A stretch of DNA of 58,093 bases from an uncultured virus (IMG/VR IMGVR_UViG_3300043773_000315) (taxonomy: Duplodnaviria; Heunggongvirae; Uroviricota; Caudoviricetes), in IMG/VR virus record IMGVR_UViG_3300043773_000315; one strand, 5' to 3'. Both the position numbers and the translations under genes were made by a program. A model generated the notes under the pieces. The model was not told the DNA's origin, searched no databases, and saw only the letters and a program-made list of their open reading frames with translations. Of the stretch, positions 1 to 58,093 are shown piece after piece (the stretch's first letter is position 1; every line of letters starts with the position of its first letter).

Positions 1-73
1 CTCCGAGAGTTACAATCTTACGAGCGTAATCCCAGTTACTAACGTAGGACTCGCCATAAAGATCAACTGACAT
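1..73 (-). CDS. Hypothetical protein, N-terminal fragment (runs off window)
   Basis: ATG at 71-73 overlaps the upstream stop; open frame MSVDLYGESYVSNWDYARKIVTLG to the window edge. Confidence 0.55.
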   Translation of the reverse strand, partial: MSVDLYGESYVSNWDYARKIVTLG

Positions 74-357
74 TACTTCATGACTCCATCATAGAACTCT
101 TCAAAGTTCCTATTCTCTTCCTGTTCCTGAGAATAGTTGGCCTTGAAGTAGACCTTAGCCATGCGGCGGATGATCTTCTTGTCAACACCAGTCTTGTCTG
201 AAATGGAGTTGACACTATCCTTCTGAAAGTCTCTCTCAGCAGCAACTCGCGTCATGCTATCATTCAATTGCTGAATTGCTTCCTTGAGTTCCTTTTTCTG
301 AGATTCCGTCAGAGAATTGATACTAACAAAGTTTTGATTGTGACCCATACCAGCCAT
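73..357 (-). CDS. dsbA: T4 DsbA-like / GapR-like double-stranded DNA-binding protein
   Basis: 94 aa helical protein with the pattern LKEAIQQLNDSMTRVAAERD..KK.IRRMAKVYFK..EE.FEEFY; lies in the replication gene region. Confidence 0.65.
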   Translation of the reverse strand: MAGMGHNQNFVSINSLTESQKKELKEAIQQLNDSMTRVAAERDFQKDSVNSISDKTGVDKKIIRRMAKVYFKANYSQEQEENRNFEEFYDGVMK

Positions 358-1010
358 TACTTGCTCTCCAGTGCGATGAAATACTTGATCTTGCCAGACT
401 TAGATACAAACTTAGCGAATGCTCCAAGCTGAATTTCAACATCATAGTCACCAGGAATCAACTTGATGTTTTCGACCTTGAACGATGCAGTAAAGTCTTC
501 GCCAGTATAATCATTCAGCTTGAACGATGCATAGTTAGAAGTATCGTTGGCCTTTTCATGCGTCTGCAAACGAATCTCGCCGTTCTTACCAACAACGGAA
601 AGATGTGTGAGATTGTTCATTGCAGCCAGACGCAGCAACTTGGTAAGAATGGCGTTTGTAAGAGAGAAACTTACATCAACCTGTTTCAACTTCAACTCCT
701 TGTCGGGAGGAGAAACGATGAGATTGGTAGAACAAGAATAATAGTTGAACTTGATATCACCATCATTCATGAGAACCGCGTTGTCAGTAAACGTCAAGTC
801 TGGATTGTTCAGTGTAGAGATGTTACCAAGAAACTGGTTCAAGTCATAGATGCCGAACTGTTCGGGCAGAACATCTTCAACTTCCGCTTCGACCAGAATG
901 GACTTTTCGGGAGAGATAGTCTTCTGTAGATTTCCCTTTTGAAGGACAATTCCAGAATTGATAGACGAAAAGTTCTTCAATACACTCAGGGTGTTTTCAC
1001 TCAACTTCAT
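357..1010 (-). CDS. gp45: DNA polymerase sliding clamp
   Basis: N-terminus MKLSENTLSVLKNFSSIN, FGIYDLNQFL, C-terminal YFIALE, all typical of T4-like gp45. Confidence 0.95.
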   Translation of the reverse strand: MKLSENTLSVLKNFSSINSGIVLQKGNLQKTISPEKSILVEAEVEDVLPEQFGIYDLNQFLGNISTLNNPDLTFTDNAVLMNDGDIKFNYYSCSTNLIVSPPDKELKLKQVDVSFSLTNAILTKLLRLAAMNNLTHLSVVGKNGEIRLQTHEKANDTSNYASFKLNDYTGEDFTASFKVENIKLIPGDYDVEIQLGAFAKFVSKSGKIKYFIALESK

Positions 1011-1036
1011 AATATAAACTCCGATTTGTTTTTGGA

Positions 1037-1696
1037 TTACGCTGCTATTGTATCAGGCTTTTGAGGCCCTGTAAAGACCTTTTTCATGTGTTCGATATCT
1101 CCTTCAAGTGAGGAGATAGTTCCAGTATTGTGCAATTCATGATCCATTATAGAACCAATCCATGCCCATTCTGAATAATGAATACCAGTCTTTTCCATTT
1201 CTTCTTGTGCTTCTGGATTATGTGCAAAACTGATATTGTTAGCAGCATGAGCGAGATCATACCAATCGGGATCAGGACCACGCTTTACACGAATGACAAA
1301 GCCACCCTTTGACTGGATGAATGCAATCTCGTTAGGGAAACGAACGTCAGCAATGACTACGTTTGGATACATGTCCATCTTACGTTCAAGTGAATGAATC
1401 CAAATGTCTGGATGAAATACCTCACGGCCAGCCTCGGTACCCATCATCTGGAGAGCCATGCGAGGAGAGAAATTGTAGCCCATCTTCTCTGACCACCAAT
1501 CGTCAGTTGCCTCACGAAATGCTCGGCTCTCATCAGTATCGCCTTCTAAAAGATGTCGCGGCCATCCGAAGATGGCCGCTGTAGCGTCCTTTACTGTATC
1601 AGCAAAAGACAGTTTTGTAAAGTTATGCTTGTTCACAAGAATATCAGCAACAGTACCTTTACCTGAGCCGATAAATCCTACAATACCAATTAGCAT
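1037..1696 (-). CDS. Deoxynucleoside monophosphate kinase (T4 gp1-like)
   Basis: P-loop GFIGSGKGT, SFADTVK, PRMALQMMGTE, DVRFPNE, H.SE motifs. Confidence 0.9.
   Translation of the reverse strand: MLIGIVGFIGSGKGTVADILVNKHNFTKLSFADTVKDATAAIFGWPRHLLEGDTDESRAFREATDDWWSEKMGYNFSPRMALQMMGTEAGREVFHPDIWIHSLERKMDMYPNVVIADVRFPNEIAFIQSKGGFVIRVKRGPDPDWYDLAHAANNISFAHNPEAQEEMEKTGIHYSEWAWIGSIMDHELHNTGTISSLEGDIEHMKKVFTGPQKPDTIAA
1047..1075 (-). promoter_or_regulatory. sigma70-type promoter for gp45
   Basis: Minus strand TTTACA-17 bp-TACAAT just upstream of gp45. Confidence 0.6.
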
Positions 1697-1697
1697 G

Positions 1698-2591
1698 TTA
1701 TAGATTCCCTGTTAGTTCCGCAATCTTGACCATGTTACCATTGAACGCATAAGTTCCCATATGCGTAGTTCTCATCCACGGACACAACCAGATTGAGCCG
1801 CCGATCTTGCGCCAATACTGACAGAACATATAGTCTTCTGACAGATAGCGATGAGACGAGTTGACTTCCTTTTCAAGGAGTTCTTTGGCTTGATCTTGGA
1901 CGTTCTCGCCTTTCGCTGCGGCTTCCATCATTTGATGGACCTTATCGAAAGGATCACCACGATCAATGACAGTATCAAAGTATGCATGAATATACCTTGA
2001 GCCATCGAAGTGAGCCTGACCAACGTGATCTGGCTTGTATGTCAAGTTTGGATATGCTTCCTTGAACTTGTCAAACACATGACGCTTGATCAACATATAA
2101 CCAGTACCGATTTCCATAACCTCAAGAGGCTCAGAAACACGGAATGATTTTGTGCCAGGAACTGGATTGAACACATAATCGCCAGTCAGCGCATCTAAGT
2201 CGCCAGCATTCATGGCTGGATTCTTTGTGAGAGCAAGAGCGATATTGCGCCAGTTGATAGACTTCTTTGGATACGGAGCACCAATTACATCCTTATCCAG
2301 TGCAATGAGGGCTAGAACATCCTGCGGATCAAAGCAGATGTCGGAGTCGAGAAAGAGTAGATGAGTAAAATCGGAACGTAAAAATTCATCTACAAGATAA
2401 TTACGTGCGCGTGTGATGAGAGATTCATTAAACAGAAAAGAAAAACGAATATCAATTCCGTATTGCATACACAGGCCCTGCAAATCTAATGCAGCCTTTG
2501 AATACATTCCGTGACACTGCCCACCATACATTGGCGTAGCAACGAACAACTTTGCTTTTCTTAAATCTTCAACTTTAACCTGTAACTGCAT
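1698..2591 (-). CDS. Putative GT-A fold glycosyltransferase-like protein
   Basis: FVATPMYGG, ESLITRARN, LFLDSD (DxD), GAPYPKK, GTGYMLI, LSEDY.FC motifs. Confidence 0.7.
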   Translation of the reverse strand: MQLQVKVEDLRKAKLFVATPMYGGQCHGMYSKAALDLQGLCMQYGIDIRFSFLFNESLITRARNYLVDEFLRSDFTHLLFLDSDICFDPQDVLALIALDKDVIGAPYPKKSINWRNIALALTKNPAMNAGDLDALTGDYVFNPVPGTKSFRVSEPLEVMEIGTGYMLIKRHVFDKFKEAYPNLTYKPDHVGQAHFDGSRYIHAYFDTVIDRGDPFDKVHQMMEAAAKGENVQDQAKELLEKEVNSSHRYLSEDYMFCQYWRKIGGSIWLCPWMRTTHMGTYAFNGNMVKIAELTGNL

Positions 2592-2607
2592 TAGAAAACT
2601 CCATAAT

Positions 2608-2648
2608 AAAAAGAGGGAAGGACACTAGTATATAGTATCCATCCCTCT
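2608..2648 (-). terminator. Intrinsic terminator after the wHTH gene
   Basis: Imperfect stem AGAGGGATGGATACT/AGTGTCCTTCCCTCT followed by a T-run on the minus strand. Confidence 0.7.
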
Positions 2649-2663
2649 GAGATTCGTTAAAGA

Positions 2664-2876
2664 TTAGGCAGCAAAACGATAAAACATCTTGCGCTGACCA
2701 TTCACAGTACGATAGTTGCTGTAGATGGTCTTGCCTTCCAAGGTGCGAAGGTCATAGACGCGCTTGTAAACAGCGTCCTTGGACAGACCAGCCAGCTGGG
2801 CTACACGACCAGCTGTAATACCAGCGCCCTTGCTGTTACGGCGAAGAACCTTGGCAACGCGAGAAAGATGAGACAT
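2664..2876 (-). CDS. Small basic winged helix-turn-helix protein
   Basis: 70 aa; ITAGRVAQLAGLSKDAVYKRVYDLR HTH followed by a beta-hairpin wing; GGAG SD; own promoter and terminator. Confidence 0.7.
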   Translation of the reverse strand: MSHLSRVAKVLRRNSKGAGITAGRVAQLAGLSKDAVYKRVYDLRTLEGKTIYSNYRTVNGQRKMFYRFAA

Positions 2877-2899
2877 TCAATACACTCCATAGTAAAAAT

Positions 2900-2950
2900 G
2901 AGTCACTTGGTTTAAGATAATCGGACAATGTGTGACTCTTTGCCATTGTC
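2900..2950 (-). promoter_or_regulatory. Predicted H-type RNA pseudoknot in the 5' leader
   Basis: S1 GACAAUG (2950-2944) with CAUUGUC (2930-2924); S2 GAGUCAC (2938-2932) with GUGACUC (2906-2900). Confidence 0.65.
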
Positions 2951-2955
2951 TGATT

Positions 2956-2984
2956 ATTGTAGCAGGCATTAACTGCCTTGTCAA
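2956..2984 (-). promoter_or_regulatory. sigma70-type early promoter
   Basis: Minus strand TTGACA-17 bp-TACAAT with TG extension. Confidence 0.8.
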
Positions 2985-2987
2985 GCA

Positions 2988-4211
2988 TTAAAACGGCACC
3001 TCTTCATCAAGATTGACAGCCGTGACAGTTTCAGTCGGCTTCGGCGCAACAGTTTCGTCCAGCTTGGCGTAAAGATCCCAGAAGCCGCCCTTAGTGTCTA
3101 CATCAAAGCGGTTCAGACAAAGCTTGATTGCCTTCTCACGGTCGCGGCCGAAGATGGCGTAGGCCTCGCAGATATGAACCAGACGGCGAGTGGAGATGAT
3201 ATCGGAAACCGCACCATCGTAGAACGCCTTACGGATCATGTCAGCCCAGTTGACCAGCTTGTCTGCAAAGTCCTGGTCTTCAATACCAGAAGCACCGAGA
3301 ACATTGTTCAGGATCTTTGCTTCGGTCTTGAGCGGCGGATATTCCTGCTCAAACGTGATGGAGAAACGCTCAAGGAAAGCTTCGTTCATCACGTTGGTAC
3401 CGATGAAGCGACCGTCATCAGAACCCTTACCCTTGGTGTTAGCAGTGGCAAGGATGTTGAAGCCAGGCGCAGGCGTCACAACCCGATTGATCTTCTTGAG
3501 ATAGATCGGCTTGCCCTCAAGGACAGGCTGGAGACACATAAGCTTGGCGTCACCGAGATCCACTTCGTCAAGCAACAGGATTGCACCACGTTCCATGGCC
3601 ACGATAACAGGGCCGTTCTGCCAGACAGTCTTGCCGTCAATAAGACGGAAGCCACCGATCAGATCGTCCTCGTCAGTTTCCTTCGTGATGTTAGCACGAA
3701 CCAGTTCACGCTTTTCCTGAGCCGCAATCTGCTCAATCATCATGGTCTTACCGTTGCCAGACAGACCAGTGATGTAAGTCGGATAGAACTTACCAGACTT
3801 GATAATCATGCGAACATCAGGAAAGTGACCGAATGGAACATAACCCTTAGCCTTGTCAGGCACCAGAGAGATGGAATCACTAGAAGCATGAAGAGCCATC
3901 GCCATGTCGGCGTGATTGGCCACTTCCGTGACCTGAGCAACAGGAACAGCCGAAGCAATATCGGCCGCCTTGATCGGCTTAGACTTGGCAATCTTTGCAG
4001 CAGGCTTTGCATTGGACATGTCAACATTACCCAGAGAATAGACACCACGACCGACGCGAACGGCGTCATTCTTGGTCAACCACAGCGGATCCTTAAGACC
4101 GTACTTTTCCATGATTGCGAACACTTCGGCGCGGGTAATGGTGTTAACATTACCAAGTTCGGCCTTAACAGCATTCAGGAACGGGGTCTTATCAACGGGG
4201 CGCTTAGCCAT
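2988..4211 (-). CDS. MoxR/CobS-like AAA+ ATPase
   Basis: Walker A GLSGNGKT, DEDDLIGG, Walker B LLLDEVD, ATANTKG, NEAFLERF, ISTRRL. Confidence 0.92.
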   Translation of the reverse strand: MAKRPVDKTPFLNAVKAELGNVNTITRAEVFAIMEKYGLKDPLWLTKNDAVRVGRGVYSLGNVDMSNAKPAAKIAKSKPIKAADIASAVPVAQVTEVANHADMAMALHASSDSISLVPDKAKGYVPFGHFPDVRMIIKSGKFYPTYITGLSGNGKTMMIEQIAAQEKRELVRANITKETDEDDLIGGFRLIDGKTVWQNGPVIVAMERGAILLLDEVDLGDAKLMCLQPVLEGKPIYLKKINRVVTPAPGFNILATANTKGKGSDDGRFIGTNVMNEAFLERFSITFEQEYPPLKTEAKILNNVLGASGIEDQDFADKLVNWADMIRKAFYDGAVSDIISTRRLVHICEAYAIFGRDREKAIKLCLNRFDVDTKGGFWDLYAKLDETVAPKPTETVTAVNLDEEVPF

Positions 4212-4251
4212 ATTAGGAACTTTCCTTTGTGTGTGTTTCGATTACGTGTAT

Positions 4252-4279
4252 ATTATAGCAGGTAGGAATGATTTGTCAA
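4252..4279 (-). promoter_or_regulatory. sigma70-type early promoter
   Basis: Minus strand TTGACA-16 bp-TATAAT with TG extension. Confidence 0.75.
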
Positions 4280-6513
4280 GCGGCAATTCGCTTGACAAAC
4301 CGAGTGAGTAGAACGCGAGATACAGCCTTCTTTTCCGAAAACTTGATAAATTCCGAAGCAATTTTGCGCTTGGTCATATCAGAGTTTACGTTAAGATTTC
4401 CAGAAGACACATTCAAGGACTTCGGATTGAGGATATAATACTCATCATATCCAGCAGTTGTCACACCGAAGAACCCGTTAGTTTTCCAGTCGGTCTGGCA
4501 CTTCTTATATGTTTCACCATATTCACTGTAGAACTGGCGATACATGCTTTCAAAGCCATAAGAAGAGATATAGAAGCCGAGCAGATTGCAGCCAGTACGT
4601 TCCTTGAGTATCCGCAGCAAGAGAGTTGTCATCACTCTGTTGTCGGTGTAAGGAGAATAGCGGCTATAGCTATTCTTGTCACCACGAATGTCATGGTTCT
4701 TCTTGGTAATTTCATCTTGAAGAATGAACTTCCGATTTCTACCGTAAGAGGGAACACCATGAATTTTCTCCATCGGATCGGACTCGCCGTCAGTCAGGAA
4801 GATTGTATTGACAATCTGAACCTTAGACCGAGCCTTGAACCGATTGACAATCAAATCGGCCGTACCGATACATTCATTCAGCGGAGTGGAAGACAGTCCG
4901 TCACACGTAAGGTGACCGCCACAAGCCATGACATATAGATGGAACATTGCGTCATTGAACTCAGCCACATTCATCCGTGAAGACAAAAAGTTCCGAGCAA
5001 TAAAGTTGTCAAAGTCCAACTCATTAGTGCCGTTCGTGAACAGACGATTATGTGAAGGAATACGACCCGCATCATAATCGAAAGCATTTACAGAACGGAA
5101 TGAGTATACCTCAAACGGGATCTGAGCCCGCTTACAGAACATGGTCAGCGAAAGCAATTGCTTGACCGTCTTCTTGAGATGAATGTCCATTGAACCAGAC
5201 CAGTCAATGAACATGACAAAGCCGTGGTTCTTACCAGTCGCAACGGAAGTGATACGACGGAACAGGTCATCATTATACTTGTATGAATGCAACTTGTTAG
5301 TGTCAATCACGCCAGTCTTAGACACCGAAGTCCGAGCATATTCATCGGCCGACTTCCGCATTTCAAATTCCTTGACCATGAAGGAAAGAGTTGCGGCCTC
5401 GTCCGACTTGAACTTTTGAAGTTCAGCACGAATTTCCTTGAGCCATTCTTGACTTGTAATACGGCCAATACATTCACGCTGATCAGCCAGAACAATCTTG
5501 TAATCATTCACGACACTATCATAGTTGATAGGACGCGGAATCTTAGCATAGATATATTCTTCGTCCGAGTTGATCACAAGGTCATTCTGACGTTCCTGCC
5601 AAGCCTTTTCAGTCTCGGACTCAGGAATATCATCTTCACGCTGAGAACCAACATTCAGAGGATCGTTATCATCTTTTTCACCGGCGGCATCGCCAGTTTC
5701 GGAAGCTTCGGCGTCATCGCCATCTTCTTCCTCATCTTCTTCATCCTCGTCTTCATCATCCGAATCGTCATAAGTAGAACCAGAACCAGTTTCGGCCTCA
5801 TCTTCGGCTTCGTCATCGCCATATTCAAACTCGGAATCGTCCTCGTCATCATCGTCAGTAGCGGTCGACTTTGCACGGAAGTCTTCAATGTCCTGCTGCT
5901 GCTCTTCCTGCTTTTCCTTAGACCAACGGAAGATTTCTTCCGTGAGGGCTAGAACCTCATCGAAAGTTTCAGCGGCTTCAACCTTAGCAAGAAGGGACTT
6001 TTCTTCGGCATTGAACTTGATGCCGAGCATTGAACCACCCTTGCAGTAAATGTTCAAGCGGTCAATAAAGGACATGGAATTTACGTCTTTGGTTTTAGTA
6101 CCAAAGAAATCGCGGTCGATTAGTTCGGCATAGCCCTTGACATAGTTGCGCCGAGCACCAGGGAAACGGCGCTTCTGGCGCTTGTCAATACGGGCGTCTT
6201 CAATCACGTTCAGAAAGCCCTTGACGGCCAGAATAGCACGATTGGAAGTAGAACCAGCAATACGCTTGGCAATGTCAGCGATAGCATCAGTCCAGCCCTC
6301 AGTCGGAGTATCAAGAGCATGACCGACTTCATGCACCACCAGAAGGTCATACAGATCGTTGGACATTTCGCGCCAGACAGGGAGCATAAGAACACGGGAC
6401 TTTACGTCAAACCATGCGGTCTTGGCCGAAGCACTATGCTGAACAGTAATGTTTTCCGTAGCCAGCAACTTGGCTAGCTGGGACTTGGCATTATGATTAT
6501 GTGTTACTTCCAT
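4276..6513 (-). CDS. CobT-like protein: HEXXH metallopeptidase-like domain, acidic linker, VWA domain
   Basis: HEVGH and NVIEDARI; long D/E tract; MIDAS DWSGS...STPL...LTDGE. Confidence 0.85.
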   Translation of the reverse strand: MEVTHNHNAKSQLAKLLATENITVQHSASAKTAWFDVKSRVLMLPVWREMSNDLYDLLVVHEVGHALDTPTEGWTDAIADIAKRIAGSTSNRAILAVKGFLNVIEDARIDKRQKRRFPGARRNYVKGYAELIDRDFFGTKTKDVNSMSFIDRLNIYCKGGSMLGIKFNAEEKSLLAKVEAAETFDEVLALTEEIFRWSKEKQEEQQQDIEDFRAKSTATDDDDEDDSEFEYGDDEAEDEAETGSGSTYDDSDDEDEDEEDEEEDGDDAEASETGDAAGEKDDNDPLNVGSQREDDIPESETEKAWQERQNDLVINSDEEYIYAKIPRPINYDSVVNDYKIVLADQRECIGRITSQEWLKEIRAELQKFKSDEAATLSFMVKEFEMRKSADEYARTSVSKTGVIDTNKLHSYKYNDDLFRRITSVATGKNHGFVMFIDWSGSMDIHLKKTVKQLLSLTMFCKRAQIPFEVYSFRSVNAFDYDAGRIPSHNRLFTNGTNELDFDNFIARNFLSSRMNVAEFNDAMFHLYVMACGGHLTCDGLSSTPLNECIGTADLIVNRFKARSKVQIVNTIFLTDGESDPMEKIHGVPSYGRNRKFILQDEITKKNHDIRGDKNSYSRYSPYTDNRVMTTLLLRILKERTGCNLLGFYISSYGFESMYRQFYSEYGETYKKCQTDWKTNGFFGVTTAGYDEYYILNPKSLNVSSGNLNVNSDMTKRKIASEFIKFSEKKAVSRVLLTRFVKRIAA

Positions 6514-6536
6514 AGTGTCCTCGTTATTATGGACAT

Positions 6537-6565
6537 AGAATAGATGGATTTGCGGAGAATGTCAA
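6537..6565 (-). promoter_or_regulatory. sigma70-type early promoter
   Basis: Minus strand TTGACA-17 bp-TATTCT upstream of a GAGG SD. Confidence 0.7.
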
Positions 6566-6567
6566 GC

Positions 6568-6822
6568 TTATCCGACATAGACAAGCAAAACAGCTTTGCT
6601 ATCAGGTTGCTTGTAGGTTGCGATATGCATGTTATCAGCTTTGGAATACATTTTCTTATACAACTTGAACGGCTGTTCATTTCCGTATGAAGTATCTATC
6701 ATATCAGGAAACTCAAGATCATCTGATATGGACAAAAGGTCTACATGATAAACGTCAGGTTTTGATTCGAAAACGATATGTGAAACGATATGGGAATCGT
6801 CAAGTCTGAGCATCTGGGTCAT
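6568..6822 (-). CDS. Hypothetical protein (start revised to MTQMLR)
   Basis: GGAG SD 6 nt upstream of the ATG at 6822; the longer ORF start would overlap the promoter. Confidence 0.6.
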   Translation of the reverse strand: MTQMLRLDDSHIVSHIVFESKPDVYHVDLLSISDDLEFPDMIDTSYGNEQPFKLYKKMYSKADNMHIATYKQPDSKAVLLVYVG

Positions 6823-6846
6823 AGTGTTCTCCGTCTTCATACATAT

Positions 6847-6875
6847 AATATAGTGACGGAGACCAGAGAAATCAA
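6847..6875 (-). promoter_or_regulatory. sigma70-type early promoter
   Basis: Minus strand TTGATT-17 bp-TATATT. Confidence 0.65.
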
Positions 6876-6893
6876 GCATAGAAACAGAATACC

Positions 6894-6936
6894 TGCTATG
6901 CAGTGGACGCATAGCATACTGGCTAAGTGATTGATT
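6894..6936. promoter_or_regulatory. Dyad operator-like site plus IHF-consensus site
   Basis: TGCTATGC-N7-GCATAGCA at 6894-6916; minus strand AATCAATCACTTA (WATCAANNNNTTR) at 6924-6936. Confidence 0.5.
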
Positions 6937-6949
6937 TTATTGAGTTCGG

Positions 6950-7924
6950 CTAAGTCTTTGATATCTTTTTGAGAACCATACCGTAATTGTTGACCTTAGG
7001 TAAGGTTGATAAATCAACTCCAGATTTCAGTCTCAGCCGATTGTCATCTGGACCAAGTCCGATGTTTCGCCTAATCTGTAACTGTTCTGGATTCAATTCT
7101 CGCTCTGGCTTTTGAAACGGCAAATAATCCACATAATGATGCCAACGACCATATCGCCACACCATCCGAGCAACATCAGGATGCATGTCAACTAGCATCT
7201 GAGACTTATTGATTGTACCTGTCGCATTCAATTGTCCATCACGCCACTTGCTCTTGTCTAGTTCACCTTCTGCATGATAGAACTCTGCTGTATTGCCGCC
7301 CTTCACAGTTTGAGTAGCAGACTTGCCTTGCAGAAATGCATTAAACTGAATTGTGCAATCGCCATCTTTCAATACGCGAAGACAGATATCGGTATCTTCG
7401 TTATATCTACCACGCCAACGATGCTTACAATCATTAGAGATAAGCAGAGTGGAATAGATACGAGTGTTAATACTGAAAGGTGGATAAGCCTGATTAGGTG
7501 CAATAAAGAATCTATACTGAAAGCCTGAGATAGGAACATTCTCAAAGCGGTCAACAAAATCTTCTGCGGCCTTGAATATTACACCAGATTCCACACGAAT
7601 GCGTTGGTTCTTGTGTAGTCGATAGAAGTCTGAAATGTTATCGTCACACACCCAATGCTTTTCAGCACCTATTGAGATAGAGTGATCCCAACACCAGTTT
7701 CTTGCGCGACCAGGACCGTCACCGTGGTTAGAAAAAGGAGCCACAAGAAGGGTAACATAGTTACGAATGCCAAAATTATCCAACGCTTCATCATAGAGTT
7801 TTTCGTCCTGCGGTTCAATAGCGATATAATGTGGAATCTTCATACGCGCAAGTGAGCGCGAGGTATACATTGTGTCATGTCTACCTTTTGAAATGATATA
7901 AACTGGATGTGTCGGATTCGTCAT
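6950..7924 (-). CDS. TET-associated/GREB1-like GT-A glycosyltransferase, putative DNA base glycosyltransferase
   Basis: VYIISKGR, GPGRARNWCWDHS, HWVCDDNI, RIYSTLLI, WRGRYNEDTD, KGGNT, RWHHYVDY motifs; adjacent to gp46. Confidence 0.75.
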   Translation of the reverse strand: MTNPTHPVYIISKGRHDTMYTSRSLARMKIPHYIAIEPQDEKLYDEALDNFGIRNYVTLLVAPFSNHGDGPGRARNWCWDHSISIGAEKHWVCDDNISDFYRLHKNQRIRVESGVIFKAAEDFVDRFENVPISGFQYRFFIAPNQAYPPFSINTRIYSTLLISNDCKHRWRGRYNEDTDICLRVLKDGDCTIQFNAFLQGKSATQTVKGGNTAEFYHAEGELDKSKWRDGQLNATGTINKSQMLVDMHPDVARMVWRYGRWHHYVDYLPFQKPERELNPEQLQIRRNIGLGPDDNRLRLKSGVDLSTLPKVNNYGMVLKKISKT

Positions 7925-8256
7925 TCTTCAAACCAACGCTTCAAAGAGTTTTCATCCTTGTCAAGGTGTGGATACCACATACTCTTGGTCTTATCTGTAA
8001 TAGTCTGTTCATCATCCACTTGTGCATACTTTGTGCGGAACTCATCAAAGTCTTGCTTATTGCGGAAATGAAGATACAGTGTCTTGAACGGTGGATTATC
8101 TTTCTGTTCAAACTCAGGCATTCCTACCCAAAGTTTTTCTCTCTCATTCTCATCAGTTTCTTCCATGCCAAGAAATTCCGCGAGAGTTTGTTCTTTCGCG
8201 GTTTCTTCTTTCTTGCCCAGGAAGTTATCGTATTCTGCGGATTCTTTTACTGTCAT
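7921..8256 (-). CDS. Small protein coupled to the glycosyltransferase (possible accessory subunit)
   Basis: WVGMPEFEQ..LHFRNKQDFDEF..ITDKTKSMWYP; 4-nt overlaps with both neighbours. Confidence 0.6.
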   Translation of the reverse strand: MTVKESAEYDNFLGKKEETAKEQTLAEFLGMEETDENEREKLWVGMPEFEQKDNPPFKTLYLHFRNKQDFDEFRTKYAQVDDEQTITDKTKSMWYPHLDKDENSLKRWFEE

Positions 8257-9968
8257 GTCATCAACCTGCTAAAGTTTCTAATCTTCTCAAATCTATATGT
8301 CTTGTCAAACTTATCGGCAATAGTGTCAGTCTTGTGTGAGATTATATATGTATTTGTATCGTCTGTCAATGTCTTTATGATTTTCAGAAACTCGTCTGTT
8401 CCATTCGCATCAAGACTTCCATCTAGAATTTCGTCCAGAATGAGCAAGTTGGTGTTGACACTATTCTTCATCTTGGCAATGGAACGCCAAGTAAACATCA
8501 AAGCCAAATCGATTCGTGTCTTTTCGCCTTCTGAGAAATTGGCATAAGCAAACTCATCACGATACCGAGACTTGATTACCTCGTTGAAGTTTTCATCGAT
8601 GTTGAAATTGACAAAGAAGCCCATTCTGTCCAGATACTTGTTGACCAACTTATTGATGATTGGAATATACTGCTTGATAATCTTCGTCTTGATTCCACCA
8701 TCTTTCAGTAGCGCAGAAGCAGTATCAATCATAACTCTCTCTGTCATCTGAAACTTGATGACTCCTTCGATTCTTTCTATCTCGCCAACAGTCTTTAGCA
8801 AATCTTCTTCGCTGTTCTGAACTAGTTTGTCAGCATTCTTAATCTTGTCGATGGAATCTTCTATATCGTTCATCGTAGAAACAAGATGCATCATCGTTTG
8901 CTTCTTGGCCGAAATGTCAGCAGAGATAGCCTGAATACGCTTGACTTGATTTTCTTTATTGCTAATCTCAGCAAGTAAAATGTTAGATTGACCTTCTGTT
9001 ACTGTGGCTTGAACAACTAGACCACTAATTGTATTACCAAGATCCAATACACGCTGAGACTTGAACGACTTCTCAATTGTTTGCTTACAAGTCGGGCAGT
9101 TATCGGTAGTCTTCAACATTTCTTTTTCAGCATCCAACCGCTTTGCTTCTGTATCAAACTGAGTATAAAGTTTTACGGTATCGTGAAACTGCTTTTTTAT
9201 TTCAGATAGGTCATTGACCTCATCTTGCAGTTGCTTCTTCTCTGCGACAATCTTCTCAACATCAGAAATTATATCTTTCTTTTGTTGTGCAAGGTCTTGA
9301 TACTGCTTTTCAAGTTCAGCCAACCTATCATCGTTAGTCTGTCTTAGACTGGCCAATGTCTTCTCAATATAATCTTTCTTCTCGGTTGTCGAGCGCATGA
9401 CAACTCGCGTGTTTTCCAACTTCTCTTTGTTTTCTTGAGCGCGTTGCTTTACCAGCAAGTTCATCACGGAGAAGATTTGGATATCAAGCAAGTCTTCGAT
9501 AATTGTTCGACGGTCAGCAGGAGTCAACTGCATGAACGGAGTGAATGATGCTGAACCGAGAATAACGATTTGACAGAATGACTTCATGTTCATCTTGAGA
9601 ATGAACTTTTCAAGATATTCCTGATAGTCTCTTGATGCTGAGTCCTGATTGAGTAGAGTGCCATCTACCCAAATCTCAAAGATGTTTGGCTTAATACCGC
9701 GAACAATCTTGTAGTCTTTGCCGTAGGCCTTGAATATAATTTCAACCAAACAATCTTTACCATTCACGCTATTGACAAGCATGGGCTTATTGATTTTACG
9801 GAATGGCTTACCAAACAAGACAAAAGTAAGCGCGTCGAGAATGGTTGATTTACCATGTCCGTTTGCGCCTACTATTAGATTTGTCTTATTTGCGTTTAGT
9901 TCAATCTCTGTCCATGCATTACCAGTTGACAGAAGATTCTTCCATCGTATCAATTCAAATGTTATCAT
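8253..9968 (-). CDS. gp46: Recombination endonuclease ATPase subunit (Rad50/SbcC-like)
   Basis: GANGHGKST Walker A, CPTC zinc hook, FSEGEK signature, LILDE Walker B. Confidence 0.96.
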   Translation of the reverse strand: MITFELIRWKNLLSTGNAWTEIELNANKTNLIVGANGHGKSTILDALTFVLFGKPFRKINKPMLVNSVNGKDCLVEIIFKAYGKDYKIVRGIKPNIFEIWVDGTLLNQDSASRDYQEYLEKFILKMNMKSFCQIVILGSASFTPFMQLTPADRRTIIEDLLDIQIFSVMNLLVKQRAQENKEKLENTRVVMRSTTEKKDYIEKTLASLRQTNDDRLAELEKQYQDLAQQKKDIISDVEKIVAEKKQLQDEVNDLSEIKKQFHDTVKLYTQFDTEAKRLDAEKEMLKTTDNCPTCKQTIEKSFKSQRVLDLGNTISGLVVQATVTEGQSNILLAEISNKENQVKRIQAISADISAKKQTMMHLVSTMNDIEDSIDKIKNADKLVQNSEEDLLKTVGEIERIEGVIKFQMTERVMIDTASALLKDGGIKTKIIKQYIPIINKLVNKYLDRMGFFVNFNIDENFNEVIKSRYRDEFAYANFSEGEKTRIDLALMFTWRSIAKMKNSVNTNLLILDEILDGSLDANGTDEFLKIIKTLTDDTNTYIISHKTDTIADKFDKTYRFEKIRNFSRLMT

Positions 9969-11044
9969 TCAATACTTTCTAACGACAAAGCTTCGGTATA
10001 AATCTCGCGCATGTAATGTTTCATTCTATCAGATTCAACGGGCAAAGTCAAGCCTGAAATGTAGTTGTCAAGAATGGTAAGTGTGTCTTGTGCCTCATCT
10101 ACCAAATCTTCTGAGTTGTTATCTGTGAACGAGTTGATATCTTCAACAATGGAAATGTCAGCCGCTTGTTCTTTGTACAACTTGTCCAGCAGCACATCAA
10201 ACGCATATGGATTGGTTTTGTTTACACAAACAACCTTGACATAGCAATCTTTATACTTGGAATAGTCTGTAGCATTAATCTTCTCAAGAATATCTGGATT
10301 CTTTACATCATCATAAGCCACCATATGGAAGATGCGGAAAGGATTACGATGAAACTCAACAGCACGGGTTTGTGTATCAAACGTAATGAAGCCGCGAGGA
10401 TCATTATAATCAGACCATATATGCTCACACAAAGCACCGATATAATGAACATTATCCCTACTGCTACGGTGGTGATAATGGCCAGTAAACACACTGTCAA
10501 ATCGCTTAAAAACTTGATGATTCCATCCATGGTCAGACAACAAGCCTTTCTGCATTTCAAAGCCATCTAGTTCTAGATGCCCGCAACAAATAGCAGACTT
10601 AGTGTTCTCTATGGCTTCATAACTCTGCTTTTCATTTGCTTTGGTAATCCACGGCAAAAGAAAGAACTCAGTACCATAAATCTCAATCGTGGTAGGAGTA
10701 GAGTATGTCTTGATGTTTGTATATCTATTGCCAACGAACTCATCTAGAGCATTTACTGTGTAGGTGTCTTTGAAGTATTCGTCGTGATTACCAGCAATAA
10801 TATGTAAAGAACACAAAGCACTAACTGGCTCCAGAAAATCTGCTCTAAGCCGAGAGTGGGTAAGTACATTAATATATTTCCGACGATCAACGAGATCGCC
10901 AAGATGTATAATATGGCGCACACCATTGGCTTTGATGAATGGGATAAGAAACTCATCTATAGACCTCTTGAAATAATCTAGAAAAACTGGGGAGTCATTT
11001 CTGACGCCCCAGTGAGTGTCCGTCAATATAAGAACTTTAGACAT
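9965..11044 (-). CDS. gp47: Recombination endonuclease nuclease subunit (Mre11/SbcD-like)
   Basis: DTHWG, HLGDLVD, GNHD, GHYH metallophosphoesterase motifs. Confidence 0.96.
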   Translation of the reverse strand: MSKVLILTDTHWGVRNDSPVFLDYFKRSIDEFLIPFIKANGVRHIIHLGDLVDRRKYINVLTHSRLRADFLEPVSALCSLHIIAGNHDEYFKDTYTVNALDEFVGNRYTNIKTYSTPTTIEIYGTEFFLLPWITKANEKQSYEAIENTKSAICCGHLELDGFEMQKGLLSDHGWNHQVFKRFDSVFTGHYHHRSSRDNVHYIGALCEHIWSDYNDPRGFITFDTQTRAVEFHRNPFRIFHMVAYDDVKNPDILEKINATDYSKYKDCYVKVVCVNKTNPYAFDVLLDKLYKEQAADISIVEDINSFTDNNSEDLVDEAQDTLTILDNYISGLTLPVESDRMKHYMREIYTEALSLESIE

Positions 11045-11229
11045 TACGCTCTTTTCTTCCGAGTGTTAGATGTGTAAAGTTCATTATCGTACTTTCTGAG
11101 AGACTTGTCAATAGCATCTCTGATTGATTCCAGTCTTGCACGATAGTTCTGTCTGATATAGACATTCTCTTTCTGATTTAACAGATTGGTAATCAGATGC
11201 TCAATTTGAAACGGTACTTCGTTGTTCAT
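11044..11229 (-). CDS. Small hypothetical protein
   Basis: 61 aa ORF between gp55 and gp47, overlapping both. Confidence 0.6.
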   Translation of the reverse strand: MNNEVPFQIEHLITNLLNQKENVYIRQNYRARLESIRDAIDKSLRKYDNELYTSNTRKKRA

Positions 11230-11782
11230 TTTCTTCCTCGTAAAACTTGATTAAACCTTCTTTGGCAATCTTTCGTTTCTCTTTCTTTACTGCTTCTTTC
11301 TTCTCAAATCTTTCCATGAAGTCGTTTATATTATCATATAAGTTGACAGAAAGCAAGTGATTATCATCACCATCTACCAGATGTGCTGCATGTCCATTGT
11401 TTATGACCGTTTCTTGGAAATTCTTGTATATGATATACCTATTCTTTTCTTCTTTGTTTATTCGTCTCAGGAATGCAAAGTATATTACCTGAGTAAAGTA
11501 TGCAAACGGATTGGATCCTCTGTTTGGATCATAATCGTTGAAATACAATATGCAGTTCTCTATTGCATCGGAAATCATTTCATCTCTGTAAGAGTAGTTT
11601 AGGAAACATGGCTTACAAGATAGTTTGTTTGCAATCTTCCATATACACTCACCAATATAGTTAGAGAGTCTTGGTTCTTCAAGACCTTTTTCTCTGGCCT
11701 CTGCTACTTTTCTTTTGTGTTCTAATATTTCCTGATAGAACTTTTGATTGTCTACATAATGTACTTTATTTTGTTTGCTCAT
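11201..11782 (-). CDS. gp55: Late transcription sigma factor (start revised to ATG at 11782)
   Basis: HYVDNQKF, YIGECIWKIA, NYSYRDEMISDAIEN, NPFAYFTQ..FAFLRRI.KE. Confidence 0.95.
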   Translation of the reverse strand: MSKQNKVHYVDNQKFYQEILEHKRKVAEAREKGLEEPRLSNYIGECIWKIANKLSCKPCFLNYSYRDEMISDAIENCILYFNDYDPNRGSNPFAYFTQVIYFAFLRRINKEEKNRYIIYKNFQETVINNGHAAHLVDGDDNHLLSVNLYDNINDFMERFEKKEAVKKEKRKIAKEGLIKFYEEENEQRSTVSN

Positions 11783-11793
11783 GCACTTTTCTC

Positions 11794-11822
11794 TTGACAA
11801 AGGGTTGACAGGTGTGTATATT
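11794..11822 (+). promoter_or_regulatory. Antisense-oriented sigma70-like promoter
   Basis: Plus strand TTGACA (11794)-17 bp-TATATT (11817), with a second TTGACA at 11805. Confidence 0.5.
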
Positions 11823-11854
11823 GGCTATGCCATCGATGATATGAATAACTTTAA

Positions 11855-12118
11855 TTATACTTCTGTTAGTTCAATCATCTTCTTGATTTGCTTATCAAGT
11901 ATCTCTTTCCTGTTAGGCCACTTAATCATGGGCTTATCAGGATCTTTTGCTAGATGTTGAAGCAAAGGCAAATAAGTCTTCCTTAAAAGCCTCAGTCTAT
12001 TCTTCAACAAGTCTACCTCATCTGTTACACCAGAAGATGTAACAATCTCTTCCTCATCATGAAAACTAAATCCAAAGTCATTAGTTTCATCTAATTCTAC
12101 AACTATTTCATTTGCCAT
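11855..12118 (-). CDS. Hypothetical protein
   Basis: 87 aa; DFGFSF..., LPLLQHLAKDPDKPMIKWPNR; coupled to the upstream gene. Confidence 0.7.
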   Translation of the reverse strand: MANEIVVELDETNDFGFSFHDEEEIVTSSGVTDEVDLLKNRLRLLRKTYLPLLQHLAKDPDKPMIKWPNRKEILDKQIKKMIELTEV

Positions 12119-12615
12119 TAGTGTAATGTTCCTCTGTTGTTGGAAGATAGAGACCTAAGAAATTCATTTACCACATCTCTCAGATTGTCCATATCTTCGT
12201 TACTTTCTTCTACTACCTTATCAGACTTGACTACAGCATCTATTTCTCTTTCCAGTTCTTCAAGAAATTCCTCTGTAGTTGTATCTTCCTCATATATCGA
12301 ATTGGATTTGAACTGACTAGAGAAATGTTTTACCGTGTCAAAGTAATAGTCTTTTAGACTTTCATTTGGTTTAGACATGGTAAGAATGTCTCTGCTGTAG
12401 ATATTAAATTCCTGCTCAGAAGAAATCTTAGCAAATACCCATTGCATCAAAGATAAAGAAACGAATCCTGGTTTACTGGAAGGTATACATACAATCTTCA
12501 TCGGGTTCTTTAGGACAATATGAGTTTCATGTCCTTCTTTAGGTTTAGGCCATGCTACTTCTGATATCAAGTCTTCGCCCGAGTTCAGTCTTATATGATA
12601 TACTTCTTGAGCCAT
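12118..12615 (-). CDS. Hypothetical protein, possibly Sm-like fold, downstream of uvsW
   Basis: IRLNSGEDLISEV...LKNPM...LMQW; ends in TLH. Confidence 0.65.
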   Translation of the reverse strand: MAQEVYHIRLNSGEDLISEVAWPKPKEGHETHIVLKNPMKIVCIPSSKPGFVSLSLMQWVFAKISSEQEFNIYSRDILTMSKPNESLKDYYFDTVKHFSSQFKSNSIYEEDTTTEEFLEELEREIDAVVKSDKVVEESNEDMDNLRDVVNEFLRSLSSNNRGTLH

Positions 12616-12618
12616 GAC

Positions 12619-14097
12619 TTATCCTTTCAATTCAATCTTATATACCTTAAAAGAAAATTTCTCTTCGGTATATAACTTTATTCTTTCTGCAAAATGTTTT
12701 AGAGTGTAGTTCTCATGTTTCTTATATCTCATGTCATCTGCGATATCAAATAACTGAGCAGAGTCTTTCGTTTCACTTGTACGTAATCCACGTCCAATGG
12801 ACTGTAGATTTCTTATCCGAGACTTAGACGGAGAAGCAAATATAATGTTATGCAGGTTTCTAATATTGATGCCAGTGCTGAAAGTGCCAAAACTAGCAAC
12901 AATAATCGCATTAGTTTCTTTTTCAACAATGTGCCTAATTTCTTCTCTGATTTCAACATCTGTATCTCCACTTACAAAGAAGACTTTACGGTCAGCACCG
13001 AGTTTGTCTGATATGAGCTTATGTAGGATCTTTCCGTGCTTGTCAACGTACTGGAAGAGAACAAGGGTGTTACCATCCAAGGATAATGCGAGGTTAGATA
13101 TGAACTTGTTCCTTGCTTCGTTAAGGACAAGATATTCGATTTCCTGTTGATATGTAAAGTTTTTCGCAGCCTGACAGATAGACTCACTATGTCTAAGAAG
13201 TAGGCACTTAATTTGGAATTCAGCCAGGTGCTTTGCATCCATGAGTTCTTTAGTTGTAATAACTTTTCTGGTGGATCCAAATAGTCCCTCAAGGACAAGC
13301 CTGTGTGTTTTTGTTCCGTCAAGAGTTCCTGTAGTGCCAATTCTGTATTTTGCATTTGTTAGTCCTGTCATAATATCTGTAAGAGACTTGGCCTTGAACT
13401 GATGTGCTTCATCGCCGATAACAAAATCAAATTGTGCGAACCACTTCTTGGGCATCTGGTAAATAGATTGCCAAGTTGAAATTGTCAGGAACTTGTTTGT
13501 ATCTTTTTCCTGACCCTGATAGATTTTGTGTATATTATCATCAACATTCCAATCGTTCGTAGCACTGTAATCTTTGAAGTCCGACGTTAACTGTTCTACT
13601 AGTGATATCGTCGGAACGACTATCAAGCCTCTTTTCAATCCTCTATGTGATAGAAAACGAGCCAAAAGATAAATAATAAGAGACTTACCACTTGCAGTGG
13701 GGCTAAGTAGTAAAGTCCTTCGTGTACGAATAGCATGAACGAATGCATCCAACTGATAATCTCTTGGAGCATGTTTCGGCCTTATTTTATCTACAAATTC
13801 GTTAGCCTCTGCTAAAGAAAATTCCTCATCATAACTTTCGTTTTCATATTCCCATTCGTAGTTTCGTTCTTCACAAAACTTAGCAACATAAGGTACAAGT
13901 CCGCGATATAGTTGTTTGTTTCTTACATCAAACAATCTTATCTTTCCGTCCCACAGTCTGGCCTTATATTGTGGCGTAAACTGATAACCAGGAACTTGGA
14001 ATGTAAATGCTTCACGAAGTTCATAAGCAATATCATCTTCACAGATGACTCTCACGAATGCTTCATTCTCATTCACTATGATTACTTTACTGCCCAC
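12619..14097 (-). CDS. uvsW: SF2 DNA helicase UvsW
   Basis: WDGKIRLF, PRDYQ, SPTASGKS, DEAH, TGT, QSIGRGLR. Confidence 0.96.
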   Translation of the reverse strand: MGSKVIIVNENEAFVRVICEDDIAYELREAFTFQVPGYQFTPQYKARLWDGKIRLFDVRNKQLYRGLVPYVAKFCEERNYEWEYENESYDEEFSLAEANEFVDKIRPKHAPRDYQLDAFVHAIRTRRTLLLSPTASGKSLIIYLLARFLSHRGLKRGLIVVPTISLVEQLTSDFKDYSATNDWNVDDNIHKIYQGQEKDTNKFLTISTWQSIYQMPKKWFAQFDFVIGDEAHQFKAKSLTDIMTGLTNAKYRIGTTGTLDGTKTHRLVLEGLFGSTRKVITTKELMDAKHLAEFQIKCLLLRHSESICQAAKNFTYQQEIEYLVLNEARNKFISNLALSLDGNTLVLFQYVDKHGKILHKLISDKLGADRKVFFVSGDTDVEIREEIRHIVEKETNAIIVASFGTFSTGINIRNLHNIIFASPSKSRIRNLQSIGRGLRTSETKDSAQLFDIADDMRYKKHENYTLKHFAERIKLYTEEKFSFKVYKIELKG

Positions 14098-14536
14098 CTA
14101 CAAATTTTTCCCAATCCATGTATGATTTCAATTGCCAAGTTCTATTGTTCAATTCTTTCAGAACGTTTTTGCAGAACTCAACAATCTCTTCATGCATAAC
14201 TTTCTTTAGTAGTATGTTATTTAGTTCAGTATCAGAATCAAGATAATGCTGCAAGTCTGCACGAAGCACCTTCTTCATCATTGGTTCTAGACCGTACTTT
14301 TCTAAGTCTTCTGGATTATTAAGATCGCCAGAATAGTATTCCCACTTTATCTTGCGCCGTGAGTTATATTCTGCTAAGAACTTCTTGACAAGGAGATTGT
14401 GGTGTGTCATGATACGCAAATACTTCGCATGAAGTTTTGGTATATTAGCCATTGCTTTCTGAGGTTCAGTCTCATCATAGCCTGCATCTTTTATCCACTC
14501 TTCCATTAGAACGTCAATATTCACTGGCGGTTTCAT
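14087..14536 (-). CDS. uvsY: Recombination mediator UvsY
   Basis: IPKLHAKYL, KWEYYSG, YLDSD, RTWQLKS..DWEKF; adjacent to uvsW. Confidence 0.9.
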   Translation of the reverse strand: MKPPVNIDVLMEEWIKDAGYDETEPQKAMANIPKLHAKYLRIMTHHNLLVKKFLAEYNSRRKIKWEYYSGDLNNPEDLEKYGLEPMMKKVLRADLQHYLDSDTELNNILLKKVMHEEIVEFCKNVLKELNNRTWQLKSYMDWEKFVGGQ

Positions 14537-14564
14537 AGTTTCTCCATTACAAAAAATGTATATT

Positions 14565-14593
14565 ACTATACTACGTTTTTAGGTAAAAGTCAA
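14565..14593 (-). promoter_or_regulatory. sigma70-type promoter for uvsY-uvsW
   Basis: Minus strand TTGACT-17 bp-TATAGT. Confidence 0.7.
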
Positions 14594-15112
14594 CTACAAT
14601 CTTTCAAAATTGAAGATATCGTATCTGAATGTTAGATCGGCTGTAGGAGTCGTATCGGCTGAGTTTGTTGTGCCGAACTGAATGCCGCCAAGACTGACAG
14701 GAAAAACGTTTTTGAACTTGATACGAATGTTAGGAATATTGGCATTGGTATTCACAGTCAACATTCCGTCTTGATATGGAGATGCATCTCTATCATTGTA
14801 TTTGATGTATTGTTTAGCACTTTCAGGTCTAGTGAGTGAAACAATCCACTTGTATGTTTCTTCCCAAACTTTCAAGTCTTCATCAATCAAGAACGAAATT
14901 GTAAATGGTTCAAAAGACATCTTTGTTGGATGACGGAAAGTATTTGAGAAAGGAGTAGGTACTTCAATTTCACTAGATGAGACTCCAGGAAGATTGATGC
15001 TCTGGCAAAAATACTTTGCGAAGGGAAGATTAGGAATAATAAATGTATATCTAGTTGTCTGTAGAAAACTAGTATTGTCTGGTATAGTAGTTAGAAATGA
15101 TTCTGTTGACAT
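14594..15112 (-). CDS. gp3: Tail completion / tube terminator protein
   Basis: FCQSINLPG, FLIDEDL..W.E.YKW, FPVSLGGIQF; follows gp23. Confidence 0.85.
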   Translation of the reverse strand: MSTESFLTTIPDNTSFLQTTRYTFIIPNLPFAKYFCQSINLPGVSSSEIEVPTPFSNTFRHPTKMSFEPFTISFLIDEDLKVWEETYKWIVSLTRPESAKQYIKYNDRDASPYQDGMLTVNTNANIPNIRIKFKNVFPVSLGGIQFGTTNSADTTPTADLTFRYDIFNFERL

Positions 15113-15128
15113 TGAAGTACCTCTGTAC

Positions 15129-15136
15129 TATTTATA
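15129..15136 (-). promoter_or_regulatory. T4-type late promoter
   Basis: TATAAATA upstream of gp3. Confidence 0.8.
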
Positions 15137-15164
15137 AAAGAAAAGGGCAGCATTGCTGCTGCCC
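15137..15164 (-). terminator. Intrinsic terminator after gp23
   Basis: GGGCAGCA-GCAA-TGCTGCCC followed by TTTTCTTT. Confidence 0.9.
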
Positions 15165-15195
15165 CAATCTCTGTCTTGCCCCGACAATCTTATGA

Positions 15196-16509
15196 TTACA
15201 TAAGGTTGCGAACGCGGAAGATACGATAGTAGTTGTTTGTGCGGGCTGTAAGAACACCAAGACCAGCAGTTGTACCCTGAGCGAATGGGTTTGCTACCAT
15301 GCCGTAACGTGTCTTGAAGCCGATCTTTGGCTGGAATGTATCCTGACCGATAGCGCGAACCATCTGGAGAGGAACGTATGGGCAGTAGAACAAGCCAGCG
15401 TCATAAGGAGATGTACCCTTATAACCAACTAGAACTAGTTCGTCGCCGTTTGAAGAACCGCCGAAGTATGGGTCGATATAGACCTTCACACGGCCGTGCA
15501 TAACACCAGCGAATGTGTTGCCTGTATCGTCAACTTCTAGGTTAGCCTGAAGAGCAGGTGTGTAGTCAAGAACGCCAGCCATTGCAAGAGCAGAAGCAAC
15601 GTCAGAAGATAGGATTAGGGTATTACCCTTACCACGACGAGTTGCCTTAGCGATTGCGTTGCATTCACGCTCAATCTGGAATACAAGACCCTTGAACTTT
15701 TCAACTGACCAACGGCCGTTTGAGTCTGTGTCAAGGTCGAATGTACCAGAAGTTGTTGTACCGTAAGCAGCACCAACTACAGCCTGTTCGTAGATTGTAC
15801 GAATGACTTCACGGTTGATTTCAGCTAGGATTTCTGTAGACAGAATGTTTGCAAGTTCTGTCTCAGCGTCAAGACCGTGAACAGCCTTAAGATCCTGAGC
15901 CAATTCCATTGTATACTCAGCCTTTAGAGCGCGTGAGCGGGCTGTTACAGTTACCTTCTCAATTGAGAAAGCCATTTCAGCAAACAAGTTGCCAGCAGCA
16001 TCGCCAAGGGCTTCTGCTCTAGCAGTTGACATACCGTTAGCTGTTGTGAATAGTGAAGAGTCTAGAACGTTTGAAACTGGGTTTGTACCTGTCTGTAGTG
16101 AACCACCAACAGTGTCGCCAGCCTTGTTAGAAGATGAGAAGCGAGTATTAGCTTCGTTGAAGAAAGCTTCTGTACCGTTCTGATTGTCATACTTTGAACG
16201 CATAGCGAAGATAAGTCCTGTTGGACCTGTCATTGGCTGAACGCCGCAAACGTCATAAGCAATCAACTTTGGTAGAGAACGACGAACCAATGAGATAAGA
16301 ATTGGGTCATAGTTCTGTACATATGTTGAAGATGTTGCGTTTGTTGGAGCAGATTCGTTAAGCTGACGGCCTTCTTCTGCCATAGCCTTTTCCTGGTTCT
16401 CAAGAATGATGGCTGTAACAGCACGACGGTAAGAGTCCTTAATCTTTCCTGCACCTTCGTGGTCCAATACTGGAGACCACTTCTGTTCTAATTGTTCTGT
16501 AAGATACAT
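15196..16509 (-). CDS. gp23: Major capsid protein
   Basis: KWSPVL, GVQPMTGPTGLIFAMR, SRALKAEYT.ELAQDLKAVHGLDAE, QPKIGFKTRYG. Confidence 0.98.
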   Translation of the reverse strand: MYLTEQLEQKWSPVLDHEGAGKIKDSYRRAVTAIILENQEKAMAEEGRQLNESAPTNATSSTYVQNYDPILISLVRRSLPKLIAYDVCGVQPMTGPTGLIFAMRSKYDNQNGTEAFFNEANTRFSSSNKAGDTVGGSLQTGTNPVSNVLDSSLFTTANGMSTARAEALGDAAGNLFAEMAFSIEKVTVTARSRALKAEYTMELAQDLKAVHGLDAETELANILSTEILAEINREVIRTIYEQAVVGAAYGTTTSGTFDLDTDSNGRWSVEKFKGLVFQIERECNAIAKATRRGKGNTLILSSDVASALAMAGVLDYTPALQANLEVDDTGNTFAGVMHGRVKVYIDPYFGGSSNGDELVLVGYKGTSPYDAGLFYCPYVPLQMVRAIGQDTFQPKIGFKTRYGMVANPFAQGTTAGLGVLTARTNNYYRIFRVRNLM

Positions 16510-16539
16510 TTAATTTCTCCTTTTGAGATATCTTAGTAT

Positions 16540-16547
16540 TATTTATT
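16540..16547 (-). promoter_or_regulatory. Late promoter variant
   Basis: AATAAATA upstream of gp23. Confidence 0.65.
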
Positions 16548-16555
16548 GTTTTCCA

Positions 16556-17833
16556 TTACTTAGGAAGTGATTTACCAAGTGCGCGAACGTACTTGTTCAT
16601 TGGTGTATTTTCCTCAGAAATCATTGTCTGACCTTCTGTACCTGGTACAATTGTATCAAGTTCGGTCTGAGCATTTACTGATGTTGGGAAATAGCTTTCG
16701 CGCAATGTCTGAATCTTCTTTGCATATGAAGAAGCATCTACAAATTCAACGTTCTCTGAAAGCTGCTTTAGCTTCTCAGCCTGAGTTGCTGTTAGACCTT
16801 CAGTCATGGCGTGCATAACTTCGTTCTTATAACTCTCAGATAGAACCTTTGTCAATTCAACATTACGTTCAATTTCTTCATTTAGCTTGGACTCAAGTTC
16901 TTCAACCTTGTTACCAAGTTCTTCAACAACTGAAATCTTGTCTTCTGGAATATCAATGTAGTTCTCAGCAAATAGCTGGCGTAGGCCAGAAATGAAGTCT
17001 TCTGTTAGTTCTGTACGAAGACCGGCTTCGATAGCCACTTCGTTGTCAGACACCCACTGCTCAACCACATAGTTTAGATAGTCATCAACATTAGATGACA
17101 ACTCTTCCTTGATTGTGTTTACTTCCTCTTCTAGAGTAGCAGCATATGCTTCTTCTAGACGAGCAATTTCAGACTGCATCTTAGCCTTTACAGCAGCTTC
17201 GAAAATTGTTACAGCCTTTTGCTTAAATTCTTCTGATAGGTCTTCACCAGCAAATAGAGCCTCTACGTGTTCGTTCATGTCTACTTCGTAGTCATAGTAA
17301 GGAACTTCTTCTGCTTCTTCTGAAACAAACTCAAAGTTTTCTTCGATAGCAGCAACGATTTCATCCTCAGAAGCGCCTTCTTCAAGCATCTGATCGATGA
17401 AGGCTTGGAGTTCTTCGGAAATTTCGACGTTCTCGTCCATTTCCTCTTTCTCTTCCTTTTCGTCTTCCTTTTCTTCGTGCTTGGCTTCCTCTAGAACTTC
17501 ATCTTCAAGTTCTAGGTCTTCTTCCATTACTTCCTTCTGAGAAGGCATAGCTGGAACAGCGCCCTTACGTGAAGGTGAAGCCTGAGATGTGTCCTGCTTC
17601 ATTGTAGCAGCCTTGGCGCCAACGTTATCGCCTTCGCCTGGCTTCTTTGGTGCATCTGCAACCATTGTAGCGTCATTGCTCATTGGGCTTGGCTCAACGC
17701 CGCCCTTTGCGCCGCCACCTGGCTTTAGAGTGGCCTTGTTTGGATTTGAAGACTTGGCATCACGATCTGGTGCCGAATCATTAGATTCGTTCATCAAGAT
17801 TGACTTTGCCACTTCTGTTAATGACTTACCCAT
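16556..17833 (-). CDS. gp22: Prohead core scaffolding protein
   Basis: Acidic coiled coil; LSEEFKQKAVTIFEAAV, VDDYLNYVVEQW, LRESYF; between gp21 and gp23. Confidence 0.93.
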   Translation of the reverse strand: MGKSLTEVAKSILMNESNDSAPDRDAKSSNPNKATLKPGGGAKGGVEPSPMSNDATMVADAPKKPGEGDNVGAKAATMKQDTSQASPSRKGAVPAMPSQKEVMEEDLELEDEVLEEAKHEEKEDEKEEKEEMDENVEISEELQAFIDQMLEEGASEDEIVAAIEENFEFVSEEAEEVPYYDYEVDMNEHVEALFAGEDLSEEFKQKAVTIFEAAVKAKMQSEIARLEEAYAATLEEEVNTIKEELSSNVDDYLNYVVEQWVSDNEVAIEAGLRTELTEDFISGLRQLFAENYIDIPEDKISVVEELGNKVEELESKLNEEIERNVELTKVLSESYKNEVMHAMTEGLTATQAEKLKQLSENVEFVDASSYAKKIQTLRESYFPTSVNAQTELDTIVPGTEGQTMISEENTPMNKYVRALGKSLPK

Positions 17834-17856
17834 ATGAGAATACTCCTTTTTCGTAT

Positions 17857-17864
17857 TATTTATA
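17857..17864 (-). promoter_or_regulatory. T4-type late promoter
   Basis: TATAAATA upstream of gp22. Confidence 0.8.
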
Positions 17865-17869
17865 ATTCT

Positions 17870-18520
17870 TTAAAGTTTAGAGATAAAGTTTTCAAAGAGA
17901 CGTAGTGCTACTGCCTCAATATCATTTTTAGATGCTTCTTTGATTTGCTTTTTAGCCATCTCAAATTGCACTTCTTTCCAACCTGTGTCCGTTAGAATCC
18001 ATTCTGCATTTTCCATAATACCCTGTACAAAGGCATTTGGAGCAGATGGATCAGCAACGATATCGGCCGCTGTAGCCAAATGAAAATCGTCCTGAACAAG
18101 TTGATATCCGTTGTGTGGCTTTAGAGACCCTACGCCTCTGGTTGACACACCCAAACTAGCACCACCGTCTAGTAAACTCTTCACAATCTTTCCGTTAGGA
18201 GTATCCATAATCTTGGCTTTACCCATGATGTTATTGCCATCTGGATAAAGCTTGGTAATCATGTGTGATACACGATCCAAATTAATAGTAGGCGAGTCTG
18301 GATGTCCCAACTCACCAAATGCACGGTTCTTGTTTACGTATTCCTTGTTATAACGCTCTACTTCTTTGTTTAGAACGTCAAATGGATATACACGACCGTT
18401 GCGGTTCTTTGTTTCGGCCTGCATGAAGATGCCTTCGATGAACATCTCTTTCTGGCCAGTCTTTTCGTTCATTTCCGTTAGAAAATTAACGTGACTTACT
18501 TCTTCTTTAATGAGTTTCAT
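17870..18520 (-). CDS. gp21: Prohead protease
   Basis: IEGIFMQAE.KNRNGRVY, GELGHP, GVSTRGVGS, DIVADPSAP.AFV. Confidence 0.97.
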   Translation of the reverse strand: MKLIKEEVSHVNFLTEMNEKTGQKEMFIEGIFMQAETKNRNGRVYPFDVLNKEVERYNKEYVNKNRAFGELGHPDSPTINLDRVSHMITKLYPDGNNIMGKAKIMDTPNGKIVKSLLDGGASLGVSTRGVGSLKPHNGYQLVQDDFHLATAADIVADPSAPNAFVQGIMENAEWILTDTGWKEVQFEMAKKQIKEASKNDIEAVALRLFENFISKL

Positions 18521-19146
18521 AGCCCTAAAGCCTTCCTCTTTCTTAGTGATCTCTGGCGCTTCATCAATGCGCGGTTCATTTTGGACTTACGCTTAATCTT
18601 TGCTCTTCTGGCGCCCATCTTTCTACGACGGCGTTCAGCAGGAGACATACGCTGTAATTTACCACCACGCAAAGTCATGCCAGCAACATTAGATACTTTC
18701 TTGCGGCGTTGGATTTTACCGCCACGAATACGTGCCTTGATAATTCTGATACGGGCTTCGTCTAGTTTTTCTTTTTCTTCTTCGCTCATATAGTCAGCAA
18801 CAGAGTTTAGATAGTCTGCTGCTTTCGTAATCTTTGATTGAGTCCAAGCTTCTAGTTCTTTATTGCCTTTAATTTTTGACATGATGTTTTTAGCATCTTT
18901 TGTAATGGCATTCAATTCGGAACGAGCCATGGAACTTTCTTCGCCACTTTCTACATCATCTTCGACTAGACCTCTTTGCTGCAAAGCCCATGATGGCTTA
19001 TCTAGACCTTGCTCGGTCATCTTAGCGGCAGTCATCTTCTTGGCTTCTTCCAGCTTCTTAGTCATAATCAATTCAACTGTTTCTTCAAGAATGGAATCAG
19101 CAGAAACGAAATCTCTATTTACAATTGAATTGACTAACTTAATCAT
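18517..19146 (-). CDS. Prohead core protein, gp68-like basic C-terminal domain
   Basis: Very basic tail (RMSPAERRRRKMGARR...RSLRKRKALGL); directly before gp21. Confidence 0.7.
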   Translation of the reverse strand: MIKLVNSIVNRDFVSADSILEETVELIMTKKLEEAKKMTAAKMTEQGLDKPSWALQQRGLVEDDVESGEESSMARSELNAITKDAKNIMSKIKGNKELEAWTQSKITKAADYLNSVADYMSEEEKEKLDEARIRIIKARIRGGKIQRRKKVSNVAGMTLRGGKLQRMSPAERRRRKMGARRAKIKRKSKMNRALMKRQRSLRKRKALGL

Positions 19147-19646
19147 GGAAACGGACCCTTCTTATTGAATGCATATGGATCTGCGGTCTGACCAGCATCA
19201 AAGTCTTCGTTGTTCTTTCTTAGGTCGATGAACAAAGTGAAAGCATCGTTGTTCTTATTGTTATTGATTGACAAGAGAATGTCGCCAGTTGTTGCATCGC
19301 TTTCCATAGGAATAATTGCGCCATCACCCATGCTTTGAAAATCATAATCAAATGAGCCAGAACCAATGGTTACGATTTCAGCATTTGATGTGCCTGCCCA
19401 CTGTATAGTGATATAACTGTTGACCTTTGCATTACCAAAGATGCGCTTGATTGTTGTTCTGTAGCTTGTCTTTGGATCAACATTGGATGACATGATGTAG
19501 CCATTCGTATTCAACGCAAATGCAAGTGAAGATGCATCTACGAGAGTAGAATTGGCCACAGCGGTGCCATCAGAAAGGAACACATACTTGATTAGTGCCC
19601 TTTTATTTCCATCAATAATTCTTTGACCTTTTAATACGTTTGCCAT
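19143..19646 (-). CDS. Hypothetical head-module protein
   Basis: 167 aa beta-rich ORF translationally coupled within the head operon. Confidence 0.6.
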   Translation of the reverse strand: MANVLKGQRIIDGNKRALIKYVFLSDGTAVANSTLVDASSLAFALNTNGYIMSSNVDPKTSYRTTIKRIFGNAKVNSYITIQWAGTSNAEIVTIGSGSFDYDFQSMGDGAIIPMESDATTGDILLSINNNKNNDAFTLFIDLRKNNEDFDAGQTADPYAFNKKGPFP

Positions 19647-19647
19647 A

Positions 19648-20751
19648 CTACTGCCTTACTGCGAATGATACTATCTTGTTTAACTGTTCTTCGCTTTCAT
19701 TCATCATCTTAATCATCTTTTGCTTGTTCTTGGTATTAAGGGACTCATAGAGCGAAATAACTTTATTTGCTTCTTCATTATTTAGCACAAATCGGTTTCC
19801 ATTCAGATTGATTTCTGTGGATTCATTTTGAGCCATTGATTGACTTGCTCTTAAAGATGCTTGTCTTTCTTTTTCTGCTCTTGAGTCTGAGCCACCAGTT
19901 CTTTCTGGTCTTGTTATCGTAGCTTTTAGTTGTGAATCTTTTGGCTGAAAATACTTAGGTTCTGTAGAAGAACTTGATCCAGAACTTAAACCTGACAATA
20001 AACTAGCCGCTGTACCTGTTCCTGCTGCACCCGCGCCAGCACCTCTTTTGCCACCTTTACCTTTACCCTTATTTAATTTTCCAGATTTATCAAAAGGATT
20101 TTTCTTTCTATATTTTTGTGCTGTTAATCTATCAACGGCAGCTTGTCTTCTGTCTTTAACAGCCTGCTTTTCAGCATTTGATACTGCTCTACCTGCTTTC
20201 ATTTTACGAACTTGATTTAGAACTTTACCACCAATCGTAACCACGCCTCTGACTAATGGACCAACAAATTCATCTAACTGCACTTCTTCATTTATACCAA
20301 TCTCATTATATGGAATAGAAACATACTTGTCGATAGCTTGTGCATAGTATAGAGCAACTTTTTGGCCGTCTGGAAATACACGAATAGCCTTACGCTTTAG
20401 TAGTAGAACAGATGGTGCTTCTTTCTGAGATGGATATCCTACTCTCTGGACTCTTGGATCGGGTCCCGAATAATAGTCTTTGGCTTCTTTCATTACATTC
20501 TGCTTAACTTTCTGATAAACAGGTTGATTAGAAAGAACCTCAGACATAAGAGCATCAAGCAAGTTGAGAAGCATACGCTTTTCCTGTGCAGTCATCTTAT
20601 CGACTGGCTTATCAAGAGCGCGTTTTAGTGAAGTTAGTTTCTTAGCATCAAATAGACCAGCACGAACAAGAGCGGTTAACTTTTTAGTTTCCGCTTCTTC
20701 TTTTTCCGTAATGAGATTGTATTGTTCTCTTAGGTCTTTGATGCTTTTCAT
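19648..20751 (-). CDS. Putative internal head/core protein with a basic central segment
   Basis: Multiple I/L-x-E motifs, K/R/G-rich middle, located in the head module. Confidence 0.55.
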   Translation of the reverse strand: MKSIKDLREQYNLITEKEEAETKKLTALVRAGLFDAKKLTSLKRALDKPVDKMTAQEKRMLLNLLDALMSEVLSNQPVYQKVKQNVMKEAKDYYSGPDPRVQRVGYPSQKEAPSVLLLKRKAIRVFPDGQKVALYYAQAIDKYVSIPYNEIGINEEVQLDEFVGPLVRGVVTIGGKVLNQVRKMKAGRAVSNAEKQAVKDRRQAAVDRLTAQKYRKKNPFDKSGKLNKGKGKGGKRGAGAGAAGTGTAASLLSGLSSGSSSSTEPKYFQPKDSQLKATITRPERTGGSDSRAEKERQASLRASQSMAQNESTEINLNGNRFVLNNEEANKVISLYESLNTKNKQKMIKMMNESEEQLNKIVSFAVRQ

Positions 20752-20757
20752 GGTATA

Positions 20758-21105
20758 TTAGCCTTTTTTTCCGTAATGCAGATAATCAATTTCAGCTTTT
20801 AATTTTTGTTTTGATTTCTTTAATAATCTACCAGATTGTTTTGCGTATTTGTCTTTTTCTTTGGAACTTTTAGCCTCTCTAGATTTTTTATCCGCTTCTC
20901 TAGATGCATGACCAGCAAGTTGCCATGAAATTTCATCAATCTGTTCTGCTTCCTCACTTACTTGACCAAAGTAGTTCTGAGCAATAACGGCCTTGCGTTC
21001 TTCCAACTTCTCTACAGCCTTTGTAGAAAGAGCGTTGGAAAAATGTGTACGCATTTCGTCTAGGTTATTTGCTAGAACACTATCTAATGCTTTGTTTACT
21101 GACAT
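20758..21105 (-). CDS. gp67-like prohead core protein with basic C-terminal extension
   Basis: FSNALSTKAVEKLEERKAVIAQNYF; downstream of the portal gene. Confidence 0.65.
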   Translation of the reverse strand: MSVNKALDSVLANNLDEMRTHFSNALSTKAVEKLEERKAVIAQNYFGQVSEEAEQIDEISWQLAGHASREADKKSREAKSSKEKDKYAKQSGRLLKKSKQKLKAEIDYLHYGKKG

Positions 21106-21131
21106 TTTTATCTCCTAAACGTTTAGTATTA

Positions 21132-21139
21132 TATTTATA
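21132..21139 (-). promoter_or_regulatory. T4-type late promoter
   Basis: TATAAATA upstream of the gp67-like gene. Confidence 0.75.
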
Positions 21140-22112
21140 TATCTTGTATCAATTGACAATGGAAAATATTGACTGACCATTCACCGCCATATCTATCACT
21201 GTTTATTGCATTTGTCATGACAACATGAGGTCCAGATATTATCTTGACTTTAGATCCTCTAGGTAGAATTGTTTCCATTTCTTCCGTTTGAAACTCTTCG
21301 CCTTCTCCTGCGTTAACGTTGCTAAATCCGCTGGCATGTATAGCGTTTTGTCCTTTCGAAACTTCAATCTGCAAAATTACGGAATCTTCATTCTGTTCAG
21401 TAAACAATTCAATTGCTGTGTTATAATCTAAAGTTGTTGAAACATAACCTCTAAAAACATAATCTTTACCTGGCACAAACTTATCTGACGTATATCTTTG
21501 AGAAAGTCCAGTATATACCGTATAGTTCATAGGCGCTTGAGAATTAGAAAAGGCAGAATCCATACCTTCGATGACACCATTAATGTAATCAGCATCTTCT
21601 TGAGTTGCGTCATCGTCAAGACCTTTGTAAAGATATCTGTTTACTGGTCCAAATCCTTCATTCGTATATTCTTGCAATGCCGCCATTTCATTCTCATCAA
21701 ACATAGAAGCGGGAAACGCTTTTGTTAAAATCTTATTTGTTTTGATTGCTTCTTTCATTTTACGATTAGCAATCTTTTCATCTTCTGCGGAACGTTTAGT
21801 TAATATTTTATTGTGTTCGTCGGCTTGTGCTTTTAAGGTACTTGCTTTATCATCTTTTGTGACTTTAGTTGATCCAGCAGGCAACATTTCATGTGCTTTT
21901 TGATACATTCCTTGCACATCTTCTTGTGTCTTATATGGAACAAGTCTGTCGTTATGAACAATATAAGCAATTTGTCCTTTGCTATTTGCATAACGACCAA
22001 AGCCCATATAAGTCAAGCCAAGTTTTCTGGCTTCCATTGAAGCGGCTGTCTTAGGTTCTGACTTAACCTCTGCGGCTAAACTTTCTTCTAAGTATTCGTT
22101 AAATCTCTTCAA
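21135..22112 (-). CDS. VIP2/Alt-like ADP-ribosyltransferase domain protein
   Basis: ALQEYT..GFGPVNRYL, VYTG, GYVSTTLD, ILQIEV.KG, EMETILPRG. Confidence 0.8.
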   Translation of the reverse strand: MKRFNEYLEESLAAEVKSEPKTAASMEARKLGLTYMGFGRYANSKGQIAYIVHNDRLVPYKTQEDVQGMYQKAHEMLPAGSTKVTKDDKASTLKAQADEHNKILTKRSAEDEKIANRKMKEAIKTNKILTKAFPASMFDENEMAALQEYTNEGFGPVNRYLYKGLDDDATQEDADYINGVIEGMDSAFSNSQAPMNYTVYTGLSQRYTSDKFVPGKDYVFRGYVSTTLDYNTAIELFTEQNEDSVILQIEVSKGQNAIHASGFSNVNAGEGEEFQTEEMETILPRGSKVKIISGPHVVMTNAINSDRYGGEWSVNIFHCQLIQDI

Positions 22113-23869
22113 CGGGCTGGCTCCAAAGTATCATTGACAAATCTACGACGATTGCGCTCACGGTCAGCATCCATTCCCATATCTAATGGATCCATTTCAT
22201 CTTTACCTGTGCCGTCTTGTACTGGCATTTGTTCTTGCGGTACACCCTGCTGTGCCATATATTGTTGCATCATTCCCTCTTGTGGAGTTGGCGGAACAAT
22301 GTTTGGAGTAGGTGCGGGCGCCTGTGCAGGTAATGGATTGCCTTGGTCATCAGTTTGAATTGGATTACCATTTTCGTCAGTAGGTGTTGCTGCCGCTTGT
22401 TCTTCTTCTATCTGATTTTGAATTTCTTCAATCTCTTCGTCATCCATCATGAGGATATTCTTACGTACCCACTGCATGGAATAATAACGACCGACATATG
22501 GATCTACTGCCTGTAGAGTAGCAATACGATTCATCAGAAGTTCAGATTCTTTTAATTCGTCAAAGTTGTTATCTTTCTTGAAGTCATAGTAGATATCTTC
22601 TTTGAACTCTTTCCATTCTTCTTCGGTACAAACTTTCTTGAGTACCAATTGAACACGAAGAATGTCATCAAATAGCGTAGCAAACTTATTGCGTAGTCTG
22701 TCAATGAACTTTGAAAACTTTAGTTCTTCTCTAGTAATTTCTGTTGTGCGACCTAGAATGCCGCCACCTGGTTGCTGTTCTAAGCGACCAATAGGAACAC
22801 CAAGTGCTTTATATAACTTGCGTTCAAAATATTTTACATCTTCCAATTCGCCAAGATTCTGGCCGCCAGGAAGAGTTGTGATTTCTGTGCCTTTACCGCC
22901 TTCACGACGAGGTAGCCAGAAATCTTCTAGCATGGAAAGATGCTTACGGTCATCCTTGATTTCGCCAGTCGTGCTATCGTAAACTAGCTTGTTACGATAC
23001 TTGGTCATGATATCTTTTAGGTATTGTTCAGCCTTGATTGTTGGCATGTTACCAACATCGATATAGAAAATGCGGCGCTCGGGTGCGCGTGAGAGACGAT
23101 AGATTACCGTTGCGTCTTCAATCATTCTCAAGTTGTTTAGCGGTTTGATGGCCTTATGTAGATACGAGAGAACCATCGCTCTCTTGCTATCCATTAGACC
23201 AGAATTGACATTAATGATTGCATCTACGGCAATCTTTGCGCCCAAGTTAGAATGGGCGCCAATGATTCCTCTTTCATTATAGAGGTAGTATTCGTTGATT
23301 TTATTGATGACATCGATAGTTGTGCGAGGATCCTTCGTCTTCTGTATTTCGCGGATTTTGCGAATACGACGAGGATCAATATACCTTAGTTCTTGAATAC
23401 CTTTAGCTGGGCTGCTGTCATCAATGATTACATGATAGAACATACGACCGTCAATATACCAACGACGGAATACATCATGACCCATGTTACCAAAGTTCAA
23501 TAGTTTTAGAGCAACATCAAATTCATCACGAATTTTCTTTTTTACAGACTCGGGTTGCTTCAAATCATCCATATTAATTTCCACAGCCTTATCTTTGGCT
23601 GTGTTTACGATGGCCTCATTAACGATTTCGTCAATAGCAGTTTCCAATTCTGGCTGCATTGACATTTCACGATATCGTGTAATAAGTTCGATTTCGTTAC
23701 GAACAACACCATCTAAGTCAACATATGTTCCATAGTACGCTCCAGATTGGATCGTAACAGCACCATCGTCGTTTTGCGGTAAAGCAAACGACTTATTGGT
23801 ATCTACTGTGGAAGCAGTATCTTGCTTCGTCTTTTTACGTGAAATCTCAAAACCAAATAATTGAACCAC
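22109..23869 (-). CDS. gp20: Portal vertex protein
   Basis: LFGFEI, YLHKAIKPLN.LRMIEDA.VIYRLSRAPERRIFYIDVGNMP, EDFWLPRREGGKGTEI; GTG start with GGAGG SD. Confidence 0.98.
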   Translation of the reverse strand: MVQLFGFEISRKKTKQDTASTVDTNKSFALPQNDDGAVTIQSGAYYGTYVDLDGVVRNEIELITRYREMSMQPELETAIDEIVNEAIVNTAKDKAVEINMDDLKQPESVKKKIRDEFDVALKLLNFGNMGHDVFRRWYIDGRMFYHVIIDDSSPAKGIQELRYIDPRRIRKIREIQKTKDPRTTIDVINKINEYYLYNERGIIGAHSNLGAKIAVDAIINVNSGLMDSKRAMVLSYLHKAIKPLNNLRMIEDATVIYRLSRAPERRIFYIDVGNMPTIKAEQYLKDIMTKYRNKLVYDSTTGEIKDDRKHLSMLEDFWLPRREGGKGTEITTLPGGQNLGELEDVKYFERKLYKALGVPIGRLEQQPGGGILGRTTEITREELKFSKFIDRLRNKFATLFDDILRVQLVLKKVCTEEEWKEFKEDIYYDFKKDNNFDELKESELLMNRIATLQAVDPYVGRYYSMQWVRKNILMMDDEEIEEIQNQIEEEQAAATPTDENGNPIQTDDQGNPLPAQAPAPTPNIVPPTPQEGMMQQYMAQQGVPQEQMPVQDGTGKDEMDPLDMGMDADRERNRRRFVNDTLEPAR

Positions 23870-23884
23870 CTACGATCCTCCGAT

Positions 23885-23911
23885 AAAAAGGGGGAGAGAA
23901 AATCTCTCCCC
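23885..23911 (-). terminator. Intrinsic terminator after gp19
   Basis: GGGGAGAGA-TTT-TCTCTCCCC followed by CTTTTT. Confidence 0.8.
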
Positions 23912-23923
23912 TCTTCTTATATA

Positions 23924-24523
23924 TTAAGCGCCTAGAGGCGATGTAAATGCACCAGCAATAGATGGTGCACCAGAGGTAGCAACACTGTCTGTAGTATCGG
24001 ATTCCCACCACTGATAAGCGAATGTTACAGCATATTCTTCGATAGTATCATTTGCACCCCAATCTAGTTCAATTGGAGAAATATCAATTGGAAACATACC
24101 GATAAATTTGTATATCTTTAGAATTGCGTCCGTCTTACCAAACTGAGTTACAAATCCGTCTTGCTGATAGTTTGCAGGATTTCTAAAACCATTTGCACGT
24201 AGATTTGATACGTGAGAGTTTAGTTTGCTCATCCACAATTCAAAAGCGTTACGAATAACAAAGTTTTCATCGTTGATAATTGTAACTGTCCATTCTGTAA
24301 ATTGACGATTACCAGCAAACTTTAGTTCACGACCAAAATAGTTGACAGGTACCATGTTTACTGTATCACCTGGCAACTGAGCGGCACGACACATAAAGTT
24401 ATACTTAATCGCTGCTGTGCCAAGCAAATTTCCTAAGTACGGTAGTTCACAGTTGAACAGATTTGGGCGGGCGCCGTCACCTGTCATCTGCGCTCTAAAC
24501 TCTTGTACATTAAATGAAGCCAT
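23924..24523 (-). CDS. gp19: Tail tube protein
   Basis: GARPNLF, FMCRAAQLPG, GRELKFAGNR.F.EWTVTIIND, IEEYAVTFAYQWW. Confidence 0.96.
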   Translation of the reverse strand: MASFNVQEFRAQMTGDGARPNLFNCELPYLGNLLGTAAIKYNFMCRAAQLPGDTVNMVPVNYFGRELKFAGNRQFTEWTVTIINDENFVIRNAFELWMSKLNSHVSNLRANGFRNPANYQQDGFVTQFGKTDAILKIYKFIGMFPIDISPIELDWGANDTIEEYAVTFAYQWWESDTTDSVATSGAPSIAGAFTSPLGA

Positions 24524-24543
24524 TTGTCTTTACTCCTTTTGTT

Positions 24544-24551
24544 TATTTATG
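24544..24551 (-). promoter_or_regulatory. Late promoter variant
   Basis: CATAAATA upstream of gp19. Confidence 0.65.
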
Positions 24552-24563
24552 CTACATTAACGA

Positions 24564-26291
24564 TTAGAACTTACCGACTACTTCTTCGAAGGCAACACCA
24601 GTTCTAACTGCTACGAAGTTCAACTGGATAAAGTTGATTGAACGAGCAGGCTTGATATAAATGTCGCCGATAAATTCGTTACGGTCGATAACTTCAGGAG
24701 TATTGTTTGTTTCATCGCAGACTACGCGGAAGTCATAGATGCCACGACGACCCTGTACGTCACGTAGATATGGTTCAATTAGAGCAACAAACTGAGCGCG
24801 TGTAAACTCGTCGTTGAACTCAAACAGACTGTACTTAGCTGCTCTTGCGATAGCCTTTTCAAGTACAATGAATAGACGGCGAACGTTGATTCTGTCAAAC
24901 GCTGATGGGCGTGTTAACATTGTCTTATCACCGTAAAGGATAGTACCTTCGCCGCGGAATGTAACAACAGGATTAATTCCATTCTTGTATAGTTCGTCGC
25001 GGTCTGTCTTATCTGGGTTATAAGAAAGCTTTACAACATTCTTAATCTGACCGCGATTGAATCCAGCTGGTGAGAACCATGGATCACGCTCAAAGTCTGT
25101 TCTTACGCAGAGACCGGCAATATCGCCGTTCATTGGAACCCAACGATATACGTTGTTATACTTGTCGAACTGATACTTCCAAGAGCCGTCCATTACAGCA
25201 TAAGATGTTGAGCGGTTCATTGCGTTACGATATGAGATAACGTTGTTTGATGCTTCGCCAACACCGACTGAAACTACGTTTGCTCTTGTTGGTGAGCAGA
25301 ATACAACGCAGTCCTTACGATATTCGGCCAAATTGTCAATACAGTGTTGTACAACTGAAAGGTTAGCACCACCTGTAACAATCAAAGAAACATCAATTTC
25401 TTCTGCATTTGAGAACCTGTCATATGCTGTGATGCGGTTAGCATCTGTAACAGCACCGAGTGTACCACCAGAAAGTGATACCGTATATTCAGAACCACCC
25501 TGTGAGAATGTAGTTCCTATTGCAGAAGAACCCCAGTTTGTAGCATCGGCTACGTTAGATGTAAGGTCTTGTGCGTGATTGATTACATAGATGTACTTTG
25601 AACGATCATTGATTACATTTACATAGTAATTTGAACTACCTTCGCTTGTTATTGCGTCTGCTGCTTTAGATACGTAAGCAAACTTCTCTAGAATAGTGTT
25701 TGCTACACCTGTAAACTTGCCGTCCTCGTCAATAACAATAAGGTGCATTTCGTCGCCTACACCGTTAACAGAGGCAGCATAAACAGATGTATTTGGTGCA
25801 CCACTGAACTGCTCGGCATATGTCCAAGTCGTAGCATTCCAATCTTCACGGGCAACATAAGCAGTATCTACATACATGGAAACTTTCAAGCTGTTTCCTA
25901 GATCGCCAGGAAACTTAGCTGCAAACATACCAGCAGTGTTAGATGCTTCCATGTTGATGTAGTTTGTAATATAATCGTCAGCGTTCTTGATTAAAATGCC
26001 GTTACCAATAGCAGAGTTTTTTGCTGTTGCGTTATTGCCAGCACGAACGACTTTCAAATTGCGGGCATATGCCAAGAAGTTGGCCGCTGTGAAAAAGTCT
26101 ATAAAGTTGTTGTTATCTGGCTTACCAAAAGTATCTACCAACTCAACTTCTGAGGAAATTGTTCGGATTTCTTCTAGTGGACCCCAGTTGAAATTACCTA
26201 CAAAAGCACCTTCAGTTGTACCTACGGCAGGTACAATAGTTGTTAAGTCGATTTCTGATACATTTACGCCTGGTGACAATTGAAATGCCAT
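24564..26291 (-). CDS. gp18: Tail sheath protein
   Basis: SPGVNVSEIDLT, PWFSPAGFNRG, AFDRINVRRLF, IKPARSINFIQLNFVA. Confidence 0.98.
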   Translation of the reverse strand: MAFQLSPGVNVSEIDLTTIVPAVGTTEGAFVGNFNWGPLEEIRTISSEVELVDTFGKPDNNNFIDFFTAANFLAYARNLKVVRAGNNATAKNSAIGNGILIKNADDYITNYINMEASNTAGMFAAKFPGDLGNSLKVSMYVDTAYVAREDWNATTWTYAEQFSGAPNTSVYAASVNGVGDEMHLIVIDEDGKFTGVANTILEKFAYVSKAADAITSEGSSNYYVNVINDRSKYIYVINHAQDLTSNVADATNWGSSAIGTTFSQGGSEYTVSLSGGTLGAVTDANRITAYDRFSNAEEIDVSLIVTGGANLSVVQHCIDNLAEYRKDCVVFCSPTRANVVSVGVGEASNNVISYRNAMNRSTSYAVMDGSWKYQFDKYNNVYRWVPMNGDIAGLCVRTDFERDPWFSPAGFNRGQIKNVVKLSYNPDKTDRDELYKNGINPVVTFRGEGTILYGDKTMLTRPSAFDRINVRRLFIVLEKAIARAAKYSLFEFNDEFTRAQFVALIEPYLRDVQGRRGIYDFRVVCDETNNTPEVIDRNEFIGDIYIKPARSINFIQLNFVAVRTGVAFEEVVGKF

Positions 26292-26348
26292 CGTGTTTCT
26301 CCTTTAAAAGAAAGATTATTCATTCTCTACATTATTTAGAAAAACGAG

Positions 26349-26356
26349 TATTTATA
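26349..26356 (-). promoter_or_regulatory. T4-type late promoter
   Basis: TATAAATA upstream of gp18. Confidence 0.75.
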
Positions 26357-28004
26357 GTCTAGATTTCCAATTCATATCGTCAAAAGGATACATTCTGTTA
26401 CGATCCTCTTGCCAAATGTCACCCGAGGCGTCTTTTTCGCTCGGATTGTCTATACCATTATCTATGATTCCAAATGGTACAATATCCTGATCCATTACAT
26501 CAAACAGTTCTTTCTGCAAAGTCTGTCTGATATCGTTCTGGATATTTTCCTTGAAGTATCTTTGACCTGTCAGCCAGCCAAAATGAACCAGCGTCATAGC
26601 CAAATCGTCATTATTGCCCTCTTCGGCCTTAAAAGTCTGTTTGTCTGCCGAAAAAGTGGTCAATTCCATGATAGTCTGTTCGTCGTTTACGATAAGTTTG
26701 TCGCTTTCAACTAGAGTTTTAAGATTGGTACAACCTATCATTTTGGTCTGCTTAGACGTTTTTAGACCAAAGGCAATCTTCTTTTTGAATCCAGGAGACT
26801 GTTGCTGACCCTGCTTACCCTTCATTTCAATCTTGATTAGATTTTCATATGCAAAGTCGTTATGAATAATGTCGGACACTTGCAGTCCGATAGAGTTGAT
26901 TTCTACCAAAATAAAGGCTTCGTTATATGCTTTTGCTATCTGGACAATCTTGGTAGGAAATAACATTGGCGATATCTTGTTGTCTCTGAAAATTGCTACC
27001 TGACGATAGGGTATCTCGGACACATCTATGATAGAGAACGTAGAATAGTCTAGTCCCTGACCTTCGGCCACATCCACTGTCATACAGTAAGTTCTGCCTG
27101 GCTCAGGTTTCTTATAGATTTTAAGATGACCTTCAGTTGCAATAGGATTATGCCAGACCAGAGAACGCAACTTGACTGGATGAATAAGTGTGTTTGTAGA
27201 ACCGATGAACTCACACTCAAACTCTTGACGGAACTGGTCGGCTGAGGTGTTACGAATTGTCTGCTCTTTCCATTCTTCGGTTCTACCTGGCACCATGCTC
27301 CAGTGGATTTCGATTGGTTTGTATTCGCTCTTGTGTTTGATAGCATCTTCCCACATACGATAGAACAGATTTAGACCGTTTGGTGTAGAAACGATAATAA
27401 CCTTTGTTGTCTGACCAGAAGAAATCGTAGGATAGGTAGACATGAAGAACTGTTCGGCAATGTTGTTTGGAACGAACGCGAACTCATCAAGGAAGATTAT
27501 GTTAAAAGACCTACCACGAACAGATGAGCCAGAAGTTGAATCTGCAACTGCTCTGGACCCGTTGGCCAGTTCAATTGAACCTTTGTTCCATTCTTTGACG
27601 CCTTGTTGGAGAAAGCGCGGTAAGTATTCAAAGGCTAACTGTAGACGACCCATGATTTCGCGGGCTGTAGAAGACTTGTTAGCCAGAATTGCTATGTTAA
27701 CGTTTTGATTGAATAGAATATAGTGTAGCAAATATGCAACAGATGTGGTAGTCTTGCCAACCTGACGCGGCAACTTACAGATAGAAAATCGATTTTCATG
27801 GAAAGTCGTGAGCATTTCTTTTTGGAAATCCCACATCTCAAATGGCATAAGACCATGATCCACGTTGATGATACGCATATAAGTGCAGGCAAAATACACA
27901 GGATCAGCAGCACACTTTATGAACTCATCTATTTCATGCTGAGTAAAGGCGTGCTTGTAGTCTTCTTTGGGTAAGTTTGGGTTATTATTGTAACCTTTAT
28001 TCAT
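26352..28004 (-). CDS. gp17: Terminase large subunit
   Basis: RQVGKTT Walker A, IFLDEFAF Walker B, STPNG, DVAEG.G.DYS, DDLAM. Confidence 0.98.
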   Translation of the reverse strand: MNKGYNNNPNLPKEDYKHAFTQHEIDEFIKCAADPVYFACTYMRIINVDHGLMPFEMWDFQKEMLTTFHENRFSICKLPRQVGKTTTSVAYLLHYILFNQNVNIAILANKSSTAREIMGRLQLAFEYLPRFLQQGVKEWNKGSIELANGSRAVADSTSGSSVRGRSFNIIFLDEFAFVPNNIAEQFFMSTYPTISSGQTTKVIIVSTPNGLNLFYRMWEDAIKHKSEYKPIEIHWSMVPGRTEEWKEQTIRNTSADQFRQEFECEFIGSTNTLIHPVKLRSLVWHNPIATEGHLKIYKKPEPGRTYCMTVDVAEGQGLDYSTFSIIDVSEIPYRQVAIFRDNKISPMLFPTKIVQIAKAYNEAFILVEINSIGLQVSDIIHNDFAYENLIKIEMKGKQGQQQSPGFKKKIAFGLKTSKQTKMIGCTNLKTLVESDKLIVNDEQTIMELTTFSADKQTFKAEEGNNDDLAMTLVHFGWLTGQRYFKENIQNDIRQTLQKELFDVMDQDIVPFGIIDNGIDNPSEKDASGDIWQEDRNRMYPFDDMNWKSRL

Positions 28005-28528
28005 TTGTAATAAGGATTCTTTGGATCGGTATCACCCGTCACATCTGGCCACCAGTCAAGTTCATATCTTTCGCCTCTTTTAAACATAGCCTTCATTGAC
28101 TTGATGCGCTTTTCATATTCTTCTTTGCTTGGCTTAACATTACCTTCAACCACATCTAAGACATACTGTATCGTAACAGCATTTGCACTTAGACTGGCAC
28201 ATCTTGCTCCGACTTCGCTTTTAAGATGGTCAAGTAATATGCTTTCGCTGCTATCTGCTAGTGCGTTTGACAATTCGTGCGGAACTTTTAAGTCAACATA
28301 AGAATAGACATAATCATAGTGTGGAACAGGAGAAGAGTGTAGAATAAACTCATCTAGAACTTCAACTCTTTTGAAACCATCAACATCATACCATACCGCT
28401 CTATTAGCAGTCAATTCATCTGGCTTACCAAAAAACTTTTGAAGATGACTTGCATACTTGGCTGGTTCTGTATTTTTCCACTGTGATAGTGAAGAACTTT
28501 CTATCATATACTGTTTAAAGGTTTTCAT
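28001..28528 (-). CDS. Hypothetical protein with a capsid-targeting-like N-terminus
   Basis: MKTFKQYMIES; inserted between gp16 and gp17 and overlapping both. Confidence 0.7.
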   Translation of the reverse strand: MKTFKQYMIESSSLSQWKNTEPAKYASHLQKFFGKPDELTANRAVWYDVDGFKRVEVLDEFILHSSPVPHYDYVYSYVDLKVPHELSNALADSSESILLDHLKSEVGARCASLSANAVTIQYVLDVVEGNVKPSKEEYEKRIKSMKAMFKRGERYELDWWPDVTGDTDPKNPYYK

Positions 28529-28946
28529 TTTTCTTCTCTTCTTTTACTCGTTGAAGCAATTCGGCTGTGCTGCCAACAAAGACTGCCTTTTCTACTGTTA
28601 CAGTCGTTTCTTCTTTCTTGCCATTATCTTTTAGGTCTTTTGTTTTCTTTTGCAAATCATATAAGTCTTTTGTCGTATCTGCGATAGTCTTCATCATCGT
28701 GGCTAGAACTTCGTATGCGCGTGGAGATTCTGACTCTTTGGCCAAATCAGTCAAACTTTCCATCGCTTGATTACCTTTGTTTATCAAGTCACGGAAAGTT
28801 CTGCGAGAAAGATTGTAATCTGCATCCGCATCATTTGGTTCGTGTGGAGTATTGACTATAACTTCCTGTTCTTTCTTAGGCGGTATAATCTCTACAGCAT
28901 TTTCTATACCAAGAGCGTCACTTAATGCATTATGTGTTTTACTCAT
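28515..28946 (-). CDS. gp16: Terminase small subunit
   Basis: DADYNLSR, AKESESPRAYEV, VFVGSTAEL. Confidence 0.93.
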   Translation of the reverse strand: MSKTHNALSDALGIENAVEIIPPKKEQEVIVNTPHEPNDADADYNLSRRTFRDLINKGNQAMESLTDLAKESESPRAYEVLATMMKTIADTTKDLYDLQKKTKDLKDNGKKEETTVTVEKAVFVGSTAELLQRVKEEKKNENL

Positions 28947-29946
28947 TTATTTCTGGCCATTCCTCAATTTGCACATCATATCCATAATCGTCTCCTGGTT
29001 GAGCAGTGATTGGATCAGGTTCAATTGTAATCTTAGACAGCTTCAACGGTGATATGTCAAAACTATCTATCTGATATCTAGCATTAGATGATAGTGCGCG
29101 AATAGTATTGTCTATCTTGAATTGTCCTTGAACTGCGCCCAATGCAAGTTTTCCAGTATTTGCTGTCCAACTCAATATGACTCCATAAGCATTCGCACTC
29201 TCATAACTGCTACCTTGATAAGCAATATCTTCTTGCTGAAATGTTCCGCTATTTCCAGAAACAAGATTCATGCGCGTGACATAACCTGCTTTCAAGGATG
29301 GATCGTTGAATATGTTTGCGATGACCTTGCGGATAATCTTTGGATTTGTTACTGGTCCATAGAAATGTGCCTTCATCGTAAATGTAAGAGTCCATGTTAC
29401 AAATCTTACAGCATCAAAGTTGCCTTCATGTTCTATGTTGTTTGTAACTGTGTTAAGAATGATAGGCACATCTTTGAGAACACCAAGAGATGAAACAGGA
29501 TCAATTGTGGCTGTATAGTCTGGATTGAAATACGGCAAAATTTGTTCTATAATTTGTGTGCCGTCATCAATATTTCTAGCATACAAATTGAGTTCAAACG
29601 TCAAATCATACGGAACAGCCATATAAGATGACTTAGCTGATGTACTAGAATTACCTTTAGCCATCTTTAATAGTGAGTTTTGCTTTCTTGTTGCGTCATA
29701 GGCTATTCCAGTTAATTCAAAAGAAAGTCTTGGAAGTCTTACTTGAATTTGTCTCTGTAAGTCTGGATCAGCACGAAGGCGAGACACATACTTTTCTTTT
29801 GGCGCATATGTGATAGGCACTTTCATGCGTTCAATCTCTGCACCAGTATCCTTGTTTGTTTTTACCAGTGTGATGTTATTGAACATTGTACCAAAAAGCA
29901 CAACATATTTTCTTGTTAGTTTATGATAGAAATGTGTTCCGAACAT
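28939..29946 (-). CDS. gp15: Tail sheath stabiliser/terminator
   Basis: FYHK..RKYVVLFGTMFNNI, VPITYAPKEK, LPRLSFE, QIIEQILPYFNP. Confidence 0.95.
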   Translation of the reverse strand: MFGTHFYHKLTRKYVVLFGTMFNNITLVKTNKDTGAEIERMKVPITYAPKEKYVSRLRADPDLQRQIQVRLPRLSFELTGIAYDATRKQNSLLKMAKGNSSTSAKSSYMAVPYDLTFELNLYARNIDDGTQIIEQILPYFNPDYTATIDPVSSLGVLKDVPIILNTVTNNIEHEGNFDAVRFVTWTLTFTMKAHFYGPVTNPKIIRKVIANIFNDPSLKAGYVTRMNLVSGNSGTFQQEDIAYQGSSYESANAYGVILSWTANTGKLALGAVQGQFKIDNTIRALSSNARYQIDSFDISPLKLSKITIEPDPITAQPGDDYGYDVQIEEWPEINE

Positions 29947-30818
29947 TATGGCATTCCAAATGGATTGATTTCTGATAGGTCTATAAACAACGCGGCCTCA
30001 GTCTGTATTTCTTTGTTGTCGTAGTCATCATAGAATGTATAATCACCAAGAATATCTGTAGATGTTACAACATAGAGAGCATTAGATGTATTGCCTCTTA
30101 GATTTGTGGCTGTAGCAAATGTACCTACAATATTGTGTAGTGTTAGAACTTTTGATATTGGATCAAACTCTGTTACTATTGCTTTTGTATTCGATGTTGA
30201 TACATTAGAACCTTGATAAACAAGTTCTCCAGATAGATAGTTGCCAGAACCTGTGCCAAGATTTAACTGTATAGTATATGATGCATCTTTCTCAACATCA
30301 TCAATTTCTTCCACTCCAGTGTCAAAGTTTTCATCAGAGAAGCGGAACAGTTCGCAGCGCAGTTCGTACATGTATGGATTACGTTTGCCGATTGAGAAGA
30401 AGTTTAGTTCTTCTTCAACGAACTTGATTTCAAATATCTTACGCATAACCGGAACGTAAAGCAAGTCGCCTTCGCGCGGTCTATCAGCAATATTTGTGGG
30501 CACATATTTGTTAAATGTGCGAGTTGAAACGACAAAGTTGGAAGTATCTCGAATCTCTAGACCGAACTTGGAGAAGAAGTCGCCATCGCCTTCGTAGCCT
30601 TCTACGTTAGCAAGATAGACTTCCATCGAATATGCGCGAGTAAATCTGGCATTTATAGTTTCGCCATATATCTCATCATCGCCGTTATAGGAATCACGCG
30701 GAATGTAGAAGCAGTCATGACCCATTATCTGGATAGACTCGACAATCAAATCTTCCAATAGTCTCTGTTCGTTAATAACGCCGACTGAATAGTTGTTGAA
30801 ATATACGGACGTTGCCAT
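29946..30818 (-). CDS. gp14: Neck protein
   Basis: EQRLLEDLIVESIQIMG, FFSKFGLEIRD, RPREGDLLY, SEINPFG. Confidence 0.95.
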   Translation of the reverse strand: MATSVYFNNYSVGVINEQRLLEDLIVESIQIMGHDCFYIPRDSYNGDDEIYGETINARFTRAYSMEVYLANVEGYEGDGDFFSKFGLEIRDTSNFVVSTRTFNKYVPTNIADRPREGDLLYVPVMRKIFEIKFVEEELNFFSIGKRNPYMYELRCELFRFSDENFDTGVEEIDDVEKDASYTIQLNLGTGSGNYLSGELVYQGSNVSTSNTKAIVTEFDPISKVLTLHNIVGTFATATNLRGNTSNALYVVTSTDILGDYTFYDDYDNKEIQTEAALFIDLSEINPFGMP

Positions 30819-30819
30819 T

Positions 30820-31560
30820 TTATCCTACAAGAAACTGTGGTGGTTCTTCGAATGTATCACGAATCAACTGTTCTAGTTCTGTTATCTCTGCCGCAGCCTC
30901 TTCATATATCTGTTGACCATTCATCATGATACCGCCTGGTAGCTGCATACCCTGATACTTCTTTAAGTTGTTACCCCACTGGCGCTTGATATATGCTGTG
31001 GCCAGTTTCTTGAGCATACGGTCGTTGTAAATCTGCGGATATGTGTCAGGATCGATGATGATCCAACCTTCGATGACTGCCCATTCACCAGCAGAAATCG
31101 TTGCCCAGTTCATATCAATATACAATTTATCGGTATGGCGGTTAAAACGTACTGGAGTCTCACCAGAGAACAGCATGTCCAGAGTACGAATGTGCTGCAT
31201 GGTTAGAGCATAGTTCACGTAGGATGTGCTTGTAAAGTCATAAAGTTCATGGAGACGCAACTGATAGCGCAGGTCGAACATATTGATAGTGGCATTTGAC
31301 GAGGAAATAGGAAAGATACGAGTGACGCCAATGATGTTGTCTGTGATAGGAATCCAACCGTTGTCTATATTTTCTTGGGTAAACTGGTGCTTTAGATACC
31401 AACGTTCTACACCATCAAAGTGGAACTGCTGGATATACTGAAAAGCTTCGTCAATACGGTCTTCCACCTGGTCGTCATCCACGTTGATTTCGATGACCGG
31501 ATGACCCAATTGACGCAAACACCAATCTTTTAATTGCTCTCTGGATGCTGGAACTGCCAT
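30820..31560 (-). CDS. gp13: Neck protein
   Basis: LRQLGHPVIEINVDDDQVEDRID, KRQWGNNLKKY.GMQLPGG. Confidence 0.95.
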   Translation of the reverse strand: MAVPASREQLKDWCLRQLGHPVIEINVDDDQVEDRIDEAFQYIQQFHFDGVERWYLKHQFTQENIDNGWIPITDNIIGVTRIFPISSSNATINMFDLRYQLRLHELYDFTSTSYVNYALTMQHIRTLDMLFSGETPVRFNRHTDKLYIDMNWATISAGEWAVIEGWIIIDPDTYPQIYNDRMLKKLATAYIKRQWGNNLKKYQGMQLPGGIMMNGQQIYEEAAAEITELEQLIRDTFEEPPQFLVG

Positions 31561-31588
31561 TTATTATCTTCCTATAGGTTTGCATATA

Positions 31589-31596
31589 TATTTATA
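31589..31596 (-). promoter_or_regulatory. T4-type late promoter
   Basis: TATAAATA upstream of gp13. Confidence 0.75.
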
Positions 31597-31616
31597 ATAT
31601 TCGTGTGGAGTAAAAA

Positions 31617-32207
31617 ATGATTGAAGATTATGTAAAATTTGGTAAATTGTCCAATAAAGAACTATCTATAGTTCTAAAAGAAAGTGAAAAATATAAGAAA
31701 AATGCATTTGCTGCCTCACTTGGTGCTGTCAATAAAAAAAAGGAATTAATAAAGTACAAAGATGAAAACTTTAGAAAATCTAACATATATTTTCCAGCAC
31801 CGCAAGAAGCCCATAGAACTTTCAACATCATTCAGTCTCTTATAATCCAAGAATTTGCGGGCAAAAAACTAGACGTTGCCCACATATCAGAAGTACAGTT
31901 TGTTCACTATCCGTTGGGCGGCAAATTTGATTGGCATCAAGACATTTTGGGCATGAGACCTGGTGAAATAAAAACTCGAGGATTAACATTTTCGATGAAC
32001 TTGAGTGATCCAAATGAATATGATGGCGGAAACTTGACTCTAAAACTTACCGAAGATAAAACTATGAGTCTGGGTAGAGAAAAAGGCTCTTGGATTGTTT
32101 TCCCGTCTTTTATTAGACACAGAGTAGATGAAGTCACTAGAGGTTCAAGAGAGGCCATAGTTGTCTGGTCGCATCTGACTATGCCTGAAATACAATCAAT
32201 GAAATGA
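31617..32207 (+). CDS. 2OG-Fe(II) oxygenase (prolyl-hydroxylase/PKHD-like)
   Basis: Y..GGKFDWHQD (HxD), LSDPNEYDGGNL, VFPSFIRHRV..VTRGSR; GGAG SD. Confidence 0.9.
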   Translation: MIEDYVKFGKLSNKELSIVLKESEKYKKNAFAASLGAVNKKKELIKYKDENFRKSNIYFPAPQEAHRTFNIIQSLIIQEFAGKKLDVAHISEVQFVHYPLGGKFDWHQDILGMRPGEIKTRGLTFSMNLSDPNEYDGGNLTLKLTEDKTMSLGREKGSWIVFPSFIRHRVDEVTRGSREAIVVWSHLTMPEIQSMK

Positions 32208-32884
32208 AACTTACTCTAGGAACAACGTATTACAATTGTCCAGATATACTTGAAAAGTTTATTGATCATCATATAAACTATTTTGATGAGATTATTGTAA
32301 TAGATGACGGATCATCTATTCCAGCAGAAAAATATCTTAAATCGAAAGATAAGATAAGACTGTATCGTGTTCCTATAGACTACGGCTTCAATAGTCATGG
32401 ATGTAGAAATCTCATTATGAGGGAAACTTCGACTGACTGGACAATTTTATTTGATGTTGATAGATTGATTGTTGATCCTAAGTTTGCCGTCGATACTATC
32501 AAAATGAAAAAACTTAGAGAAAACACACTTTATCTTTTTGAAATGTTTTCAGATTACGATAATCCAGAAACAGTTCATCCATCTGTCAATGAGTTTCTTG
32601 TACATCGTAATCACTTTTGGAAAGCGGGAGGTTACGATGAAGAACTTATTGGAATTAGAACAGGAGACAGAGAGTATAGAAAACAACTGAGTCATTTTGG
32701 TAAAGAACAAATACTCCATGGACTTCACGCAAAGTTTATAAGAGGTTCAAGTATGTCATTGAATATTACATCACCAAATGATAAAAACATAAATAAAAAA
32801 CTTATAAATCTTGTTAAAAAAAGAATAATAAAACCTGATCAAAATAAAAAAACTTTAACTTTTGAGTGGTATAAAGTTTTTTAA
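32204..32884 (+). CDS. GT2/GT7-like glycosyltransferase
   Basis: IIVIDDGS, GCRNLIM, FDVD (DxD), GGYDEE..G..GD. Confidence 0.85.
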   Translation: MKLTLGTTYYNCPDILEKFIDHHINYFDEIIVIDDGSSIPAEKYLKSKDKIRLYRVPIDYGFNSHGCRNLIMRETSTDWTILFDVDRLIVDPKFAVDTIKMKKLRENTLYLFEMFSDYDNPETVHPSVNEFLVHRNHFWKAGGYDEELIGIRTGDREYRKQLSHFGKEQILHGLHAKFIRGSSMSLNITSPNDKNINKKLINLVKKRIIKPDQNKKTLTFEWYKVF

Positions 32885-32929
32885 CGTTTGATAATAATTA
32901 TGTTCTGATCTATTATGCTTGAACTACTC

Positions 32930-33910
32930 TCATCTTTTGTAATCTTTCAGGTTAAAGTTGGTACCCTTCATCTTATTGATATGCACCAAGTCGTTATTTT
33001 TCCACACTAGAACTTCGTTGTCTTCATAGAGAAAATCACAGTCTTTGCAGAATGGCACTTCATCAAATCTCTTTTCGGTATGCATCTGACGAAGCCATCT
33101 ATATCTCTCACCATTCCATACGCTTTCAATAGATTGATTATCAATCGATCCTAAGTCTGCTTCACCATCTCTACCTAAAGTCTGACAGCAAGGAGCAATG
33201 GACAACTTAGTACCATTTGTTCCGCCTGCTCTTACGGTTAAATCTGGTGAGAAAGGTCGACCACAAGTCCTCTTCTGACCCTTTCGTTTATAATCTGGAT
33301 CATATACACCTGACCAGTTATGCATTTTCCATATCTCAGCATATGTGCTTGCCGGCTCAATAAAGTTCTTGCGATACTGCTCTACTTCATAATCAATATT
33401 GTCATTGTCTAGAATTAAATGATAAGAAGCAACGATTGTTTCCGCTTCTGTGCCTTCAACATATCTTTGCATCTCGGTTGCATTTTTGAGAAGCAAATCG
33501 AATGCATCTCTGGCCATCCACTCTTTATACTTTTCACGATTGTATCCAATGATAGAGAACCGAGCAAGAGCAAGACCAGCATCTACGCACTTCTTCATAA
33601 AGTTGCCGCGCAGATTATATCCATTAGTATAGATAAATGGCTTTGCATTATACTTGCGAACGATCCGAATATAATCTGGAAGATTGGCGTTTAGTGTGGG
33701 TTCGCCTGATCCTTCCAGATTGACAACATTGAGTCCGTATTCAGCACACTCGGCCACGACTCGCTCAAAGTCAACAAGAGACATTTTCTTGAGCCAATCT
33801 TTACCGCGACCAGATGTTTGCGGACACATGGCACAAGTATAGTTACAGCCGCCGTTAACTTCTATTACTGCTCTGTCTATAGATAAAGGTATTGAATAGG
33901 GGATGCTCAT
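32930..33910 (-). CDS. Radical SAM enzyme with SPASM/Twitch domain
   Basis: CNYTCAMC, GSGEPTL, TNG; C-terminal CGRPF...PCC...CKDC. Confidence 0.92.
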   Translation of the reverse strand: MSIPYSIPLSIDRAVIEVNGGCNYTCAMCPQTSGRGKDWLKKMSLVDFERVVAECAEYGLNVVNLEGSGEPTLNANLPDYIRIVRKYNAKPFIYTNGYNLRGNFMKKCVDAGLALARFSIIGYNREKYKEWMARDAFDLLLKNATEMQRYVEGTEAETIVASYHLILDNDNIDYEVEQYRKNFIEPASTYAEIWKMHNWSGVYDPDYKRKGQKRTCGRPFSPDLTVRAGGTNGTKLSIAPCCQTLGRDGEADLGSIDNQSIESVWNGERYRWLRQMHTEKRFDEVPFCKDCDFLYEDNEVLVWKNNDLVHINKMKGTNFNLKDYKR

Positions 33911-34652
33911 CTGCTTTCATCTTTTCACTGAGATATTTTTGATGCTTTAATCTAATCAAATCTACTTTTGCTTTTGCATCTACTAGCAAAGTGTCTACTC
34001 TATTATCTATGAACTCGTCAGCATTAGACAAGAGAATAGCCTGCGGCACAAGAATATTGTTCAGCCATTTTCGGTCACAGAATACAAACAGCGGTTTCCA
34101 CATAAACTTAAACAACTGGTGTGCAAGACCATCGTAGCCAATACCGAACTCACATTTATTGATAATTTCTATTGCTTCTTTTACAGGTGTTCTATACGTT
34201 ATTTCTTCTACAACATAATCGGAAAGTTTTGCCCTGATATCATTCCATCTTTTATTGACTGGATCTTTCCAATGACCAGGAAAAGAAATGTTGAAGTCTG
34301 TTGTCCATATCGCTACGTGCTTCTTCTTAGTTTGATCTGGCATGTCTGTATACCAGAGTCCGTGCATAGGATTAAACTCATCTAATTGATTATAGAAACG
34401 AAAATTAGGATTTGCGTTGAATTGATGACTTACTGATACCTGAGGAAGTTTACTCATAATGCTGTAAATGTAATCACACCGCTCAACTATCGTTTCTGGA
34501 TCAAGCGGTGAGAACATATGTTCTTTAGAGTGATTCCAATGAAACTCTATATGAACTGGCGTCTCATACTTGATTGCTGATCCGTGTGCATATCCTAGAC
34601 CAGTAACAAAGTCGCCATATCCAACACCTGTTCCCCACTTAACTTCAAACAT
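33855..34652 (-). CDS. Putative GT-B (GT9-like) glycosyltransferase
   Basis: GVGYGD N-terminal motif; INKCEFGIGYDGLAHQL...KP resembles GT9 nucleotide-binding motif. Confidence 0.55.
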   Translation of the reverse strand: MFEVKWGTGVGYGDFVTGLGYAHGSAIKYETPVHIEFHWNHSKEHMFSPLDPETIVERCDYIYSIMSKLPQVSVSHQFNANPNFRFYNQLDEFNPMHGLWYTDMPDQTKKKHVAIWTTDFNISFPGHWKDPVNKRWNDIRAKLSDYVVEEITYRTPVKEAIEIINKCEFGIGYDGLAHQLFKFMWKPLFVFCDRKWLNNILVPQAILLSNADEFIDNRVDTLLVDAKAKVDLIRLKHQKYLSEKMKADEHPLFNTFIYRQSSNRS

Positions 34653-35329
34653 TACTGGCTGAGAATATCATCATGATCATAATCGCCGCCAGTAATTTCA
34701 TCAATCATGTTTTTCCACATTTCTTTTTGATCAATTATCCAAGCAACAGAGACCCTAACTCTTTTTGTTTTTGCCATATGCCAATATACACGCTCAGGTT
34801 CTTTTCTTTGATCTGGATAGTATCCAACTTTTACGTTCCAACCAGGTCTGTCAAAAATTGTTTTAACAGATTTTGTTTTATAATCCCAATAACTAAAACC
34901 TCCATCACCATCTAGACTATAAGATACTAAAAGATTATATCCAGGAGCATTTCCATTATGATGCCATCCAATAAAGCCATCTTCAGGATAGTACATCGAT
35001 AACGCTTCTCTCTCAGTGCCTAAAGTTCTACCCAATCTTTTTGTTGTTTTTTTTATTTCGTTTGCTGTAACACTGTTAGGATCAATGCCCTGTAAGATTG
35101 TTTCTATGGTGCATCCTCTACATGCTCTAGGATATCTATAGTCTGAAAGTTTAAGTTTGAATGCTTTGAGTAGATATTCTTCTGATGTTGGATGACAATC
35201 TGTAATTAAATTATCGACCCTATCTCGACATTTATTCATCAGACTCTTAATATCATCGCTGTAAAACAACTCAGTTGTACGTGAGAGTAGTTTTTCCAGG
35301 CGAGGGTTTTTCAATTCGATGCTTTTCAT
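34652..35329 (-). CDS. Putative double-stranded beta-helix (2OG-Fe(II)-like) oxygenase
   Basis: YYPEDGFIGWHHN...WHMA...RVSVAW: HxN...H...R pattern. Confidence 0.6.
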   Translation of the reverse strand: MKSIELKNPRLEKLLSRTTELFYSDDIKSLMNKCRDRVDNLITDCHPTSEEYLLKAFKLKLSDYRYPRACRGCTIETILQGIDPNSVTANEIKKTTKRLGRTLGTEREALSMYYPEDGFIGWHHNGNAPGYNLLVSYSLDGDGGFSYWDYKTKSVKTIFDRPGWNVKVGYYPDQRKEPERVYWHMAKTKRVRVSVAWIIDQKEMWKNMIDEITGGDYDHDDILSQ

Positions 35330-36101
35330 CGTTTATGCCTTTCTCAATAATCTTCCATGCATTTCCCATTTTTCTCCAAGTACCTTTGTCGATCTGTGTA
35401 ATAACTGGAGATCCATCTAAATCTTCACGTAAATCTTGTGATGTTGTATTCCATCTTCTAGATAAGATATCGATCTTCAGTTTGTCAAATCGTCTATACT
35501 CTTCAAATAATCCGCATGTCATTCTCCACAGTGTAAACATATCAAACTGCTGCCATTCTTGATAGTGAGTGGCTGAATGTGGCCATGGAGTTGTTATCTG
35601 CTTAACATAATCGTCAAACCAAGTCTGCATGAAATCTATATTCAAATCTGTTTTGTGATATCCCCACATAGAACCATGATACTTTGGAATATGTTTTCTA
35701 GCTTTATCTATGTAAGTCCATTTGATACTGCCTACGGTATAAAGAAGATTACTTCCACAAAACAGATCACAATTATCCAAAAAATTAAATATCTTGGAAA
35801 CATCTCTATGACGAATTAATGAGTCGCAATCATTATATACTGTTCTCTTGTATGGCGTTCTTGCCATTGCCCACATCTTAGTTCTAACGTGAATTGGAAT
35901 TTCAACAATCACATTATCAAAGATTTTGCAACGATCATCACAAAACTTCTCATGAGTAAACAATGTCACATGTGTTTTAGGCGAAAAGCTTTTTAATGAT
36001 TCACAAGATAATAACGCAAGTTCGTAGTATAGTCTATTGTTTGACGCTACATAAATAAATCCATTATCGCTTAATACATTATTGTTATAGTAAATTTTCA
36101 T
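35271..36101 (-). CDS. GT8-like nucleotide-sugar transferase
   Basis: GFIYVAS, SLK, K.WAM.RTPYKRTVYNDCD (DxD), DMFTLWR, RWN. Confidence 0.75.
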   Translation of the reverse strand: MKIYYNNNVLSDNGFIYVASNNRLYYELALLSCESLKSFSPKTHVTLFTHEKFCDDRCKIFDNVIVEIPIHVRTKMWAMARTPYKRTVYNDCDSLIRHRDVSKIFNFLDNCDLFCGSNLLYTVGSIKWTYIDKARKHIPKYHGSMWGYHKTDLNIDFMQTWFDDYVKQITTPWPHSATHYQEWQQFDMFTLWRMTCGLFEEYRRFDKLKIDILSRRWNTTSQDLREDLDGSPVITQIDKGTWRKMGNAWKIIEKGINDEKHRIEKPSPGKTTLTYN

Positions 36102-36613
36102 GCATTATTATCTGTTGAACTAGTTGCATCTTCAAACTCTTTGTCTTCAATTTCATCAAAAATTGTTGTTATGGTTTTGCCAGTTCTTTGCATGTAAGAC
36201 ATGAATACTGTGCTTGCCGCAATTTGCAAAAGAGTTTCGTTTGGCGCTCTTCTGATAGAAGCTTTTTCTTCGTCTGTTAACTCATCAACAAAAGGAAGAT
36301 TGAAGTAATATAGTTTCTGGTCAAACAAGCGACGAAGCAACTCATTTTCAATTGAGGCTCTTTTCTTTTTTTCAAGTCTTTCTGCTTCTTGAATCTTCAT
36401 AGTTTCAATATTGTTTCTTCTTCGACGCATGGCCTCTACATCATGTTCTGCAACTATTCTATCCCAAAACTCATTTATCCCAGATTGTCTATTTTCTGGA
36501 ACTTTAAATTCTGCTACAGTTTCTTTGCCGTTTTCATCTTCTAGAATCATTTTTACCCGAGTTTTTTCTAAATCAATAAACTCTGGGTTCTTAATAATTG
36601 GATACGTAGTCAT
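36098..36613 (-). CDS. Hypothetical protein, possible fibre assembly chaperone (start revised to MTTYP)
   Basis: Beta N-terminus plus coiled coil, resembling the layout of tail-fibre assembly proteins. Confidence 0.45.
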   Translation of the reverse strand: MTTYPIIKNPEFIDLEKTRVKMILEDENGKETVAEFKVPENRQSGINEFWDRIVAEHDVEAMRRRRNNIETMKIQEAERLEKKKRASIENELLRRLFDQKLYYFNLPFVDELTDEEKASIRRAPNETLLQIAASTVFMSYMQRTGKTITTIFDEIEDKEFEDATSSTDNNA

Positions 36614-36640
36614 TTTTTTACCCGTCAATAGTTGTTTCTG

Positions 36641-37162
36641 TTATATTTTTACAATCTCATATTTATTGCCTGTAAATACGACATCAATAGGTATCTTATT
36701 TACGTTGTACTTTTTTATTTTTTCTAACCACCAATCTTTAGACTGTATGGTTACATGGACGTTTTCGCCAGTTGTGAAAAAAGTTCCACCAGTTATCATA
36801 CAAATAGTGAAGAACACAAATTTTTTAGCCTTACTGAATATGTTTGCAAATACAAGTTCAAGTTTTTTTTCCGGAACGTGTTCTAAAACCTCTACACATA
36901 TTACACCATCAAATTCTTTATTTGGCAATATGTTATAAGGTTCATAATATGGATCGTAACACTCTACTTCTATACCCCAATATATATCTAATTTTTGTTT
37001 GCTATATTGTATACCTTTACCGCTGCCGTAATCCAAAATAGTTTTGCTTCTAGTTCGTTTAATGATATTGTAAATCAAGTTTCTAAATTCATATGTAGAA
37101 TGACCATCAAACTTCCAAGGTAGTTTATGAAATCTAACATATTCCGCATCAAAGTCTATCAT
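36641..37162 (-). CDS. Class I SAM-dependent methyltransferase (start revised to MIDFDAE)
   Basis: ILDYGSGKG, YDP, FDGVICVEVLEHVP, H.T.....WW. Confidence 0.88.
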   Translation of the reverse strand: MIDFDAEYVRFHKLPWKFDGHSTYEFRNLIYNIIKRTRSKTILDYGSGKGIQYSKQKLDIYWGIEVECYDPYYEPYNILPNKEFDGVICVEVLEHVPEKKLELVFANIFSKAKKFVFFTICMITGGTFFTTGENVHVTIQSKDWWLEKIKKYNVNKIPIDVVFTGNKYEIVKI

Positions 37163-37163
37163 T

Positions 37164-37877
37164 TTATTTTTTCCTGATAGACACGATATACTCAAGGGTC
37201 GAAACATCTTTATTTTTTAGTGTTCGTTTTAGTCCAGAGTTATCGTGATTATATATTTTGATATCACGGAATTCATTTTTCATCGATTCAATGACGTTAG
37301 ACAATTCTATTAATTTATCTTCTCCATATCTATGACCAATATCTTCAATAAAATATAATCCGTTATTTTTTAGATATTTCCAAGCACATTTGAATGTTTC
37401 AATCTGAGACTTTGGGTTATGATCTCCGTCATCTCTTATGACATCAAATTTTTTTCCATAAAATTGTAACCAGTTATCTTCTCTTGTACTATCTAAGTTG
37501 TATAGTCTGGCTTTTCTAAAAAGAGAATGTTTCCGTTTTATATTATCTCGTTGTTGTATTATAGAAGGATTCCAATCATTGTCAATACCATAAATAGTTG
37601 CATTCTCGAAATATTTTTGCCAGGCATAGATACCATATCCTTCTTTTATGCCTATTTCTAGAAAGTTTAATTTGTCTTTTTTTATGCTTTTGAAATATTG
37701 AGTGTATACTCTATCATATCCTCTCCATCCGGCCCTATCAGTTTCGTTAGGATTTCTTTCTGGAAAATTCTGTCTTCTAGTGTATTCATTATGTACAGGA
37801 TTGTAATTAAGATATTCTTTCAATTCAAAATCAGAAAGAGGCAAAGTATCAAAGTGTTTTGTGTTATTAAATATCAT
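37164..37877 (-). CDS. SAM-dependent O-methyltransferase-like protein (sugar O-methyltransferase type)
   Basis: FLEIGI..G, W..YF.NA.IYGID, DS, FDVIRDDGDH, L..NGLYFIED. Confidence 0.8.
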   Translation of the reverse strand: MIFNNTKHFDTLPLSDFELKEYLNYNPVHNEYTRRQNFPERNPNETDRAGWRGYDRVYTQYFKSIKKDKLNFLEIGIKEGYGIYAWQKYFENATIYGIDNDWNPSIIQQRDNIKRKHSLFRKARLYNLDSTREDNWLQFYGKKFDVIRDDGDHNPKSQIETFKCAWKYLKNNGLYFIEDIGHRYGEDKLIELSNVIESMKNEFRDIKIYNHDNSGLKRTLKNKDVSTLEYIVSIRKK

Positions 37878-38551
37878 ATTTTTATAAACTTATGGAATCT
37901 ATCAGAATCAAATAGTTCTGGATTTGATGTGCAATAATGTTCTATTGTGCTTCCATATTTTTCAGACATAACTTGATCTGCCGCAGCTTTGTACTTTTTA
38001 TGTTTTTGATTAACATGCATATTAATCATATTGTTTTCTACGGCACATTTTTCTAGAAATGCATATGGGCCGCAACCTACCATTGTTGTCTTCATATACT
38101 CTACGATAATTTTTGCATACCAAGGAAATATAACATAGGCTCCAGTTGACGCTTTATCATAGAAAATTATTCCATAATTCATATCAAGCCAAAGATTTTC
38201 TGGATGAATTAGATATGAATCGTGCTCTAATACTAAAACAGGTAAATTTTTTTTAATACATATTTTCCAAATCATATAATGACTATAAAAACACGATTTT
38301 TCGGTGTCTGTTATTTCAGCTTGAATATTCAAATTTGTATATTTTATCTGTGTCGAATATGGATGCCATTTTATGTGATCTAGATTTGGTAAATCTTTAG
38401 GAACAATCGCATTAAACTTCTTAACATCTATACCATAATTTTCCCAACTTTTCATACAATAGTTGGCATAATACTCAGATGCTTCATTGTCTTTTATAAC
38501 AATCATATAAGAGTCTATAAATTTAGGAAACGTCAAGCAATTCTTCTCCAT
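37874..38551 (-). CDS. GT25-like glycosyltransferase
   Basis: FNAI, EKSCFYSHY.IW......PVLVLEHD, GAYVI.P. Confidence 0.8.
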   Translation of the reverse strand: MEKNCLTFPKFIDSYMIVIKDNEASEYYANYCMKSWENYGIDVKKFNAIVPKDLPNLDHIKWHPYSTQIKYTNLNIQAEITDTEKSCFYSHYMIWKICIKKNLPVLVLEHDSYLIHPENLWLDMNYGIIFYDKASTGAYVIFPWYAKIIVEYMKTTMVGCGPYAFLEKCAVENNMINMHVNQKHKKYKAAADQVMSEKYGSTIEHYCTSNPELFDSDRFHKFIKI

Positions 38552-39957
38552 AAAGTTCTGGTACTGATTGTGCTTGTGGTAGGCGCAACTCTAGTTCCTT
38601 CATATGAAACAGTACCGACATACGTTATTGGGCCAGAATAGTTGCTACCATCAAACGAAGTAAACGCCGTTGTAAAACCTATTGGACCTAGATATGTTGT
38701 ATTGAAATTAATAGCGTCTACGTTAGTAAAAGATATTGCATTTTCGTTAGTATAAGATATTGCATTTTCGTTAATGTAATCTGCCGGACCCAAATAATTC
38801 GCTGGACCCAAATAAGTTGCTTGATAATTACCAAAATAAGGATTAGTAAATGGAAAAGTGTATGTTCTATCACCTGAGTATGGAATAGAACCGCCTTGAG
38901 GAGTTGGAAAAGGTCCGACTTGTCCAAAAGGAAAAGGACCGCCGGCATAATTACCGCCTTCATAGTCGGCAACATAATTATTTTGATATGATAGATTGAA
39001 ACTTGTTGCATTAGAATCAGTATAAGTCGTTACATCAGCATTATTATAAGTACTGGGTCCAAGATACGTAGTTGGTCCAAGATATGAGGCTGGTCCGGAA
39101 TAAGTTGTAACATATGTAGCTACATCATCGCCTATATAATTTCTAGTACCAACATATGTTGAGGTATAGGCAATTGCATCCTCATTAACATAAGAGTCTG
39201 TTCCAGTAAAGTTAGACGTTGTAATATCTTCTCTAGTATCAACAACAGTGCCTACATTTGTCCATGTACCTGTTGCAGGAGCAGATGCTTGTAGAGCATA
39301 TGTGCCAATGCCTGTTGCAACGATGCGCTCTTCAATCGTTTTTATAAGTGCATTGATTTCAGCGGTAGAAAAACTTTGTATATTACCGGAAGATAGTTTG
39401 ACAGGATCTCTGTTGGTAATACTTGCGCCAGATGTTGTCCTTTGCCATAACTTGTAATCTGTTACTGTAACGGTAAGATTTGTCTTAGTATCAAGAAGTG
39501 TGCCGCGAGATACCCATGTGGCACCGTCTGCTGGAGCAGAAGTTGCTAGGTAATATGCATTTGTTCCGCCAGTACTGGCCACCATTCTTGCAATAATTTC
39601 ATCGGCCAGCTGTTCTTTTGTCGTAAGATTTTCTTGAAGAACAGTTTGTGTAGGACTTGTTGTATCTAGTCCAACATACATTGGCGGATCACTAGTTGCG
39701 CCTAGTGTGGCTGTTGCAACTTGTGAAAGTGTATAGGTGTTTGTTACTGTTGTTGTATTTGTTCCGCCCGCAGTATCGACTAGTGCAGTATCCGCAAATG
39801 TACCAATAGATGCTGTAGTGCCTACTGTAATTGTACCTGTATACGTGCCTGCCGCCATGACACGAAGAACGCGCTCGGCCAGATCGTCCAGTTGTGCGTT
39901 GGAAAACTTTTGTATCGTATTTGTTGATGAGTCAAAATAAACTAAATTATGCGCCAT
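38533..39957 (-). CDS. Virion fibre/needle-like protein with Tyr/Phe-spaced repeats
   Basis: Thr/Ala-rich, internally duplicated N-terminal region; YLGPxx and YxNExAIx repeats; follows the fibre genes. Confidence 0.7.
   Translation of the reverse strand: MAHNLVYFDSSTNTIQKFSNAQLDDLAERVLRVMAAGTYTGTITVGTTASIGTFADTALVDTAGGTNTTTVTNTYTLSQVATATLGATSDPPMYVGLDTTSPTQTVLQENLTTKEQLADEIIARMVASTGGTNAYYLATSAPADGATWVSRGTLLDTKTNLTVTVTDYKLWQRTTSGASITNRDPVKLSSGNIQSFSTAEINALIKTIEERIVATGIGTYALQASAPATGTWTNVGTVVDTREDITTSNFTGTDSYVNEDAIAYTSTYVGTRNYIGDDVATYVTTYSGPASYLGPTTYLGPSTYNNADVTTYTDSNATSFNLSYQNNYVADYEGGNYAGGPFPFGQVGPFPTPQGGSIPYSGDRTYTFPFTNPYFGNYQATYLGPANYLGPADYINENAISYTNENAISFTNVDAINFNTTYLGPIGFTTAFTSFDGSNYSGPITYVGTVSYEGTRVAPTTSTISTRTLWRRIA
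38731..38778. repeat. 24-bp tandem repeat encoding YxNENAIS
   Basis: agatattgcattttcgttagtata / agatattgcattttcgttaatgta. Confidence 0.85.
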
Positions 39958-39987
39958 TTTCCATTTACTTTAATCTATGTTTCATAT

Positions 39988-42444
39988 TTAGTTGCCCCAC
40001 ACGACTGTTCCTGTAGAGTCCTTAATCAATAGCTGTCTGTTTGAACTATCGTAAAGACCAGCAGACTTAACCATGCTACTAGTGTTAAGACCGCCTGTAA
40101 TCCACATACCTGTAGAATTTACTCTTGCTCTTTGTGTTGCACCTGTAAAGATCGATAAGTTTGCATCAGCAGGTACAACTGCATTTAGATTTTGTTCTGT
40201 TACACTAAATCCAAAAGTTGTACTCCACAGAGCGATATGATTCATCACATTGGTTGATGCGGAAGAAAGTCTAGAACCAAACGAGATTCCACCTGCGGTA
40301 AAGTCGAGATTGCCTGAGTATGTGGCTCTTGTCGTTACGTTTGCTAGTGCGTTATTAGCAGAATCTCTAGCTGTGTTAGCCTGTTCAAAAGAAGATTCAA
40401 TTGTTGGCTTAACATTCATATCGTTGAGAAGTAAAGCCGAAGAAACGTTAGCAACACCCTTCACATCAAGAATATAACCAGGACTTGTTGTGCCTACACC
40501 AACTTTGCCGTCAGATTGAATAGTTAAAGCTTCAACCGCAGATGTCAAGAAGTGATATGCTATAACGCTACCAAACTTATTCTCAAAGTAAGTATCGCCT
40601 ACACTGTTATCATAACGAATGCTAAATCCTTCGTTCGTGATTTCGCCTGCTTCGCCAGTGAAACGTAGAGTCGGATCGTATCCGTTGTCAGCCGTAATCC
40701 AAAGTTCGGAATTTCCAGATGTATTATAGACCTGTAGTTTAGCACCAACGTTGGGTGTAGCAATACCAATACCAACATTACCTGTTGGAAAATTTAGATT
40801 ACCGTTGAATGATATTCCAGATGTATTAGGTAAAGCATTTGTTGCTGTACTATTAGCATCGTTTGCAGTATTAAATGCTTGACCAATTGTTACAATGGCA
40901 TTTGCACCACCAAGAATCAGATTGCTTGTCTTTATATCGGCATTCAGCACCGCCAATGTCATATTGTTTGACAAAGCACCAATGTGATTGTTTATAGGTT
41001 CTTTATCATATCCTTGAAACAGATAATATTCTTTATCTGTATGTTCACGATAAAGTCCAGTATGAACATTTGAACCTGTCGCATTAACATAGTTTGCGAT
41101 GAATCCAATGTCAACAATATCGGAAGTGTAATTATTTGCCGCAAGATATAGTAGTGGGTCATCTACTTCTAATCTTGTTGCATCAATAGAAAATGTATTG
41201 CCGGAAAGAGTTAGATTGCCAACAATATCAAGATCACTTGTTATTGTTTGACTTGAAGCAGACAACTTGACATAAGTGAAATCTGAGTATGTATTTACAG
41301 CATTTGATGATAAGAAAGCAGCATTGGCGTGAGCGTAAGCGATATTTGCCTGACCAAACGATGCATTTGCATGAGCATACGCAATATTAGCTTGATTAAA
41401 TGCTGGACTGAAATCCGTTACTGCATTGTTAGCAGCCAAAAAAGCCGCATTGGCATGTGTTCTGGCAGCATTGGCTTGTGTAAATGCACCTGTTACATCA
41501 CTTGCAATACCGTAATATGATCCATGCTGACCATCAAGTAAGTCTGCATCTAGTCCTGTTCCAGTGCCGTGGTTACCTGCGTGCCATACAGTATTTCCAT
41601 CATACGTAAGCGGACCTGTTCCTGCACGACCAAGAGTTTTTGTATCATCAATACCAAAATTGATATACGCAATAGATGCGTTTTGTTGACCTTTGATACG
41701 TAAAGAGTTTGCAACGTTAAAATCGCCAATCCAAACGTCATCACCAATTTTAAAGTTTTCACCATTTCCATTATTTGTTGAGATGATTTTATCTGCTACA
41801 AGATTTTGACTTGCAGTAAGTGTGCCATCAAACCATGAACCCGACACATTTGGAAGTGCTGCATTTGCTTTATCAAATGCTTGACCCGCTGTTGCTCTGG
41901 CAACTGTATCTGTGGCTGATGCTGCCGCCAAAAGGTCTGTGCCTACACCTGCTGATGTTGATGCTAGATTGATAAATGCGCCTCTTGCATCTCCGCCAGA
42001 CACAAAAAATCTTAGTTGATTTTGATAGATGTCGATGTTTACGGGACCAGCAAGAAGAGAGTTTGTGACTGCATTAGCAAGTCTTATTTCACCGCCTTCG
42101 TCACCACTAGATGCTGTTACCGAAAGAAGACCAGAAATTGCCACATCATCTGTAAGACGGACTGTTAGTTTATCGTTGATTGCATCACCAACAATATCAA
42201 TATTTTTTCCAGCAGCAATAGTAAAAATATCGCCAGGTGTATCAGCAACGACCAGTGTGTTATTGGCATTTACTGTGCCGAAATAGTTTGGTTCATTTCC
42301 GCTAATTGATGCAATTGTTCCATTGGCTGCTTTGTAGTAAAGTTTGCCATCAGCATAGTTGATGGCCAACTCGCCGTTAGCTAAGTCTACAGGAACAGAT
42401 GAAGGTGTTGCTGATTTTTTAAGTGCAATTACTGTGTTGGCCAT
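39988..42444 (-). CDS. Tail fibre-like structural protein
   Basis: N-terminal LANGELAINYADGKLYYK, VWHAGN..G.GLDADLLDG, GNVGIG/GKVGVGTTSP repeats, A/N heptads. Confidence 0.85.
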   Translation of the reverse strand: MANTVIALKKSATPSSVPVDLANGELAINYADGKLYYKAANGTIASISGNEPNYFGTVNANNTLVVADTPGDIFTIAAGKNIDIVGDAINDKLTVRLTDDVAISGLLSVTASSGDEGGEIRLANAVTNSLLAGPVNIDIYQNQLRFFVSGGDARGAFINLASTSAGVGTDLLAAASATDTVARATAGQAFDKANAALPNVSGSWFDGTLTASQNLVADKIISTNNGNGENFKIGDDVWIGDFNVANSLRIKGQQNASIAYINFGIDDTKTLGRAGTGPLTYDGNTVWHAGNHGTGTGLDADLLDGQHGSYYGIASDVTGAFTQANAARTHANAAFLAANNAVTDFSPAFNQANIAYAHANASFGQANIAYAHANAAFLSSNAVNTYSDFTYVKLSASSQTITSDLDIVGNLTLSGNTFSIDATRLEVDDPLLYLAANNYTSDIVDIGFIANYVNATGSNVHTGLYREHTDKEYYLFQGYDKEPINNHIGALSNNMTLAVLNADIKTSNLILGGANAIVTIGQAFNTANDANSTATNALPNTSGISFNGNLNFPTGNVGIGIATPNVGAKLQVYNTSGNSELWITADNGYDPTLRFTGEAGEITNEGFSIRYDNSVGDTYFENKFGSVIAYHFLTSAVEALTIQSDGKVGVGTTSPGYILDVKGVANVSSALLLNDMNVKPTIESSFEQANTARDSANNALANVTTRATYSGNLDFTAGGISFGSRLSSASTNVMNHIALWSTTFGFSVTEQNLNAVVPADANLSIFTGATQRARVNSTGMWITGGLNTSSMVKSAGLYDSSNRQLLIKDSTGTVVWGN

Positions 42445-42866
42445 TAAAAGTCATCTAACGTCTTTTCTGATTTGGTTTCGTCTTTTTTCTTGACTTTAGT
42501 ATTTATGACTTTTTTGGTGTCTTTGGTAGACTCTAGTTCTTGTTCAAGGAGAGCAATCTTTGCGTCTCTAGTTAGAATTTGCTGTTTCATATCTGCAATC
42601 TGATTCATAAGAACGTTCATATGATTCAACTTGCCCATTGCAGCAGAATAGTTAGCCTCAGCCGCTTCGTATTTTGTTTTCCAGTCTTCGGCTGTTTTGT
42701 TTTCGTTTAACTGTTTTGTGAGGTCAGCAATCACTTGATCTTTATGTCCAATTACAGACTCGGAAACTTTAACCTGAGTCTGTAATTGAAGATTTGTTTT
42801 TACATATTCTAAGAGACTGTTGATACTTACATCAATATACGTGTTAATAAAGTGGTTCTGATCCAT
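42444..42866 (-). CDS. Coiled-coil hypothetical protein
   Basis: 140 aa with heptad pattern, in the fibre cluster. Confidence 0.65.
   Translation of the reverse strand: MDQNHFINTYIDVSINSLLEYVKTNLQLQTQVKVSESVIGHKDQVIADLTKQLNENKTAEDWKTKYEAAEANYSAAMGKLNHMNVLMNQIADMKQQILTRDAKIALLEQELESTKDTKKVINTKVKKKDETKSEKTLDDF
42500..42507 (-). promoter_or_regulatory. Late promoter variant
   Basis: CATAAATA about 55 bp upstream of the 818 aa fibre gene. Confidence 0.5.
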
Positions 42867-42885
42867 TACAAATACCTTTCAATTA

Positions 42886-44493
42886 TCAGAAAGTTCCTCC
42901 ATCTAGCATTCCGAACTGAGGAACACCAGTATCAGACGCTTGTAACACTTGACCTTCTGTGCCAGCAGAGGTTACTTTGAGTGCGTTGCTTCCGTCACCA
43001 TACAGAATACCATTTGTTGTGAATGTTGTTTTTCCTGTACCGCCGTAAGCGACTGCAATGTTGCTTCCCTGCCATGTACCAGTAGAGATTGTGCCGACGC
43101 CTGTGATTCCTGTGTATGAACCAGAAATTCTTCCTGTTGGTACTGTACCTGTTGTTAAGAAGTCTGCATTAGCAGCCTGAGCAGAAGCAGAGTTTGCTTG
43201 AGCATATGCGCCGTTTGCATGTGTGAAAGCTAGGTTTGCAATCGCATGAGCAGAGTTAGCAAATGCGTATGATGCGTTTGCAATTGCCATTCCTGCGTTC
43301 GCGGCCGCGTGAGCAGTATTAGCATGAACTCTTGCAGTATTGGCCTGATTGAATGCATCGATAGACTGAATGTATGCAGGATATGCATAACTTGAGTACA
43401 CAGTATTTGCAAATGCATATGCAGCGTTAGCATGTAAAAATGCTGCATTGGCTACAATGAATGCACCATTGCCGATTGCCATTCCAGCATTAGCAGAAGC
43501 ATGAGCAGCGTTAGCGTGATTGAATGCAGCGCCAATCGTTAGAATTGCGTTGGCACCACCAAGAATTAGATTACTTGTTTTGATATCGGCATTCAATACT
43601 GCCAATGTCATATTATTTGACATTGCACCGATATGATTGTTTATTGGCTCAGCATCATAACCTTGGAATAGATAGTATTCTTTGTTTTCGTGTTCACGAT
43701 ACAAACCAGTGTGAACATTTGATCCTGTGGCATTTACATAGTTGCCGATGAAACCGATATCTACGATGTCTGATACGTAGTTATTGCCAGCCAGATAGAT
43801 AAGAGGATCTGAAACTTTAAGTGTTTCGCCGTCGATTACATAAGTGTTTCCGGAAACGGTTAGTCCGCCTACGATGGAAAGATTACCGGTGATTGTACCA
43901 CCAGCAATGGCCAACTTTGTGTTTGCGATAAGGGCAGCAGCGTTTGCTTGTTCAAAGGCAGCGTTGCTAGTAGCAAGAGCGGCGTTAGCGGATGCTTGAC
44001 CAGCAGAGGCGGATGCAAGAGCAGCGTTAGCAGTTGTATAAGCGGCGTTAGCATGAACAAATGCCAAGTTAGCAATAGAGTGTGCGGAATTAGAGAATGC
44101 ATAAGATGCATTGGCCGTTGATTGACCAGCAGAAGCGGAAGCTAGAGCGGCGTTGGCAACATCAAAGGAAGCGTTGGCGGTTGATTGACCGGCGTTAGCA
44201 GAGGCAAAAGCAGCGTTAGCATGATCTCTAGCGGTATTTGCTTGACCAAATGCACCAACAATTGCGGCACCTGAGTTGGCGGTATTATAAGCGGCGTTGG
44301 CTTGAGCAAATGCGGCGGTAATTGTGTCTAGATAATACTTACCGCCGATAGCAATGACACCAGTTCCGTCTGGTGTACCGATGAACAATGTATTGGAAGA
44401 GTAAGAGTACGCCTGTTCGCCAGAAACAAGAGAGCCATTTGGAGGAGTCGAAGTTGTCGTACTTCTCTTTATCTGAATTACTGTATTTGACAT
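42886..44493 (-). CDS. Tail fibre-like structural protein
   Basis: IQIKRS...L..GE.AYS N-terminus, long AxxxANx heptads, GTWQG..IAVAYGGTG, ends LDGGTF. Confidence 0.85.
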   Translation of the reverse strand: MSNTVIQIKRSTTTSTPPNGSLVSGEQAYSYSSNTLFIGTPDGTGVIAIGGKYYLDTITAAFAQANAAYNTANSGAAIVGAFGQANTARDHANAAFASANAGQSTANASFDVANAALASASAGQSTANASYAFSNSAHSIANLAFVHANAAYTTANAALASASAGQASANAALATSNAAFEQANAAALIANTKLAIAGGTITGNLSIVGGLTVSGNTYVIDGETLKVSDPLIYLAGNNYVSDIVDIGFIGNYVNATGSNVHTGLYREHENKEYYLFQGYDAEPINNHIGAMSNNMTLAVLNADIKTSNLILGGANAILTIGAAFNHANAAHASANAGMAIGNGAFIVANAAFLHANAAYAFANTVYSSYAYPAYIQSIDAFNQANTARVHANTAHAAANAGMAIANASYAFANSAHAIANLAFTHANGAYAQANSASAQAANADFLTTGTVPTGRISGSYTGITGVGTISTGTWQGSNIAVAYGGTGKTTFTTNGILYGDGSNALKVTSAGTEGQVLQASDTGVPQFGMLDGGTF

Positions 44494-44494
44494 T

Positions 44495-44728
44495 TTAGAA
44501 CGTTCCTCCGTCTACCGCTGGTATAGTTTTAATAACATATTTATTTAGCGTTTCATCATATACTAGCACCTCATTGTTATCGGCATCTGAGGTATCAACG
44601 TCAGTTAGTTCAGATAGTCTGTCTACTTGTGTAGAAGCAACGGCCACGGTTCTGACCGTAGACCTTTGCTGATTATTTATCGAAACTCTATTTGGAGTTG
44701 TAGACCTTAGTATTACTTTCGTGCCCAT
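44495..44728 (-). CDS. Small structural protein
   Basis: LSELTDVD......VLVYD repeat unit; ends DGGTF. Confidence 0.7.
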   Translation of the reverse strand: MGTKVILRSTTPNRVSINNQQRSTVRTVAVASTQVDRLSELTDVDTSDADNNEVLVYDETLNKYVIKTIPAVDGGTF

Positions 44729-44731
44729 TGG

Positions 44732-45070
44732 TTATCTCGTAATTTGAGGGGTTACTGTGATAATTCCTTCAAGCACTCTACTTACAATTCCATTCGTATC
44801 GACAGTTTCCAGGTCAAAAAGATAACGACCCGCTTTTATTAGAGTTGTGTTTGCCGCTGTCACGGACATGGTAATTTCGCCATTTGAACTATTAGTAATA
44901 GTACAAGTGATGTTAGCCGTCGCGTTTGCTGAATAATAAGAACGGCGCATTTGACTGCGAACTGTATAACCAAGGATATTCAAAGACGCATTGCTCAAAT
45001 CATCAGTAAGATTGATGACGTTATTGAACGATGCTCCTTGGTCCATTATAAGTTCTACATATGCTGCCAT
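44732..45070 (-). CDS. Virion structural protein, BppU-N-like Ig fold (start revised to MAAYVEL)
   Basis: DQGASF, SQMRRSY, GRYLFDLE, RVLEGIITVTP. Confidence 0.75.
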   Translation of the reverse strand: MAAYVELIMDQGASFNNVINLTDDLSNASLNILGYTVRSQMRRSYYSANATANITCTITNSSNGEITMSVTAANTTLIKAGRYLFDLETVDTNGIVSRVLEGIITVTPQITR

Positions 45071-45071
45071 A

Positions 45072-46355
45072 TTAGTTACCCCACACAACAGTTCCAGTAG
45101 AATCTTTAATCAATAGCTGTCTATCAGAACTATCATAAAGAGCGGAAGACTTTAAAGATGTTGCAACTAGAGACCCGCTAGATGGATTATACGACAGAGC
45201 CGTAGCAACATTAGCATTAGCAAGTGTTCCTGTTGTTTTATCTGTAAATATAATGTATCTTGTTGCAGATAGCGCATCTGTTTGTATAACAGTTACACCA
45301 GTATTTGCTCTTGTATATGCATCATTTGCTTGATTTCTTGCTGTGTTGGCTTGAACAAAAGAAGCCGTTACTGTTGGAACAACATTCATTGCTTGATCGG
45401 AACGTGTATTCCATACAAGCAATGAACCGGAAATATTGGCTGAACCGTTAGCGTCTAGAACTTGTCTTGGATTTGATGTATTGAAACCATGACGACCTGC
45501 GCCGTCTTGCTTATAACCAAACGAACTGTCTGTCCATGGTCCAATTACAAGATTTGCACCATCATCAGAAGTTCCTTTACTAAAGATAATAGATAAATCT
45601 CTATCTAGCATCAAGTCATTCCAAGCTCCAACGCTTGTATTAGAGTTGAACTGTATGAACTGTGAACCGCCCATAATTTCGACTTGAGGGAAAACGTTAG
45701 CTACGCCGATCCAACTGTTAACATGTAGTCTAATGCCCTGAGTGTCGCCTTCGCCTATGGACAAATTGCCTGTTGGAAATTGCATGTTTCCGGCAAAAGC
45801 GATTCCTGAAGTGTTTGCTAGTCCTGTATTGGCTTTTGTAAATGAAGCATTGGCATGATCTCTAGCAGTATTTGCTTGAATAAATGCCTGAATTGAAGAG
45901 GTTGAAGTTGCGGCATTTGCTGCGGAATATGCTGCATTAGCTTGATCTCTAGCTGTATTGGCCTGAGCGAATGCACTTGTTGTTGATGTTCCGCTGTTAG
46001 CCGCTAAGAAAGCTGCATTAGCATGATCTCTAGCTGTGTTAGCCTGTAATAGTCCTGCGTTGGCAGATGCATGTGCTGTATTAGCATGATCTCTAGCTGT
46101 ATTAGCCTGTAGCATTCCGGCATTAGCAGATGCGTGAGCAGCATTGGCATGGACTCTAGCAGTATTAGCCTGAATTATTCCAGCATTAGCTAACAATGTT
46201 GCACTATTAGCAGCATCTCTAGCTGTATTGGCTAAAGTTGGACCAAGAGCAAGAAGTTGTTGTCCATCTATATCATTGACAAAATGAATTACTTGATTTG
46301 TGAGATTGCGCCACTCATCAAATGTGTTGTTTAGTGTGACATTTGCTAGTGCCAT
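45072..46355 (-). CDS. Fibre-like structural protein with Ala/Asn heptad repeats
   Basis: NTFDEWR..TN N-terminus; QANTARDHANAA repeats; C-terminus shared with the 818 aa fibre. Confidence 0.8.
   Translation of the reverse strand: MALANVTLNNTFDEWRNLTNQVIHFVNDIDGQQLLALGPTLANTARDAANSATLLANAGIIQANTARVHANAAHASANAGMLQANTARDHANTAHASANAGLLQANTARDHANAAFLAANSGTSTTSAFAQANTARDQANAAYSAANAATSTSSIQAFIQANTARDHANASFTKANTGLANTSGIAFAGNMQFPTGNLSIGEGDTQGIRLHVNSWIGVANVFPQVEIMGGSQFIQFNSNTSVGAWNDLMLDRDLSIIFSKGTSDDGANLVIGPWTDSSFGYKQDGAGRHGFNTSNPRQVLDANGSANISGSLLVWNTRSDQAMNVVPTVTASFVQANTARNQANDAYTRANTGVTVIQTDALSATRYIIFTDKTTGTLANANVATALSYNPSSGSLVATSLKSSALYDSSDRQLLIKDSTGTVVWGN
46015..46190. repeat. About 3 copies of a 63-bp repeat (21 aa, ANAGxxQANTARxHANxAHAS)
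   Basis: Visible in both DNA and protein. Confidence 0.8.
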
Positions 46356-46356
46356 T

Positions 46357-46599
46357 TTACTTTGCCAATCCTCTTAGGAGTTCTTTTATTTCCTGCATAT
46401 CTGTTTTGACTGATTCCAAATCAGATAGCTTTTCTTTTATACTATTTATCTCAGCACTAACATCGCGCACATTGTTCATCATGGCCTTACGACTTCTATA
46501 TTCATTTGCTATGTTTCTGTCAGACAATAGAATTGCTCCATTATGCATGTCTTTTCTAAGTTCTTCGTGTTCTTTTACTTTAGCCAAATTTTCCATCAA
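46357..46599 (-). CDS. Small coiled-coil protein
   Basis: KVKEHEELRKD..NGAIL; ends EIKELLRGL. Confidence 0.75.
   Translation of the reverse strand: MMENLAKVKEHEELRKDMHNGAILLSDRNIANEYRSRKAMMNNVRDVSAEINSIKEKLSDLESVKTDMQEIKELLRGLAK
46443..46450 (-). promoter_or_regulatory. Late promoter variant
   Basis: GATAAATA upstream of the 427 aa fibre gene. Confidence 0.45.
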
Positions 46600-49500
46600 T
46601 ATGCATCCTCTGGAAGGGCTGTTGCACGAACGTCTAGAACATAAGGAATAGAATTTGCCACAGTGCTTCTAGAAGACAGAACTATCTTGATAGCAAACTG
46701 ATTGAAAGTTTTGTATGTTGTCGTATCTGTTGAATATGTAATATTATTGGATGTTAGAGATGGTCTATACTCATATTCAACAGGTTGTCTGTTTACCGAG
46801 AACGTGTACTGACTTGTCTTTTGAGTCATGCGTACCCAATCGCGGTCTTCAATCTTTTGCGGATCAAGAGCGTTACGTACCTTATAGTATACGTTAACAT
46901 TTGATCCTGGCGGTTTAACGGCTGTCAAGAAAATTCTCAAATCGCCCGCATCAAATCCATCAAGCAGAGTGACTGTCTTTGAGATGTATCTAGCTAAAGC
47001 TGGACCACCAGATGAACCAGTTTCCGTTGATACGCTAACATTTGCTCCAATTCCGTTTTCACCACCAACTGTAACGACAACATCATCAACGTATCCTACA
47101 CCAGGACTATCGATGTAGATAGAAGATATTTTTCTTGTTTCAGGATCAACTATAGCCCAACCATTAGCACCATATCCTACATTACTTGTGATAGTAAGAG
47201 GTGCAGTATCATAGTATTCTTCACCAGGACTTGTAATTGTAAATCTGTCGGCAGTCAATCCTGTGTCGTTTATCAAGTTCTCAATAGTTATCATGTTTTG
47301 TCTATTGTGATAGATTACAGGAGAAACGTCCGGATTCTTGGTAGAAAGATCAATACGCACAGTCATGGATTTATTTTCCAGTTGCGGATTAAATATAATC
47401 TTTCTTTCTTCCAGATCAAATCTCTTATCAGGATTAAAGTTGGTATAAGTTGTGTCTAGTACCTTAGTTGTATTTGATGTACCTTTGAAATAATAACTAA
47501 GTTTAGTGTTATTAATTTCAATTGCATCTGATCTTAAATGGAGAGCATCATAATAAGTATTGGCCTTCAAATCATCAAATGCATTATAAGCAACGTTTGA
47601 TGAAATTTCTTTATAAAGCGCAACCTTATCCTCATCAAATATCGCTGTACCTGATGTTGATGTAAACTGTGCTTTATTCAAAACAAACATCAAGTCTTCG
47701 TTTGCTAATGGCGTCCACGTGCCTGCCGCAGAACCATTCATCTGAGACTTAAGGAATGTGCCAAGATGTGGCTGTTTAGATATTTTTCTATCAGTTCCAA
47801 TAACAGTTCCACCCAATTCTGCTGAATAATAGTCATAACCAAAATCGTCAGTAACAGCAACAATAGCATATTCATATCCTGCGTTTAGATAAACAGGACT
47901 TGGGAATGTAAATCTAGTTGCAGTCAAAGAATTAGATGTATTTGGAAAATTAGATACATTTATGTCTTCAATATCAACCGTAGTCGTAGCTCCAGGAATA
48001 ATTACATCGTTTCTTGGTATTCCATTTTGAACTGGTCTAATTTGGACTTCTATAGGAAGTAACTCGCCCTTATTCTTGAAGAACAAGTCAACAGAAGATA
48101 TAAAGAGTCCGTCGGGAGCGTCTCTTCCTGAAACAAAGAACGTTTGTGCAATCGGATCATTCCTTCCTTGGCAACCTGCGTTTTGATCTGGTTGTCCTGG
48201 ATACTGATCGCTACCTGTGCTTAATCCATATGAACCAGTAGATGGACAACATGAACTACAACTTCTCGTCCACTCGCCTCTTCCTAGATATTGAGTAACA
48301 TATTTGGCTGTACATTTTCTAGAATTACTCTTTGATACTTGAGGCGGCGTCTTAGACGGAGTTTTAGGCGGCGTCTTAGTCGGAGTTTTAGCCGGCGTCT
48401 TTGTAACTGGCAATGGCGAAGTGTCTGGCGGTACTTTAGTTGGTGTCCGAGTTGGCTGCGACACTGGACCAACACCCACAGTTCTTGTTGGAGTATTCGT
48501 AGGATCTGGCGTATTTGTTCTAGTAGGCGTAATAGGATTCGAACTAGTTTTAGTTGGCGTAGGAGTTATTGGTGTTACCGGTAAAGTTTTTGTTTGTGTT
48601 GGCGTAAAACTTCTTGTTGGAGTAGGTGAAGGTACTGGCACATCTGGATCATCTTTACGTATAAGAATTTGTGCAATAGATTGATCTAGGCCGTCAGCCA
48701 CAAAACGATATTCTGCTCTTGTTGTATCTCTACCAACACCTAGATTTGGATCGTTTAGTCCAAAAACAGGATTGTCTATAATTCTGAATATCTTATCGCC
48801 AGTCTTAAATTTAGAATCTGGATTTTTGTTAGGATCAGGAATATGAAGAACGCCCGATATCATTCCTCTTGATGTTGTGTAAGAAGAAGGATGATTATTT
48901 GATGCATACCATGATCTGTAATCACCAATTGTGTAGATAAGTTGATCATCATTAGGATTTATATTTAAGGCTGGATTAACATACGCAATTCTAGACAAAC
49001 AGTTATAACTTACAATTTCGGCAGATTGTCCTGCGTTAGTTCCATTTAGAATTGTTATTGTATTACCTAGATAATATTCATCTGTTGCTGCATTAGCGTC
49101 AGATGACATGACAATTTCCGTGTTTGTGGTATTTGCTTGTACAAGTCCAGAATAGTGACTGTAGTTATAAAGTGAAGTTGTATATCCTCCTGGTATATTT
49201 ACAATAACTGTATCATTTTCCGCAAAAACGCTTGGAGAAGTAAATTCAGAAACATAAAAAATAGAATTTCCAGAATCAAGGTCTCTTTCCACATGCAAAA
49301 TTCTTGCAGCAGCCGAACCTATATTTAAAACTTTTTGAGAGCCACTTCTAAGATCGGATACAGTATTACTAGATTTAACCTCAATTATGTTTGGTCTCTG
49401 AACGAATCTGTTAACACCGACTCCATCAAAGTAAAACCAAATTTCTCTATTTGGACGCAATCTATATCCAAGAAAGTCAATTGCTATCGATCTCATATAA

Positions 49501-49661
49501 GGAATGATAGAAACGCCCGTCAAAATGTTTCCTGCAGTTTTATCAACGGTCGTTGTGTTCGTTACAGTTTGAGCGTTGTCCTGTAACGTTTGATAAGAAG
49601 TTGGCGGCGCACTTCTAGGAATTTTTGCTGACGCTGAGGTTACGATGCTGCTTGTTGCCAT
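46596..49661 (-). CDS. Large structural protein, C-terminal half of a DUF4815/VrlC-like family
   Basis: IIPYMRS..I.F....LRPN, DPIAQTFFV, FISSVDLFF, F.FPSPVYL, EDLMF, ARYISK.VTL, FAIKIVL. Confidence 0.8.
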   Translation of the reverse strand: MATSSIVTSASAKIPRSAPPTSYQTLQDNAQTVTNTTTVDKTAGNILTGVSIIPYMRSIAIDFLGYRLRPNREIWFYFDGVGVNRFVQRPNIIEVKSSNTVSDLRSGSQKVLNIGSAAARILHVERDLDSGNSIFYVSEFTSPSVFAENDTVIVNIPGGYTTSLYNYSHYSGLVQANTTNTEIVMSSDANAATDEYYLGNTITILNGTNAGQSAEIVSYNCLSRIAYVNPALNINPNDDQLIYTIGDYRSWYASNNHPSSYTTSRGMISGVLHIPDPNKNPDSKFKTGDKIFRIIDNPVFGLNDPNLGVGRDTTRAEYRFVADGLDQSIAQILIRKDDPDVPVPSPTPTRSFTPTQTKTLPVTPITPTPTKTSSNPITPTRTNTPDPTNTPTRTVGVGPVSQPTRTPTKVPPDTSPLPVTKTPAKTPTKTPPKTPSKTPPQVSKSNSRKCTAKYVTQYLGRGEWTRSCSSCCPSTGSYGLSTGSDQYPGQPDQNAGCQGRNDPIAQTFFVSGRDAPDGLFISSVDLFFKNKGELLPIEVQIRPVQNGIPRNDVIIPGATTTVDIEDINVSNFPNTSNSLTATRFTFPSPVYLNAGYEYAIVAVTDDFGYDYYSAELGGTVIGTDRKISKQPHLGTFLKSQMNGSAAGTWTPLANEDLMFVLNKAQFTSTSGTAIFDEDKVALYKEISSNVAYNAFDDLKANTYYDALHLRSDAIEINNTKLSYYFKGTSNTTKVLDTTYTNFNPDKRFDLEERKIIFNPQLENKSMTVRIDLSTKNPDVSPVIYHNRQNMITIENLINDTGLTADRFTITSPGEEYYDTAPLTITSNVGYGANGWAIVDPETRKISSIYIDSPGVGYVDDVVVTVGGENGIGANVSVSTETGSSGGPALARYISKTVTLLDGFDAGDLRIFLTAVKPPGSNVNVYYKVRNALDPQKIEDRDWVRMTQKTSQYTFSVNRQPVEYEYRPSLTSNNITYSTDTTTYKTFNQFAIKIVLSSRSTVANSIPYVLDVRATALPEDAY
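48343..48403. repeat. About 2.5 copies of a 24-bp repeat encoding KTPx units
   Basis: ggcggcgtcttagacggagtttta / ggcggcgtcttagtcggagtttta / gccggcgtctttg. Confidence 0.85.
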
Positions 49662-49683
49662 TTTTAGAAAAACCTTTTTACAC

Positions 49684-49691
49684 TATTTATT
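49684..49691 (-). promoter_or_regulatory. Late promoter variant
   Basis: AATAAATA between the two DUF4815-like genes. Confidence 0.55.
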
Positions 49692-52600
49692 ATCTACTTT
49701 GTGAGTCTACAATACTCTGATATATTTTATCAAAGGTAAGTTTTCCAAGCCCCTCATCTGTTATTATAATATCTGGAGCTTGAGTTGTTGAATGCCATAT
49801 ATCTGATTCTGGACTCATTATAATATTACCTTGGAAACTTGCATACAAGAACTCGGCCAGTGGAGCAAACTTACTTGCGCTATTCTGTGTAAGGAAAGAA
49901 GTTTCATCGTAGTTCAACAAAATTTTGTTTGCTGTAATTGTACATCCTGTCCATCCTGGAGCATCACTATTAGCTTTTAGTGTTACTCCTAAAGTCTCAG
50001 TTTGATTTTGCAACCATCCTTCTTGGAAATTCATAGCGCAAGAGTAATCAGTTAAAGAAGGATTACCTAGAACGTGAGATGTAAAGCTGTCAACAAATAT
50101 ACCATATTTTGTTCTGTCTAGACCATCAACGTCAGGAATAGTAATGTCTAACGCATTCTTTTCCAAAGTATTGAGTGAGACATAATATTCTAGATTTTCA
50201 ACTCTTTTTTCAATTTTACCTATGTCTCTCATTGTGTAACGTTTATTGTCTACGTATTTAACAGAAACATTGCTTGGATATTCTGTGTATGGAGGAATAC
50301 TCAAAGAATAAAGTACCATTGCTGTGGCTGGAGCAGTCGGCTCTTGAGGATACTTATTAGGTATGCCCTCAATAACTAAGAACTTTCCACCTCTATCCAA
50401 AACAATCAAATCTTTACGACCAAGATAATATTCATAATCTAGTTCAAAATCTGTAGTCGGCAAAGGAATTTTTACACCCTGTAATGTAAAGTTTGGTGAA
50501 GTGTTTGTTCCATTTTCACGGACTGGTCTAAAGTCAATACAATCTCTTAGTTCAACAACTGTTCCATCTGTCTTAACATATTGTGGAATTATTGAATATC
50601 CATCGCCCAAGTATTTACCGTTTTCGTATATAGACGTAGCTAGATTAGGATATGAGTCCACAGAAAAGTATCCGCCGCCGCCAGAAGAAATTGCTGAATG
50701 TTCATAATAACGACAGCAAACAATTAGTGGTCCACGGCATGATGCATAGTTTGGACGCAATCTGATAGATGCGTGATCATAGAAATTGTCTTTTTGACCA
50801 CTATCAAGTTCAAATCTGTCTGTGACATCGGTGTAAGCAGTTATAGATGTTCCTGCTGGTGGAACTTCTAATCCGTCAACATCTTGTCCTCCCATATCAT
50901 AAATTCTAACGGCAGTAACATCGGAAATGTATAAACTTTCACGAACGCCAGTCTCTCTAGAAGGATTAGATATGATGACTTGTCCGTCTGTCAAGTATAC
51001 ATTTGCAGTTGATCCTGTTGTTGGACTATATAACTGAACTGGAGTATTGCTAGAAACAACATCATTTTTCATTAGATGTAATGTTTTTTGCTTCGGAACA
51101 ACACCAGGATCAAATTCTACTTTTGCGAAAATTGTTGCTGAGAATGTATCATTAACATCTGTATTTCCAGTTTCAAATACTGCTTGTTCTGGTGATCCTG
51201 ATACTGTTACGGTTGGCTTTATTATATCTCCGTTTGCTCTAGCACTTACGCCTTTATCTGTGCAGACAACCAAGAAGTTATTCATGATAGTAGATGAAAT
51301 ATTGCTTGATGATGTTGCACCAAGGAAATTTTCATTATTGTCCACTTGAATGGCTGTAGATACACCAGCAGTAAACGTAGTTGTGTATTTTCTTCTGTAT
51401 GAATATACAGCATTGGTTATACCATTAGCACCATAAGCAATATATGTGTCGGGTAAATCAAAAAGAAGAGTGCTTAGAGACGCTTCGCCGATAAACGCTG
51501 AACCAGTAGAAATACTACCCGACTTGTTTAATGTGGTAATATTTGCGGAAGCATTTGATGTTGCTCCAGAAGTATATGGATATTTCTTAACAAAAGAATC
51601 AGCACTACCAAAATTAAACTCAATTGCGGCTTTAGAATCGCTTGTTGGAGTTTCAAAGAAATTTGTTGTTAATGTAAATGTATTTGTTGTAGCATTATAT
51701 GATTCGATATTATAAGAATATCCTGCACCTGGACCACTTGTAATTCTTAACAGTGCTCCATCATATGCGCCAGATATTCTTGTTAACAAGTTATTTGAAC
51801 TCAGGATAACATTACTTGTTCCTAAAGTAGCTGCAACGTCTGATGAAATATTAATAAAGTTGGTATCTAAAATATAGAACTCATACTTTCTAGCATCCAC
51901 ATCTACATCACCAGAGAAAAACTCTAAGTCTTTGATACGACCATAACCAATTTTACTTCTGTTGTATGTTTCACTGGTATCATAGTTGACATCGGCAGTT
52001 GAAACGCAGTGAATGTCAAAAACATCAGCCACAGATGTATCAAATACACCTTTCAGTCCGTCTACAATAACATAATTTCCGTAATTCATGTTTAAGTCCC
52101 ATGCATCTACGGATTTTAATGTTCTACCCTTCTTAATGGAGACACTAGTTGGACCATAAGTTTCAATTTCATAACCATAAACATATCCTTTGCCGGGAGA
52201 AAGAACCGCAGCAACGTTATTTACAGCATCAAATCTATCTTCGGACATAACTAGATTGAAAGGTTTAACAGTATAGTTTCCTGACTCATCATAAGTTCTA
52301 CGTGCTAGGACTTCTTCAATTTCGGAGTAAATAGGATACTTTACTACGTTTCTAAGTGATAAGCCTTCAACTCTACCTAACTCAATGAATTTTGAATCGT
52401 CTTCACTATCTAAACTTCTAGTGGACAATACTAGATCGGCCTTATATCTTGCTGCGCCTGGAGCCTGATAGTTGAAAGATTCCTGGGCCGGATCAAGCAA
52501 TGAGGTATCTGATTGTTCTGTAACAATAGAATCGCTTAACTCTAAACCTATTCTTGCATTAGCAACGGTTGTGTGTTTGCCAACAATCGTTGTCTGATAT

Positions 52601-53172
52601 GGAACTTTAATAAAATAACCGTTGTAAAAGAAAATGCTGTCTCTAATGCCCACAAAAGCACTTGTAGAGTTTACGTTTGATTCTGCGGTGTTTGCCTTAG
52701 TTGCTTCACCTTTAATTATGAAAGTTTGATTATTTGAGAAATAATCTCCTGAAATATACTTACCATGAAGTATAGGTGGTTGACTATCTGTTCTTTGTTC
52801 AACATTTAATACTCTAAATTGAATAGTATTTGCAGCATCAGTAGATACAATTAGTTTTTTATCAAATTGAGTAACGTCTATGTTAGTGTTAGCAAAAGTA
52901 GGACTTAAATTGATAGTATCATAAGGTTCAGGAGAATAAAATAGTTCTCCTCCAATAACCATTGAACCGTTTTCGAAGATATGACGACCGAATCTTTCGA
53001 TCTGATTTTGTAAAATAGTTTGTAGCTGAGTAAGTTCGCGGGCCTGAACTGCATAACCAGGTCTGAAAAGAATGCGATGAAAATTCTTATCTTCGTTAAA
53101 ATCATCATAATATGGAAACACAGTTGTTTCTGTCGGAACTACCAGCGTGTTTGCAACGTTTGCTTTTGCCAT
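49690..53172 (-). CDS. Large structural protein, N-terminal half of a DUF4815/VrlC-like family
   Basis: PYYDDF..KNFHRILFRPGYAVQARELTQLQTILQNQI, APGA.RY, LARRTYDESGNY, RYTMRDIGKIEKRVENLEYY. Confidence 0.88.
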   Translation of the reverse strand: MAKANVANTLVVPTETTVFPYYDDFNEDKNFHRILFRPGYAVQARELTQLQTILQNQIERFGRHIFENGSMVIGGELFYSPEPYDTINLSPTFANTNIDVTQFDKKLIVSTDAANTIQFRVLNVEQRTDSQPPILHGKYISGDYFSNNQTFIIKGEATKANTAESNVNSTSAFVGIRDSIFFYNGYFIKVPYQTTIVGKHTTVANARIGLELSDSIVTEQSDTSLLDPAQESFNYQAPGAARYKADLVLSTRSLDSEDDSKFIELGRVEGLSLRNVVKYPIYSEIEEVLARRTYDESGNYTVKPFNLVMSEDRFDAVNNVAAVLSPGKGYVYGYEIETYGPTSVSIKKGRTLKSVDAWDLNMNYGNYVIVDGLKGVFDTSVADVFDIHCVSTADVNYDTSETYNRSKIGYGRIKDLEFFSGDVDVDARKYEFYILDTNFINISSDVAATLGTSNVILSSNNLLTRISGAYDGALLRITSGPGAGYSYNIESYNATTNTFTLTTNFFETPTSDSKAAIEFNFGSADSFVKKYPYTSGATSNASANITTLNKSGSISTGSAFIGEASLSTLLFDLPDTYIAYGANGITNAVYSYRRKYTTTFTAGVSTAIQVDNNENFLGATSSSNISSTIMNNFLVVCTDKGVSARANGDIIKPTVTVSGSPEQAVFETGNTDVNDTFSATIFAKVEFDPGVVPKQKTLHLMKNDVVSSNTPVQLYSPTTGSTANVYLTDGQVIISNPSRETGVRESLYISDVTAVRIYDMGGQDVDGLEVPPAGTSITAYTDVTDRFELDSGQKDNFYDHASIRLRPNYASCRGPLIVCCRYYEHSAISSGGGGYFSVDSYPNLATSIYENGKYLGDGYSIIPQYVKTDGTVVELRDCIDFRPVRENGTNTSPNFTLQGVKIPLPTTDFELDYEYYLGRKDLIVLDRGGKFLVIEGIPNKYPQEPTAPATAMVLYSLSIPPYTEYPSNVSVKYVDNKRYTMRDIGKIEKRVENLEYYVSLNTLEKNALDITIPDVDGLDRTKYGIFVDSFTSHVLGNPSLTDYSCAMNFQEGWLQNQTETLGVTLKANSDAPGWTGCTITANKILLNYDETSFLTQNSASKFAPLAEFLYASFQGNIIMSPESDIWHSTTQAPDIIITDEGLGKLTFDKIYQSIVDSQSR

Positions 53173-53185
53173 TTTTATCTATGCC

Positions 53186-54526
53186 CTAAAACTTTAATAC
53201 TATTTTGAAATCTTCAATCTGATCGGAAGACCTACTAATTGGTTGTATATTATCTATATATAAAAGTTGTCCAGAATGAGGTTGAACTTCTGGAACAGTT
53301 ACAGGAAGAGTTACCGTTCCTGTTGCTCCAGTGTCGTAACCTATTAGAGATGCTGCTTGTAAAGTTCCTCTAGTATTGGCCAACTTCAATTGATTTGAAC
53401 CGTTCCAGTCTACAACTGTGCCTGTAAATGTTGCGTTGGCAAGAACAAGACCCTGATACACAATTTCGTCTTCCGCAAAGTTGTCATCATCAACACCCGA
53501 CAGTGTGACAATCGTATATTGAGAGAATGCTGTATTTTGCTCAACTCTTGTTGTGCCATAAATGATAGGATCTCTTATCAACGAAACTTGTCTAAATTCG
53601 TTAGTTATAGGCAATTTACCGTTTTCATCATAACGTAATCTTACATTCAACATTAGATTGCTTCCACCCAATTCATGTAATGCATCTGAACCGTGACCAC
53701 CAGGAGGACTTATTATTGCTCTTAGGCTTGCTCCTACACCATATGATGAATCATCATAAACCATGACGTTAGCATAAGTGTAACCTGTTCCTGGTCTGTC
53801 GATTACAATAGAATTAATTCTATTTGTCATAGCATTTGTCTTAGCAAATGCGTTTGCTCCTGAGCCATCACCCGTAATTGTAATCCAAATCTTGGTGTTG
53901 TCAACATAATCTTGACCACCATTAACGACATCAATATATTCTATACCTCCATCGATGGCATTATCTTGAACGTCCCATTGTAATGAGCCATCATCATTCA
54001 CTAGAGTTTTAACTGGAATATACTCAGATGTGGTAAATCTTAGTTGTTCGGCTGTTGAGATAGAATACATATATTTCCAAATATAACCGTCTGCTTCCTG
54101 AACTGTTCCGGTCGCAATTTTCTGAATAGGAACGTTTTGTGATGGTGTGCCATTGTTATTTGAAATACACTTGTACACATCCCAGTTTGATGTGACAACA
54201 TAGAAATCTGTATTAGGATTAAATAGTATTAGAGAACATGTGCAATGGTCATACCTGTCATAGACTGTGCCTTGAGTCCAGTCTATTCTACGGATACAGT
54301 GATACATATCGTTGCCCGTAACGCGCTTGGCACCTATCATATTGCGATAGACTTCATATAGAGAAGTCACGGAACTATTGGCCTGCGGTGGAGCAGCATC
54401 ATTTGCCCAAGATTCCACTTTACCAATCGTAAAATAAAGTCCAGTATTTGCAACTTCCGACGCGGATTCTTTGAACTGTTCAGCGTTAAAGATGTTTAGA
54501 TTTTTGGAATAAACAGAAACCGTCAT
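53186..54526 (-). CDS. gp8: Baseplate wedge subunit
   Basis: VYKCISNNNG, DGYIWKYMY, IISPPGGHG.D...ELG, QIEDFKIVLKF. Confidence 0.92.
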   Translation of the reverse strand: MTVSVYSKNLNIFNAEQFKESASEVANTGLYFTIGKVESWANDAAPPQANSSVTSLYEVYRNMIGAKRVTGNDMYHCIRRIDWTQGTVYDRYDHCTCSLILFNPNTDFYVVTSNWDVYKCISNNNGTPSQNVPIQKIATGTVQEADGYIWKYMYSISTAEQLRFTTSEYIPVKTLVNDDGSLQWDVQDNAIDGGIEYIDVVNGGQDYVDNTKIWITITGDGSGANAFAKTNAMTNRINSIVIDRPGTGYTYANVMVYDDSSYGVGASLRAIISPPGGHGSDALHELGGSNLMLNVRLRYDENGKLPITNEFRQVSLIRDPIIYGTTRVEQNTAFSQYTIVTLSGVDDDNFAEDEIVYQGLVLANATFTGTVVDWNGSNQLKLANTRGTLQAASLIGYDTGATGTVTLPVTVPEVQPHSGQLLYIDNIQPISRSSDQIEDFKIVLKF

Positions 54527-54533
54527 TTTTTAC

Positions 54534-56690
54534 CTATTGTATTGTTCCATAATAAACGTTACCCGAAGTATTAGCTAGGTTAGAAACTCTTGTGTTAGCA
54601 ATCTGAGTTACTACAAACACATTTCCGTTAGCACCAGAAGCCACAAATATTCCGTTCGCTATATTTATAGTATCTCCCGATTGGAATTCTAAGTATATGA
54701 TATCTCCGTTAGAAATGCTATTGTTTGATCTTATCACTCTAACGTTGCTGGTTATAGTATTGGCTGATGTATTGATATTTACAACGTTCGAAACATATTG
54801 TGCGATTTGATATACAATCTTCTTTGTGGCATTGGCTGTAGTCACTTGAACATTCATAGTCTCGCCGTTATCCACGGTTGTATATTCGCCGAACAAACTC
54901 ATACCAGCAGGATGGACCAGGTCTTTCAATGCTTTTCTGTAGTTATTGATAGCCTGCTTAATTTTCACGACATAAGAATAGTTATGATAATACTTGCCGT
55001 CTTGTAGGAAGTTAAAGCTGCTCAAATGACCGTCATCATTTAGATATCTGCCTGGATAAGTATAAACGCCTTGAACGATAGTTGGTACAGCTTGGGCTGT
55101 ACCAGAACCAATTGATTTGAGATTGATTGTGGGCGGAGTTGCATATCCAGAACCACCAGATAGAATCGAAAGTTCTAGAATTGCACCAACTTCATCCGAG
55201 GTGCTTGTTAGTGTTTCACCAAAGCCTAAGATGGCCGAAACGGTAACATTTCCGCCAACACCTGTCGTTGTGATAATATTAGCTGTTGGCAATTCAAGCA
55301 TATTATAACCAGAACCGCCTATGTAATGTCCTGATACGGCTTTAAATTTCACACTGGTAATTGCACCTGTGCCGTTAACTGTGGCTACATATCCTCTTGC
55401 TCCTGTACCAGCACCTATAGTCGCAAAAGGTCTGTTGATTATTTCAATCTCGTCGTTTACTGCGTATCCGCTACCAGGAGAAACAATTCTCATTTTTCCA
55501 AGAATACCAAGATTTTTGACTCTTGTGTTGGCCGCCGCTGTCATGGTAGGCGCTGCCAAATAATTATTGCCGCCTGTCAGAACGACCACTCTTTGAATTG
55601 GTCCAGTATTTGCATAGCGGAAATAAATCATAGAATTGCCGATCCAGTTGTTTGCTGGATCCGAAACCGTATTGACAAGATTGGAATAAAGAGCGTTGCC
55701 GATAGCTGTATTTGCTTCACGACTTATGAGAGATATGACAATATTGTATGTGTTTGGATGCACGGACTCATCAGCATTTATCAGAGAAACGTATGCGTTT
55801 GCTCCAGTTCCTGTCGGACTAGATATCAGAACTACATTTGTGTTTTGAAATCCAGCGCCGCCGTCTGTAGGTGATATCGTTTTGATTGCCGCTTTTGATG
55901 TGGAAGAAACAACAATAATACCGCCAGTACCAGTATTGCTTTCGATGATAGCTTGATCGCCAACAGAATAGTTATTGCCTCTTTCGGTAATGTCTACACG
56001 AACGATAATGCCAGAAAACACGTTTGCTGAAATATACTTAATCTGACCTTCTTCTTCAAAAAAGGCCGAGACCTTTTCACCAGAACTAAAGTCTCTGACC
56101 TGATTAGAAACTTTTAGTTCCTTAACAATCACGCCATTTTCATAGTACACATCAACGGATTCTACGGTAGCTGTGGCGTTTGATGTTAGTCCTCTAATCT
56201 GACGACCAGCGAAGTTCTTGGCTGTAAATATTCCAGGATCCGCAGTATTGTTTACCTGAACATCATAAACTTTAAGTGATTTTTCCTGATACCACTTACC
56301 ATCAGATGCTTTGAGAATGTCTCTCTTGGGATAATAAAAGTCTGTCTCTAGATCGTACAGAATAGCAAGAAGAAACTCAATAGACTTCTCTGTGCCTCTA
56401 GCACGATAAAAGTCTTTGATATGCTTTATGATGAAGTCTCTATCTGCAATAGTTTCTTCTGGAATGAGACTTAGAAACTGTGAGTATAATTTCTCTGAGT
56501 ATAAGTCAATATTGCGGTCAACATCCAGTGCTTCACGAAAACCCTTGGCTCTCTCAATTGTTTTACCTTCTTGTTCAAGATATTGATAGTATGCTTCAAT
56601 AAACTTGATAAAGGCAGGATGATCGTTCCTAACAAAGAACGGCGCTTGAGAATATACGAAGTTTGAGATGCCTACGTTCGTATTTGCCAT
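54534..56690 (-). CDS. gp7: Baseplate wedge subunit (gp7-like)
   Basis: FIEAYYQYLE, IKDFYRARGT, YPKRDILKASDGKW, LQDGKYYHNYSYVVK, LVHPAG..LFG. Confidence 0.82.
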   Translation of the reverse strand: MANTNVGISNFVYSQAPFFVRNDHPAFIKFIEAYYQYLEQEGKTIERAKGFREALDVDRNIDLYSEKLYSQFLSLIPEETIADRDFIIKHIKDFYRARGTEKSIEFLLAILYDLETDFYYPKRDILKASDGKWYQEKSLKVYDVQVNNTADPGIFTAKNFAGRQIRGLTSNATATVESVDVYYENGVIVKELKVSNQVRDFSSGEKVSAFFEEEGQIKYISANVFSGIIVRVDITERGNNYSVGDQAIIESNTGTGGIIVVSSTSKAAIKTISPTDGGAGFQNTNVVLISSPTGTGANAYVSLINADESVHPNTYNIVISLISREANTAIGNALYSNLVNTVSDPANNWIGNSMIYFRYANTGPIQRVVVLTGGNNYLAAPTMTAAANTRVKNLGILGKMRIVSPGSGYAVNDEIEIINRPFATIGAGTGARGYVATVNGTGAITSVKFKAVSGHYIGGSGYNMLELPTANIITTTGVGGNVTVSAILGFGETLTSTSDEVGAILELSILSGGSGYATPPTINLKSIGSGTAQAVPTIVQGVYTYPGRYLNDDGHLSSFNFLQDGKYYHNYSYVVKIKQAINNYRKALKDLVHPAGMSLFGEYTTVDNGETMNVQVTTANATKKIVYQIAQYVSNVVNINTSANTITSNVRVIRSNNSISNGDIIYLEFQSGDTINIANGIFVASGANGNVFVVTQIANTRVSNLANTSGNVYYGTIQ
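54662..54669 (-). promoter_or_regulatory. T4-type late promoter inside gp7
   Basis: TATAAATA about 135 bp upstream of gp8. Confidence 0.5.
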
Positions 56691-58093
56691 TATTCTGCTT
56701 CTACTGTAAGTTGAAGTGCAAAGGGATCACCTTCGTCATAACTGATAATACGATTGCGAAGAGGCGCGATGATTTCACCTTGAGACGGAATATTAAATGT
56801 CAGAACGTCAGCAGGATAAAAATCGTTCTCAACTAATGACTGAGCGTTGAATGATTCCAAGAAAATTTCACCTGTATCGTAATCAATAGTTCCAGCATTT
56901 GGATTGATTATAACCTTTTCGCCGTTTTGTTCATAATAGAATGTGCGTAGAACTCCAGTTCTAGCTTCTAGCATTGCCGTTGCTGTGGCCTCAGAACCGC
57001 CACCACCTTCAATGTATACGGTTGCGCGACTGTAGTTTGTACCTCTGTTTGTCACAGTGATTGTTGATATTCTTCCGTTCACAATCTTGGCTGTGGCTGT
57101 TGCACCGATACCATCACCACTTATTCTAATTGTGGGTGTAGATGTATAGTTTATTCCTGGATTTTCTATGACAATTTCTTCTACACCCGTAAACGACTCT
57201 GGCACTTCTTCGATATAAACGTTACGAAGAATGTTTGTCAAATCGTATACTTTTGCTTCTGGAAATGTAAACAACTTAGAGACGTAATCGCCTTTGCGAA
57301 GAGGAACGTTAAACTTTACACGAACGTTTTCTGATGTTCCAAGAGTTAATATATGTCTTTTTTGTAGATAGATTTGAATGTCTGATCCTGTGATAGAACG
57401 TTCAGCATTTTCCATGTAACTCTGCAACTTAGATTTACGGAAAACAGAATCAAATCTCTTTAGTTCAGCATTATTATAATCTGATATTGCTGCTTTTACA
57501 ATAGTTAGAATTTCATCTGCTGTGCGTGATGTCTTGCTTGGATTATACGTAATTTTGCCAATAATAGTGATATACTCATAATCAGGATCAATAATTTCTG
57601 GAATGATTGTTAATACATTTCTAGAACGAATCAGATTTTCCTTGATCTGCTCTTTTTGTAGAGTTGTCAGAACGTAGTTTGTTCTTGGCTTTAATGACAG
57701 GTAGACCTTGCCATATACGACTGGATCATTATCTTCACCGCCCCAGCAAGAGACCGCATCAATATAAGGAAAATCTCTAGTAATGATAGTCTCATAATCA
57801 TTCTTGGTCACTGCACGATTTTGTACTGTATAGTGATATGGCGCGCGGAAACGAATTTGTTCGATTGTTTCCTTATCTGCTGCGCCATATGATGGAGTCG
57901 TAGAACTGACAACAACGTCACTGCTATATTTTCCACCAACTCTATCGATGAATGAGAAACTGTTAATGGCATTAGCTACAGAACCAACACTGTCAAGATA
58001 AGTGATGTTGATAATAGAACCAATCTTTGGAGTCTTACCGATGATATTATCACCGAACTGAACCACATAGTTTGAGTCGGTATCTTCTTCTAT
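56690..58093 (-). CDS. gp6: Baseplate wedge subunit, 5' truncated by the window
   Basis: FGDNIIGK, ETIEQIRFRAP...QNRAVT..DY, WGGEDNDP..YGKVY, GTIDYDTG; frame open to the window edge. Confidence 0.93.
   Translation of the reverse strand: MEEDTDSNYVVQFGDNIIGKTPKIGSIINITYLDSVGSVANAINSFSFIDRVGGKYSSDVVVSSTTPSYGAADKETIEQIRFRAPYHYTVQNRAVTKNDYETIITRDFPYIDAVSCWGGEDNDPVVYGKVYLSLKPRTNYVLTTLQKEQIKENLIRSRNVLTIIPEIIDPDYEYITIIGKITYNPSKTSRTADEILTIVKAAISDYNNAELKRFDSVFRKSKLQSYMENAERSITGSDIQIYLQKRHILTLGTSENVRVKFNVPLRKGDYVSKLFTFPEAKVYDLTNILRNVYIEEVPESFTGVEEIVIENPGINYTSTPTIRISGDGIGATATAKIVNGRISTITVTNRGTNYSRATVYIEGGGGSEATATAMLEARTGVLRTFYYEQNGEKVIINPNAGTIDYDTGEIFLESFNAQSLVENDFYPADVLTFNIPSQGEIIAPLRNRIISYDEGDPFALQLTVEAE

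Follow-up and report, generated by a model that had tools for sequence, protein, structure and literature searches.

In the window analysed here, a 58,093-nucleotide stretch of DNA from an uncultured virus, a putative tail fibre protein carries a long insert that, judging from its sequence, most probably runs outward for about 90 residues, turns, and pairs back along itself. The genome is of the T4-like myophage type, with major head, portal, terminase, sheath, neck and baseplate wedge genes all recognised. The fibre gene is placed between fibre-like genes and a block of modifying-enzyme genes, and its neighbourhood includes gp6/gp8 baseplate, gp13–gp18 and terminase genes detected by family library matches; this position in the tail module suggests that the product is a tail-associated fibre. 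Elsewhere in the window, an Alt-like ADP-ribosyltransferase gene (21135–22112) lies inside a region (19143–22112, minus strand) that also has unannotated open reading frames and sits between the portal and head protease genes. The fibre gene and its parts are:

38533..39957, minus strand: fibre gene, an open reading frame of 474 amino acids within the structural module
39712..39957, minus strand: base module 1 (residues 1–82), a helix plus a short beta-hairpin
39430..39684, minus strand: base module 2 (residues 92–176), a helix, a G.W strand, a tight hairpin and a return strand ending in LW
39211..39411, minus strand: outgoing half of base module 3 (residues ~183–249), ending in root strand E232-250
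38926..39210, minus strand: arm 1 (residues 250–344)
39169-39192, 39115-39138, 39025-39048 and 39001-39024, minus strand: arm 1 eight-mers
39085-39102, 39067-39084 and 39049-39066, minus strand: arm 1 GP six-mers, the arm also having 4-mer spacers
38881..38925, minus strand: apex loop with PTPQG (residues 345–359)
38602..38880, minus strand: arm 2 (residues 360–452)
38797-38814, 38779-38796, 38677-38694 and 38623-38640, minus strand: arm 2 GP six-mers
38755-38778, 38731-38754 and 38707-38730, minus strand: arm 2 eight-mers
38533..38601, minus strand: return strand of module 3 (residues 453–474, E452-472), which closes the base

Profile alignment and confident models establish that the base consists of three homologous modules in a single chain. 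Comparisons by hhalign, which used 175 aligned base regions, gave 98.2% and 97.9% for module 1 against modules 2 and 3, 99.5% for module 2 (strands E147-158 and E163-175) against module 3, and 89.2% for the return strand of module 3 against that of module 2. In the AlphaFold model the base has a pLDDT of about 90 (81–97 per 10-residue block in module 1, 82–98 in the module 3 return strand) and three helices, and residues 252–447 fall below 50 with no secondary structure assigned. The shorter relative P0082 likewise has a rooted insert, of which residues 252–337 are below 50. The insert (residues 250–452) is Tyr/Phe-phased and set between the two root strands of the third module, and because these strands flank it, it sits at the turn of the module 3 hairpin with its ends side by side. 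From the modelled strand limits, W232 would face W470 and F250 would face Y452, the corresponding pairs in P0082 being W228/W362 and Y246/Y344; since these limits set aromatic residues opposite each other, the aromatics would be the rungs of the structure.

Spacings between successive Tyr/Phe residues were as originally described, reading 8,4,6,6,6,8,8,4,4,4 inbound from Y274 and 4,4,4,6,6,8,8,8,4,6 outbound from F370, with YF at 374–375 taken as one start; the coordinates given for the apex segment (38881–38943, the apex loop plus the last rung) were also right. In a root-anchored hairpin alignment, all seven GP six-mers pair with all seven NxD/N eight-mers, in agreement with the predicted facing of 6-mers and 8-mers. 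One of these pairs, YVNEDAIA with YSGPIT, had not been listed earlier; with it the pairing extends to the root, so the claim that the match loosens toward the outer ends was dropped. The hairpin scored 16.5 and an identity mirror (6 with 6, 8 with 8) 5.75. Shuffles scoring as well as the hairpin numbered 0 of 2000 for the whole insert, 0 of 2000 within arms and 3 of 2000 when like-module runs were kept together. The 6/8 scoring rule was devised after seeing this protein, and its score here is a description; because the rule was written on the window protein, the relatives are the real test of the code.

At the DNA level, similarity is highest between two eight-mers (92%) whose partners make up one of the two closest six-mer pairs (83%); the second-ranking eight-mer pair (71%) is set against the other. 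The DNA likeness among six-mers mirrored that of their partners in three of five genes (p 0.02, 0.04 and 0.02; 0.12 and 0.75 in the others), in a test of duplication history that tandem neighbours inflate.

The mirror order is not a DNA palindrome. Folding of the fibre-gene mRNA was no better than that of shuffles (z −0.30), no arm-long inverted repeat was found in the gene, and among four short inverted repeats the single pair joining the two arms (22 nt, 73%) lies outside the module register. Moreover, the sequence is found in more than one assembly: an identical protein is translated from an IMG/VR contig, a contig from run X5 (a run that is not flagged as a possible source) spans 38587–39039 with 0 differences, and one from run X7 spans 38861–39589 with 43 substitutions and 0 gaps. 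At least half of the window's words were present in 13 of the 20 runs listed, three of these being possible sources; the runs with these words are lake or freshwater metagenomes, with no RNA datasets among those listed. Contigs from four runs, a source that drops rare variants, showed no indels within the insert. DNA-level causes are thus unlikely. That the mirror is a by-product of an inverted repeat, an RNA stem or an assembly error, with no meaning for the protein, is an exceedingly improbable explanation: recent direct repeats in both arms can confuse assemblers, but partner modules are of unequal length (18 vs 24 nt), other runs contain the same sequence, and relatives show different yet balanced counts.

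Relatives comprised 48 proteins in one search and, at E up to 0.001, 236 representatives in another, 150 of which were listed. The insert was located in 204 of 223 stored sequences, where it ranges from 31 to 1887 residues; in phage C48C1 it reaches about 3070. Under the fixed rule, 14 of 15 close relatives had no more than 6 of 200 within-arm shuffles scoring as well (P0013 had 21 of 200), and the complement outscored the identity mirror in all 15, the score of P0012 coming from spacers and not from 6/8 pairs. By eye, facing runs have corresponding lengths in P0003 (4/2 vs 2/4), P0004 (6/2 vs 2/6) and P0005 (6/4 vs 4/6), and P0009 has seven eight-mers against seven six-mers and P0014 eight six-mers against eight eight-mers on the apex side. 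The nearest relative shares 234 of 243 base residues and is 51 residues longer, with balanced arms. P0011–P0013 have 5–8 GP modules (P0012: 3) against 2–3 recognisable eight-mers.

For repeat numbers, 14 proteins were split at the PTPQG-like tip, yielding 13 independent contrasts on a tree built from the base alone; the near-identical P0002 was dropped, and P0015 and P0016 are without the tip motif. Arm lengths covary strongly (r 0.94), as do inbound six-mers with outbound eight-mers (r 0.95); inbound eight-mers and outbound six-mers gave r 0.62, or 0.86 with a looser six-mer rule picked post hoc. Same-type pairs gave −0.09 and −0.35, and same-type or same-arm pairs overall lay between these values. 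A cruder initial module count had shown no correlation between inbound eight-mers and outbound six-mers (rho 0.03, n 13). The proposal that length changes by matched duplications on both arms is supported by this covariation of opposite-arm counts after tree correction, and the homologue comparison proposed for it, including the 14 of 15 close relatives that fit the rule, shows compensated repeat numbers.

Among more distant relatives, 3 of 20 pass the fixed rule, and most have no eight-mer. Seven of the 170 inserts outside the close group have at least three eight-mers and fewer than 90 units; four of these pass, with at most 4/100 shuffles doing as well, and the failures include two near-copies of each other. 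P0037 forms 15 pairs (0 of 100 shuffles) and P0082 five of five (2 of 100), the latter keeping the 6/8 code with Gly-Gly and no Pro. In pure 4-mer members a Gly/non-Gly mirror is modest and confounded by a period of three, offset +4 scoring no lower than +1 (odds ratios 2.67 and 2.48). One locus, L012 (2833–11595), encodes two tandem paralogues of 1129 and 1786 amino acids made of nearly pure 4-residue Y/F-x-G-x repeats. Two further inserts were inspected by eye: in P0205 (L003 1850–3517, P0006 cluster) a block in each arm resembles the opposite arm of relatives, as if one self-complementary segment had been copied to both arms, and in P0035 about ten F-x-G-x-x-P-S-N eight-mers precede about ten Y-D-G-x-x-P-A-N eight-mers, an arrangement that might be a third code of 8 with 8.

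Searching GenBank phages by tblastn with P0043 as query returned phage C48C1 (OQ984149.1; Kyanoviridae by its record) as the sole match. Its homologue (L001 14983–25026), annotated as hypothetical, has 3347 amino acids and an Arg-rich mirror code (Y:Y, R:G, R:F; Arg/Ser vs Phe/Gly), with a mirror score of 1049 vs 781–861 in 8 relearned shuffles. Several globular domains are inserted in its return arm, and about 70 residues are exactly duplicated, possibly through an artefact of assembly.

A residue-level matrix learnt from the relatives was also applied. The window protein was matched by 78 of 1000 shuffles at the first setting and by 72, 9, 96 and 109 of 1000 at four further gap settings, a weak separation in four of the five; the training set outscored all 20 relearned shuffles in three of the five. 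This result and the low model confidence would suit an insert built as a beta-solenoid, an amyloid-like stack or a local repeat array in which the mirror order is incidental. Such an architecture is nevertheless highly improbable, as local stacking predicts no end-to-end coupling, whereas covariation is seen between cross-type counts and is absent between same-type ones; furthermore, the mixed 4/6/8 spacings are unfit for a constant solenoid rung, and the root strands hold the insert ends side by side. We consider it similarly far-fetched that the insert serves as a spacer loop, disordered and glycosylated, whose balanced arms merely centre the tip. The low pLDDT, the lack of assigned secondary structure, a Thr/Ser/Gly-rich composition and adjoining glycosyltransferase genes would fit such a loop, but it needs neither module complementarity nor a Tyr plus Phe content of about 19% with fixed phasing. 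The antiparallel 6/8 hairpin of the original prediction is supported by the shuffles, the relatives, the covariation and the rooted strands, and arm pairing is unseen in the models: AlphaFold, proposed earlier as a check, gave no confident solenoid and no arm pairing past the root strands.

As regards the number of chains, three modules per chain, of which the last alone bears an insert, point to a single-chain pseudo-trimer with one two-stranded ribbon, which leaves the earlier suggestion that the hairpin is perhaps trimeric unsupported and less likely. A three-copy complex prediction of residues 181–474 scored 0.01, which is not evidence for or against a trimer, and covariation cannot separate pairing within a chain from pairing between chains. 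It is worth weighing a fold-back insert in which three (or two) chains are bundled as a six-stranded needle like that of gp37, or in which arms pair between chains. T4 gp37 is trimeric, and its needle is inserted in the collar domain and carries at its far end a loop subdomain that binds receptors (PMC6957217); regular aromatic rungs could make a core for such a bundle, and a lone long two-stranded ribbon may be floppy. Against this, each chain already has three homologous modules and one insert, the insert has no His for metal layers (the sole His of the protein is residue 3), and bulges on both arms would fit an open ribbon better than a tight barrel. We thus regard bundled chains as unlikely, although less so than a solenoid or a disordered loop, and favour one ribbon per chain.

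Under the favoured single-chain ribbon, three helix-plus-hairpin modules would pack as a compact base with pseudo-threefold symmetry, and the hairpin of the third would be extended into a long antiparallel two-armed ribbon. Facing aromatics would form the rungs; between them a 4-mer would face a 4-mer and a Y-x-G-P/G-x-x six-mer would face a Y/F-x-N/G-x-D/N-x-x-x eight-mer, whose two extra residues may form an Asx-turn bulge above the Gly-Pro or Gly-Gly kink. A part for the NxD bulge in binding calcium would be speculative. Each module type can occupy either arm. Duplication on one arm would leave an unpaired module, so that selection would keep only alleles with a matching change, which might arise in two steps or through one out-of-register double crossover. 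With about 85 rungs at 0.33 nm each, the ribbon would reach roughly 28 nm, and the chain, capping a trimeric fibre, would present the apex loop to the host surface.

There is perhaps an even chance that the apex loop is a receptor-binding site. PTPQG-like tips occur in 23 of 200 non-redundant inserts and are confined to a close subfamily; in 46 of 200 the central 25 residues are Pro-free, and the inserts of P0082 and of the second L012 paralogue (1516 residues) are wholly without Pro. The idea that the bulge compensates for the missing NH of proline was rejected as a general rule, given the Gly-Gly code of P0082. The genes adjoining the fibre gene are:

39988..42444, minus strand: 818-aa fibre-like protein encoded upstream, its C-terminus a conserved ...VVWG motif
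37874-38551, minus strand: GT25 glycosyltransferase (Pfam, above cut-off), directly downstream of the fibre gene
37164-37877 and 36641-37207, minus strand: two methyltransferases (Pfam, above cut-off), downstream of the GT25 gene
36098..36613, minus strand: conserved 171-aa neighbour, possibly a fibre chaperone (a lead only)
35271..36101, minus strand: conserved GT-A-like glycosyltransferase with an invariant DxD
34652..35329, minus strand: conserved protein with an invariant H-x-N...H...R motif

The VVWG motif closes the gene preceding the homologue in 7 of the 8 loci inspected (L004 and L008 not included) and is absent from that position in L012 and phage C48C1; the upstream 818-aa protein is a candidate docking partner of the base. 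This protein and that at 45072–46355 (minus strand), both fibre-like, share a nearly identical 20-residue C-terminal motif, and these two and the product of 42886–44493 have Ala/Asn-rich coiled-coil-like repeats, some with regularly spaced His.

Downstream, a trio encoding a 150–190-aa protein, a GT-A-like protein and an H-x-N...H...R protein was present in all six loci with downstream DNA and in C48C1. The nearest named Atlas cluster of the 171-aa neighbour is Phage_tail_APC at 0.81, under the tool's bar, and its comparison with T4 gp38 was not significant. For the GT-A-like protein the best profile match was glycogenin (E 0.038), and its L012 homologue matched Nucleotid_trans at E 0.0019, under the cut-off. 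The H-x-N...H...R protein, without a family library match, we take from its motif to be 2OG-Fe(II) oxygenase-like. Modification of the fibre protein is plausible from this conserved glycosyltransferase-like and oxygenase-like gene pair and is not tied to tip prolines. The trio also lies beside L012, whose second paralogue insert has no Pro, and tip hydroxyproline is therefore not its general purpose. Glycogenin modifies tyrosine, which makes Tyr an alternative, if speculative, target. Our tentative view is that the co-inherited chaperone-like, glycosyltransferase-like and oxygenase-like genes fold or decorate the fibre protein.

The wider block of modifying enzymes within the structural module (31617–38551: a 2OG-Fe(II) oxygenase, GT2, a radical SAM protein with SPASM, two methyltransferases and GT25) is largely kept in L003, L005, L006, L007 and L011, the GT25 gene itself being found in the first four. 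A 1021-aa tail protein in the window (46596–49661, minus strand) has a long Pro/Thr-rich mucin-like linker (residues ~340–445), which could instead be what the nearby glycosyltransferases and oxygenases act on.

Searches of known families placed the fibre protein in none of those covered. Pfam and PHROG gave no family for it, PHROG none for 30 of 30 relatives, and Pfam no relevant family for 50 members at E up to 10. A PDB sequence search had no match for the protein at E up to 10 or for a 50-row profile at E up to 5, and tblastn of GenBank phages with the window protein likewise gave none. Foldseek, at E up to 0.001, returned nothing from PDB or BFVD, an absence that does not prove a new fold, and Atlas returned unnamed viral clusters only. 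No paper on the family or on C48C1 was found in a literature search that was mostly without subscription papers, so a description in print is possible.

By fold, the base resembled MABP/beta-prism-like domains (Mp2Ba1, 8b6v; MACPF 2qp2; MVB12B, 3tow; perforin-2 P2, 6sb1), the best matches of the two models reaching Z 7.1 (rmsd 2.8, 98 aligned) and Z 6.8 (rmsd 3.8, 111 aligned), below the tool's mark of Z 8 and at 3–14% identity. This likeness fits a three-hairpin pseudo-symmetric core, as modelled; it may reflect a common arrangement and shows no function. With the T4 gp10 C-terminal domain (PF21939), gp11 and the collar domain (PF07484) the base shares short motifs, a G.W strand and a chain end of the form W/Y-x-R-x-A. 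One base module gave a weak structural match to gp11 that spans its inserted finger (Z 2.3 with 47 residues aligned at rmsd 3.6, and Z 2.5 with 44 at rmsd 3.4), and in the gp10-type comparison the last 11 columns alone reached 45%. The comparisons with gp10, gp11 and gp37 were not significant and do not establish homology, profile probabilities being 0.1–1.8% vs up to 3.3% for gp10 control regions; the family profile gave 0.1% against gp37, with a single-sequence template of low sensitivity.

Needles on small base domains have been described in other phage fibres. Class TC6 fibres carry a needle on a gp10-like domain (PMC12143355), and the T4 gp37 needle (D10-D11) and lambda Stf tips are out-and-back antiparallel insertions in a small base domain, as predicted here (PMC6957217, PMC7291167). 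The C-terminus of the fibre protein, through root strands E232-250 and E452-472, returns to the base as it does in the gp37 needle. However, the needle of the gp37 homotrimer has six strands and seven irons bound by His, and the window insert has no His; His pairs of the iron-binding gp37 type are absent, H-x-H occurring in 1 of 200 non-redundant inserts. Unlike gp37, the fibre protein has a three-module base in a single chain, modular arms with a complementarity code, and a very variable insert length. A second point of comparison is phage S16 gp38, a single chain with three helices capping the trimeric fibre gp37 (PMC6851490). On this analogy, drawn from the published description, we lean slightly toward the single chain capping a trimeric fibre as a monomer. 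S16 gp38 continues, as described there, as a beta-helix and a polyglycine sandwich, whereas the window protein is a predicted hairpin ribbon with no Gly run longer than two.

If true, this architecture would be a metal-free route to a thin fibre of any length, widespread in aquatic T4-like phages, and would supply a rule for designing long two-stranded beta ribbons, as well as an example that the prediction tools used here do not fold. Known repeat proteins grow by units packing on their sequence neighbours. In the fibre insert the partner that each unit seems to require lies hundreds of residues off, so that evolution would act at two sites together, in the manner of an RNA helix, and the 6/8 code makes such paired evolution countable. 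A bolder reading, to which we give somewhat less than an even chance, is a class of repeat protein resembling an RNA stem: one two-stranded ribbon of interchangeable paired modules (6/8, 4/4, R/S with F/G), extended from a few to hundreds of nm by compensated duplications, borne as a monomer on a trimeric fibre and served by dedicated decorating enzymes.
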